In this document: one piece after another, positions 1-64,000 of the stretch
Layout: every line of letters begins with the position of its first letter
Position numbering within the stretch: position 1 is the first letter of the stretch
NCBI GenBank assembly: GCA_051294375.1
Contig: JBJCIZ010000046.1
Location: 10,162 to 74,161 of the forward strand
Reading direction: 5' to 3'
Source of the DNA: Paraspadella gotoi
Taxonomy: Eukaryota; Animalia; Chaetognatha
DNA length: 64,000 bases
Position numbers and translations under genes: made by a program
Notes under the pieces: generated by a model
What the model saw: the letters and a program-made list of their open reading frames with translations, nothing else
Told to the model about the DNA's origin: nothing
The model's database searches: none

Positions 1-1480
1 TCTGTAGATTGTTAAATTGAAGTGATGGGATGATAGCGAGAAGTATGACGGTAAGTAATAAGAAAAAAATAGAGTCGTGGTCAGTAATGGGAAGAGGAAG
101 ATAAAGGAATGAATAAATTGTGATTAAGAAGTGTGAGATTTTGAAAATTAGCACTTGGAATTCAATTTACAGACACGGCGAAACAGTGGAAGCGATTTTA
201 GATTGAATCAACAATTTTTTTTTTTCAAATCTTTGAATGGATTTATTGCTGTCTGGGATTTAGTTTATGTGGCGAGGGAAAAGAAAAAGGAAGGAGAAAG
301 CGAAGAGGGAAAAGGGAAATAAAAAGGAGAGAATGAGGATTATAAAACGGGAAGTAAAATACAAAGTATAAAAAAGAACGAAGAAAAGTAACAAGCAGGT
401 TAAAAAAACGAAAGAAACGGTAACTCAAATATGGCCGGTTGCGCGCAATGACTTGTCAATCCCGTGTATTTTCACATCGCGGCACATACAGGAATCGTGG
501 GAATAACGTCTGTTACTTTAGTATTATGTACTCTCGATATCTTTTAAAAATACAAAAGGGCAAGTTGAGTAGTCCCGGTAAAGATTTGAGGTTTTTTCAG
601 TCATTAACAAACAATTGAAATCAAAGACAAGACGAATAATAGGCAATGAGTTTTGCAGCCTATCTTGAAGGTTGTGGGACAGACACGACGGGGCAAAGGA
701 CATTACCGACCAAACCGACGATCCGCTCCCGACCAATAGACTGACCGAAAAGTGATGAGTTGCTCCGCGCAGTACTCGTCGGCGAAACTTTAAAAGAAGT
801 GAAAAACTTAAAGGACGTTAGCGACTTGCAAAGTGGAACGTCAAAGATCAAAAGGTTCTCAAACGAGAAAGTTGAAAAAAAAAAAGACGCGGAATAAAAG
901 GAAAAGAAAACAAAAGGCTATTAGAAAAAAAAAAAAGAAAAAATTTTAAACGTATATTTATACGTAAAAATAAAAAGCATGACTATGAAAATAAAGCAAT
1001 ATAAGAAATAAAAAACTATGTATATACCTTTTGGTTTAAGATACATTTTAGTTTTTATTCGAACAATATGTTCCCTATAAATTTAATATTTGAATTTCAT
1101 CTAATCCATCGCCAGAAACCTTTGCGCTCGTGAAACACGTCAAACAAGAAACGCAATATGGATTGCGACTTTCGAGAAATGGTCCACATCAAACCAAGCA
1201 ATTGTTTGAAGTTCACGGAACTAAATAGTGTACAGAATTCGTTCCTCTCTCTCTTTACTGTGTTAATACATTCACATTTTGAGCATAATAAATCAAAATC
1301 AATCAAATCAATCTCTCTCTTCTCTCTTCTCTCTCCTCTCTCTCTCCTCTCTCTCTCTGCTCTCTCTCTTTCTCACTCTCCCACTTCCTTCCCATGGTCC
1401 GCCAAGAGCACAAGCGCCCATCTCCTCCGCTCTGAAGGACGACGTTAAAAACCCCAACATTTTTTCCTCACTTTCTCCAG

Positions 1481-1574
1481 CATCATCACAACAAACGAGC
1501 AGTCATCACAACAACAACAACAGCTTGAAAAAGACTGTCCCCTTCTGTGTACTGCCGCAGAGTCCCGACTGATG
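1481..1574 (+). CDS. Possible host exon encoding the start of a Kazal domain (agrin-like gene)
   Basis: Polypyrimidine-CAG acceptor at 1480; frame reads QQQQQLEKDCPLLCTAAESRLM followed by GTTTGA donor; CPxxC is the Kazal N-terminal motif that normally continues VCG. Confidence 0.4.
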
Positions 1575-1719
1575 GTTTGATTCTTTTTTTTTCAAGTTGT
1601 CATCTGTCTCTGTCTTCTGTTGTACTCTTCTTTCCCTTCTGCCCCCCATTTTTTCCTGCTCTCTTTCACTCTGTGTGTCTCATCCGGATAACTTCTAGTC
1701 TCGGCCTAATTATTATTCA

Positions 1720-1990
1720 TAACACTACCACACCGCACGGTCTAGTTACATCTATCTAGCTCAACCATACTCTAATGTACATAATACACACAAGTGTTAA
1801 CTCAGACGTGTTAAACGCTCCAATTCTTGTCAAATACCAGTATGTGGCAGGCAAAGTGTAGCTAACTATATGTGTTATTGTGGCGTTCGTTTGCTTCCAG
1901 AAAGCCAGATTCATTTGTCGGTCTTGTCCAAAGAAGAGACAGGGATCTCCTTCTTGTGCAATCGTCGTTTTGTATTTCACTTCATGTACG
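1720..1990 (+). pseudogene. Degenerate piggyBac-like transposase C-terminal cysteine-rich domain
   Basis: Across frameshifts reads SCQIPVCGRQ...KARFICRSCPKK...LC..RF..FH, matching the CxxC..CxxC..LC..CF..H pattern of piggyBac transposase tails. Confidence 0.35.
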
Positions 1991-2169
1991 CATCCCTCTA
2001 TTTTCTGTATATGCTTCCCGTTTCGGTTAGCTATAACAATGAAAATAAATTGTACTGCTTTCTCATTTCTGGTCCAATCTATTATAAATATATAACAAAT
2101 CTATCTCTTAAGAATTTATGATTTACTACATATTATATATATATGGTTTATATTAATATATCGCCAAAT

Positions 2170-4057
2170 TAACATTTGCACGCACTACTTTCTCTCGCAC
2201 GTTTCTGGCCGGACACGCGCTATCGGGTCGTTGGATTGGCTCTTCGCAACCGCGAAGAGGCGTACAGCCGCAGAAGCAGCCATGCAGCATCAGCCGATTG
2301 CCAACAACGTGTCCCGCTCCACGTACGCCTTCTCCGCCGCTACGACTTCGCACTTCAATCCGCCCTTCGCCACCCCTACTTCGACGTTGCCAGCAGTAAC
2401 GTGAATTCTAAATCAAATCAGATCTCTCAACTACAGAGTGTTCCAGAGTTTTCCGACTTTAATATAATTAAATTTTAATTCTAAGTTTCAGTAAAATTTT
2501 TTTTTTTTTTTTTTTTTTTGTTCACCTTTAATTATATCCAGTATGAATTTCACACGTCATTCGATGGGGACACGAGGTGACCTCCGATCCTCATCGGACT
2601 TTTCGTGTCGCTCCTACCTTGTGACTTTACGACACGCCGCACCAAACCGACGCCGATGTCGACCTGTGTCGTCGCCGATTCCGCGTCGCCGTCGAACTCC
2701 AATGGTCACTTAAGTGTAGCGTGTTTTATGTCTTTTTCCAGTTTATTTTATTGTTTGTATGTTCCAAACAATTACATGTTTACGTTAGCCATGTTTATTT
2801 TGTTTGTTATGTTCCACAACATATAACTATTTACGTTAGCATGTTTGTATTTTTGTTTTATTTCATCAAACATTAGTTTGACTAGTCTAATCAATAATGT
2901 ACATCGTATCATGGCCCAGCAAAAGTTTAGTGTATTTACAAAAATATTAAAAGTTGCTACGGGACAAAAACAAACAACCAGAAATCGAAACAAGCCAAAT
3001 CACGATGGAGATTGAGATGACAACTGAATAAATGAATGGAACGAAATGAATATAATGGACAATCAAAAATTTAGATTTGATAATTAAATTGTTTTCGAGG
3101 GCCTCAACTCATACGATTACGAAGCCGCGTCTTTGTTTCGCCGACTCCCGATCTCGCCTTTCCATCGTTGGAAACATCACGCTCTGCGACGCAGCGGATC
3201 AGCTGCTTTACTTGATTCCGGTCAGGAGAATCATCCATTTGATTTTAATCTTACGTTTTCCAAACACAGCATCCCAACTTGTTCTTATTGTCGCCCAATT
3301 CTTTAAATTTTTTGAGACGAAAAACGTCGGTCACCCGCAAAAGATTCTTCCAACTCGCGGATTCGCGCATGATTTAGTATTCAACATAAACATTGCCAAA
3401 GAGATGTCGCGCGTGACAGTTTAAATACATCAACATTATTGTCGTGAAATGCGTTCTTTCCCGTCGATAACTCCTCGAGAATCAAACTGACTGGTGAGAC
3501 TATTTTCAGTAATTCTTAGCTAAACGATACTTTGGTAAACTGATTTAAATATCTTAATGCCGTTTCGCCGCGAAAATCTTAACCAAACATTCTCACCAAT
3601 TCTTAAGTTTTTCTGAGTTTTTACTGATACGAAGCCAGGGACTCTTTCAGATATAGTAAATTATCGTAATTTTTCGCGCAATGTTGCAATAATTTTCTCA
3701 TTTTTCCAAACGGTCCTTTTAGAATTTAATCTATTGAAACGTTTATTTTTAACTAAAGAGCGATGTGAAATAAGAAGCGTCACGTCGGGTAAAATAAGAA
3801 TCTCGAAAGGAGTCATGTCCCGTGAACGGGATTGTAAGCAGATCATTTAACATAAATTGGGTAAAAAGATAAATTTTCTCTTAATTCTGAAGGATTTTTA
3901 TTAAATAAAAGAAATTTCATTGAGGAACTTAGCTTACGAACGGCAAAGTTTTCAGCCATATTCGCACACGGTCGATAGCTACTCGTCACGCGGTGTCTTT
4001 GGCTACCGAGTAAGAATAACCATTTTGATAATTCCGACACAAAACCAGCCCCTCTGT
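2170..4057 (-). mobile_element. Gypsy family A partial copy A2a (integrase C-terminus plus 3' part of antisense cassette), noisy
   Basis: Reverse-complement match to about 19370-21100; ORF 3843-4040 (RHRVTSSYRPCANMAENFAVRKLSSSMKF) equals the A1 integrase; ends at an N gap. Confidence 0.85.
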
Positions 4058-4082
4058 NNNNNNNNNNNNNNNNNNNNNNNNN

Positions 4083-7000
4083 TTGCCTCCAGCATCATTT
4101 TCGTTGGCCGGCGTCTCCCTGGCAATCGTTCGTTGTCATCCTCATTCTGATGATGCTCCGATTTCTGTAGTTTTTAAATAAAAAGTCCGTTTTTCTTCTG
4201 TCCTTTCTATTTAAATACAATACTGTATAGAATTTTGATTCCTTTTATACTATTTATATAACCACAATTAACATTCCATGCCTAACAAAACTATTCCCTA
4301 CGTCGCCGTCTTGGACGCCTCCTCAAGACCGCAAGAGCGCTACAAGCCGGCAGAAGCAGGCCAATCCGCAGCATCAGCCGATTGCCAACAACGTCCCGCG
4401 TCCACGACGCCTTCCCGCCGCTACACTTCGCACTACAATCGCCCTTGCCCTACCGCCATACTTCTGACGTTGCAGCAGTCGTGATCCTTAAATCAAAGTC
4501 TCTCAACTACAGAGTTGTTCAGACTGTTTTCCGACTTTTATAATTAAGATTTTAATTCTAAGTTTCAGTCAAAATTTTTTTTTTTTTTTTTTTTTTACTT
4601 TTCTTTAATTTATCCAGTAATGAATTTCAATCGTATCAGATGGGACACGGGGGACCTCCGATCCTCATCGACTTTCGTCGTCGCCTACCTTGTGACTGTT
4701 CGACACGCGACGACCAAACGTACGCCTGATGTCGACCTGTGTCGTCGCCGATCTCCGCTCGCCGTCATGAACTCCAATGGTCACTTATATGCTAGCGTGT
4801 TTTCATGTCTGTTTTTCCAGTTGTATTTTATGTTGTGTATGTTCCAATAATCATGTTTAGTTCAGCATGTTTATTATTGTTTTGTATGTTCCAAAACATT
4901 ACACTATTTTACGTTAGCAATGTTTTATTTTTGTTTTATTCATTCAAACTATAGTTGACTAGTCTAATCCATAAATGTCACCATCGTATCATGGCCCCAG
5001 CAAAAGTTTAGTGTATTTTACAAAAATATTAAAAGTTGCGTAGCGGGACAAAAAACAAACAACCAGATATATATCGAAACAAGCCAAACTCACGGATGGA
5101 AGATTGATGTATGCACAACTGATATAAATGAATGAACAATGAATTAATGAGACAATCAAACAAATTTTAGATTTATAATTAACATTGTTTTCGAGGCCTC
5201 AACTCATACCGATTACGAGCGCGTCTTTTGTTTTCGCCGCACTCCGATCCTCGCTTTCCATCGTTGAAACATCACGACTGCTGCGACGCAGCGGGATCAG
5301 CTGCTTTTGATTGCCGGCAGAAATCATCCATTTGATTTTAATCTTACGTTTCCAAACAGCATCCTCAACTTTTCTTATGCTGTCGCCCAATTCATTTAAA
5401 TTTTTTGAGACGAAAACGTACGTCACCCGCAAAAGATCTTTCAACTCGACGGATTCGCGCAGATTTAGTATTCAACTAAAATTGCCAAAGTAAGATGCTC
5501 AGGGTGACAGTTTAAATACATATCAATATTATGTCGCTGAAATGCGTTCTTCCCGTGATAACTCCTCGAGATCAAATGACTGGTGAGACTATTTTAGTAA
5601 TCTTAGCTAACGATACTTTTGGTAAACCTGATTTAAGATATCTTAATGCCGTTTCGCGCGAAAATCTTAACCCAACATTCTCACCAATTTCTTAAGTTTT
5701 TTCTGAGTTTACTGTACGAATGCCAGGGACTCTTTCAGATATAGTAAATATCGTTAATTTTCGCGCAATGTTGCAATAATTTTCGTCATTTTTTCCAAAC
5801 CGGTCCTTTTAGAATTTATCTATGAAACCGTTTTTTTTAACTAAAGAGGATGGAAATAAGAAGCGTCACGTCGGTAAAAAAGATCTCGAGAGGAGTCATT
5901 CCCGTGAACGGGGATTGTAAGCAGATTCATTTAACATAAAATTGGGCTAAAAAGATAAATTTTCTTTCTTAATTCTGAAAGGATTTTTATTAAATAAAAG
6001 AATTTCATTTGAGGAACTTAGCTTAATCGAACGGCAAAGTTTTCAGCCATATCGCCCACTAACGGGTCGCTGAGTAGCTACTCGTCACCGCGTGTCTTTC
6101 GGCTACCTTGAGTAAAGAATAAACCATTTTTGATAATTCCGACACAAAACCATGCCCTCTTTCAGAAACAAATCGGTCGCACACCCCGTAGCAGCCAACA
6201 CCTTGTCAACAAGCAATGTTTGCCGTCGTCCTCGCCGACGGGTGTCCCTTGCCTACTTAGAAAAAAACCAACAAACGGAATGTTCTGTTCCACGTTCCAC
6301 TGCACAAAGAATGTAATAGGGCGCAGATCCGGACCCTCCACTCAATGGTCCTTTATGGTCAATGTTCCAAGCACTGTAGGTCAACNNNNNNNNNNNNNNN
6401 NNNNNNNNNNNNNNNNNNNNNNNNNNNNNNNNNNNNNNNNNNNNNNNNNNNNNNNNNNNNNNNNNNNNNNNNNNNNNNNNNNNNNNNNNNNNNNNNNNNN
6501 NNNNNNNNNNNNNNNNNNNNNNNNNNNNNNNNNNNNNNNNNNNNNNNNNNNNNNNNNNNNNNNNNNNNNNGGTAATTTATCATTCACCCACCTTTGGAAA
6601 TCTCATCTTAAACAGCACCCTCTTTAACAAACAAAAGAGAACTTGTTCTGCTCAGCTCAAGATTCCAGAAAAGCTTGTCCATCTGCTTTAGATAGTTTGA
6701 CTTCCGGTCATCAGGCCGTTCACCTTGCAACAGACGAATCATTGTAGAGATACCGTCATTTCTAGACTGCACTTCTTTAAGGTACTTGAATTTTCCATCA
6801 ACCATCGGGCTCAGTTCGAGTTCCGCGACACAGCGCTGCAGTTCTTCCACTGAATCAAAGAGAGGTGGAGCGTCGGTATCCATCCCCTTTTGCTTTAAAG
6901 AATTTCTGTAATCACATTTTAATTCTTGAAAATGGTAAGCCATCAATTGACCTGTGACGATTAGAACATCAGCATCAACCATTCCATCAGAAGTTGACAG

Positions 7001-8589
7001 TAGCATGCATCACCAACTCAGGCCTTGTACATACAAATAAGGATTCTAACCTTGTCTTATATTGAAAAATTATCATTAAATTCATTTAACTTTGTTCCGC
7101 CCATTAAATAAATGAATAAGATCTGAATGGTTACTAGTTATAGTGATAATTATTAATTAACTTATCCTCAACGGATTCTTCAAATAAATCTTTAACCATT
7201 TAAATTTTTTTAATTTATGATTAAAATCTCAAATTTTATTTCGCGATTAGGATGTTTAGACCAAGAAATTATTTTCTTCATCCCAGCTAATCCCATTCTT
7301 TTTTTCATTCAATTTTTCAGGCAAACTGTTTGTAGTCAGCACCAGCAACATATTCATGATTGCGTGCAACATCGACTTCCGCGGAAAAAAATGTGAGTCT
7401 TCATACTTTTTTCGCCATACTCGCTTTGTCCCACACTTCTGTCTCCTGCACTAACCATCATTTCATCATTTTTAGTATGACAACGGAAATATTCTTCAAA
7501 CAGTGTGATGATATATGATAAGTTTCCTTGTCAACTATGTCTAAATCCCCGGGCGACTCAATGCGACGATTCGAGTATCTCATCATCCGACATAGATTCT
7601 TGGATTTTAATTCTGCCTCAGGTAAGTCGCTGGCGGGTTTGAATCAGTGTTAACAATAACTAACAGTAAAAGGTTATCATTGAAATAGACATTAATAAGC
7701 GATGCAAAATAAGGTAAAGTTGTAAACTCCACCGCACGTATATCTTTGTCTTAGTAATGAAGCCCCTACCATATTATCAGTGTTAAATATGTATCAAACT
7801 CCCATCAGCAATAACATCCTATTTGAGAGCAAGAACATTTGTGACTGCCGCCACTTCACATAAATAAGGTGGTTTATTGACAAAGGTGTCGCTAAGCAAA
7901 CAGGCTCCAAAAATAAGCTAATTGGATGGTTTTTGTTTATAATTCTTTTACATAAACTACAGCTGAAGCCGCTCACTGCATCTTTACTCCAGTCAACATA
8001 ACACAAAAGTTTCTGATTCGTGTCTCTTGCTCACACACATCCTAACAAAAACCAACCAACAGTTGCTGCGACAGTCTTCTTTTGATTTCTTGAAAAGCCT
8101 TTTCATGCTCGTCTTCCCATTTATTAGATGAATCTTTTCTTAACAATCTTAATAAAGGGAGCAAAATAAAACTTTAGAATTTCTTAACAACAAGCGAAAA
8201 AAAATTACAGAATCCTATAAATTTTGTTAAACTTCTAACGAATCCGGTTCTAGGAAATTCTGTAAGTATCTGCAACTTTTTTTCTAGCTATACAAAACAA
8301 CATCAGCTGTTTCCTTAAGCTGCTTAAATTGAAACCCCATTAACTCAAAGGAGTCTGAGCATAAAAGATGAATTTTACTTGGCTGAATCATTAAGTTGTG
8401 CCTTGAGTAATTATACAATAATTTTCTTATCATATTTAAGTGCAAATAGTAAATAGCATCTTGATCGTTACTAGGCTTTTTATAAAAACTTTTTTCGTTT
8501 AATTTATAAGATGACAAGTCTCTTAATGTTTGCAAGAATACATCATCTATAAATGATTTCAACTAACATGGCTATCCACAATTATCCAC
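4083..8589 (-). mobile_element. Gypsy family A partial copy A2b (RT, RNase H, integrase, antisense cassette)
   Basis: ORFs SFIDDVFLQTLRD (RT), CYVDWSKDA (RNase H), DTDAPPLFDSVEELQR (spacer) near-identical to copy A1 on the opposite strand; lacks the insertion seen in A1 RT. Confidence 0.9.
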
Positions 8590-8765
8590 NNNNNNNNNNN
8601 NNNNNNNNNNNNNNNNNNNNNNNNNNNNNNNNNNNNNNNNNNNNNNNNNNNNNNNNNNNNNNNNNNNNNNNNNNNNNNNNNNNNNNNNNGAGAATGTTCC
8701 ATTGTATTTCCGATCCGATCCGTTGATCCAATTCGATTCTTGAGTCTTGATTCCTCTGTGATGCG

Positions 8766-8778
8766 TCCCCCCCTCCTC
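8766..8778 (-). promoter_or_regulatory. Polypurine tract of B1
   Basis: GAGGAGGGGGGGA on the minus strand directly before the LTR-like sequence. Confidence 0.75.
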
Positions 8779-9340
8779 AGACGACAGCGCACGCGGTCAG
8801 TCGGTAGCTGGAGTTGTGACCGTGAGGGGAACGAAGATCCTGTTTTGGACTTTCTCCAAGCTCAGCCTCTCTGGCTGTTGTTGTATTGAAAAGGTTTCTT
8901 TTTGAGAGGTTTTTGAATTTGATTCTTTTCTTTGTAGGAGAGGGAGCGAGAGGGAGAGAGAAATTCTCTTTTTATTTTGAACAAGAGAGAAAGAGAGAGA
9001 GTGAGAGAGAGTGAGAGAGTTTCTCTTGAATAAAAATACTCATTCCTCCTGGCTCCGTTTTATTGGCGTCCTTTCCCATTGTTTTCTTTTTTTTTGTTGG
9101 TCGTTTCGGTGAGGTCGGGGCTTCCGTGGGAGCTTTGTTTTTTTTTTTGGTTTTTTTGTCGAGTTTCTGTCTCGCGGCGTTTTCGTTGTCTTTTGTTTTC
9201 AAATTCCAATCGAGAAGATTACCTTATCTCGTTTTTTTTTTGTTCTATTTCTAATGTACGTCCTGGGTGAATAACTAATCCTACGTTTTATTTATTTATT
9301 TAATTCTAAGTTTTATTTACACTACTTTATGTCTCCTTTT

Positions 9341-10522
9341 CTATTCTGTTGGCCTTGTCTCATGCATTTTGAGGCGACGTCGATGATATCTGAGGTTTCG
9401 GCCAGCTATCGAGATGACGTAATGGTTGCCGTCATTCTCTACAACCTTATGAGGACCTGAATATATCCTTTTGACCTTGTTCTCGGTTGTTGCTGTTCCG
9501 GTCATGATCAGATCCCGTCTGGCCAGGACTAGATCGCCGACCTTAATCTCTTCTGGTCGTCTGTAAGGGTTTCTTCTGGCCGATTGTTTGTATAGCTTTG
9601 TCCGCTGGTTCGCCAGCTGTGCTTGAGCTCTTTCTTGCTTGTCGGCCCTTTGTCTTATAAAGTCGATGAGATTCCTTTTAGTGAAGTCGTCGGCACTTTC
9701 CACTAATCTTGGCCTGTGGCCAAACTGGATTTCATGCGGTGACATGTCTGTCTTCCAGCCGATTATGGGGGTTGCATTTAGGAGTAGCATCAGGTGTGGC
9801 AGCTGTTCCAGCCATCTGTTTGGTTGATCGTCGACAGCTTTGCGTAGGGCTTGGCGGATTCGGCCTATGTCCCTCTCGGCCCTGTTGCTATCTTTCTGTC
9901 CTACAAGGACTCGCCTGCCTACTGTGTCAAGTAGATTTAATATTGACTTCATTGCTGATCCGTTTAGTTGTGTTGCACCATCGAAATTTACTTCCATGTA
10001 GGCCCCATGTTGGAGAAAAATTTCTTTGTCGAGAGCTTTTACGATGGTCGTGGCATCTGCTCGACGTAGTGGGATTGCCCAGGTGTAGGCGAAAGCATTG
10101 TCTGATGCAACTAGAATGTAGATATGTCCAGCGACAGAGGAGAGATGCATGACATCGATGCTCAATGATTCCCAGGGTGCCATGGCCAGATTAGGAGCTG
10201 ATGGGGTTTCATTGTGTCTTTGTGTGTCTGTTGCCTTAGCGCAATTATCACAGTTTCTGAGACATTTCACTGCGGCCGCTGATAGTCCGGGGGCTGAAAC
10301 ATATTGGGCAGTTATAAATGCCGTACGATCGTGGCCGGGATGTCCAAAACGTTCGTGTAATTCTTTTGTGATAATTTCTGCTTTCTGGGCGGGTACGACG
10401 AATTTTTTTGTTGGTGTATTCGCCTTGAAACCTCTGATGATGAGAATGTCGTTGTTTGTGACGTCGAGATCATCCAGACAATTTGACAAATATTTTTCAG
10501 TTTTTATTTTTTTCTTTTGCAT
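9341..10522 (-). CDS. Retrotransposon integrase, family B (HHCC, DDE, GPY/F-type tail)
   Basis: HERFGHPG...CDNC zinc motif; SIDVM, NFDGA, NRAERDI catalytic residues; YSGPHKVV C-terminal module. Confidence 0.95.
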   Translation of the reverse strand: MQKKKIKTEKYLSNCLDDLDVTNNDILIIRGFKANTPTKKFVVPAQKAEIITKELHERFGHPGHDRTAFITAQYVSAPGLSAAAVKCLRNCDNCAKATDTQRHNETPSAPNLAMAPWESLSIDVMHLSSVAGHIYILVASDNAFAYTWAIPLRRADATTIVKALDKEIFLQHGAYMEVNFDGATQLNGSAMKSILNLLDTVGRRVLVGQKDSNRAERDIGRIRQALRKAVDDQPNRWLEQLPHLMLLLNATPIIGWKTDMSPHEIQFGHRPRLVESADDFTKRNLIDFIRQRADKQERAQAQLANQRTKLYKQSARRNPYRRPEEIKVGDLVLARRDLIMTGTATTENKVKRIYSGPHKVVENDGNHYVISIAGRNLRYHRRRLKMHETRPTE

Positions 10523-10989
10523 TTTCTCGTTTAACTTTTGTTTGGGTTTTTTTCGCCGTCTCCTTCCTTGAGGGCGTCAATGACCAGTTTGAAGGAATTG
10601 TCCTCTGTTTGCCACTTTTTTATTTTGGTGGCGAGTGGGACGAGGTTTGATTGCCTTTCTTGTGGTTGGGTAATTTCCATGGCAACCTCGGCTTCCGTGG
10701 TGTCGATGTCCGCCTCAAGGGTGCTGTCTGTCATGAGTTCATGATCGGTGCCTGTTTTTATCGCTTCTATTGTGTCAGAAACTTGAACGGGTGAAGTTGT
10801 GGGAGCTTCGACGTCTTTCGTGTCTAGCTGGATGTTTACGAAATCCTGTGGGAGCGCGTCGATATGTCGGGTGTCTACCTTGGCGGTTCTGGGTCGTCCC
10901 CTGCGTTCGGGTTGTTTGAGCATATCAACTTTGATGGTTTGGATTGGCCCCAAGCTGATGGGTCGTAAGGGCGTTGACTGGTTTACGTC

Positions 10990-11370
10990 ATTGACAAGGC
11001 TAACTTGTCTGGTAATGGTTCTGAAGATTTTCAGTGTTCTCTCGTATGTCGGGAGGCCATATACCCTTTCGAATTTGCAGCCTGTCTCCTTGGTCGAGCG
11101 TCCATCATGATTATGGTAATTTGAATCATTTCACTGAGGATTTCCAGTTCGGGGTGGCCGAGACTCCAATCTTTGGTGGAAATTGTCCTGATGAAGGCAT
11201 CAGCATCCTTGGTCTTGGGCTTGCCGTACAATTTTTCAATGTTGGCTTTTTTTGTAAGAATTTTTGTCTTACGAATTCAAAAAATTTTGCCCTGAAGGAT
11301 TTCGTGTCCTCGTTTAGTTCTTTGCTACTAATGCTAGTGTTGGGGCGTGTCCCGTGATGAGTTCTAGATG
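10990..11370 (-). other. OTU-like domain (catalytic Cys/His absent) within family B pol, copy B1
   Basis: GHAPTLALVAKELNEDTKSFRAKFFEFVRQ...AFIRTISTKDWSLGHPELEILSEMIQITIIMMD...YG...LKIFRTITRQVSLV follows OTU motif order; conserved in B2. Confidence 0.5.
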
Positions 11371-11386
11371 TTCTGGAGTTTCCTGG

Positions 11387-11838
11387 TCATAGAAGGGATT
11401 TTTCGGCGAAACCTGGTTCATACTCTCCTGTTACGTCGAATCCCGCTGGGAAGAATGGAGTATCGAGGGGCGTCACTTGACCTTGATCAGTAAAACGGGT
11501 TAGAAAGTCAGCCGGGTTATCTTCGCTTTTAACGAGGATAACCTCCTTGGGTTGGCATTCTTGTTTGATTTCCGTAATCACCTGAGTACGTTCGTGGGCA
11601 GTAGCTGTTGCCTGTCGTGTTGAAGATCCATCACCCTTTTGAAATATTGTGAAATCTGTGACGAGGGTGACGCTACGCCCACATGTGTAGCCCTTAAATT
11701 TTTGCACCATCATATTGAAGGCGAGTGTCTCCAGAATGTTGATATGTTTTATCCTGTATTCGTCTGGGAATGATTTTGAGTGGAAGGACAATGGATACTC
11801 GACGCCATCTGCGGTGGCGTGATTAAACCGCCCATTAA
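11387..11838 (-). CDS. RNase H domain, family B (frameshifted)
   Basis: Ty3/Gypsy RNase H motifs ETLA, VTD, NPADFLTR. Confidence 0.85.
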
Positions 11839-11859
11839 GATCGCCCTCTAATATAGTAA

Positions 11860-13670
11860 ACGATTTATTAGGAAATCGTGCCTCGCAAAGAGTTCAATTT
11901 GAGGAAGAAGAAAAATTACATGAAGAAATATCTCTAGACAAAACATTATTAGACTCCGCGCAAATGAGTTTAAAAGACCAATTTATGATGCTACAGAAAA
12001 GGGGGCTTGACGGAATTAGAAAAAAATTATTTCTCAAAAAAATCTGATTTATTTTTAACACCACCTTCGAAAATTAATTTTAAAGATCGTGATATTAATA
12101 ATTCTGAACATGAAATAGAAAATAGAATAAGGAATTACATTGCGATACGAAATGATAAAGCTGTAAACGGTTCTCAGTCACTAACATGCCCGTCTGGTCA
12201 TTGTTTAGTTCCAACTGGAGGATGGATCCGAAAGCTGTTTGGATGTGTGATGTATGTGATGACCGTAACAGGGCATATACTATGCGGTATAATTGTTCAT
12301 GTTGCGATTACGATGTTTGTTTTGAATGTTATAAGGCCATTGAGTTTAGATGGCTAGCTTGGGAGCTCCTCTCGCTTTGATCGCTCATGTTCCGGTTTTC
12401 GTCGATGCGGAGGAATGCTTGTGGCTCATGCATCAGGAGATCGTGCGGCGACGACAATTGGGGACGTGGGTGGGCGTGACCCAGAGGATCGCGAGGATGC
12501 AAGGGACAACGGCGGCGCGGCTGGGGCGGTGCAGGCGGCGCAGCTGGCGGCGACGATGATGACACGACGGCGAAATCGGTCTTGGATAAGGATGGTAAGA
12601 GATCGAGGTCACGGTCGTGATCAAAACCGTTCTCGTTCTTTCTCGCGAAAAAAATTACAGATCATTTCGTCTTAAAATGCTGGGGCAAATGAAAAAATAT
12701 AATGGTCCTCCAGAAGATTTTCGTCAATGGTTCGATTTTTTAAAATTAGCGGCGGATTATTTAGAGCTAGAAGAAGCAGATAAACGGATTTTTTTTATTA
12801 AATAATATGGAACTCAAGGTCTAAAATCGGCAGTATTAGATCAATTGCGTGAATACAATCATCTTTCATTTGAAGACGTCCGGCGTCAGGCTTGCCATTA
12901 TGTTTGGAGCCAAGTCACGTGACTTGGTAGTGTCTGAAGTCGAAAACATTGAACGGCATGAGGGAGAAGCGATCGAGTCATTTGCTATTAGAGTCAGGGA
13001 AGCTCTGACGGCGCGGTACCTCGCTCATGCTGATGGTGAAAAAATGATAAGTCTTCATTGTTTGAGGAAGATAATTTGCTCTATTTTACAAGGGTTTAAG
13101 AAGTCAATTTTTACGAAAGTTGTTTATTAAAAAGGAGCAAAAACGGTCCGGGAAGCCATCATTGCCAATCCGTAAAGAATGGCGCAAGTTTCCAGGATTG
13201 AATGAGGCAGAGAGATGACATCGCATGGAACAAGGAGAAGGGCCAAATCAAGAACACACACACTGGGAAATTCTTTGTTAATTCCATTGCCAAAACACTT
13301 TGAGTCTGGAGAACTTTGATGATCAGGGTCATGCATTTGTCACATGAGGATGTGGTCAATCAGGTCAACTCGCGGCCGCTATCAATTTCAAAGAAACCCT
13401 GGAAGGGTATCTGGGGGGTGTGGTAATTGTGGTAAAACATCTCATTTTAACAAAGATGATTGCCCTGCAAAGGGATGGTGTGTTGGGCTTGTAAAGGTGT
13501 TGGACACTTCGGAAAGTGGTGTCGAAAAGGAGTGACACCAGCACAAGTGGTAAGAAGTGAAAAAGTCTCGAGACAAAAGCTAAATGAGAGAAAAACGATC
13601 AATGCCATTAGTGATGGTGCAGTTCCGGTGGGATCATCTTCAGAAACGTCTGGATCCGAAACGATGTAAC
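11860..13670 (+). CDS. gag: Family A Gag (frameshifted): N-terminal ZZ-type finger, capsid-like core, two CCHC knuckles
   Basis: CPSGH.L...WMCDVC...RYNCSCCDYDVCFECY at 12183-12335; KYNGPPEDFRQWFDFLKLAADY and EAIESFAIRVRE core motifs; CGNCGKTSHFNKDDC and CWACKGVGHFGKWC at 13418-13525. Confidence 0.85.
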
Positions 13671-13779
13671 TTTAGATGAGAAGAAGTTCATTTAATAAAA
13701 GAAAAGATGGAAAATATAAAATAAAAAATAAAAATAAAAGAGTTAATGTAATACAAGAAGAGCAAGTGAATGCAGTTAG

Positions 13780-14170
13780 TAATTTACCATTTCTCCATGC
13801 TAATCTAATTGACCGGGATGGAAAAAGTTGTATGGCAAAAATTCTTGTTGATACCGGAGCTTCAGTGTCATTGGTGCATAAAGCCTTTTTAACCGTGGCA
13901 GATTGCTGTGCGATACCATTGATTATACTGCAGTGATTTCTGGCTTCGCAGGGCAGCCTGTGGCGACTAATCATAAAGTTTTATTAAAACTCGATTTGCC
14001 GGGATTGGGACAAACTAAAGATCTGGAATTTGTTCTATATCATGGCAAGTTGGGATATGATGCAATTCTTGGTTTTGATTCGCAAAAAATACTAGATTTT
14101 AGTATAATATATAAACCAAAATTAAGTTTTATTTGTGGAAAAATTAAATTACCTGTTAAATCATATAATG
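13780..14170 (+). CDS. Family A aspartic protease
   Basis: ILVDTGASVSLV catalytic motif and YDAILGFD. Confidence 0.9.
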
Positions 14171-14699
14171 ATAATATTGAACAAAATAACTCTGAACAAG
14201 AGATACATTTGGTGCAACCTGCAGAGCCAATGATGAAAGTCAAGTTAATAATGCTTTAAATAATAATAAATCATTAACTGAAATTACTTAGTAAAAAATG
14301 ATATATTTTTCCTACCAATTGGAATGTAGGAATTGCACAGTGGTATTATAAATTTAAATTATCAAAATCTTGGGTTCGAAAATGGGCTTAGATTGCAAAA
14401 TAATGAAATAAATTTTGTACCTAAAAACTTGAGATCAGAACAACTAAAAGCTATTCTTCATTTAAAATTTATTGGTAACAAAAATAATCGTTTATCAATA
14501 CCACTTGGGGCAAATCTTGGGAATTGACACCGGGAAGTGAAGAAGTGGTCTCGAAATTCATGTGAATATGTGGATGGTCTTGAGGTTCGCGAGAAACTTG
14601 AAGCCGAGCTGACACTGTGTATGTTTTTGCTAAAAAAACTATAGTGACGTCTCAGCAGTTGAACGAAGTGAAAGCGGCGCAGGAGAGAAGAAAAAATTG

Positions 14700-15630
14700 T
14701 GGACCCGTGATGAATTTGTGGACAAAACACAGTCCTGGCTAGCAAAAGTGCCGGAGAGGTTCCGTGACGACATTTTGGACATTATGATGGAATTTTCGAG
14801 GTATTTTTGCACGATATGGACGACCTTAAAGAGGGTGTTTTGGGATGGGAACTGGCTGCAAAGTTTCCGGGTGACTTGCACTGGGCTTCCAAGTACAAAG
14901 GCAGCAGTCCAACTGTCAGATTGTTGTGCAAGCGGAGCCAAGAAATCTTGGTGAGATGCGGAATCTTTGAACCTGCGGACAAGCCGGTCTTCGTACATCC
15001 ATTCACAGTGGTTCCCAAGAAAGCAAAACTTTTCCCTGCAACCATTGAAGCCGCACAAGAAATGAGCGAACCTGTTTTCCTTGGAGCTGTCCGACCAATC
15101 ACTGACTGCAGCTATCTAAATCGTTATACCAAAGATAGCATGGCCTCTGTTGTTCCTGTTCTCACGAATATGTCTCTAAACTTAAATGTGATGCTTTGAG
15201 ATCATTTGTAGATTTAACATCTCTTTTCATCAAATTAATGTTTCAGCAGAAATTGATTCACATGGCTTTTGCCTAGGGATTTATTTGGCATGCATTCTTA
15301 CCTAACTGGGTATCAATTTCTTCGGGCTTGCAAGGTCCTAATGGGTTTAGCAAATGGAAGTTTGTGTGGCAGGAGAGTATTTAAATCTATAGCTGATAAA
15401 GTAGGGGCTGTCCCTGTCAGCTGTTCTTTTGAAGATTCAAGAAAGCTATTCCTAGGGTTGATGCTGGTAAGTTTGTAGCTGAATTTAAAGACATAGGAGA
15501 GGATGTAGTTGAATCATTTATAGATGATGTATTCTTGCAAACATTAAGAGATTGTCATCTTATAAATTAAAAGAAAAAAGTTTTTATAAAAAGCCTAGTA
15601 AGATCAAGATGCTATTTACTATTTGCACTT
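14700..15630 (+). CDS. Family A reverse transcriptase, 5' part (frameshifted, interrupted)
   Basis: GIFEPA..FVHPFTVVPKK, RPITDCSYLN, SFVDLT.FHQ, LMGLANGS, ESFIDDVFL. Confidence 0.85.
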
Positions 15631-15632
15631 AA

Positions 15633-16904
15633 GGCCTGCGATCATTCAAACAAGAATTGCATAAAGTTTTTTTACAATCTGTTATTTATACCAAAGGAAG
15701 TGTATTCCCTTCACGTTTCAAAAAAAAAAACTCTAAATTTGATTAAGGTTCAACTTCAAGAGGCAACTAAAAATCGGGCAATTTTTTTTATCAGTAAACC
15801 TTTTAAATTTCATCCAACACGGTAAAGTCATTTTAAACGCAAAATTTTTTTATTTTTTTTTAATTAACAGCACCTACCTCAGTGTAATACTAACAACTAA
15901 AACCAAGTCATTCCAATTATGTTATAGAAATCAATTAATGATGAAAACATAAACGTTTATGTAGAGAGAGAGCAAAACGCTATATTAAGGTGTCTATTAT
16001 CATTTTATTACAAAAAAGAATGATTAAAATTGTAAAATTTAAAGACATTCATCCACTGGCATCTGAAGTAGGGTCCACTTTGATAACAACCCTCAATGGT
16101 GCCATAGATGCCACAGATTCCACAGACGGACCAGCCTCATGCTCTGCTTTTGAAATTTAGTTTCTGTTCCCCAGGTTCAAAACTGGTTCAAAACAAGACT
16201 GAGAAAAAAATAAATAAACACTTTGCAGCATTTCCTCCTGTTTACTGACTGCTTTTCCCCAGCCACAGCCATTTGTTAATAAAAAAAAATTGGACAAAAT
16301 TTGGAATAAAACTTTAAAGATCGGTAAAGCAATCATTTAAACTGGAAATGAAAATAGATTTTGGAAAAGCGTATCGATTTTAAAGTTCTTTGCTCGAACT
16401 TTCAGTTTTTGTAAAATCTACAGAAAAAAAAATTAAAAAATAAAATAAATAAACAAAAAGAATTGGAGCTAAAACTGTTTGAAATAAAAATAAATCTAAA
16501 ATATATTTTTATAAGTATGGAAAGGTGGAAAAAATTCTATGAGAGGGATTTCGAAAAATGTTACTAGTTTTCAAGATATTTAGAATTTAATGCCAAAATT
16601 TTCTTATTCTTTTTTTTTCTTATGAAGATAAGTGAATTTGAAAAAATCCCTCTCATAGAATTGGGACCCTTGTCCTCAAGTAAATTTATGTAAAATTTCA
16701 TGAAAATCCGCTTAGCCGTTTGGCCACAACTCTTCCAAAAGGTTTCTTTTATTTTATATAGTATTATAAATTCGAAAAAACAGCAATGGAATTCGAAGAG
16801 AAAGAAAAAAGGGAATACATTTTCAGAATCATCTGGACCTCTACTTTCCGAATATAAGCTTTTTTTTAATCCTAATTATAACTTTTGGCCAGTGATCCCA
16901 GGCC
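15633..16904. mobile_element. Non-autonomous TIR DNA transposon, Kolobok-like
   Basis: TTAA|GGCCTGCGATCA ... TGATCCCAGGCC|TTAA: 12-bp imperfect TIRs, GG/CC termini, TTAA on both sides; absent from the same RT site in copy A2b. Confidence 0.7.
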
Positions 16905-17236
16905 TTAAAGCGTTTTGATTGTAAAATTTTTTACTTTTTCGTCTCGACGACGTACCCTATAATGAAGAGATGAACGAAAGCGATACTCTAAAAGCGAATG
17001 AAAAAGATTCCATTTCATGACATACTAGAATCCCCGGAGACAAAACACGGAAACAAATTGGTTGTACAAGATCGAATTCATCGTCCACGGCGGCCGGAGT
17101 GGAAGAGGTAGATCGCCCATACCAAGATACAGAATGAGAGGAACACAAACAACTACAACGCGGAACAAAACGCCTATCAATGGGAACTTCAGGATATGTG
17201 TTGGGCCAAACACCGCCGCCGCACTCAAAATCCAAA

Positions 17237-17935
17237 GTAAAATTCATCTTATGCTTTAAGGAAACAGCTGATGTTGTTTGTATACCAGAAAAAAAGTTGC
17301 AGATACTTAAAGAATTTCCTAGACCGGATTCGGTTAGAAGTTTACAAAAATTTATAGGATTCTGTAATTTTTTTTCCTTGTTGTTAAGAAATTCTAAAGT
17401 TTTATTTGCTCCTTTATTAAGATTGTTAAGAAAAGATTCATCTTATAAATGGGAAGACGAGCATGAAAAGGCTTTTCAAGAAATCAAAAGAAGACTGTCG
17501 CAGCAACTGTTGGTTGGTTTTGTTAGGATGTTGGACAAGAGACACGAATCAGAACTTTTGTGTTATGTTGACTGGAGTAAAGATGCAGGAGCGGCTTCAG
17601 CTGTAGTTTATGTAAAAGATTATAAAACAAAAACCATCCAATTAGCTTATTTTTGGAGCCGTTTGCTTAGCGACACCTTTGTCAATAAACCACCTTATTT
17701 ATGTGAAGTGGCGGCAGTCACAATGTTCTTGCTCTCAAATAGGATGTTATTGCTAGGGAGTTTGATACATATTTACACTGATAATATGGTAGGGGCTTCA
17801 TTACTAAGACAAAGATTACGTGCGGTGGAGTTTACAACTTTACCTATTTTGCATCGCTTATTAATGTCTATTTCAATGATACCTTTTACTGTTAGTTATG
17901 TTAACACTGATTCAAACCCCAGCGATCTTACCTGA
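17237..17935 (+). CDS. Family A RT thumb/connection and RNase H
   Basis: FPRPDSVRSLQKFIGFCNFF, YKWEDEHEKAFQEIK, YVDWSKD, CEVAA, IYTDN, NPSDLT. Confidence 0.9.
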   Translation, partial: VKFILCFKETADVVCIPEKKLQILKEFPRPDSVRSLQKFIGFCNFFSLLLRNSKVLFAPLLRLLRKDSSYKWEDEHEKAFQEIKRRLSQQLLVGFVRMLDKRHESELLCYVDWSKDAGAASAVVYVKDYKTKTIQLAYFWSRLLSDTFVNKPPYLCEVAAVTMFLLSNRMLLLGSLIHIYTDNMVGASLLRQRLRAVEFTTLPILHRLLMSISMIPFTVSYVNTDSNPSDLT

Positions 17936-18929
17936 GCAGAATTAAAATCCAAGAATCTATGTCGGATGATGAGATACTGATCGTCCATTGAGTCCCGGGG
18001 ATTTAGACATAGTTGACAAGGAAATTACATCATTATCATCCACTGTTGAAGAATATTTCCGTTGTCATACTAAAAATGATGAAATGATGGTTAGTCAGGA
18101 GACAGAAGTGTGGGACAAAGCAGTATGCGAAAAAAGTATGAAGACTCACATTTTTTTTCCGCGGAAGATGAGTTGCAGCAATCATGATGTTGCTGGTTGC
18201 TGAGACTACAAACAGTTTGCCTGAAAAATTGAATGAAAAAAAGAATGGGATTAGCTGGGATGAAAATAATTTCTTGGTCTAAACATCCTAATGCGAAATA
18301 AAATTTGAGATTTAAATCATAAATTAAAATTTAAATGTTAAAATTATTTGAAGAATCCGTTGAGGATAAGTTAATTAATAATTATCACTATACTAGTAAC
18401 CATTCAGATCTTATTCATTATTTAATGGGCGGAACAAAAGTTAAATGAATTTAATGATAATTTTCAATATAAGACAAGGTTAGAATCCTTATTTGTATGT
18501 ACAAGGCCTGAGTTGGTGATGCATCTACTGTCAACTTCTGATGGAATGGTTGATGCTGATGTTCTTATCTCACGTCAATTGATGGCTTACCATTTCAAGA
18601 ATTAAATGTGATAACGGAAATTCTTAAAAACAAAAAGGGGATGGATACCGACGCTCCACCTCTCTTTGATTCTGTTGAAGAACTGCAGCGCTTTGTCGCA
18701 GAACTCGAACTGAGCCCAATGGTTGATGGAAAATTCAAGTACCTTAAAGAAGTGCAATCTAGAAATGACGGTTTCTCTACAATGATTCGTCTATTGCAAG
18801 GTGAACGGCCTGATGATCGGAAATCAAATTATCTAAAGCAGATGGACAAGCTTTTCTGGAATCTTGAGCAGAACAAGTCTCTTTTGTTTGATTAAAGAGG
18901 GTTGCTGTTTAAGTGAGATTTCCAAAAGG

Positions 18930-20316
18930 TGGGTGAAGTGATAAATTACCAAACTTGTGTTGCTGAAGGTGATGCCAGTGAGAAAAATTATCTCAATTCA
19001 CTCTCAAACCCACTTTGGGATTGCATTCACTTACACAATTTTTTTGTCGGGATTATTTTACCTTGGGAGCCTACAAAAAATATTATGATGCAGTGGTTGC
19101 TTGTCCATTGTGTGGCCAAATGAGATCAAAGCGAAAGATTGAAGAATTTTCCTGGAACACGCAGTTGACCTACAGTGCTTGGAACATTGACCATAAAGGA
19201 CCACTGAGTGGAGGTTCCGGATCTGCGCCCTATTACATTCTTTGTGCAGTGGAACAGAACATCCGTTGGTCGTTTTTCTGTGGCAAGAGACACCTCGGCT
19301 AGGACAACGGCAAAATTGTTGTTTGACAGAGTGTTGGCTTGCTACGGAGGTGCGACCGAGTTTGTTTCTGACAGAGGGGCTGGTTTTGTGTCGGAATTAT
19401 CAAATGGTTGTTCTTACTCGGTAGCCAGAGACACCGCGTGACGAGTAGCTATCGACCATGTGCAAATGTGGCTGAAAACTTTGCTGTTCGTAAGCTAAGT
19501 TCCTCAATGAAATTTCTTTTATTCAATAAAAATCCTTCAGAATTAAGAGAAAATTTATCTTTTTCAATTTATGTTAAATGGATCTTGCTTACATCCGTTA
19601 CGGGAATGACTCCTTTGAAGAGTTCTTTTTTCGTGACGCTTCTTATTTTCATCCTCTTTTAATTAAAAATAAAACGGTTTCAATAGATAAATTTCTAACG
19701 GATCGTTTGGAAAAAATGAGAAAAATTATTGCAACATTGCGCGAAAAATATGATATTTACTATTCTGAAAGAGTCCCTGCATTTTGTACAGTAAACTCAG
19801 AAAAACTTAAAATTGGTGAGAATGTTTGGGTTAAGATTTTCGCAGCGAAACGACATTTAAGATATCTTAAATCGGTTTTACCGAAATATCGTTTAGCTAA
19901 AATTACTAAAATAGTCTCACCAGTCAGTTTGATTCTCGAGGAGTTATCGACGGGAAGAACCATTTCACGACATATTGTTGATGTATTTAAACTGTCACCG
20001 ACATCTTCTTTTGTCAATGTTTATATTGATACTAAATCTGCACGAATCCGCGAGTTGGAAGATTTTGCGGGTGACAACGTTTTTCGTTCAAAAAATTTAA
20101 ATGAATTGGGCGACGATAAAGAAAAAGTTTAAGATGCTGGTTTGGAAAATGTAAGATTAAAATTAAATGGAGATTTCTCAGAAGTAAAAGCAGCTGATTC
20201 GGCTGCGTCGCAGCGTCGTGATGTTTCAACGGACGGAGCAAGGATCGGGAGAACAAAAGACGGGGCTCGTGATCGGTATGAGTTGAGGCCTCGAAAACAT
20301 GTTAATTATAAAATCT
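18930..20316 (+). CDS. Family A integrase (frameshifted)
   Basis: CPLC, WNIDHKGPL, FVSDRGAGF, SYRPCANVAE; C-terminus RYELRPRKHVNY typical of Gypsy integrase tails. Confidence 0.9.
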
Positions 20317-20526
20317 AAAATTTTCTTGTCTCGTTAATTCATTCATTCGTTCTTTCATCTATTGGTCAATCTCATCTCATCGTAATTTGGCTTGTTTGTT
20401 TTCAGTTGTTTGTTTTGTCCGCTAGCAAACTTTTAATATTTTTGTAAAATACCTAAACTTTTGCTGGGGGCCATGATAGTGGTTAATTGATTTGATTAGC
20501 AAATTATGTTTGATGACATAAAACGA

Positions 20527-20625
20527 AAATAAACATACTAACTAAATATGTATGTTTTGTAACATACAAACAAATAAACATGCTAACTAAATATGTATGT
20601 TTTGGAACATACAAACAAAAATAAA
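20527..20625. repeat. Short tandem duplication (about 45-50 bp) downstream of the antisense gene stop
   Basis: aaataaacatRctaactaaatatgtatgttttgKaacatacaaac occurs twice; also present in A3 and A2 copies. Confidence 0.7.
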
Positions 20626-20662
20626 CTATCTAAACTGGAAAAAAGAAAAAAAACACGCTACA

Positions 20663-22150
20663 TTAAGTGACATTGAGTTCGACGGCGTCGAGGAGATCGG
20701 CGATGACACGGACGACATCGGCGTCGGTTTGGTCGTCGTCGTAGTCGTCGTCGTTGTCGCAAGTTAGGCGACGAAAGTCGATGAGGATCGGGAGCCCGTC
20801 CCCATCGATGATATGGTGAAATTCATACTGAAAAATTAAAGACAAAAAATTTGTACTGAAAACTGAGAATTAAAATTTAATATTAAAATCGGAAAACTCT
20901 GAGACTTTGATATAGATTCACTTACGCTCGCAACGTCAGAAGTAGGCGAGGGCGGCATCAGTGGCGACGGCGGCGGCGAAGGCGTAGTGGAGCGGGACCA
21001 TCGTTGGTAATGGCTGCTGCTGCGATTGCTGCTTCTGCGGCTGTAGCGCCTCTTGCGGTCGAGGCGGCGTCTGAGACGGCGACGTAGGAATAGTTTGTAG
21101 ACTGGAATATTAATTGCGGTTATATAAATATATAAAAGGAATCAAAATTCTTACAGTATTGTATTTTAATAAAAGGAACAGAAAAACGGACTTTTTATTT
21201 AGAACTAACAGAATCGGAGCGTCATCATGATGATGATGACGACGATTGCCAGGGAGATGCCGGCCAGCGAGAATGACGCTGGAGCGACGACGGCAGCCAT
21301 AGTGGGCCTTGCTGCCCTGGTTGGCAGAATGGGCGTCGTTGTTATTTTTGTTGTTGTTGTTGTCGACGTGGCCCTGGTTGGCAGAAAAAACTTTGACGAC
21401 GTTATCGTCGTCGTCGTTGTAGTCGTCAACGTTTTCGTCACGGATGGAATCAATTTTGACACCGGGACATTTGTTGTCGTGGTTGTAGTTGTTGTCATTT
21501 CACTGATTGGAAAATCAATAATGAAGGCGTTAAAGTTAAGTAAACTGGTTGGTTGTAAACCATTTACTAAATATTGCCCGAAAATGAAAATGTGCGCTCT
21601 AGAAAATCGAAATTGAAGAGAGAAAAGGTATCGACCTTGATTGATTTTTTCCAGTGGTTGTCTCCACATTCGTCAAGTTGACAACGGACCCTGAGCTGGA
21701 TGATGGACCCTTTGGACGACGCGTTGGGAGGCGTACGGAGCCTTGCCTCGGCGTTGCCATGGTGCGCCCCCCACCGCTAAGGTGGTTGATGAGGCGGGCG
21801 TGGCCATTGGTGGGCGTCGTAAGATGTGACATTGGATAAGGAAGGCGAAATTTGGGTGAGACAGCGTCAGACATTGCACTTTAGTAAGGACCGCCTTGGT
21901 GTTCAGGCTCGGCCAACATCACTGTGCGCGATGAAAGTGCGTCGCCCGTACGAACCAGAGTTGCAAGTTGGATTGTGGACGGATTGAACTGAGTTGTGCG
22001 TGGTGTCACAAGGCAAAAGTCTAATGTAGTACTCTGGTACAAGGTGAGCCCTGGGAGCGAATTCACTTAGTGCTTGGCGTTTGCGGTCATTAGAAGCGGC
22101 GAAATCTCCGTGTGTACAATTTTAGATTTGGAATTTTGACGGAAAATATT
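20663..22150 (-). CDS. Spliced antisense accessory gene of family A: Thr-rich mucin stalk, TM helix, Arg/Ser/Pro-rich and acidic cytoplasmic tail; exons 20663-20827, 20926-21101, 21210-21502, 21636 to about 22150
   Basis: Introns 20828-20925 (GTAAGT..TTTTTCAG), 21102-21209 (GTTAGT..TTCCAG) and 21503-21635 (GTCGAT..AATCAG) join with matching phases 0, 1, 2 into one open frame; same splice sites in copy A3. Confidence 0.8.
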
Positions 22151-22703
22151 TTTTGTGGGAAAAAATATTGTTGCAATTTACAAAGTTTGATTATTATTGA
22201 AAAAAAAATATAAAATAATTATACTAGAAATTTGGTGAAAGAAGTTACTTACTTTTTGTGTTGGGCACCATTTTCGTCGTTGATCACTTGTGAGAGTGGA
22301 TCAGTTTGTGGCTTGGAGGAAAACCAAGTGAAGCCCGCTTTGCTAGTGACCTTAACTTACCTAACCTTTGTTTTCTTTAGCCGACGGTGGTCAGAGATTT
22401 CGTTCTGTGACGCGGTGAAAAATAAAAGTTGTCGACAAACATTGAAAAAATAAAAATAAATAAAAAACGAAATATTTCGTTGTTGGGTTTTTAAGCAGAG
22501 AGCGGTGATTTGAGGGGAACAAAAGCCTGGGGGCCAGGTTAGCTGAGTTCAGAACTATTGTTAAGTTGAGGGAGAAGAGCCCGTCTGTGGATAAGTAATG
22601 AAATTTAGTTAGTTTCCTAAGTTGTTCTGAAACGATGAGTGTTGTTAGTGAAACAATAGCATCGTGTACGATTTTAGGATAGAACGTTTTGTTTTTTTCA
22701 CAG

Positions 22704-23257
22704 ATCGTCAGTACATAGTCATGTTAGCGTCGCTATGGGCGTTGGCGTGGCACGAATCCGTCATCTTCCTGGACGGGTTGCCGTGGGATCGCGACCAGGG
22801 CCAATCCTTGGTGTAGATGGCACTGATGGTTTCTGATTGCAATTAATTTATTACCTTCCTTTTATCTGATTATATTGTACATTATAAAAATGGCGGGGAC
22901 AATGATGGGGCTGCCTGCATGTCGAGGTTAGAAAAGGGACTGAACAGCACATTTCTGACTTAATAGTGAGCTTCTACAGTACAGTAATGAATTGATAGAG
23001 ACACGTTATTACCTGAAAAATTTTGACAAATTGGAAAAGAGAGCTATATCGCGGGAGTTTTGCGCTTCTTTTGGGGATTGCAAATGCTTTTGCCACGGGT
23101 ATTCATGTGGTTAATTCTAACATTCAATATAACACTTGAACATAGGCTAAATTTAATTGGCAACTTTGTTGAAAAGTTTTTTTCAAATCAGGTTCAACTG
23201 AATGAAAATATAAACTTCTTGTCAGACAGGACATGTTTGGGGTGCATGTGAATCTTA
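22704..23257 (+). pseudogene. env: Family A env, 5' part, truncated
   Basis: Near-identical to 47861-48428; breaks off at gaatcTTAAg. Confidence 0.8.
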
Positions 23258-26200
23258 AGAATAGTTCGTCCTTTTCTCTCTAAAGACTCGTTTCAGGTCA
23301 TTTTAAAATGACCACTATTTAAAATGACCATTTTGATTATTTTTACTTTCGTGAGAGCTTGCGATACGTTTTTAGTTTCTCTGCAGAGCTCAAACGTTGT
23401 ACCCGCTTCGAAAACCCGTTTTTACGGGTCTCCGGTAGGATTTTGACTAATAAAGTTTCACAATAAAATAAGAAACATCTTTTCTATTCGGGCCCATGTT
23501 AAGATAGTCAGAACGGGCAACGTTCGAATGTTTGCCTTCGCGAGCGTGAGACCAAAATATCTCACAATAATAATAATAATAATAATAAAAATAATAAGAA
23601 GAATTTTTAATAACAATTTTCATTTACTTAATTTTATTGTAAATATCAGTTTTAGTTTTTGTCACTTTGTATTGCTTTATTTTGTTTCTTGCCTTTGTTT
23701 TTTATTCATTATATAATTTTTTTTAAATATTTACAAATAATAAATTTTGTAAATATTAAAAATAAACCTCTCTGTTCTCATCACAAACTCAATAAAATAA
23801 AAGAAAAAAAGAATATCAAACTTGACTTAAAGGCAACAATAATGTTACTAAGAGTAAAATAGCTGATGCCTTTTGTATGATAAACAACACCTCTCTTACC
23901 TTAAAATATTTTTTTAACATGACAATGTCTTACAATTTATTTTTTTTTGTTTATATTAAGAAAGTTTTAAATACCATTTGACTAAATCCATAAATTCATT
24001 TGTTTCCTGATCGCTTTAGTTTATTTGTTTGCTTTATTTTAGGTAGTTTAAAATAATGCAAAACTTTATACATTAATTAAAAATTATTAGATAAAGTAAC
24101 TTCTTAAAAATAAAAACAGTTTTATATCTCCTTATTTCATATATATTTGAATAAAACTATCTGCTTAACCATCTTTACTTTTTTTCAATTTTTTAGGTTT
24201 TTTTCCAAAAAATTACTATTTTTAAATAATATTTAAACATTAAGTAATGTAAGTTTTTTACATTTATTTAGTTGAAAAGAGTTTTATATACTTGAATTTA
24301 ACTATATTTTACTTAATTAATAATATTAACCATTTTTATTTTATTTATAAATTTGCAATTTTTTTTATTTTTTTGCATCTTATCGCATTATAAAATCGAT
24401 AGAACGAGAAAATTGGCCGAGCGAATTTTTAATTTTTTGATCTGAGGAATAGTTTTACATGTGTTTCAAAAAATTAGGAGGGCACAAGATGCCCTTTTTT
24501 ATTTCTTGTATTTATACTTCGCGCTATATTTTCCGTTTTGTTCGTTTTTTGATAGCCTAGGAGAAGAGACGACATATAGAGTAGGAAAGAATAATATAGA
24601 TTATCTCTCTTTGATCGTTTATATTATTCATAGTTTGTCCCTAACATTTTTTCACTTTTTGGTAAAGTTTTTTGCCTCAACTTTCAAAACACTCTAGACG
24701 GACGGAGTTTTGTAAGTTGACGCGAAAATATAATAACTTTAGGCTTTTGGAGCGACGGTCAACCCTGTTCATGACTGTCTCCCTGCGCGCCGCAAGGCGG
24801 ACGGTCTCTCTTGTACGTATAGCCGGTTCCATTAAGAATTGGTTGAGAGAATTTGTCGGGAACTCCAAACTTTTTTTTTGGCATTCGGTAACGAAAGGTT
24901 TACTTGTCTGACTACCGTCTTCCTCTTTAGACGGGAAAGGACCTTACCGAGAACCCCTTTAGTACTTACCCGTCCTTACAGTTGCGTCCCGGCTTTCTTT
25001 GGCAGGTTAGCTGGTTCGTAATCGTTCGGACATTGTACGTCTTACTTTTTTGTGTCTTTCTCCCTTTAAAATAAGATAGCAGGGAGCTGGGTAAGGAGCC
25101 AGCGACGAGAAGGTTTACCATGTTATTGCTTTGCTTGCTTTTTGGCAGGGTTGGAGCATGCTCGCCCCATCCATTGTCTCCTAGTTTTACCTTGCCGTAT
25201 TTAATCTCGTTAATACGGCAGACGGATGCTTAAAGTAAGGTTAAACCAGTAAAGTAACTTCCTTCAGCGCATTTAGTAATGATTATGTTTTATAGAGTAA
25301 CGATTTTTTGGTTTTCTTATGTTTTGGGTTTTAGTATTATTTTAAAATTATTTTTGCTTTACAGTGTATATTTTGATAATTCATTCCAAGAAGATTCGTT
25401 TACAAGAAGATCGTTTTACAAGAAGAACGGCGAATTTAGTACAAATTTGATTCTCTTCTCATTTTACTATTTTTTCCCGTAGGAGTAGTCTAAGGTTTTT
25501 TCGTGTCGTAGTACGGTTGTGCGTCTCTAATATTTTTTGGTAAGGAGTCGAACGTACGCAGATCTTCAAAGATTTGTTCTTCCGCATCGAGGTCCTCATC
25601 GAGAATCGTGAGGGATGCTTGAGGGATGCCTGAGGAATGTCTGGAAAATGTTTGACGATTCTTTGATGCGGCTACCTGCGGTAAGGAAAATTTGAATATT
25701 TTGAGATTTGTGTCCTTCGTCTCTGGTTGTTTGTGATTATGAAAGGCACCTTTTCGCCTTGCCATGTTCGTCTGAAGGTTGAAGGGTTGATATCGTTCTT
25801 AGCCGGTTCGATATTAATCTTGAGATCCGATTTCGTTCCTGCGGGGGGCGGACAGTTTCATTTCGGTAAATTTCGTGTATATCGTTTTACCAATGATCGA
25901 CAACCTTAGTATTTTTAATTTACCTTTTCGGTTCCATCTTTGGAATTCGAATTGGCCCCGGCGGTGCCGTATTGTCCTTACAATTTGGGCTTCCACTAAT
26001 ATTCACGTTTCCTTTTTTAGTTGGCTACTCATCGAAGGATTCGGGTGTAACATATGTCGAGTTCGAGGTTGGCCTCAGGAGACAGATCCACTGGCGTTCG
26101 AACTTTGACCTAAGTGAAAATAGAAAAGTTTATTTTGCTTCTAAATTTCGAGAAATGGATTAGACAGAATTTTGTAGTAATAATGCCCGAAGATAGTTTG

Positions 26201-26488
26201 CCAAAAATCATTTTATTGTGTTAGTAAGTCAGTAAGTTAGAAAATATTTAGCTCCCTTTGATCTCATTCCCCCCTGCCTTGTGTCAATTTTTTTATAGGA
26301 TTCTTTGAATTGTATCTTTTTCAGTTAGCGGGCAAACATTTTTAAAGTTAATTGCCAGGATTGGCCAGTTTTTTAGTATTTTACGTTTTTTTGGATTGCG
26401 GTTGAAAAACGGGTGTACTGAAACACGCCGTACAGAGTTATTTTTTCCTTTTCTTATTCGTAGTCGCCATCGTCACACGGCGCTTCGC

Positions 26489-28409
26489 AACTCGGCAGAG
26501 GTTGGTGAGCGGCACCTCCGGCCGTTATACGTGAACCGAGCGAACATAGTTGTCTTCGTTTATGCCATTTTTTGGGTAAAAAATTATGTTTAGATTTACA
26601 ACAACCGTAGTTTTTATTTACATCAGGCTCGGTTTTTCTAAATCATTATTGTGTAACCTGCCTGTTTCGTCTTCAAACATGATAACTTGAAGTACATTAG
26701 TGTGTGGAAGAGGGTTGTCGCCGGTCAGTTTGTCGTCTGCCGTCGTTACCCGCCTGTCCGTTCAACCGCTTGTCAGTTTTTTGTCAGTATTTTGTCAGTT
26801 TTTTGAAGAGACTGGACTTTTTTTTTGAGGTATTATGACAAGTCCTGGGCGCATTTTTTGCATACTCAGCTTTTAAAATTTCTTCCTTTCTGCTTTCCAT
26901 CCCCCTGCGACCGGATATTTTAGATGGTTCTTTCTAGACATTAGCTGATTCTGATTGGTGCCCATGATTTTGATAGATTTCGATTTGATTCTAATCGAAT
27001 TCTGGCTACATGGTATCTTCAGATCTCAAAGTTGTCACTGGGTTTTTAGTTCTCTTCAGAGCATAGAAACTCTTTTATCAGATATCTCGGAATCTTATTT
27101 TTTTGTGTGATTGCTGGTTTGGTGGACTTTTCTATGAGAGAAGCATCTCTATTTTTGTTTATTATTGGCCTCAGAAACAAGTAAGAAAGACACTTTAAAC
27201 TTATATATTTTTGCTGAGTTTGTACTAAAAGTTTTGTTATTCCTTGCCCAGGACTTCTAACAGCATCAGACTCACAACAAGACATTTTGTCAAGTCCTGG
27301 GCTTTGTAGATCGTCGTCCTTTTGGCCTTAGCCGACGTCGTCTACTGAGACTGTGTTGTCCTCATCTCCAGGGCATCATGACCGGCGCCATCGTCTCTTC
27401 TGCGCCATTTTAACCCGAGTTCATCTGGTCTTCAATGCGCAGAATAAGCCTAGACAAACTCGGCAGAGGTTGGTGAGCGGCACCTCCGGTCATTATACGT
27501 GAACCGAGCGTGCTTGTTTCGTCTTCAAACATGATAACTTGAAGTACATTAGTGTGTGGAAGAGGGTTGTCGCCGGTCAGTTTGTCGTCTGCCGTCGTCA
27601 CCCGCCTGTCCGTTCAACCGCTTTTTTCGTCAGTATTTTGTCAGTTTTTTGAAGAGACTGGACTTTTTTTTTTTGAGGTATTATGACAAGTCTGGCGCAT
27701 CTTTCTGCTATACGTCAGCTTTTAAAATTTCTTCCTTTCTGCTTTCCATGCCCCTGCGCGACCGGATATTTAGATGCGTCTTTCTAGACATTAGCTGATT
27801 CTGCATTCTGAGTGCCCTCCATGATTTCGAATCAGATCTCGATTTGATTCTAATCGAACTTCTGGCTCAGTCCGTGTGTATCTATTTCCAGATCTCAAAG
27901 TTGTCACTGGTGTTTTTCAGTTCTCTTCAGCAGCCAAGACAGAAAGCTCTTTTTATCAAGATACGTCTCGGAATCTCTATTTTTTTTTTGTGTGATTGCT
28001 GGGTTTGGGCTGAGACTGTTTCTATGCAGAGAAGCCAGTCTCGTTATATTTGTTTGTATTGGCCTCTCAAAACCAACGTAAGCAAAGACACTTTAAACTT
28101 ATATATTTTGCTGAGCTTTGTACTAAAGTTTTGTTATTCCTTGCCAGGACCTTCTACAGCCACAGACTCACAACACCATTTCGACATACTGTTGATCGAC
28201 GCGCCAGCTGCCTGGGGCTGTTCGTAGATCGTCCGTACCTATGCTTGCGAAACGTATAACACTCGTAGATAAGCTCCCCGCACAGTCGATCTACCTGAGA
28301 CTGTGTCGTCCTCATCTCCAGGCGCAGTCATGACCGGCGCCATCGTCTCTTCTGCCCATTTTCAACCCAGTTCATCTGTACTTCAATGCGCCAGCAATAA
28401 GCCTAGACA
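26489..28409. repeat. Tandem duplication of an approximately 950-bp unit with degenerate minus-strand coding potential
   Basis: aactcggcagaggttggtgagcggcacc starts at 26489 and 27458; both units end gcctagaca; the second lacks about 120 bp and has many extra-base differences. Confidence 0.85.
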
Positions 28410-29121
28410 GTTAGAATTCAAAGACGCCACTCCTCCGATACTTGCGTTTCAATACAATAACAACTATAAATATAATAATAATAATAAATAATATAATAAT
28501 AAATAACATAAAATAATATTATAACAATAAGATAACAATATAATATAATCAATAATGAATAATAATAATAATAAAACAAGTGTGAAAACAATGCTCGCGC
28601 ATCTGCCCTACGATAATTAATTAATTAATTTAATTAATTAATTTAATCCAATTTAATTAATTAATTTAATAGTAATAATTTATTTTCAAATTTAATTCAA
28701 CTTATCATCATCGATGTCCTTAAATCTGGGTTAGGACAGTTTATTAAATATGTTTTGCTTATACATTTTATCCAAAACAAACAAATATCCTCTATTTTAT
28801 TTATTCTCCTTCTCTCTCTCTCTCTCCACTCTCTCTCTCTCCTACATCCGTCCCTAGTTCTCCTATTGCAACCTTGCGACCATCTTTATCTTTTTAAGAT
28901 TTGCTTTAACTGCATCGATTTTTTTCACACTTAATAATTAATTAATTAATTAATTAAAACATTTATTAGTAATCCATTAATATCTAAAGATTCAATTTGT
29001 AAAATGTGACTTATGTTTCTTNNNNNNNNNNNNNNNNNNNNNNNNNNNNNNNNNNNNNNNNNNNNNNNNNNNNNNNNNNNNNNNNNNNNNNNNNNNNNNN
29101 NNNNNNNNNNNNNNNNNNNNN

Positions 29122-30277
29122 GCCTATGTCCAAACTGGATCTCATGAGGAGACATTTCTGTCTTCCAGCCTATGATGGGCGTGGCGTTCAGCAGCAACAT
29201 TAAGTGAGGGAGGTGATCCAGCCATTTTCTCGGTTGGTCCTCAACAGCTTTACGGAGGGCTTGACGTATTCTGCCGATGTCCCTCTCTGCCCTATTACTG
29301 TCCTTTCTCCCAACTAAGACTCTTCTGCCAACTGTGTCGAGCAGGTCCAGTATGGAGCTCATTGCCTTTCCGTTTAGTTGTGTTGCGCCATCAAAGTTAA
29401 CTTCCATATAAGAGCCGTGCTGGAGGAAGATCCTTTCATCTAGTGCTTTCACGATCGTTTNNNNNNNNNNGCGGCGTAGTGGGATAGCCCACGTGTATGC
29501 AGATGCATTGTCAGATGCAACTAAGGCATAGTTAAATCCAGCTACTGGGGGAAGATGCATTACATCGATGCTCAGTGATTCCCATGGAGTGATGGCTAAA
29601 TTTGGAGCTGACGGAGTTTCATTGTTTCTCTGTGCATCAGTAGCTTTTGCGCAGTTATCACAGTTTCTTACACATCTTGCTGCGGCGGCCGATAACCCTG
29701 GTGCTGTGACATATTGAGCTGATATAAATGCTGTGCGATCGCGGCCGGGGTGTCCATAATGTTGATGTATTTTTCTTATTATCTCTTCGATTCTACTAGG
29801 TGGAACAACGAACTTTGTGGTTGGGTTATCTGCTTTATAACCTTTTAATATCANNNNNNNNNNTTCAGTTATGTCAAGATCAGCGAGGACGTTTGTAAGG
29901 TACTTTTCGGTTAAAGTCTTTCTTTTTTGCATTTTTTCATTTAGCATTCTCTCGGCGTTAGCCCGGTCATTTTGTTGCAAGGCCTTTATGACGATTTTGA
30001 ATACCTCGTCTTCCTGTTGCCATTGTCTAACGTGTGTCGCTAATGGCATGAGTTTTATTTCTATCTTGTCAGGATTCGCTGCTTCCTCTGCTATTTCTGG
30101 GGCTGAGGCGTCGACGTCTGCCTCCATTGTGCTGTCGATCATTAACTCTTCTTTTGCGCCGGGCCATTTCGATTGAATTGTTTGCACTGAGGCTTGTTGA
30201 GTTGTTGTGATTGGCGTTGGTGGCGTTCTTGCGTCGTTTGGTTCTGGCATCTCTACATGGACTAAGTCCTCTGGCAA
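29122..30277 (-). CDS. Family B integrase, copy B2 (C-terminus lost in gap)
   Basis: HQHYGHPG...CDNC, SIDVM, NFDGA, NRAERDI. Confidence 0.92.
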
Positions 30278-33242
30278 CGCCTCCCAGCGATGGCTGGCGA
30301 TCTTTTGTTTCTTTGGTCTTCCTCTCAGCTCTGGTTTTCTCAGATTCTCTACGCTGATTGTCTGGATGTTCTCATTTGCTGGGCGTATGAGAGGCGTGTC
30401 GGATTTTCGCGACTGATGAGACTGACTTGTCCAGTTATGGTTCTAAATATTTTTATTCGTCGACGTGGTCGGTCGGTCCGTATGTCTTTCAAACTTACAC
30501 CCGGCCTCTCGTGTCGAGTCCTCTTCCATCATTGTGATTGCGATGCCTGTCATTTCGCCTAACATTTCAGTTCTGGATGGCCTAAACTCCAGTCTTAGGC
30601 AGATATTGTTCTGACGAAGGCGTCAGCGTCCTTCGTCTTTGGTTTCCCATACAACTTTTCTATGTTCTTTTGATTGATGCAAATTTTTGTCGTACAAATT
30701 CGAAAAACTTTGTTCTGAAAGCTTTTTGTTCCTCTCCCAGTGTTTGGGCCACCAAGGCAAGAGTGGGTGCATGGCCTGTTATTAAATCTAGATGTTCTGG
30801 GGTCACGTGATCTTGTACTGGGTTTTCGGCAAATCCTGGTTCATAATCGCCGTCGACATCGAAGCCGGCGGGGAAAAAAATGGGTGTCGAGGGGTGTGAC
30901 CTGTCCTTGCTCAGTGAATCGTGTTAAGAAGTCGGCCGGATTGTCTTCGCTTTTCACTAGGATAATTTCTTTGGTTGGCATTCTTGCCGGATTTCCGTTA
31001 TCCATCTTAAGACGTTTGTCGGGAGCATTTGTTGTCGGTCATGCTGTAGATCATCTTTACTCTTTTAAAGTATTGGGAATCAGTTACTAAGGTCACCCTT
31101 CTCCGCACGTGTACCCTTGAACTTTCGCACCATCATGTTAAAGGCCAGGGTTTCTAAAGACATTGATGTGCTTTGATCGGTATTCTTCGGGGAATGATTG
31201 AGTGAAATGAGAGCGGATATTCGACGCCGTCGGCTGTGGCGGTGATTAATCCGCCCATGGCGCTGGTACTAGCGTCCGCGTAAATTCGATAGAACCATTC
31301 TTGATTCTGGCATCATAAAAAGTTTAACTGGGCAAGCCTTGATTTCGTCAACAAGGGTTGGAGCATCTCGATTGTGTTCGGAGAGCTTGAAATCTTTTCT
31401 TGTCGGTAAGGTTAGGGCATGAAGGGGTTGGGCGATGTAAGAAAATCGATGCGTAAAGCATCTGTATAGTTTAAGGAAGCTAGCATTGCTCTTAGTTCCT
31501 TTTGCGTTTTGAGAGCTTAGCTTTAACTCGACTGCTTGAAGCTTTTCTTTTTGTGGGAGGAGCCTGCTTTTGGAGATGCTGAACCCAGTATCTTGATGTC
31601 TTCCTTTCTGAGGAGGACACTCTTCTTCCCATTTGAGGACGACGTTTTCGTCTCGGCATCTCTGCAGTAGATCTCTGAGTCTCTGTGCCATGTCTTCGGG
31701 TGACTTGGCTGTGAGTATGANNNNNNNNNNNNNNNNNNNNNNNNNNNNNNNNNNNNNNNNNNNNNNNNNNNNNNNNNNNNNNNNNNNNNNNNNNNNNNNN
31801 NNNNNNNNNNNNNNNNNNNNNNNNNNNNNNNNNNNNNNNNNNNNNNNNNNNNNNNNNNNNNNNNNNNNNNNNNNNNNNNNNNNNNNNNNNNNNNNNNNNN
31901 NNNNNNNNNNNNNNNNNNNNNNNNNNNNNNNNNNNNNNNNNNNNNNNNNNNNNNNNNNNNNNNNNNNNNNNNNNNNNNNNNNNNNNNNNNNNNNNNNNNN
32001 NNNNNNNNNNNNNNNNNNNNNNNNNNNNNNNNNNNNNNNNNNNNNNNNNNNNNNNNNNNNNNNNNGGTGGAAACATGCCAGAATGTCGACGGAACATTGC
32101 AGTTCATGTGGCTTGTATTGCTCAAGGATTGAGGAGATTGTCTGTGGTTCCGTGGCGTATGNNNNNNNNNNNNNNNNNNNNNNNNNNNNNNNNNNNNNNN
32201 NNNNNNNNNNNNNNNNNNNNNNNNNNNNNNNNNNNNNNNNNNNNNNNNNNNNNNNNNNNNNNNNNNNNNNNNNNNNNNNNNNNNNNNNNNNNNNNNNNNN
32301 NNNNNNNNNNNNNNNNNNNNNNNNNNNNNNNNNNNNNNNNNNNNNNNNNNNNNNNNNNNNNNNNNNNNNNNNNNNNNNNNNNNNNNNNNNNNNNNNNNNN
32401 NNNNNNNNNNNNNNNNNNNNNNNNNNNNNNNNNNNNNNNNNNNNNNNNNNNNNNNNNNNNNNNNNNNNNNNNNNNNNNNNNNNNNNNNNNNNNNNNNNNN
32501 NNNNNNNNNNNNNNNNNNCCCACACAATTTCCCAGACTAGGTGAGCCTTGTCTTGGAGAGACGGGTCTACGTCTTTGAAGGGTTTTAGGAATGCTTCCTT
32601 TCCGCTGGTGCGTCATGTTTTTGGCGCCTGTCTTGGCCTGGCTTCTCCTCGACTGCTTTGATCTCTTCTTTCCGTTGGTTTTGTGATGAACTATCTAGTC
32701 GTGGCGGGGATATGGTCTTTTCTCACTTCCTGGTACGGGTTTTTCCTGTTAAGTCGCCGCCTGGACTGGGTTCGGCTGTGGATCCTGTTTCAAGTCCTAG
32801 TTCGGATCTTGCCTGATTGGTTATTAGAGGTTCTTGCCTGTGCCCCAGGGTCCTGGATGGGCGTACAAATTCAACTCCTTCTCTCAGTTGGTCCCGTCTG
32901 CGACGATGTGCTTCTCTCCATTCCTGGACTCGATTATCCACCTGGTACTGGCCAGGGTTTTCCAATATGGTTTATAGTGGAGGTTAGTATGATCCTTCCC
33001 TCCGCGTTTTGTTCGCGTGAATCGGCCACCATGTGTGTGTTCATCCACGTTTTCCCGAGCAGCAACCATCTGGCAGCCTTCAAGGCCTCGTATTTGTCTC
33101 GGAACAAGTGGGTTACGGGCTTTTTCCCATGGAGGCGACCTGGAGGTCGTGTCTTTGGTTAGATGGTTGTACTACCCACAATTGGTCTGGAGGCCCGGGG
33201 TTGGTGACTGCCGTTCCTATGATGATGTCGTCTGATCATTCC

Positions 33243-33533
33243 TCATCCGCGGAGATACAACGTTTTTAGGGTCCATTTTTGGAACATGATTCTTAAGTTT
33301 ATTCTTCTGGTGAGAGTGATGGTTCCAGTGGCTGTTGACAGCCTGAGAGGGGTTCCGTGGTAAATGTGTTTCGACAAGGCCCATTTTTCGATGAACTTTC
33401 GTGGGACAGTGTTTACGGATGCCCCTGTATCATACAGGCAGCTTGCTGGTGCTCCTGCGATTACAGCTGGAATGTAGCTGTTTTTCCTCTGTGTGACATA
33501 TTTTTGCGGTGTCGTCTCTGGGCTCAGGTCCAC
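33243..33533 (-). CDS. Family B aspartic protease
   Basis: SCLYDTGASVNTV motif. Confidence 0.85.
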   Translation of the reverse strand: MDLSPETTPQKYVTQRKNSYIPAVIAGAPASCLYDTGASVNTVPRKFIEKWALSKHIYHGTPLRLSTATGTITLTRRINLRIMFQKWTLKTLYLRG

Positions 33534-33599
33534 TTTTTCCTTTAATGATGTTTGTTAGATTTTCGGGTAAGATTGGGCATCTCCTTTTCATCTTTGGTA

Positions 33600-35780
33600 G
33601 TGTCGGGGTATTGGTTGAGGTGACAAAAAATGTTCAGCTGGTGGCACTCTAATTCCACTCGCCTGATTGGTCGCCTGGTGGAGAGATTCGCCATTTTGTT
33701 CTCCAGCAATGATTTCGTAAGTAGGATTGTTTTTATCCCTGCTGGCCGGAGCTTCCTTTAGGGAAGGCTTACCCTGTCGCTTCGTCGGGTTGGGCCTACT
33801 TTTTCGCCTTTGCTGGGCTTTAGTTGGTTTGTTCTACTAGGATATTTTTGGTTGAGATTCCTGGTTGGGTTTGGTCCGGATGGCTTTTCTAAATAATTTA
33901 GCACAGGTTTTCGATCTTTTTATGATCGCCCTTTTTCCTGCTTGGTCAGCTTTACTCCAATCCGCCCAGCCCAGTTTATGGAGAAATTTGTTGGCGAGGG
34001 CGATCTCTCCTGCACCCAGGGGTTTAAGTAATTTATACATCCTAGAAGCAGTTGATTTGCCTCTCAATCTGTTGGCCGTATTGGCTAATTCTTTGACTTT
34101 GTTTCTATCTTCGTCCTTCACTCGCTGTGTGTCCTCTCTCATCACCTTTTCTCCAAGGTTTTTATAAGAGTCTTTTAGAATTTGGTCTGTGCTGTTACTT
34201 TATCTTTCTACTCTCCTATGGTTTTTATTCCAACGCGGATATAAGAATCATCTTTATTTACATCAAAGTCATCAGCGGAGTCAGTATTAAACTCATTAGT
34301 TACATCAACAATATCCCGTCTCTTTCCAAAGTGTGGAGCTTTCTTCCCTCTTTTTTCGTCGCGCCATCCTACTTTTTTTTTGTTTTTCCAGTCGCGGCTT
34401 TTGTCGAACCTCCTTTCGTCAGTTACGGCTGGGGCTGGGCGATCGCGGCGTTCATTAGCGGGCGATCCGGTTGGCGACTCCGTTTGGTTGGGAGGGCGCA
34501 CCGTGCGCTGTCTAAGTCCTCTCTTCCAGTTCCTTTATCTTTTCATTTCATGTTGTTCATTTCCTGAAGAACAGTTCCTTGGTAAGGGCCGTGGCACTGT
34601 ACCGGGTCTTCTATCCGTTTGCCTCTTTGGACGAGCGCATTAATGAGCTTTTCTTTGTCGTCATCGGACACGGTCCTTATGATTTTCCTTATGGAGTTGT
34701 CGGCCGTTTTCTTTAAATATCCCCGGCAATTTATATTCAATTGCTTTGCCGAGACGGCGGGTTTCGCCCTCTCTCGAGCATTGGGTCCATTCTAGCGTCT
34801 CCGACGTTATCCCTGGTACATTAGGGTTCCATAGCTTCCACCAGCATCTGGGCAACGTAGTCCGGTATTGATGCTCTGTCCTTTTCTCTTACCGCCTCGA
34901 AGTTTTCTTTCGCGGCATTGACGAGGCCGAGGCCATATTTGGCATGGACCTGCGGGTCCACCTCGATCTTTGCTTCGGCGAGAGCCTCCGCGATGCTGAC
35001 CGAGGAGCCCTCGCACAACGCGCGCAGTCCCAACCACATGGATTGGTTGATGGGTTCAAGAACCTGTTCGCGGACCTTGTCTCGCGCAAGGAGGGCCCGA
35101 AGTTGCTTGGTCAACCTTGTCCGGCGAAGGGGAGTCTATGAAGGCCTCGTAGAAGCTACAAAAAATCTCCGAGATTCTCCTCCTCTTTTCCAGTTTAATG
35201 GGCTGCTCGACGGGCGTATATAGGACGGCGGATCGCTTCTTCCGCTTTCCGAAGGGATTCCTCTGGTGTTGAAAGCCTTTTACTTAGAGTTTGGCTGGCA
35301 AAAGGCCCAGTTTGAGGGTTGACCGGCTGCAGCGGCGGCGGCGAGGGCGGCCGGCTGGGGTAGAGGTTAGATGCGTGGCGATGGAGTCTAGAGCTAGATG
35401 CGTCAGTCGTGTGTTGACGTCACGGCCGTTGTCGCGGGACATCATGACTTTCATCATTTGATGAATTTCATCCATTTTTGTGCCGAAGCTTCGTCTCGGT
35501 TATCGTCGAATTTTTTTATTCATTCGTGCGTAGTTTTGGTCATTTTTTAAATTCGCACTGTTTATTAACGTAAGGATTTGGCGTGTCACTTTCCGCTTGA
35601 TTCGTCTCCAATTGGCATTGCTCTAAGAGAGCTCCCGTGAGTTCGAACGTATGGTAGTCGAGATCCTGCGTGGCTGCTACCGTCTTCATTTGTTGCGGTG
35701 CCTGTGGCTGGCTTTGCGGCCCCTTTCTCCAGCCGGCTTTGGCTGGGGGAATAGTTGGGGCTGGGGAATCCATCTTTCCT
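33600..35780 (-). CDS. gag: Family B Gag region (frameshifted fragments)
   Basis: Consecutive minus-strand ORFs between PBS and protease; REGETRRLG..IE capsid-like segment; assignment is mainly positional. Confidence 0.6.
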
Positions 35781-35845
35781 TGAGGGGTGGGCGTGGTCGT
35801 TGTTTTGGTAAGGCTTGATTCTTCTTTTCTTGGAGAAGTGGGGTG

Positions 35846-35866
35846 TCGAATCCACTCCTGTCACCA
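35846..35866 (-). promoter_or_regulatory. Primer binding site, tRNA-Leu-like
   Basis: TGGTGACAGGAGTGGATTCGA is complementary to a tRNA 3' end TCGAATCC(C)ACTCCTG..ACCA typical of tRNA-Leu. Confidence 0.75.
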
Positions 35867-35869
35867 CAT

Positions 35870-36217
35870 TTAAGTAAATAGACAGGGTTTTGAACGTGAA
35901 ACCAAAGTGGAATTTATTGATATAAAAACAGATATGAAGACGGTGTCAATTTTGGACAGAATGATCAACTACAAAATTCTACATCTATTTATACAGAGCA
36001 AGTGGATCAGAGACGTGGGTAAATTTTACAGCCTCTTCGCTCATTGGCCGCTTCCATTTGAGTCTCGGCCAATCAGAGAGCTCGATTCCTTTTTGGTAAT
36101 TTCTTCCCGAGCCTCCGATCCGGTTCCATCTCTGTATCAGAGAGCTCGATTCCATTTCGGTGATTTCTCCTCGAGCTTCTGATCCGGTTCCAGCTCTGTA
36201 TCTCCTGTGATGATACA
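35870..36217 (-). repeat. 5' LTR of B2
   Basis: Starts TGTATCATCACAGG; internal roughly 65-bp direct repeats (36075-36205); TATAAATA near 35990; AATAAA near 35915; abuts PBS. Confidence 0.8.
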
Positions 36218-36704
36218 CTCAAATTTAATCATAAAAAAGGCGACGACGACAACGACGCCACTTATGTGCAAAATCGCAGGAAAATTGTCGCAATCGCGAG
36301 TTGCGTTGAGTGGCTACAGGGGAGTCATTGTGCGGACGTGGTGGAGACGGGGCCTCCACCACGCTTTTGATTTCACTTTTTCACTTTTCAATTTTTCACA
36401 CTTTGTTATTTATTAATAGTTAATTGTTAAAAATATTTATTTCACCTTTAGTTTCAACAATTTATCTTTGTTGTACATTACAAAAAATGTATTATCTTTC
36501 AAATGTTCTCTCTATTTCTCTCTCTCTCTCAATTTTTCACCATTTAGTTTCTTTTCGCAATCTAGCTCATTCTGTCCTCACTTTAACCTGTCCTCACATC
36601 TGACCACTATTCTTCTCTCAACTCAACTTTGCCCTCTCTCTCTTTTTCTCTCTCTCTCTCTTTTCCATTGCACAAACTTTGTTTGAAATTTCACAAACAT
36701 CTTT

Positions 36705-36749
36705 GACGCCGATGAAGGCTTGTACAATTAAACCCGAAACATGTCCGTC
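36705..36749 (+). ncRNA. Minimal type I hammerhead ribozyme of Penelope type (variant core)
   Basis: GACG-CCGATGA-aggctt..aaaccc-GAAAC-AT-GTC-CGTC: helix I GACG/CGTC, palindromic helix III ACATGT, GUC cleavage triplet; core CCGAUGA instead of CUGAUGA. Confidence 0.65.
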
Positions 36750-38834
36750 TTACTAGTGCCTGAATCTAGATTCAGATTTTCAAAAAACTTTCAAAATATG
36801 ATCAGAACCATATTTAATGGAAATTAGATACACAGCCGGAAGGTCAAGTATGCTCCAAAGGTTAGTAATAAAAATCGAGTTACTCGAATATGCAATTGAG
36901 ATTAATGCGTCATCGTAAGGTTGAATATAAGGCAAAAAAGAGCATAAACATTTTAATAATAACAATTTTTTAAAAAAACAATTAATAAATATGTTTTAAT
37001 TTGTTTTGATAGTTCTGAGAGCTTATTTATTAAATGAATGGATAATTTTTATATTAGTTGTACCAATTTTATAAAATTCAGCTCCTTGTATTTTGATGCT
37101 GAGTGAAGTACAATAAAGTATTCCCCGATCTAATATTTAAGGGAGTGGTCTTTTCATACAATTGAAATATTTTTTGAAACATTATATCACTTCATTGATG
37201 GGAAGCCAGGTATTCTGGGAGTGAATAAACGAGACAGTGAAAGAGTTTTGATTGAAAGCTTGCAGGGACCTGTAAGAGTGATGGAGGCCTTAAACCACCA
37301 AAGTCTGTCCAAAATCAGGGGCAAGATAGCTCATTTATTAAATGAATGAATAATTTTTATATTGGTTGTACCAATTTCATATTATAAACACTTTTAATAG
37401 GGAAAAGTAATTGACTCTTTTTGACGAAAACTAACTTCTTCTTTTTCGATTTTTGTACCAATCGACTTTGTCGTCTTATAACTTTCGATTTTACTGGGAC
37501 TTGTACCAATCGCTTTATCATTTAATAAGCTTTATTTTATGTATCTATATCTTTGTAAAATTCAGCCATTTAATACGGTTTTTTTCGATGTAAAAAAGTG
37601 GGGTTTTTTTCGCCATAGTGTACAAGATAATGACAGAGCAGTTCCTTGCAAGCATTTAATCAAGACTCTTTCACACACTCGTTTATTCATTCCCACAATA
37701 TAATTTTGACATAATTGTATTTGCAAGTACAAAAAGTATATTTTTTGCCAAATACTTTGACTTATTTTTTAATATATTATCAGAGGTAAAAGAAATAACA
37801 AGAATAAAAGTTTTTTTCTGAAAACATATAAGAAATATAGAGAGAGACTAAGAGAGAGAGAGAGGGAGAGAGAGAGAGAGAAAGACACAGATTGAGCCAA
37901 AAGTATGATTTTTAGATATAGGCTAGAGCTCCCAGAAATACCATGCATAGGAGTCTACGTCGTTCTTAGAAATCGAGGAAGACTTTTTCAATGGAGATTT
38001 TCGCTAAAATCTGACTACCAAACAATGTAAACGCCCCTGGGAAAAATTCAAAGAAAAAATAGATGTAAAAACACTCGATTCCGATCCTGTTGCATCTGAA
38101 GGGCTCGCATTTTTTTTCTCTTGACAAATAATCATCATTTTGACATCAAACCATCAGATTCAAATAGATTGGTCCGCTCTGGAGAATATTTTTGACGCGA
38201 TTTTTATATATAAAATAAAGGGATTTCTCAACTTCAATACAATGTTAACGCATTTAATATATGTTGTGATTTTACCATAAACTTCGAATTCAGGAATCCA
38301 ATAACCATATGTCTGAAGGGCTCTCAAAATTTTTCTTTACATTTTATTTGGTTATTTTGATATGATATGATCATGGGAAAGTGAATTAGTACATTTTGGT
38401 GAAATTTTTATTTAAAGTAAAAGTAAAAGAGGAGCTAACGATCGGAATTCTAAGAGTTTTTAACCGAGAGTCAGATTCGGGAAAAATCTTCTATGGCGAA
38501 AATTTTCCAAAGAAGGGGTGGATTTTCCGAAGATTTTAGTTAATATTTTCTATATTTATGGTAGGATTTTTTTGAAACTTAATATTAACAATATTGCCAT
38601 CATTCTGGTATAAGAATATATTAAAAAAACCTCTGGCTTTGTTCGTCAGAGCTTAGTCCTACCATGCATTTTAGAAAGTTCCGGAAGTGGTTCGACGCAA
38701 AAACTAGCGTGGAAAATCCATAATGAGCGTCCAGAAAAAAATTTTTATTGTGATTTTCGTTTTCTCCACTAAATTTGGCACAAGAAACTTTGCAGGTATC
38801 AGGAACTTTCATAAATGTATGATATTTTGGGAGG

Positions 38835-39104
38835 TCTACTACAGGCGCCTCAACGCAGTCACAAAAGACAACCGCTTCCCCATCAAAAATTTGATGGATT
38901 TCAATGCACATGTCCCAGGCAAAACAATTTTTTCAAAAGTAGACCTTTGTAAAGGCTACCATCAAGTACCTGTAGCAGAGCAGGATATTTGCAAAACAGC
39001 CGTCATAACTCCTTTTGGCTCTTGGGAATTCCCGTTCACCCCATTTGGTCTCAAGAATGCAGGTCCTGATTTTCAAAGGATGATGGACGAAGCCTTCAAA
39101 GATG
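38835..39104 (+). pseudogene. Isolated inverted RT fragment of family C
   Basis: YRRLNAVTKDNRFPIKNLMDFNAHV...FQRMMDEAFKDV near-identical to 41780-42045 on the opposite strand. Confidence 0.9.
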
Positions 39105-39267
39105 TAGTAGTATATACTGGACAGTGAGATAGACATAACTTTAGTAGGGCGATTTTTGACCACAGTACTGGGTATTAGTGGCCGGAGTGAGGGGGGGTGG
39201 TGGGTATAGTAGTAAGTATTAGTGTCCGGAGAGCAAGGGGGTGTGTAGCGGCGTGGAGTGAGGATTT

Positions 39268-39735
39268 GGAAATTCTCCTTGACCGAGTTTCGAATTTTGG
39301 GGTAAAAACTTCGCGCTAGACTCCGCTGGCAACAAAAAATTCGTGGAGAAAAGTGGGAGAAAAAATTTGTGGAAAAAGAGTAAAGTTATACAAGTTATAC
39401 AAGTTATTTCTTTAGTTTCTTTATGTGGTCTGAGAGAGAGAGAGAGAGAGAAAATATATATATAAGTTTTATCTTATTTGTTATATGAAATTCTCCTTGA
39501 CCACTTTGTAAATTCGTCGGCCAAAACTTCACTCTTCACTCCGCTGGCAACGAAAAATTTGTGGAGAAAATTGTGAGAAAAAATTTGTAGAAAAGAGAAA
39601 AAGAGAAAGAGAAAAAAAAATATAAGTTTTATTTTTATTTGTTATATGAAATTCTCCTTGACCACTTTGTAAATTCGTCGGCCAAAACTTCACTCTTCAC
39701 TCCGCTGGCAACGAAAAATTCGTGGAGAAAAACCA
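39268..39735. repeat. Tandem minisatellite, three units of about 160-220 bp
   Basis: gaaattctccttgacc...ctccgctggcaac.aaaaatt.gtggagaaaa repeated near 39268, 39487 and 39647. Confidence 0.85.
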
Positions 39736-40374
39736 TGGAAATTTTAGGAAAAAGGGGATTCTCAAAGTAGACGAATTTTAAAATTTGCGGGCAAAAAGTG
39801 GTTGTTATTCTGCACAGCTGGTCCCAATCCTTTTATACTCGCCGAGACAAAGAATCACTCGATCCTCGAGACTTCAAAATTTTGCTACTCTCTAATTGGT
39901 CCAGAAGTTCTCAATACACTCTCCTCATTGCCCAGAAAATTTAGAGATCTTCCCCTTTCTCATCATCATCATCCTTCTTTCCGAGGCTCGGGACAGATGT
40001 TTTCCTGGTGACCAATTCTTCTTTCTCGACGAGAGAGAGAGAGAGAGACGGAGAGAGAGAGATGGAGATAGTAAGTCGAAGAAAATACACATTCATAGTT
40101 GATTTTAAAACTATTTTATTTAAATTTTCACGGAACATTTCGAAGGTCTTTGAAAATTTGTATTTTCCTGTGAAAATTTGTATTTTTTGTGTGAGAATTT
40201 AGTCAGATATTTTTTTTTTCAAATTTTCTATGCAATAGTTTTTACTTAATTTGTATTAATTTTTGTAAATATTCAGACAGAAAACCAATTTTTCCTAATT
40301 CTTTCATAAAAATTTCTAAGGCTTGCTGAGAATTTAAAAAATTCCGTGAGAATTTGTCAAATTATGAGAATTTT

Positions 40375-41485
40375 TTCTCTTGTCCTCGGCCGGGGATGTC
40401 CACTGTGAAGGTCTTGTCATCTCTTAAGACTACTTTGTAAGGGCCCAAGTAGGGCATAGCTAGCGAGTGGCCCTGTTGGCCGCGGAGCACAAAAACCCAG
40501 TTTGCTGAGGCAAGACTGTGAGGAAGATGAACAGGTGGGTTTGAGTGCCAATTAGGAACTACTGGTCTGAACAATGCAACGTCGTGTCTCAAGTTTTGCA
40601 GCTCGTTTTGGGCATTTGCCTGGGATTGCTATTGTATCTCCGAATACAAGTTTTGCAGGTGATGCTTGTAGGTCTTCTTTTGGTGCGGACCTGAGTCCTA
40701 ATAAGACCCAGGGTAGTTGATTGAACCAGTTTGCGCCGGACGCATCACAACGCGCTTTCAATGATGCCTTCATGGTACGGTGAAACCGTTCGACTATCCC
40801 GTTCGCCTGTGGGTGGTAAGCTGTGGTGGTGTTGAGCTTGTAGCCTATAGCTTGGATCAGCTGATGCCACAATTCAGAAGTGAATTGTGTTCCACGGTCG
40901 GAAGTGACCGTGGCTGGTACACCGAATCTGGCGATCCAGTTCTGAAGGAAGGCTGTTGCTACGGTTACTGCGGAGATATCCCGAAGGGGATATGCTTCAG
41001 GCCAACGAGAAAAACGGTCTACACAGGTTAAAAGGTACGTGTAACCGCCTGAGGTGGGCAAGGGACCCACCAATTCAATGTGAATGTGTTCGAAACTCCT
41101 CAATGGTGCTTCGAAAGGTTGTAGTGGAGCCTGGGTGTGTCGTTGTACCTTGCTGCGCTGGCAGTCAAGGCAGGCCTGAGCCCATTTTGCCACGTCTGAC
41201 GCGGCTTTTGGCCAAACAAATCTTTTTGTTACCAGCTTTTTTGTGCATCTGACACTCGGGTGAGCTAGGTTGTGGATGGCATCATAAACTCGACGGCGCC
41301 AAGTTGTGGGAACCAAGGGGCGCGCCCTGCCTGAACTGATATCGCAGATGATGTCAAAGTCATTCAGGCGAACTATCTTGAATCGCAGGCTGGTGTGGGC
41401 GTCCGCCAGGAGTCGCTGGATCTCCTTGTCGGATCTTTGGTCGCCGGCTAAGGCAGCAAAATCGACGCCTTGGGGGCCAACTGCA
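40375..41485 (-). CDS. Family C integrase
   Basis: HNLAHP...CLDC, HIHIELVGPL (D to E change), TSDRGTQF, YHPQANGIVER. Confidence 0.95.
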
Positions 41486-41489
41486 TTGA

Positions 41490-42437
41490 CCGTTGGTAGT
41501 AGTTGAGCATGCCCAAGTATCTTTGAACCTCTTTGACTGATGTTGGCTGTGGGAATTGTTTGATGTGTTCGACTTTTGTGTCCAATGGCCTGACGCCTGT
41601 TGCGTCTACCTGGTAACCAAGAAAGTCGAGTGATGGTACGCCCAGTACGCATTTTGCCCTGTTCACTACTAAACCATTTGCTTGCAGGGTGTCAAACAGT
41701 AGTGTGAGATCTTGCATGTGTTCTTCTTTGTTGCTTGAGGCGACCAGGATGTCATCTAGATATACAAAGATGTGTGGTACATCTTTGAGGGCTTCGTCCA
41801 TCATCCTTTGAAAATCAGGACCTGCATTCTTGAGGCCAAATGGTGTGAATGGGAATTCCCAAGAGCCAAAGGGAGTGATGACGGCTGTCTTGCAAATATC
41901 CTGCTCTGCTACAGGTACTTGATGGTAGCCTTTACAAAGATCTACTTTTGAAAAAATTGTTTTGCCTGCGACATGGGCATTGAAATCCATCAAATTTTTG
42001 ATGGGGTAGCGGTTGTCTTTTGTGACTGCGTTGAGGCGCCTGTAGTCGCCGCAACATCTGAGTGAGCCATCAGGTTTTTTGACCACATGTAGTGGTGATG
42101 CCCAAGCACTCTTGCTCTTCCTTATAATGCCCAGCTTCTCCATTTTTGCAAATTCTTCTTTGGCTGCTTTGAGTTTGTCAGGCGCAAGTCGGCGTGCTTG
42201 GGAATGGACAGGCGGACCCTCGGTTGGAATGTGGTGTTCTACACCATGCTTGGTCTTCGAAGGGTCAAATCTGAGTTGTGTGAGTTCTGGGCGTTCGTCA
42301 ATCAATTTGAAATAGGCATTATTGACTGTATTGACTCTGAAAGGCCTGTCCAGATAAGATTTGCCTGTGATTGTTGAAAAATCGTCAAGATCGACGAGTA
42401 GGCCGAGCTTGTGGTCGGCGGCTAAATGATGCTCCAT
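41490..42437 (-). CDS. Family C reverse transcriptase
   Basis: WASPLHVVKK, DYRRLN, DLCKGYHQ, PFGLKNA, YLDDILV. Confidence 0.97.
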
Positions 42438-42439
42438 CA

Positions 42440-42690
42440 GAAAATCAGCTCCAAGGATAGGGGTCGTAACGTCAGCAAGTACAGTTGTTAGTGTGTATGT
42501 GCGTCTTCCTAGTCTGATAGTGATTTGTTTGGTGTCGTAGGAAGAGATTGCAGACCCGTTTGCAGCAGGAAGTTGAGGCGCGGAGCCACCGCGGAGCTTT
42601 TCTGATGGAAGGTGCCATCAAAGTGACGCTTGCACCACGTTCCACAAGCCATGTCATGTTGTATGTTGTTCATACACGTGCAGTAAGGGT
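42440..42690 (-). CDS. Family C aspartic protease (degenerate)
   Basis: WLVERGASVTL (mutated DTGA), AANGSAI, ADVTTPILGADFL. Confidence 0.75.
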
Positions 42691-42739
42691 TCTATACTAA
42701 CAGCAGCGGCGTTTACTGCCTCCGGCTGCTGGCTTGGCC

Positions 42740-43700
42740 GTTTCCCCGCTTGCATCCTGGGTAGCATTTGATGCTGGTCTCAAATGTCCTGTGATAGAAA
42801 CAAGTCCGTACGAGATCAGGAGAGGAGTTAAAGGCATTTGAGGCTGGTCCGTGGTTTAGTTAGGGCATGCTGGCTGCCTGGGGCGCAGTTGGCCACGCGT
42901 GGAGGTCGCGGCACACACGTTGGCGTATGTGCGTGGAGCCTTATCTTCTGTGGAAGATGTATCATCCGCCAATTTGGGCGCATAATCCTCTGTCTCCGAG
43001 TCCGATAGGTCGTCCTCAAAGATGCCCCATCTGTTGGAGGTGTCGAGGTAATTGACGACTTTTCCAACTGGTTTTGAGACGATCTGAAGATCGCCTTGGG
43101 TGGAATAAAATGTGTCGGCCTTTTTGGCGATCGCCTCCGGCGTCTCGTCCCCGTCACTAACTACCCTTCCAGCCACATGGGCCGGGAGGACCTCGGCAAG
43201 GATCGCGTTGAGGATGTGGTCGATCTTGAGGGATTCGACCTCTGCACGCAGTGCGGCCACAAACTGCAGGGAGTGCGTCCTTGGAGGAGTGATGTCCTAG
43301 GAGCCTTTGCGCCTTTTGCCGGGGCTTTTCGGCAAACAACTCGTTAAGCTGTTTTTTCAGAGTTTGGTAACAGCCGGACACAGGGTGATCATCGGTATAA
43401 AAACCTCTGATCAGTACCTGATGCTCCTGCGGAATCGCACTGAGAAGGTACAGCTTTTTGAGTTGTTCGTCATGAACTGAAGCGAGGCGGAAACTCCCCT
43501 TGACTGCAGCAAGCCAGGCTCGGATGTTGCTGACATCGAAAAGGCGCAACTTTGGCGTCTTCGAACGGCTGGTGGCTTGCGTCTCCAGATCCATCGGGGT
43601 TTGCGTGAGGGAGGAGGCTCCCATCGGCTGACGTCTCCTGGATGAGCTTGACCTGCATATTGACACATACGTTGGCCGATGGTACCTGTCGGCCTTGGTG
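42740..43700 (-). CDS. gag: Family C Gag (frameshifted) with CHCC finger
   Basis: CFYHRTFETSIKCYPGC at about 42750-42803; N-terminal domain KLRLF...AW...F.L characteristic of this clade. Confidence 0.85.
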
Positions 43701-44783
43701 CTTCCTGTAGTGACCGCTGAGCTTCCACTAGCTTTTGGATTTCTCTTGTGAGGTGTTGGATAGAGCTTATGATGCTTTCATTTACTCTGCCTTGTTTTGC
43801 TTCCACTCCTTGATCCGGTTGCTGAACGACGTCAATAACCCATTTGATGACCCTTGTGCGGTCGCACTTGATCCGACATTGGGTCGAGGGGGTGTGGCCA
43901 GGACTTTGGGCCTGGTCTGTGCCGGGTCGCCGCGCGGTGTCTGAAATGCGGCGTTGTCGAACTGCTCTGGTGATGGTGGCGCTGATGAAACCGGGGTGGC
44001 GGTGGAGATGGTGATAGGGGTGGTGGGGTGGCGTCCTCCATACGGCGTCGCTTGAGGTTCCCGCAGAAGGTGAGGTCGAGGCGCGGCGTCCTCCACGTCC
44101 AGCAGGGGCTTCCATGTCCAACAGGTGTTCATGATGGTTGTGTAGAATGTTGGCTAAAAATTTGGCTGTAAAAAATACTAATTCTGTGCCAAACAGAAAG
44201 ATCAAAAATTTTTCAATCTTTTTAATCAAGAGAAAAATCCGAAAGAAAAATTTTCGCGTAATCGTTTATAGAATTAGAGCTAGCAAAATTCTCTGATGAA
44301 AATTGTTTAATACGGCGCGGTAAAATGAAAAACGCGTTGGCGAGACAGTTTTTTACATTACCGTAGGTTAAGTTTAATGAAAGTTTATTTAAACTTAGAG
44401 CTAATTTTTAAATTTTCTAAAATAAAAAAGGATAAAAATCGATTAGGGTTAGTATCGAATTTCAAAATTAAAACAAATACAAAATCGTTGAGCTTTGATG
44501 CAGTAATCCGGGTAGGTGATGCAAAATGTTGGACGTTGGAAAAACGAAATGTAGGACGCGCGCGACTGAGAACAAATAGAAATTGCGAAAATTTTTGAAG
44601 TTTTTAAAATTTTTGAAGAAAAATGCGTTGATCGCGAAATAGGCCGTGAAACTGAGTGAATCTTTTTCACTAATTAAACCTCCTATTTAATGACTGATGA
44701 ATAAAATAATCGATCAATCACTTGATCAATCAAATCATAAATCAATTGAAAAAAAAAAGATTCAGAAGGTTACTTATCTTTTA

Positions 44784-44796
44784 GTCGGGATCACCA
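44784..44796 (-). promoter_or_regulatory. Primer binding site, tRNA-Trp-like
   Basis: TGGTGATCCCGAC one base after the LTR end ACA. Confidence 0.85.
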
Positions 44797-44797
44797 A

Positions 44798-45140
44798 TGT
44801 CGAAGACGAAGAATGTAATAATAAATATATATGCGATTTTATTCGAATACAATGAGGTTGATTCAGTACAATCATCATCAACAAACAAACAAACAAGAAG
44901 AGAGAGTGAAGAATTGTGACGATGTAAGAGAAGTAGAAAAGAAGTGAGACTAGCTATCTCCTGATCCACTTTTATCATCGCCCGGACCAACTTGACCTTA
45001 CGGTCGCCTCGGCCCTATTATTGTGTCCGGTCAATCTAAGGTCATTGCCAAAGCTAGGGCAAAGTGACCGTGTGGAATAGACCGGCTCGAAGAAAGAGGA
45101 GAGAGGAAGGGTTTAGAGAGAGAGACCGGTGGTAAGTCGC
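44798..45140 (-). repeat. 5' LTR of family C (outer end not identifiable)
   Basis: Ends ..CGACA next to PBS; AATAAA near 44840; abuts family A sequence at 45141. Confidence 0.7.
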
Positions 45141-45821
45141 TTCAATGTTTATATTGATACTAAATCTGCACGAATCCGCGAGTTGGAAGATTTTGCGGGT
45201 GACGACGTTTTTCGTTCAAAAAAGTTAAATGAATTGGGCGACGATAAAGAACAAGTTGAAGATGCTGGTTTGAAAAACGTAAGATTAAAATTAAATGGAG
45301 ATTTCTCGGAAGTAAAAGCAGCTGATTCTGCTGCGTCGCAGCGTCGTGATGTTTCAACGGACAGAGCAAGGATCGGGAGTCTGGCGAAAACAAAAGACGC
45401 GGCTCGTAATCGGTATGAGTTGAGGCCTCGAAAACATGTTAATTATAAAATCTAAAATTTTCTTGTCTCATTATTCATTTGTTTCTTTAATTCATTCATT
45501 CATTCTCTCATTTAATCAATTGTCCATCTCATCTCATCGTGATTTGGCTTGTTTGTTTTTAGTTGTTTGTTTTGTCCGCTAGCAAACTTTTAATATTTTT
45601 GTAAAATACCTAAACTTTTGCTGGGGGCCATGATAGAGGTTAATTTATTAGATTAGCAAACTATGTTTGATGACATAAAACGAAAATAAACATACTAACT
45701 ATATATGTGTATGTTTTGAAGCATACAAACAAATAAACATGCTAACTAAATATGTATGTTTTGGAACATACAAACAAAAATAAACTATCTAAACTGGAAA
45801 AAAGAAAAAAAACATGCTTCA

Positions 45822-47290
45822 TTAAGTGACATTGAGTTCGACGGCGACAAGGAGATCGGCGACGACATGGACGACATCGGCGTCGGTTTGGTCGTCGTCG
45901 TCGTAGTCGCAAGGTAGGCGACGAAAGTCGATGAGGATCGGGAGCCCGTCCCCATCGATGATATGGTGAAATTCATACTGGAAAAGTAAAGACAAAAAAA
46001 ATTTGTACTGAAAAACAGAATTAAAATTTAATATTAAAGTCGGAAAACTCTGATTGGGCGACTTTGATATAGATTCACTTACGCTCGCAACGTCAGAAGT
46101 AGGCGAGGGCGGCATCAGTGGCGATGGCGGCGGCGAAGGCGTAGTGGAGCGAGACCGTCATTGGCAATGGCTGCTGCTGCGATTGCTGCTTCTGCGGCTG
46201 TAGCGCCTCTTGCGGTCGAGGTGGCGTCCGAGACGGCGACGTAGGAATAGTTTGTAGACTGGAATATTAATTGCGGTTATATAAATATATAAAAGGAATC
46301 AAAATTCTTAGTATTATATTTTAATAAAAAGGACAGAAAACCGGACTTTTTATTTAAAACTAACAGAATCAGAGCATCATCAGAATGAGGATGACGACGA
46401 CGATTGCCAGGGAGATGCCGGCCAACGAAAATGACGCTGGAGCGACGACGCCAGCCATAGTGGGCCTTGCTGCCCTTGTTAGCAGAATGGGCGTCGTTGT
46501 TATTCTTGTTGTTGTTGTTGTCGACGTGGCCCTTGTTGGCAGAAAAAATTTTGGCGACAATTTCGTCGTCGTCGTCGTCAACGTTTTCGTCACGGATGGA
46601 ATTGACGTTGATACCGAGACATTTGTTGTCGTGGTAGTAGTTGTCGTTTCACTGATTGGAAAATCAACAATGAAGGCGTTAAAGTTAAGTAAACTGGTTG
46701 GTTGTAAACCATTTACAAAATATTGCCCGAAAATGAAAATGTGCGCTCTAGAAAATCGAAATTGAAGAGAGAAGAGGTATCGACCTTGATTGATTTTTTC
46801 CAGTGGTTGTCTCCACATTCATCGAGTCGACAATGGACCCTGAGCGGGACGATGGGCCCTTTGGATGACGCGTTGGGAGGCGTACGGAGCCTTGCGTCGG
46901 CGTTGCCATGGTACGCCCCCGACCGCTAAGTTGGTTAATGAGGCGGGCGTTGCCATTGGTGGGCGTCGTAAGATCTGACATCGGATTAGGAAGGCGAAAT
47001 TTGGGTGAGACAGCGTCAGACATTGTGCACGTTAGTACAGACCCTGGTGTTCAGGCTCGGCCAACATCACTGTGGCGATGAAAGTTGCGTCGCCCGTACG
47101 AACCAGAGTGCAAGTTGGATGTGTGACCGGACTGAAACTGAGATGGTGCTGGTGCACAAGGCAAAAGTCTTATGTAGCTACTCTGGTACAAGGTGAGCCC
47201 TGGAGCGAATTCACTCAGTGCTTGGCGTTTGCGGTCATTGGAAGCGGCGAAATCTCCGTGTGTACAATTTTAGATTTGGAATTTTGACGG
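45822..47290 (-). CDS. Antisense accessory gene, copy A3 (CGA to TGA stop at end of TM exon)
   Basis: Exons 45822-45977 and 46083-46258 (176 nt, same as A1), TM exon ending 46365; splice dinucleotides conserved. Confidence 0.75.
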
Positions 47291-47860
47291 AAAATATTTT
47301 TTGAGGGAAAAAATATTGTTGCAACTTACAAAGTTTGATTATTATTAAAAAAATATATAAAATAATAATACTAGAAATTTGGTGGAAAGAAGTTACTTAC
47401 TTTTTGTGTTGGGCACCATTTTCGTCGTTGATCACTTGTGAGAGTGGATCAGTTTGTGGCTGGGAGGAAAACCAAGTGAAGCCCGCTTTGCTAGTGACCT
47501 TAACTTACCTAACCTTTGTTTTCTTTAGCCGAGGCCGACGGTGGTCAGAGATTTCGTTCTGTGACGCGGTGAAAAAAGTTGTCGACAAACATTGAAAAAA
47601 TAAAAATAAATAAAAAACGAAATATTTCGTTGTTGGGTTTTTAAGCAGAGAGCTGGTGATTTGAGGGGGAACAAAAGCCTGGGGGCCAGGTTAGCTGAGT
47701 TCAGAATCTATTGTTAAGTTGAGGGAGAAGAAGAGCCCGTCTGTGGATGAAGTAATGAAATTTAGTTAGTTTCCTAAGTTGTTCTGAAACGATGAGTGTT
47801 GTTAGTGAAACAATAGCATCGTGTACGATTTTAGGATAGAACGTTTTGTTTTTTTCACAG

Positions 47861-49476
47861 ATCGTCAAGTACATAGTCATGTTAGCGTCGCTCATGGGCG
47901 TTGGCGTGGCACGAATCCGTCATCTTCCTGGACGGAGTTGCCGTGGGATCGCGACCAGTGGCCAATCCCTTGGTGTAGATGGCACTGATGGGTTTCTGAT
48001 TGCAATTAATTTATTACCTTCCTTTTATCTGATTATATTGTACATTATAAAAATGGCGGGGACAATGATGGGGCTGCCTGCATGTCGAGGTTAGAAAAGG
48101 GACTGAACAGCACATTTGCTGACTTACATAGTGAGCTTTACAGTACAGTAATGAATTGAAGAGACACGTTATTACCTGAAAAATTTTGACAAATTGGAAA
48201 AGAGAGCATATCGGCGGGAGTTTTGCGCTTCTTTTGGGGATTGCAAATGCTTTTGCCACGGGTATTCATGTGGTTAATTCTAACATTCAATATAACCATC
48301 TTGAACATAGGCTAAATTTAATTGGCAACTTTGTTGAAAAAGTTTTTTCAAATCAGGTTCAACTGAATGAAAATTAAACTTCTGTCAGACAGTCAGGACA
48401 TGTTTGGGGTGCATGTGAATCTTATGGAAGGCATGTCAATCATCTTAAGGTATTACACTCTTGTGATGTACTTGAGGTTGGCGCTCATGTAATAGCGGGA
48501 AGGCTTGTTTCTGATGGTTCGCGATAAAGAGTGCTGTGTATGGACGTATTGACGCATGAGCTACTTGACTATGACCATTTACGGGATTTGACTACGAATG
48601 ATGTTTTGCAGGAAACTATCTTTCAGGTTAGCCCAAGCATGTTATATGATTACGCTAGGATTGACATGATTTCTTATGCTGACGGTAATTTATTATTATT
48701 GTGTAATTTTCCTAGAATAACTAAAGAATATGTTTTTAATGTTTTTCAATTGCTGCAAAGCCCTGTTGAAATACAGTTTGAAGAAAGTAATGACGGAAGA
48801 GTTTTTTAATTCTTGACAACTAAAGATGTTTCTCTAGATGATTTAACTACAGGGAATGTTACATTTTATTCATCTTCAAGCTGTATAACGAATAACCGAA
48901 GTTAGAGCTTGCCCAGGTGGGCCATCTGTTATTAACATATGTTCAGTATTTTTACATTCGTTACTTATGAAATGAGGGCCTGCAGCAGTGAATTGTCATG
49001 TTAAACATATAAGCTTGATGAAAAGGTTATTCTATAAATGTTCATGGGGAGTCATGCTGTATTAGATTTTGAATATTTGTTTAACTGATTTAATACAACT
49101 GATTTCCTGTCATTCATGAAATTGTCTATTCAGAAATACAGATCATCACTCATGTGTTTTTTTGACCCCTGATCCCAATGTTTCATTGTTGTCTGAATCT
49201 GAAGGTATTATACATTGTTTTCTCCTATGCCTATGTTACTTATGATCATCCGAAATTGAATGTTATTTTGAATTTTTCACATATTGTAAATTTATCTTTG
49301 CCAACTTGATTCGTCTCATGTTTTTAAACCAATTGTGTTTCCGGATACCAAAATTTTTCATAAATTCGAAGAACGGAACTGGTTATATGGTAATTTCATT
49401 GTTTGTCATTATTGGGTTTCTCTTCATTGTCGTTGCTTATCTTGTTTATTACGTTAAATTAGAACTATTCGTGTGA
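47861..49476 (+). CDS. env: Env, class I fusion glycoprotein-like (frameshifted)
   Basis: TTTTTTTCACAG acceptor, hydrophobic leader YIVMLASLMGVGVA, basic site NWKR, fusion peptide IGGSFALLLGIANAFATG, heptad repeat, C-terminal TM GYMVISLFVIIGFLFIVVAYLVYY. Confidence 0.85.
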
Positions 49477-49576
49477 GAGTCGGAAGTATCCTACTGGTGT
49501 TTGAGTGCCATTTTATAGGGGCCATATAATTTGAAATGGATAAATATGAAATATGGTTTAATGAAAAGATTTAGGC

Positions 49577-49984
49577 TGTTAATCGTACCAGCAGCCTTCA
49601 TGGTTAGCGCGTGGCGTTGCTGGATTGGAGTAGCTTCATTAACTAGTATAAAAGCGGCCCCTCAAGCGCTATCTTTTGCTCCATCCTCTCTCCGCGCTCA
49701 TCTTCTGCCTACAAGCTCCTGCCTCTCACACGGTAAGTGACCCCAAACCGTACATTCTCTATTTACATATACTATGAGCTAGAAGATATTCATTGGACTC
49801 TAATGGTTCACGTTGCTAGTAAGTTAGACTATCTATTATTTACTTTAAAACTAAGTTCCTGAGCAGTTCAACTGGACCTAGGTTGACGCGTCACTCTCTT
49901 GGGGCCTGGAAAACCCCCATTCCAGTCCAATCCCAGACTCCGTTCCATGGCTCATAAGTGCCTCTGTTTTATATCCACGAAACA
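49577..49984 (+). repeat. Probable 3' LTR of family A
   Basis: TGTT...AACA termini, TATAAAA at about 49647, CG|GTAAGT donor at 49733; host splice acceptor follows directly. 5' boundary uncertain (weak PPT, no second LTR to compare). Confidence 0.65.
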
Positions 49985-50002
49985 TCTTCCTCCTGTTCTC
50001 AG

Positions 50003-50301
50003 ATCTTGCGAGTGCCTGCCTGCGACCCCTGCCTCCCCCCTCCTCCTCCTCCTTGATCCCTCTGCGGAAGGCTCGGACGGTCAGACCTACGCTTCCCAGT
50101 GCGAGATGCGCCAGCGGCTTGCGTCGCTCTCAAGCGCGTCGTTGTTACAGTCCGGGAAGGTGCGAGAGACCGGATATAATCGAGGAGGTGGAGGCTTCCC
50201 GGATCCGAGCGACGGAGTGGCGACAGCGGTCTCGGCTCCGGCGACGGGCGCGACGGCGTCGACGACGAGGACAATACGTTTTGCGATGACGACAATTGCA
50301 G
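50003..50301 (+). CDS. agrin: Agrin-like exon (follistatin/Kazal domain)
   Basis: TTCTCAG acceptor; SCEC...LCG.DGQTYASQCEMRQ.AC...FCDDDNC; phase-2 junction to next exon gives CRFGGIC. Confidence 0.8.
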
Positions 50302-51594
50302 GTGGTGGAGATGGAAATAGGAAATGAGTTTGCGGTTGATCTTTTTTCGTCAGAATCATTTTATCTTAAATCTCATTATCTATAGTATTTTTGAAGAGGC
50401 GGCCTTAGAGGTTAGTTGAGAGTTTTTGTGTCTAATTATGCTTGAGGATGTAGTTGACCGATTTTCCTTGATATTGAGCAATGCAGAGGCTTTCGAGTGA
50501 CTAAAAAGGTTTAATTGTGGAGGAGCCTCGCTAACTTCTTTGTCGACTGAAAGAGGCGTTGAGTTCGAATGAAGTTTTTTTTTTTCTCAGTGCGATAATA
50601 ATTAACAGAACAGAGGATAAGAAATCTATCTTGACGTCACTTTTTTCAAAAGCTTTTAAGAAAACGTAATTTTTGAATTAAAACTGTACATTTTTTTACT
50701 CGAATCTCCAGAAAAATCTTTTAATTTTAATATTTTATAATAGCGGTTAATACGTCTCATCTGCCGTCCTTTTCAGCTTTTCAACGGAAATTCGATTACA
50801 GTTTTTTTTTCTTCTTAAAAATATTAATAAAATAAAAAAAAAAACTTGTTCAACTCATCTTCCCTTGTTTGCTTTGCCTTAAGATTCTAAGCTTGAATTT
50901 CCAGTGCCGATTTTAAAAAAATCCCAACTTTTTTTATAGTCCTGTATTAGCTTTTACTGACTTTTCCCTCTTTTTTTTTTACCTACCGTAAGCCATTACA
51001 CGTTTTACTTTCCGCCGCAACTCGGTGCAATCATCCTTTTGCCAGCCAACCCTCCATTTCTCTTTAAATCCCCGCCCAAAAAAATCTCATTCTCCTTCGA
51101 TAGTTTTTTTTTTTTTCTCGGAAAAGTCTGTTCTTACGGCTTCTCTTCTTCTTCCTTCCCGTTTAAGAGAATCGAACCATTAGTTTTCATTCTTTTCCAT
51201 TTTTTATCTCTCATTCTCTTATCGTTTACGTTTTCTTCCTTTTGATTTGTTTTATCTTAATTCTTTCTAGTTTCAAATTTGTTTCTAAACTCTTAGTAAA
51301 TAAGGATTTACTATTTTTTTTACTACTAAGGTAACTCAAATCTTCTAGAGACAAGACGGCGAAGAGAACGAACGAGCGAAATACGAGAAGACTTCGACGT
51401 CGTCTTTTACTTTATCAAACTTTTTGGGTAGTACATCGTTCCCTCCATAGATACGCCATGTTTTAACAACGCATATATGGCGTGAAGTCCATCGGATCTT
51501 CCTTTATTTTCTTTCCTCGTAGCACTCATGATTAATTACCTCCATCCCTTCGATTTTCCCCCTCGCCCAACTTCTTCCCGAAAATCCTATCCAG

Positions 51595-51827
51595 ATTCGG
51601 CGGCATCTGCGAGCGTCGCCGCGGACGCGTCGCCTGCACCTGCGACTTCGACTGCATCGAGAACTTCGGGCGGCGCGTGTGCGGCACCGACGGGCGGGTG
51701 CATCGCAGCAGCTGCCACATGCGCGAACGAAGCTGCCGCAGACAACGAGAGATCGTGGAACAGGATATGGCGCTGTGTCGGAGGGCGGGGGACGAGGACG
51801 ACGAAGATGGGGACGATGAAGATGGAG
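51595..51827 (+). CDS. agrin: Agrin-like exon (follistatin/Kazal domain)
   Basis: FGGICERRRGRVACTCDFDCIENFGRRVCGTDGRVHRSSCHMRERSCRRQREIVEQDMALC; GTGAGA donor. Confidence 0.9.
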
Positions 51828-51943
51828 GTGAGAGAGAGAGAGAGAGAGAGAGATAATATTGTTTGTTTTAAAAATGAAAAGATGGCCGAGGATCTCGTTC
51901 ACATTCTTCTTTTCTTTCTCACCTTTCCTCCCCTTTCCTCCAG

Positions 51944-52135
51944 CACCCCCCACCCCTAAACCTCCTTTCCGCGCCGACTGCGCCGCGTCCCGCTTCGGCT
52001 GCTGCCCCGAGGACGGTCTCACACCGGCGCGCGGCCCTTCCGGCGCCGGATGCCCGCGCCATTGCGGCTGCAACAAACTCGGCGCCTACGACGCCACCTG
52101 CGATCCTTCGACGCGACAGTGCTCCTGCAAACCGG
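51944..52135 (+). CDS. agrin: Agrin-like exon (FGCCP motif, laminin-EGF 1)
   Basis: CAASRFGCCPEDGLTPARGPSGAGCPRHCGCNKLGAYDATCDPSTRQCSCKPG; GTGAG donor. Confidence 0.92.
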
Positions 52136-52792
52136 GTGAGGAGGAGCGATTCAATGTAAAGTAAGGTTGACCCTCATTTGTTTAGTTTTAATAATGTTAA
52201 CGTTTATAAATTGTGGTTTCTTAAATTCATAATTTTTTTAAAAAAATGCGGACATGTTTCTTCATCAGCGCGTAATTAGACTTAAAAAAAATAGTGTCGT
52301 AACCTGTCCCTTTTTTTGATAAATAAGCCCGTTCTTAGTAAACAAATAGACTTTGTTTTCTCTCTAACTTAAAACGCAACGAAAAGAAAGTCTTAACACA
52401 AGTACTTCAGGTAGAATTTCTGTAAACAGCGTCATTGCGGCAGACTTATGTTTTACGTAACTTTTGCCAAATAAGTTGTCTGAGAGCTTCATTCGAATCG
52501 AGGCGTGTATTATCGATAAATCGCTTTGTCGCTTTGTATTTTTCTTTGTCGCTTTCTTCGCTGTTGTCCTTTTCGATCGCCGTCTGAAAGGTTTTACGTC
52601 ATTGATTTCTTACGTAAGCGATCCAAGTTTATTTTCTTCTACGAATGACTGGAGTTTTATAGTTTACTATTCGCCATTCGATTCTCTTTTGTTTTCTTTG
52701 CGGATTTTCGTTTTTCTTCGTCTCAATCGCATCCCCGCCGAGACGACAAGAGGTCTTGCGCTCATAAATCGAGCAGAGAAAAAACCATTTTG

Positions 52793-52794
52793 AC

Positions 52795-52887
<93 letters not shown>
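52793..52887. repeat. (GA)n microsatellite
   Basis: Direct observation. Confidence 0.95.
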
Positions 52888-53361
52888 CATAGAAAAGCTC
52901 ATCGGAAAACCGTTTCGTCGACGGCCGTGCTGAGCCTCTTTTTCTTCTATTTCGACGCGAGGGTCAAGAAATTTTAATCTGTCTCTGTCTGTCTTTGTCT
53001 GTCTCTCTGCCTTTCAGTGCGAACCAAAACTCTCTCCGTGAGTCTCTGCTTCTGACTCCCTCTCTAACTGCTTCTGTCTTTTGTTTCTGTCTCTCTCACA
53101 CTCTCTTTCTCCCTCCCTCCTGGCGCGATCGATAGAAATGACGAGGATATTCTCCAACATCCTCGTGGGAGTCCCCCGTCTATTTTGACGCAGCTTCTCC
53201 AGAACATTTCACCGCCCACGAGAATCCTTTCCTTTGACCTTTATTGCTTTTCCCCCAACGTGATACAGGGTCGTTATTACTCTCCACTTCGCCCTAACGT
53301 CGCGATGAAAAATGAAGGCCTCATTATCGCGAGGAATACATACGGGAACGACCGAAAATCG

Positions 53362-53365
53362 CTCT

Positions 53366-53452
<87 letters not shown>
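53362..53452. repeat. (CT)n microsatellite
   Basis: Direct observation. Confidence 0.95.
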
Positions 53453-53454
<2 letters not shown>

Positions 53455-55803
53455 GGATCCCTTTTTCCCGCTTTCGAGATAAATGGCTCCATGACCGCAG
53501 ACAGGGAGACACTTCCTCTTTTCCCTTTATTATTCCTTCCCTCCATCTTTTCTCTCTCTCTCCTGTTAAGGAGCGGCCCTTTCTATTCCCTTATCTTGGC
53601 CTCCACGTCTTCCTTTGCGGACAGGTGATAAACGATTCCAAGCTAAAAACAGAGACGAATACTTTTTTTTTCTTTTACTTTCTTTTTTTTTTATCGAAAC
53701 CCACCCTGTAATTTATCCAGATGGTCACGCGCGTAACCCTAGACGCGACCTCTGGCGGCAAGAATGGCGAAACCGACTTCTGGCCTCATCTTGGACGAAG
53801 ATAAAAGGATAAATAAATGAAAAATGAAGAGGAGAATTAACCCGAGGGAAAAATCGGTTGCTTCTTGGTGAATCGTTTTCATCGTTGTTTGTAGACATTT
53901 TTCCAATTATTTCTTCATTTTCTGTCTGAAGGCAAACGGGGCTCTAAGAGTTCTGTTGTCTGTATTCCTATCGATTTTGTTGTCTCTCGATGAACAATGG
54001 AAAACATTGATCGAAATAACTGACAGGCGACAGGCATACGTAGTACCAGGTTCAAAAAACCTAAAGCCTTTTCTGGCAAAGAGGAAATATTCAAGAAAAG
54101 CGCAAATGTGAAGGAACAAAGATGAATTAGAATAATTGGAGACGTCTTTGCGATGTATTGAACCATTTGACCTGAGAATTTAAAATATCAGTGAGGGAGA
54201 GAGGGAGAGAGTGGGAGAGTGACAGAGACGAGAAAGAGAGAAGAGATAGACGTAGAGACAAAGAGCAACGAGGAATGAACAGCGTATCTCAGCAGTTCTT
54301 TCCTCCAGAAATGTCTCGTATTTTTTCGCGACGCCGAAGGCGACGTAGCGAAACGTCTCGGTGTGAGAAAAAGAAAAGAAAAATATCATTCTATCTCTTT
54401 TTTCTTTTCCTCCTTTAATCCCTTTCCTTCTTTAATACCTTTACCTTCCTAAATCCCTTTTCCATTTCTTTTCTTTATCTCCATTCCTTTTTCTTCTATA
54501 TATTTCTTCTTTTTTTCTTCTTTCCTTCACTTCTTTGTCTGTTTTTCCTGCCGATTATCGCTGAAATATGAAAGGAAGGTTCATCCGTATTTTTTTCTTG
54601 AAGCGTTGAAGTATTTGTTTTGGGTCTTCACATATCAAAAGGCAACTTTGAAGCTCTTTTTTCTAGATGTATTTAGTTTTCTCAAGACTTTTTAATTGAT
54701 TCAAATATTAAGACTTTTTTCCATGTTCTATCCCTTTTGGAATTTTCGGTGAAGTTTGACACAAACGTAATTATTATCATCTCGTCAAAGCTGCTAGGAT
54801 TCTATGGAATCTTCGTTTTTTTTTCTTTCTTTTTTCTCGAGCAACCCTATTGTTTTCCAATTTTACCTCGTTCAGTTTTGAAAACATTTGGATTTATTTG
54901 CCTTCCGAAAAAAAAAACAGAAAAACAAATCCCGCTCTGATCCTCTGTCGTTGTTTGTAAAATGTTGAGTGTATTTAGACGTAAATATGTACAAAGCGAG
55001 TTTGTTTCAAAAACGAAAACCAAAAAGTTTGTAAGTTTGGTGGAGCTTGTCGTAAATTCACTTCAATCTGAACGGTGGGGCTGTGAGCCCATGTTTGAGA
55101 GAGAAAATTTGAGGCGAGAAAAGAAAAAAAAAGAAAGTAAGAAAGAAAGAAAGAAAGAAAGAAGAAAGAAAGAAAGAAAGAAGAAAGAAAAATGAAGAAA
55201 GAAAGAAAGAAGTAAGTAAGTTCTCACTGAATGCATGCACATAAAAACTTTGGCACACGTGGACTACCGACCTCGCCTTCCGTCCCCCTGAGTCCGTTTC
55301 CGTTTTCCTCTCACAGTTTTTACGGTCGGTTATTACATCAACTTTACAAGGGCAAAAAAAAAAAAAAAAAAAAAAAAAATTCCATAAAACTGACGCCGAC
55401 CCGCGTTTTTTTACGTTTCCTTGAAACATTTACGGCGTTTTCCCGTTGCTAGGAAACTTTGGCAACATTCATTGGAGATTCAGATCGAAATAAGGTGGGA
55501 AAATGGGGAGAAAAACCAATGTTTTGCTTTTTATCAGTGACGGCTATTGCACTTTGCTAATCTCTTGACTTTTTATCTCTTTATCTTTTAATGAGTATCT
55601 ACCGTCTTTTTCACAGGGCTAAGAAAAAAGTCTAGGTTTTGTCAGTAAAAAAAATATTAAATATAAAACGGTTGTACAACTGAATTTTTTTTTGTTTAAA
55701 GTAGAATAAAATATTTAAATTCAGTAAATTTTCAAGGAATTTCCATAGCCGTTACTTACATTTTAAGTTTAACTTTAAAGTATAACTTTAAATTGAACCA
55801 CAG

Positions 55804-55968
55804 GCGTGGGCGGCCTTCAGTGCGACAGATGTCGGCCAGGATTTTGGGGTCTGCCCAAGATCCTGAGGGCAAACACGGCTGCGCTCCTTGCGCCTGCAAT
55901 CTCTTCGGGTCGCACGCGACGACTGCCGAACAAATGACGGGACGATGCGTCTTAAACCGGGCGTCACT
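55804..55968 (+). CDS. agrin: Agrin-like exon (laminin-EGF 1 and 2)
   Basis: GVGGLQCDRCRPGFWGLPKI..HGCAPCACNLFGS.RDDCEQMTGRCV.KPGVT across indels; GTGAGT donor. Confidence 0.9.
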
Positions 55969-58900
55969 GTGAGTGGTTATTGATGTTGACTGTTCATCAA
56001 TGTAGATCACTGTTTGATAACTGTTGATTGATTAATTTCCAAAATGCATGAAATAATTTTAAAAGAAACGTGTTTGTACAGTTAAATAGCTGTCGTTTTA
56101 AGATTGTAAAAATTTGTGTCAATTTAGTCGCAATTATTATTAAACTATAAATTCCATCCATAACTAGTAACAGAGAATATAATATATGTACACATTTCTG
56201 TCACTCAACTTTTATTCAATAGAACTTTCCATTCCAAAACTAAGGAAGACACTAAGAGTCAGAGAAAAGAAGGAAAAATCCGATGTTCTTTTGTTTTCTC
56301 TCCTTCCTTCTTATCGGCCTCACGTCCAGCGTTATTCTCCTAAAACCCGTTTTCCTTTTTTTTTCTCTTTTTTTTTCATTTTTTTATCTTTTTCTTTCTC
56401 TTCAAATCTCCATGTTCTTTCTTGAGCGTTGAAATTGCTTCTTTTTTTTGTAGGCATGAAACTTTTGTTAACAGAACTTTTTTTAAGCATTTTCTTTGCA
56501 TCAATCATCACTTGTCTCTCGAAGGGAAAGTTCGACGTTCTTTACTGCGCGATGCGAAACACGGTGATTCCCGCGATTTAGAAGGAGATGATTCCGGGAC
56601 GAAGAAGACGGTTGAGATTTGTCGAGTCGGCACACTATTTTTTCGATCGTGAAAACCCTTCACGAAATTTTGAGCATGATGGGATGTGATTGAAAAAAAC
56701 ATTTTTCGATTCGCTTCGTTCTGTCGTCTTCTCGTCGTTTTCGTTGCATTACTGTCAACTCTCAAGAAGAAAGCGCGAGGATAATTAAGAGTGGATAAGA
56801 TATCTCGCGGCGCGAGAGGTCATCCATTTTGACCTTTTTTTTTTTGACGCACGTCGTGCTTATCGGAACCCGTAAAACTCGCCAAAGATTATTTAATTAA
56901 AAAGATTCCGATGGACCGCTTTTCTTTCATTAACGTTTTCCTGGTCCAGTTCTTTTCAGTGCAGAAACGTTAAAACACGATGTTCACAAAACTTTTGATT
57001 TACGGATAGCTGAAAAAACTCTTACTGTTTGGGTAAAACAAACCAAAAAACCGAGATTATTCTAGATTCAAATGTACAGTCGGTGAACCATAACTCTTAT
57101 GATTATCAACCTCCTTCGGTTATTTTCCGCTTCTTCTACCTGTCTTCGCACGTAGATGACTTGAAAGGCACTCGGTTCCAACCAGGTCTTACGGTTAGCA
57201 GACAACAGTGCCTAGAAGGCTGTGCTGCCAGAATGTTGTTTAAAAAGGTTTGGGAGAAAGATGGAGAAGAGAGGGGAGAGAGAGAAGGGGTGCAGGGATT
57301 TGCGGAAGGATGAACAGAGTGGGGAAGTGACCAGTTCGACTTGGCCTGGTCCACTTGCGGTACCCAAGAAACAGCATCAGGGATTCCGCCTGAACAGCGA
57401 TTTCCTTTCTGTATTTGCTCGAGCGCCTCCTCGTCTCTCTTTGCGCATCCGAAAGGATGCGTTGCTCTTCGCACCAGCGCCATTCATATTCTCGAAGCGG
57501 TCTCTGACTGAAATTCATAAACAAAACCCGTTTCCGTTACGGAAGATTCTCGCGACTTTAAGCGATCGTCGACCCGACGTGTACGCCGCCCTGGTACCCA
57601 CGCGACGCGCTTAGCCCCGAGCGCTCAGGATGATTGTGGTTGGGTTGTGTTGGTTGGCTTGGGTTCCGAGACCGGAATAAGATTCCGATCAAACAGGTCT
57701 CGTTCTCTTGTTGGTCGACGATTCTACGTTCGCACTAGAAATGAAAAAGGGAAAACGAGAAAAGATAAAGATTCTTCTCTAATCAGACTAGGACAACACG
57801 AACGACGACAACAACGGCTCGACCCCTTCGACCGAAGCCGCTCTTCCCACAGTTGAATGGGATCCGCGAATGAGTGTATGAGTTTTAAGTCTTGCCGCGC
57901 GTTCAGTCTCCACACCAGACCGTGTAGATTCTCCGCATTCATCTATTCAATTGGCCGCCATTTTTTAAAGTTTTTTTTTTATAAATTGTTTTTCGCTTTT
58001 TTTAATTTAAATTCTCTTTATTTTTGTTACTTATTTCTTCTTTTTTTTCTCATTCAGTTAGACGACTGTTATTACTATTCAAAAAAATAAGATTACGTGC
58101 AAGCCGTTTTGGAGATAGCGGCGAGTGGTGTGGGGTAGGTGGGAGGGGATTAGTATTGATTTATATATTATTTCCATAAATCCATTATCTTTCAATTTAT
58201 AAATGATTAACAAAAGAAAAAAAAAAAGGATCGACCATTAAAAGAATAACGCGCGTGCAATATGAACGAATATAAAAAAACGTTGATTTGAAGTTGGTGC
58301 GTTGTGGGGAGAGAGAGGCCGTGGAGGGCAGGAGGAGGAGAAAAAACGAAAAAACAAAGAGAGCAAAATAACAAACAAAGAGCGCACTGAGAGCAAAGGA
58401 GAAAGAAGAAGAGGAAAGAAGAGAAAAGAAGAAGAGAGAAAAAAAAAGAAAAAAGAGAGGAAGGAAGAAGAGAGACAGAGAGAGAGAGAAAAAGATGAAG
58501 AAGAAAGCGATAGGAGGAGAGACAAAGGAGAAGGAGGAACAGCACTGGTAGGGAGGGGTGAGAAAAAAAGAGAGTTGCCTTGATGTGGAAAATCTTCGAT
58601 ATTAGACTTTGGTCAGCGGCGCATAACAGATTATATGGATAATAAAAGCGGTTTAGCGAGCTTTCAAGCGGTTTAACCCTCGCAATGTTTGTTATTCCTG
58701 CGATGCCTAGTGGCCTGGATACTTAAGTGCACTAATATTTCGATTCATTGCTCTCGGTATAATGACAATCCAATTAGCCCTTATGCTTTGTGTTATTAGT
58801 AAAAATCAGAATAGTAACAACTAGTTACATCATTTTTTGTACATAATTGTCTTTTCCCGGAAATAGCTATGTAAATTTTTTAAACAGTTTGTTCACAACA

Positions 58901-59696
58901 CCTGAAGTTACACAGCGAAAGAAATAAAAACAGAAGAAATAGGTGAAGACCGTTCACGTGAAACAATTTAGAAACAAAAGGACATTTTAACGCCGATTAC
59001 AAGCGACAAAGCTGACAAAATTACCCAAAAAAAATACTTGACAAACTCCGGCAAGGCTGACAGAGGAAATTTTCTGATAAAGTTGCTGGGGAGAACTAGG
59101 CGTGTCGCAACTGGTGTGCTTTTTGTTACCCAATAGTTAGTTTGGGTTTTTTTTTTAGTCCGCAAGAGTGATTGCGTTTTGCAACATGCGTCATCACGTG
59201 ACTTTCATTCTTGCCCCCACTTCCTCCGCGCCATTCACTGCCCGCCAGATCTTCAGTTTTTTTTCCTCAGAGTAAAGAAAAAATGTTTTTCGTTTGTGCT
59301 TTTTATGATCGACCAATTTGTGGCTAAAATTTTAATTAAAAAAATATTTTTATAGAATTCAAATCGGAAAGTGATGCTCACGGATTATAATGTGTATCGG
59401 TGTTAGGTTTTTACGAAATTGGTTTTCGCGAAAACGAACTTTATGAAAATAGAAAATAATACTTGTTTCACATATTTTCAAGTCTTTATTGATTTTTTTA
59501 TTAATATTTTTTATCATCCTTATTTTAACACCAATCGAGCACCTCATAATATTCTCAAACTGTTGATGAGTTTGATGATGATGACACAAACGGTGTCCGA
59601 AATATTTAACCCTTTAGTCCGAAACGCCTTAAATTAATAATAAATTAATCTTAATTAATCATTTCTCTCCTTTCTCTAATTTTTTTTTCCTTTCAG

Positions 59697-59930
59697 GATG
59701 AAGCTGCGGTCGATTGCCAGAACGGGCGGCCCCTCACTTCGGAAGGCTGCGACGGGCCTATCCGTCGACCCAATCTACGGCGCCTCCGGAACTCGGCGCC
59801 TTGCGCGGCGTCCCGGCGACGTCCGGCGCCGCGATCCTGCTCCGATTCCTCAAAAAGGGTGGTCCTTACGGCGGCATGCCAGGACGTAGCGCGCAAGGCC
59901 GAGTGCGTGCTGCGAGGGACTCTGCAGAAG
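59697..59930 (+). CDS. agrin: Agrin-like exon (end of laminin-EGF 2, start of next follistatin domain)
   Basis: TTTCAG acceptor; MKC.DCQNGRPLTSEGC...PYGG.CQDVARKAECVCEGLC across indels; 3' end approximate. Confidence 0.7.
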
Positions 59931-60859
59931 TGGTCGAGGGAGATTGGCACGCGAACTTGGAGAGACCACATGTTGACCCAATGTGCTTATTGTGTCTTCA
60001 CGAGGGGGGGGGGGGGAAGTTGAAGTATGGCATCCAGAAAAAGTGGGAGAAAAAAAAGACCAACAACATTATCGCTCGATGTGTGGTGCTGCCACAAGAA
60101 GTTTTACATTCACGAGCTATTATAAATTCATTCAGTGCAAGATAGAAGACTGTTGTGCGGTATGTGTTTGGGTTTGGTTTTTTACAGAATTTTTGTTTTG
60201 TTTTTTCTTTTTTTCTTTTTTTGCGGTGGCGGGGGCGGACGTCGTGGAAAACAGAACGTGGACACTTGGCCAATTGCGTTGGAAGGTTGCGCATTTGAGA
60301 AAACAAATGGCTCTCCTGACAAGACAAAAAGCTGAAGGTATGAAGAGATAGTGAGGAGGAGATAGCTAGAGAGCAGAGAAAAAGAAGAGAGAGAGACGAG
60401 AGTGAAAGAGAGAGAGAGAGACGAGATGAGAGAGGAAGAGAGAGAGATGTGGAGAGAAGAGGACGAGAGAGAAGGAGCGAAGTTAGAAGGCGGAAAGTGA
60501 ATCAGTGAGCTGAGAAGACCCAAATTCGAAGCAGCGAATGATGCGAACAAAAAAAAGGGCCAATCGAAGAACTGCAGGTGGGTTTTCTTCGACTTAAATG
60601 ATGGATTTTTTACGAGAGCGGGAAACGAAAACCAACGGTTTATTCCGGAAGGTTTCTCCCACCACTGATGGGCTCTGGATAAGAAGGACCGCCGCTAACA
60701 AAGAAAAGAAAGAGAGAAAGAGAAGAAGAGAGAAAAGAGAAGAAAGTAGAAAGAAAAAGAAAAGAAAGAAAGAAATGAAAGAAGAAGAAGAGGAAAAAGA
60801 AAAAAAAAAAAAAGAAAAAAAAAGCCTTGTTTGATATGAGATTTCCAATTTTCATTCAG

Positions 60860-60960
60860 GCGGAAAGAGGGACGCCAAGAGAAATGGTTGGTGGGGACGG
60901 ACGGAGAACGTACGGATGCGGAATGACACACTAAGAACCTTCGCACGTGGTCGCTTGCAG
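60860..60960 (+). CDS. agrin: Agrin-like exon (Kazal core)
   Basis: TTCAG acceptor; EMV.G.DGRTY.AEC.LRTFA.RLQ across indels; GT donor at 60961. Confidence 0.65.
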
Positions 60961-61755
60961 GTGCACGATGAAAATTGTGAATTGAAAAAGGTAGATGAAA
61001 ATAGACAAACGACTTCTCATCTTTATATTCAAGACCCAAATTTAGATGAGTGCTTCTTTTATGGTCTGCAAGCAATCTGTTTGTCATTGGACCGGCCAAC
61101 CGATTATGTCGCTTCGTTTTTGTTCATTAGTAATTTACGCTTTTTTTATATTTTAATATTTTATTACTTCTTTTCTTTTAGAAGATTTTACAATTATTTA
61201 TACAATTATAAAATCAATTTTGTATACATCATGAGTCAAGTTTATTTCCGTAAAATTCTGTTTAGCCTTCCTCAGGCAAAGGGAAATCTTGTTAAAAAAG
61301 TTCAAAACATCCTCGTTTAACGACCGCTGAGCAGATTGGTTAAAATGATGTGTGTGGAAAACAAGACCAAACTTGAATTCCTATGCGTCGGCACTGAGTC
61401 GCTGTTCGACTTTAATTGGAGGTGAAGAAAGAGGAAACGTTAGTCACAAACAAAGTACCACGTCTGGTATCAGATTACAGGTCCGAAAGACATCACTGAG
61501 AATTGAGCGCCAGCGTAAGCAAACGCTCTTCAATCTCTGGTCATTGACTTTGTCTTTTTTTGTATTGCTTTTTTGGTATGTGACGCAAGTTTTTAGTTTA
61601 TTAAATTATAGCACAGAGTCGGAATTTGAATTTACCGAACGAGTGACAACAGTGAGAACAGTTGACAACGAGTGACAACAGGTCAACGTGTAAGCAGATA
61701 AATGATGAGCGCAAAACTGTTCCTTTGATGTTTTTTTTTTGTTTTTTCACTTCAG

Positions 61756-61842
61756 GAAAGCATCGCATCGCCTACGGGAAGGGGAAATGCAAAGATTCAG
61801 CGACGACGGAAGAACTGATTTCGGGTGGCGAAGAAGAGGACG
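61756..61842 (+). CDS. agrin: Agrin-like exon (Kazal C-terminus)
   Basis: TTCAG acceptor; KHRIAYGKGKCKDSATTEE resembles the IAYxGxC Kazal end. Confidence 0.55.
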
Positions 61843-61882
61843 AGTTAAAAGGCGGTTGTCTCTCTCTCTCTCTCTCTCTTCA

Positions 61883-61913
<31 letters not shown>

Positions 61914-62507
61914 CTCGTCTGGTGCTCTCTCTCTCTCTCTCTCTCCCTCCCTTCCCATCAACATCCATATACGACATCTTCTCGTCGACGGATTCGTTCA
62001 TTCTGTGAGAGCCTATATGTTATACGCGGAAAGGGAACCTTTTTCAAAACGTTACTGAATTAAGTATTATTATGTTATTTACCGCGTTTCATGTTTAACT
62101 ACTTTTTGAACGACGTTTTATCATCTGCCTTTTTCATATAGCCATTTACTACCAGATATACACTATTATGACCTAATTTCTCATGTTTTTAATATTATTT
62201 TTTTCATATTGCAGTTGCACGCTTGACTTAGGAGAAAGCAAAAAAAAAAAATAAAAAAAAATCGGTGATTGTAATCCTTCCAAAGCGAATTCCGCCTTAA
62301 GAGAAAGGATTTTCATTTTGTAAAAAAATTAATTGTTACTTTGGAGTATGATATTTTTCATCTCAAATAAAATTATTACGTATATATTTTTCAATTAATT
62401 AAAAACGTACGATTAGATTACTTTTTGTTTTAAGAAAGTTTAAAAAAGAGAGTTAATTTCTTTAAGCTGGTGGATCCTAGTTGTTTAATTCAACCGCCTC
62501 AAGAAGC

Positions 62508-62519
62508 TCCTCTCCTCTC

Positions 62520-62575
<56 letters not shown>

Positions 62576-62810
62576 TCTCTCATCGTCTCCGGGCTCTCTC
62601 TCTCTCTCTTACCATTCCGACCACACCCAAAAAACACAACCTCCAGATGCGCGCCAAGAAAGCTGCGGAAAGAAGACGAGAGGAGTTCGTTCCAAACATT
62701 CTTGGCCAAGAAGTTACAATGATAAGAAGACTCTCAATTGGCCAAGAAATTTTAGATGGCACTATATCAATTACTTTTACAATAAAATAAGTTGATCACT
62801 TCTCTCTCTC

Positions 62811-62868
<58 letters not shown>

Positions 62869-62954
62869 AATTTTTTTCTATTAAAGCGCAAAGCGGTTAG
62901 CGCAGTCGCGTCGGGCCGAAACGCAACTTGCGCCGCGATGCTTTCCATCTCTCT

Positions 62955-63022
<68 letters not shown>

Positions 63023-63040
63023 TTTCATTCTCTCTCTCTG
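62508..63040. repeat. Cluster of (CT)n microsatellites
   Basis: Runs at about 62510-62610, 62800-62862 and 62948-63020. Confidence 0.9.
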
Positions 63041-64000
63041 GTCTTCCCTTTTGCCACGCATACTTCGTACCTCTTACCTTCACCTTCTTCAACTACAAAA
63101 AAAAAAAATTGAGTATTCGCAGCATTCGTATCCGACGGGAATCGAACTTTAGACGCCACTACGCGTCCTCACAGACGCATACGTCACAATCTTCGTGTCG
63201 TAGGACCTCAAGTCAGACATCGTCCAATTTCGAAATAGACATAACTTTCGATGGCGTTTTATTTATAAAATTATATAAAATTATATATATAAAAGTTAAT
63301 AATCAAAAAACCATTTCGTGTTTACACTTTAACGTCTTTCTAGAAAAAAACTCGCAAAAATACTCGAGTGTTGCTTCAACGACTCAATTACGTGACTTTA
63401 CTATTTTCAAGTGAGATTTATTTTGAACATATTACATTATAACAAGCCTTTTTTTCAGATCTTAATAGCTTCCTTTGATTTCTTTTAGTAACTCTGTGAC
63501 TGAGAGGTTTTCTCGTACTATCACAGAAATTTCATTTAAAAATTAACTTAAAATATCAAAAAAATAGTGGACATTACATAGCAATATATTTTTCTTGAAA
63601 AAATATTTTAACACCACAATAACTTAAATAGCAATAATGGATTCAGTTTTAATGTTTTCCCATTAAAATTGCTTGAATTTCATCGGCTCCGCTATACTTG
63701 GGGCGAATTGTGAGGAAAGACGATTAAGAAGGAAATGAAGCCTAGGATGAGAACTTATTGCGTGGGACGGACGACAATAGCCCGAACAACAATAAGCAAA
63801 TGAAAAAATTTTTAAATTGGCGTTGAATTTATTTTTTAAAAATTATTAAAAGGCTACGAACAAGATTTTCTTGCGAAAGTCACAACCGACGCTAGAAACA
63901 TATGCAATAAATTGCGAGGGAGAAACTTGCAGACGAAGCGAAATTAAATTAATTAATTGCGGCGAGCAGGAGACGTGAGAGAGGAGAGAGAGAGAGAGAG

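Follow-up and report, generated by a model that had tools for sequence, protein, structure and literature searches.

Between the polymerase and a third gene of a Ty3/Gypsy-like element in the chaetognath Paraspadella gotoi, the minus strand presents four GC-rich blocks that can be joined across GT-AG introns into one open frame ending in a membrane helix and a basic cluster. Does this retroelement carry a spliced gene antisense to its own genes, and, if so, is that gene kept for what its protein does? We addressed these questions in a window of 64,000 nucleotides, the whole stretch of contig JBJCIZ010000046.1 that was analyzed, and all positions below refer to it. That the cassette is a real spliced gene is probable in our judgment, and its anatomy is best read as that of an antisense gene with introns, carried by the element and coding for a single-pass membrane protein. 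The narrower claim that this frame, located between the integrase and a likely env, is a maintained accessory membrane protein gene receives a probability of about 0.45.

The element and its neighborhood

The window is a nest of LTR elements beside host exons, and much of its assembly is indel-rich. Family A is represented by copy A1 on the plus strand, by A3 (45142 to about 49500), which is 93% identical to A1 over 3.3 kb, and by the reversed copies A2 and A4. Two further Gypsy families are nested among these copies on the minus strand (9341-11893, 28946-35000, and 40552-44265). The third Gypsy family has a clear reverse transcriptase (RVT_1, E 4.7e-28) and a DUF7041 domain in its gag, and inspection by eye of 24400-28500, behind the pol of family B, revealed no clear second antisense cassette. 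On the plus strand, host exons with Kazal and laminin-EGF domains (49887-52161), which we take to be agrin-like, begin shortly after the end of A3. The features discussed below are as follows.

12600-20318, plus strand: gag-pol of A1 (protease, then RT, RNase H, and integrase), interrupted by frameshifts, stops, and an insertion
20319-20662, no strand: AT-rich spacer from the pol stop to the antisense stop (shared 3' region), containing a 45-nt repeat in 2.1 copies
20663-20827, minus strand: exon D, 165 nt, acidic tail, ends in TAA
20828-20925, minus strand: predicted intron 3, 98 nt, GTAAGT..TTTCAG, 23% GC
20926-21101, minus strand: exon C, 176 nt, basic cluster followed by a Ser/Pro-rich stretch
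21102-21209, minus strand: predicted intron 2, 108 nt, GT..CAG, 23% GC, weak donor
21210-21502, minus strand: exon B, 293 nt, Thr-rich segment ending in a hydrophobic helix
21503-21635, minus strand: predicted intron 1, 133 nt, GT..CAG, 34% GC, weak donor
21636-21874, minus strand: exon A of A1, starting at the first ATG that A1 and A3 have in common in this frame, the putative start codon
21875-22105, minus strand: GC-rich stretch (51% GC) preceding exon A, containing a short open frame of its own
22106-22404, minus strand: candidate 5' region, likely untranslated or holding micro-exons
22480-23257, plus strand: 5' portion of the A1 env-like gene (approximate start), with frameshifts; unrelated sequence interrupts it at 23257
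45822-47023, minus strand: A3 cassette, same four exons and three introns, 93% identical to A1 overall
47630-49476, plus strand: env-like gene of A3, broken frames; start approximate
4087-4790, plus strand: A4 cassette (element reversed), end of exon B with exons C and D, error-rich
2249-2712, plus strand: A2 cassette (element reversed), part of exon C with exon D, error-rich

The order protease-RT-RNase H-integrase marks family A as a divergent Ty3/Gypsy (Metaviridae) lineage. In the pol of A1, Pfam recognizes RT_RNaseH_2 (E 4.4e-7 at 17138-17932), with a weak protease upstream (E 0.06), a weak rve downstream (E 0.15), and a weak zf-CCHC. The RNase H frame has three distant protein matches, each an RT/RNase H/integrase polyprotein, with identities of 23-29%. 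Of 151 metagenome candidates, 3 proved related to this frame (27-30%, on short contigs), and none of 11 viral candidates did. The integrase tail, which contains a stop in A1, had no related locus among 19 viral and 362 metagenome candidates. The copies are truncated by nested elements, and no second copy of the A3 3' end or of the A1 5' end, as expected of an LTR pair, was found within the window. About 1.6 kb of the RT region of A1 (15632-17256) is absent from the reversed copy at 6571-8565. A Cys/His-rich finger resembling ZZ or C1, split by a frameshift, lies at or just before the start of the family A gag (12110-12310, plus strand; weak Pfam matches, C1_2 E 0.021 and ZZ E 0.22).

The third sense gene is designated env-like from its layout, by which it may be an env. 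In A3, read across broken frames, a basic pair precedes a hydrophobic peptide, followed by a Cys-containing middle and a C-terminal hydrophobic helix, a layout that resembles the class I fusion protein layout of bdelloid TelKA as described in the available portion of that report (PMC5408684). The original prediction called the element Env-bearing; the layout fits this name, and the env-like piece had no Pfam match, no relative among 885 protein candidates (longer proteins only), and a best PDB match that is unrelated (E 0.25).

The spliced antisense frame

The four blocks of the A1 cassette contain 51-63% GC (55, 63, 51, and 56%) and are separated by AT-rich blocks, each of which begins with GT and ends with CAG on the minus strand. 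Joined, the exons form a single stop-free frame of 290 codons (873 nt) from the ATG at 21874 to the TAA at 20663. The three introns originally proposed thus agree with both the splice-site dinucleotides and the GC steps; their phases are compatible, the exon peptides that had been quoted match, and, as predicted, the helix and the basic stop-transfer segment adjoin only after splicing, since an intron separates them in the DNA. In the 3' spacer, the 45-nt repeat (20527-20620) is predicted to form hairpins. Three AATAAA hexamers also occur here on the plus strand, in mid-element, and could cause premature ending of the genomic RNA; on the minus strand there is a single ATTAAA, at 20437.

Ranked by GC contrast alone, the proposed set of introns stands 7th among 854,038 GT-AG intron triples and is the best-ranked open one, the six above it being closed; among 405 near-best triples by the same measure, 6 are open. 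Block-wise shuffles yielded an open chain in 0, 3, and 15 of 400 cases (1-, 2-, and 3-mer preserving) when sites had to lie within 15 nt of a block edge and in 11, 67, and 63 of 400 with a tolerance of 60 nt, figures to be read with the facts that the blocks were drawn from the proposed splice sites and that the 3-mer shuffle preserves the GT/AG ends. The plus strand, used as a control, gave no open chain at tolerances of 15, 30, or 60 nt. The spliced A1 frame has a pronounced codon-position bias (p 3e-7), which is due in part to its Thr repeats. By a simple, crude score with hand-set weights, two donors of the three are weak, in places 21 and 27 among 115 GT sites.

An independent short-read contig, from run X1, which may itself come from the source sample, equals A1 with no difference listed over 20077-21486, and its four differences over 19920-21486 all fall in the integrase tail. 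The open frame in this interval is therefore not an assembly artifact, and exons D and C and nearly all of exon B are well read. X1 contigs run unspliced through introns 2 and 3, and none of the seven contig joints listed for this run, which is either DNA or RNA, matches a predicted intron. These contigs are uninformative on splicing, because the run could consist of DNA or of sense RNA and rare forms are lost in contig assembly. Among three sequencing runs, the stretch is present in X1 (0.70 of words), and the matches in X2 and X3 are confined to simple repeats; no run recorded as RNA was listed as containing it.

As the original prediction had cautioned, the 5' end of the cassette is less settled: the first ATG is a putative start, and no leader was found in the frames of A1 or A3. 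The open frame in the GC-rich stretch upstream of exon A is unreliable because 12 small indels separate A1 and A3 there, and the many 1-2-nt indels between the X1 contig and A1 in 21874-22029 make assembly errors likely in this part. Further upstream, the AT-rich block 22106-22252 opens with GTAAGT and a second strong donor lies at 22360, with acceptors at 22312 and 22405; the strong donors at 22252 and 22360 suggest 5' exons. A frame of about 73 codons (22271-21901, minus strand) can be built from a 6-codon first exon, the GTAAGT donor at 22252, and a weak acceptor at 22106; it ends shortly before the ATG at 21874 and might represent either an upstream ORF or another small gene. Near 22247, the depth of X1 drops from about 44 to 12 and one contig ends with 29 unaligned letters, so that some molecules may continue differently upstream of the cassette.

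Copies, selection, and composition

The cassette adjoins the integrase end in all four family A copies of the window and is followed by the env-like gene in the two that reach that far. The statement that it occurs in all four copies therefore stands for its presence, with the qualification that A2 and A4 hold only the 3' exons, in error-rich form. Their identity to other copies, 66-83% per region with many gaps, leaves their frames unreadable. A2 (2249-4057) and A4 (4087-6385) are arranged in tandem on either side of an N gap. Both have a longer intron 3, and they align at 86% identity with numerous gaps; possibly a single locus was assembled twice, or the two belong to a subfamily that has diverged.

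A3 retains all six splice sites of A1, as had been reported, a conservation of little weight since 12 bases survive a divergence of 3-4.6% with a probability of 0.57-0.69. Two in-frame premature stops interrupt the A3 cassette, in exons B and C, where a single one had been noted; neutral decay would produce 1.3, close to the number observed, which we count against a maintained gene. When A1 is compared with A3, all 4 indels in exons A-D have lengths divisible by three, versus 1 of 9 in introns 1-3 plus the 3' spacer (Fisher p 0.007). This count excludes the integrase tail, which has a single 9-nt indel, and the sequence upstream of 21874 with its many small indels. Most of the in-frame exon indels are located within or next to trinucleotide repeats, where slippage by three nucleotides is expected in any case, and this too counts against maintenance.

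The comparison of substitution rates that had been proposed as a check gave, for the exons of A1 versus A3, a pN/pS of 0.72 (18 synonymous and 36 nonsynonymous changes; p 0.26), which does not demonstrate purifying selection and is likewise counted against a maintained gene; other frames give similar ratios, the integrase tail gives about 0.67 on 10 changes, and the comparison has no power. As a further point against maintenance, few of the differences shared by A2 and A4 are synonymous (exon C, 0 of 7; exon D, 4 of 19), though the pol controls also show little excess, with 1 synonymous change of 8 for RNase H, in a comparison that is underpowered.

Composition bears on where the cassette came from. 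Its spliced frame has a GC3 of 0.62, closer to three host exons in the vicinity (0.69-0.83) than to three pol and env-like frames (0.26-0.32), and this host-like value indicates a host origin, lending some support to the captured host gene that the original prediction had offered as an alternative.

The predicted protein, its relatives, and rival readings

Exon A encodes a Ser/Thr/Pro/Arg-rich segment with two N-glycosylation sequons and without a hydrophobic leader. Exon B, with 40% Ser plus Thr, ends in a 19-residue hydrophobic helix (mean Kyte-Doolittle 2.62), about 150 residues from the start of the protein. Exon C begins with a net charge of +12 in 22 residues before its Ser/Pro-rich stretch, and exon D is acidic, with a predicted amphipathic helix at its end (moment 0.77). 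The charge around the helix, +2 before and +12 after, predicts an N-out/C-in topology, and one N-glycosylation sequon is kept in A1 and A3. A Ser/Thr-rich segment before a single helix with basic residues after it is the plan of type I mucin-like proteins, and it is matched here. The mucin-stalk membrane protein originally proposed is thus borne out in its Thr-rich segment, helix, and basic cluster, but not in a signal peptide: none was found in any minus-strand frame of A1 or A3 as assembled, in a 5' region that is indel-rich, which we count against a surface protein gene. An in-frame stop lies a few codons upstream of the ATG at 21874 in both copies as assembled, and further upstream hydrophobic windows are few; they fall mainly within AT-rich blocks or opposite env, and none follows a usable start. 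Either the protein inserts without a cleaved signal or a leader exon is still to be located, and the reading as a surface protein is weakened accordingly.

Searches returned no homologue of exon D at E 0.001 among 1.84 billion representatives, and no usable atlas match; none of 389 candidates (longer proteins only) was related to the exon C frame. A single atlas lead for exon B, at 0.76, was put down to composition.

The layout has precedents. Antisense ORFs between pol and the 3' LTR have been reviewed for Grande, RIRE2, Retand, PvRetro13, and Boty, and may have their own promoter (PMC7264820, available in part), so that the earlier statement that no Ty3/Gypsy element with such an arrangement had been described was too strong. 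These additional ORFs, namely brtn of Boty in Botrytis and Sclerotinia, gene23 of maize Grande, and those of rice RIRE2, Retand TRP28, and PvRetro13, are present in most copies and, in the portions of the sources at hand, usually lack homologues outside the elements (PMC7264820, PMC11963269; for brtn, see also PMC8365987 and PMC4227169). The family A cassette likewise is a probable extra gene behind pol and antisense to gag-pol, and the defining antisense ORF downstream of pol is present here by the frame and splice-chain tests. Unlike these fungal and plant ORFs, which according to the same excerpts have no env behind them and whose characterized products are nuclear or predicted to bind DNA, it resides in an animal host, is followed by an env-like gene, and is predicted to encode a product with a membrane helix. 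Brtn, too, reportedly has introns.

A parallel for the protein is sORF2, a FAST-like product of insect MDG1-group elements that is linked to the passage of fly elements from soma to germline and that is, like the predicted cassette protein, an element-encoded single-pass N-out/C-in protein with a juxtamembrane polybasic region, a Tyr just after the helix, and an amphipathic motif (PMC11952523, available in part). The single helix, polybasic region, and amphipathic motif of sORF2 and FAST proteins are all present in the cassette protein. Yet sORF2 has 63-107 amino acids and an ectodomain of about 30 residues, is often myristoylated, and is encoded in sense by elements without env (PMC11952523, same portion), whereas the cassette protein has 290 amino acids, is antisense and spliced beside an env-like gene, and has no MG start. 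Membership in the sORF2/FAST class (about 60-200 amino acids, ectodomain of about 30, N-myristoylation motif, sense) is ruled out by its length, its orientation, the missing MG start, and the approximately 150 residues before the helix.

In overall layout, family A appears to resemble bdelloid TelKA, which has a paramyxovirus-type F, and Oikopleura Tor4b, both with a gag-pol-env order, a class I fusion-like third gene, and a gap before env (PMC5408684, PMC4402516); in Tor4b this gap holds a sense promoter (PMC4402516), and the portions of these two reports available to us mention no antisense coding gene in it. Retroviral antisense genes such as HBZ of HTLV-1 lie in an env-bearing element, as the cassette probably does, but HBZ is nuclear (PMC11963269), is driven from the 3' LTR (PMC7264820), and has no sequence link to the cassette. 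In the literature covered, chiefly open-access articles, we found no account of an antisense membrane-protein gene between pol and env. The layout therefore has precedent, while the membrane-protein cargo in an env-bearing animal element appears to be without one.

Our working model is that host genomic DNA captured in reverse orientation is the most likely origin of the cassette, and that an internal antisense promoter near the start of env would transcribe the integrated element into an RNA that the host splices. The minus-strand introns would persist because the opposite strand, which is not spliced, is the only one that reverse transcription copies: with the plus strand as genomic RNA, introns of the minus strand are never removed from the template and survive each round. 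Insertion of the helix would leave the N terminus outside and the +12 cluster within the cell, probably with no cleavage of a signal peptide, and the Thr-rich part would be O-glycosylated into an extended stalk. Host sialomucins have a similar overall plan of stalk and basic cluster, and, as in these proteins, the cluster may bind acidic lipids or actin linkers. The product might then act as an adhesion or attachment partner of a fusion-type Env, helping particles to pass from cell to cell. We favor this function because of the sialomucin-like plan and because the helix-polybasic plan is shared with sORF2 and its link to soma-to-germline passage, yet we hold it to be doubtful in itself. Equally tentative is a two-protein entry system in which a sense fusion-type Env would be paired with an antisense, host-derived, mucin-like glycoprotein for attachment or shielding, separately promoted and spliced. 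The virus-like accessory function (attachment and the like) that had been envisaged for the antisense protein may be real.

Several rival readings have to be weighed against a maintained gene. The cassette is possibly, though not probably, a host gene fragment that was captured in reverse with its introns and is now a decaying passenger copied with the element: its host-like GC3, far from that of the element genes, and the two stops in A3 with a nonsignificant pN/pS point this way, but the roughly 2 kb kept in the same slot in all four copies, the intact frame in A1 next to an integrase tail with a stop, and the exon indels that preserve the frame speak against it. Quite improbable, in our view, is the absence of any gene, with GC-rich simple repeats and AT-rich spacers yielding an open spliced frame by chance. 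Two weak donors, the 63-67 of 400 shuffles that open at the wide tolerance, and the lack of homologues of exons B, C, and D in protein searches would be explained, whereas six GT/AG sites placed on GC steps with a rank of 7 in 854,038, the 0-15 of 400 open shuffles at the narrow tolerance, a closed plus strand, and a helix and basic cluster that meet only across an intron would not.

Other readings accept the transcript and place its function elsewhere. A maintained gene for an intracellular protein, an anchor in the ER or nuclear membrane whose basic cluster binds nucleic acid or capsids in the manner of GENE23 or HBZ, is improbable; it would account for the missing signal peptide, its Arg-rich cluster could be a nuclear signal or an RNA-binding patch, and GENE23 is indeed nuclear (PMC7264820, in the portion available), but the 40% Ser/Thr segment directly before the helix and the sequon kept in both copies fit a luminal stalk. 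It is very improbable that the antisense transcript matters as RNA, limiting the element via double-stranded or small RNA with the protein incidental, an idea for which the noncoding antisense RNAs of micropia and TART and the proposed role of double-stranded RNA provide models (PMC7264820, as available), and which the short upstream frame and uncertain start also favor. An RNA function, however, would not require an open spliced frame of 873 nt that shows codon bias and in-frame indels.

An accessory membrane protein gene maintained by the element, the reading that we prefer, would matter in several respects. The antisense genes known so far in Gypsy elements belong to plants and fungi, with nuclear products where these have been characterized, and a membrane-protein gene between pol and env in an animal would differ from them. 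Antisense genes with introns are invisible to ORF-based annotation of repeats and may therefore be common and missed. If our reading is true, accessory surface proteins can be part of the cargo of endogenous viruses in invertebrates, and a retroelement can retain the introns of a gene that it has captured by carrying it in reverse orientation. Should the two-protein entry system also prove true, a layout like that of complex retroviruses would have been reached independently, with reverse orientation preserving an intron-containing host gene.
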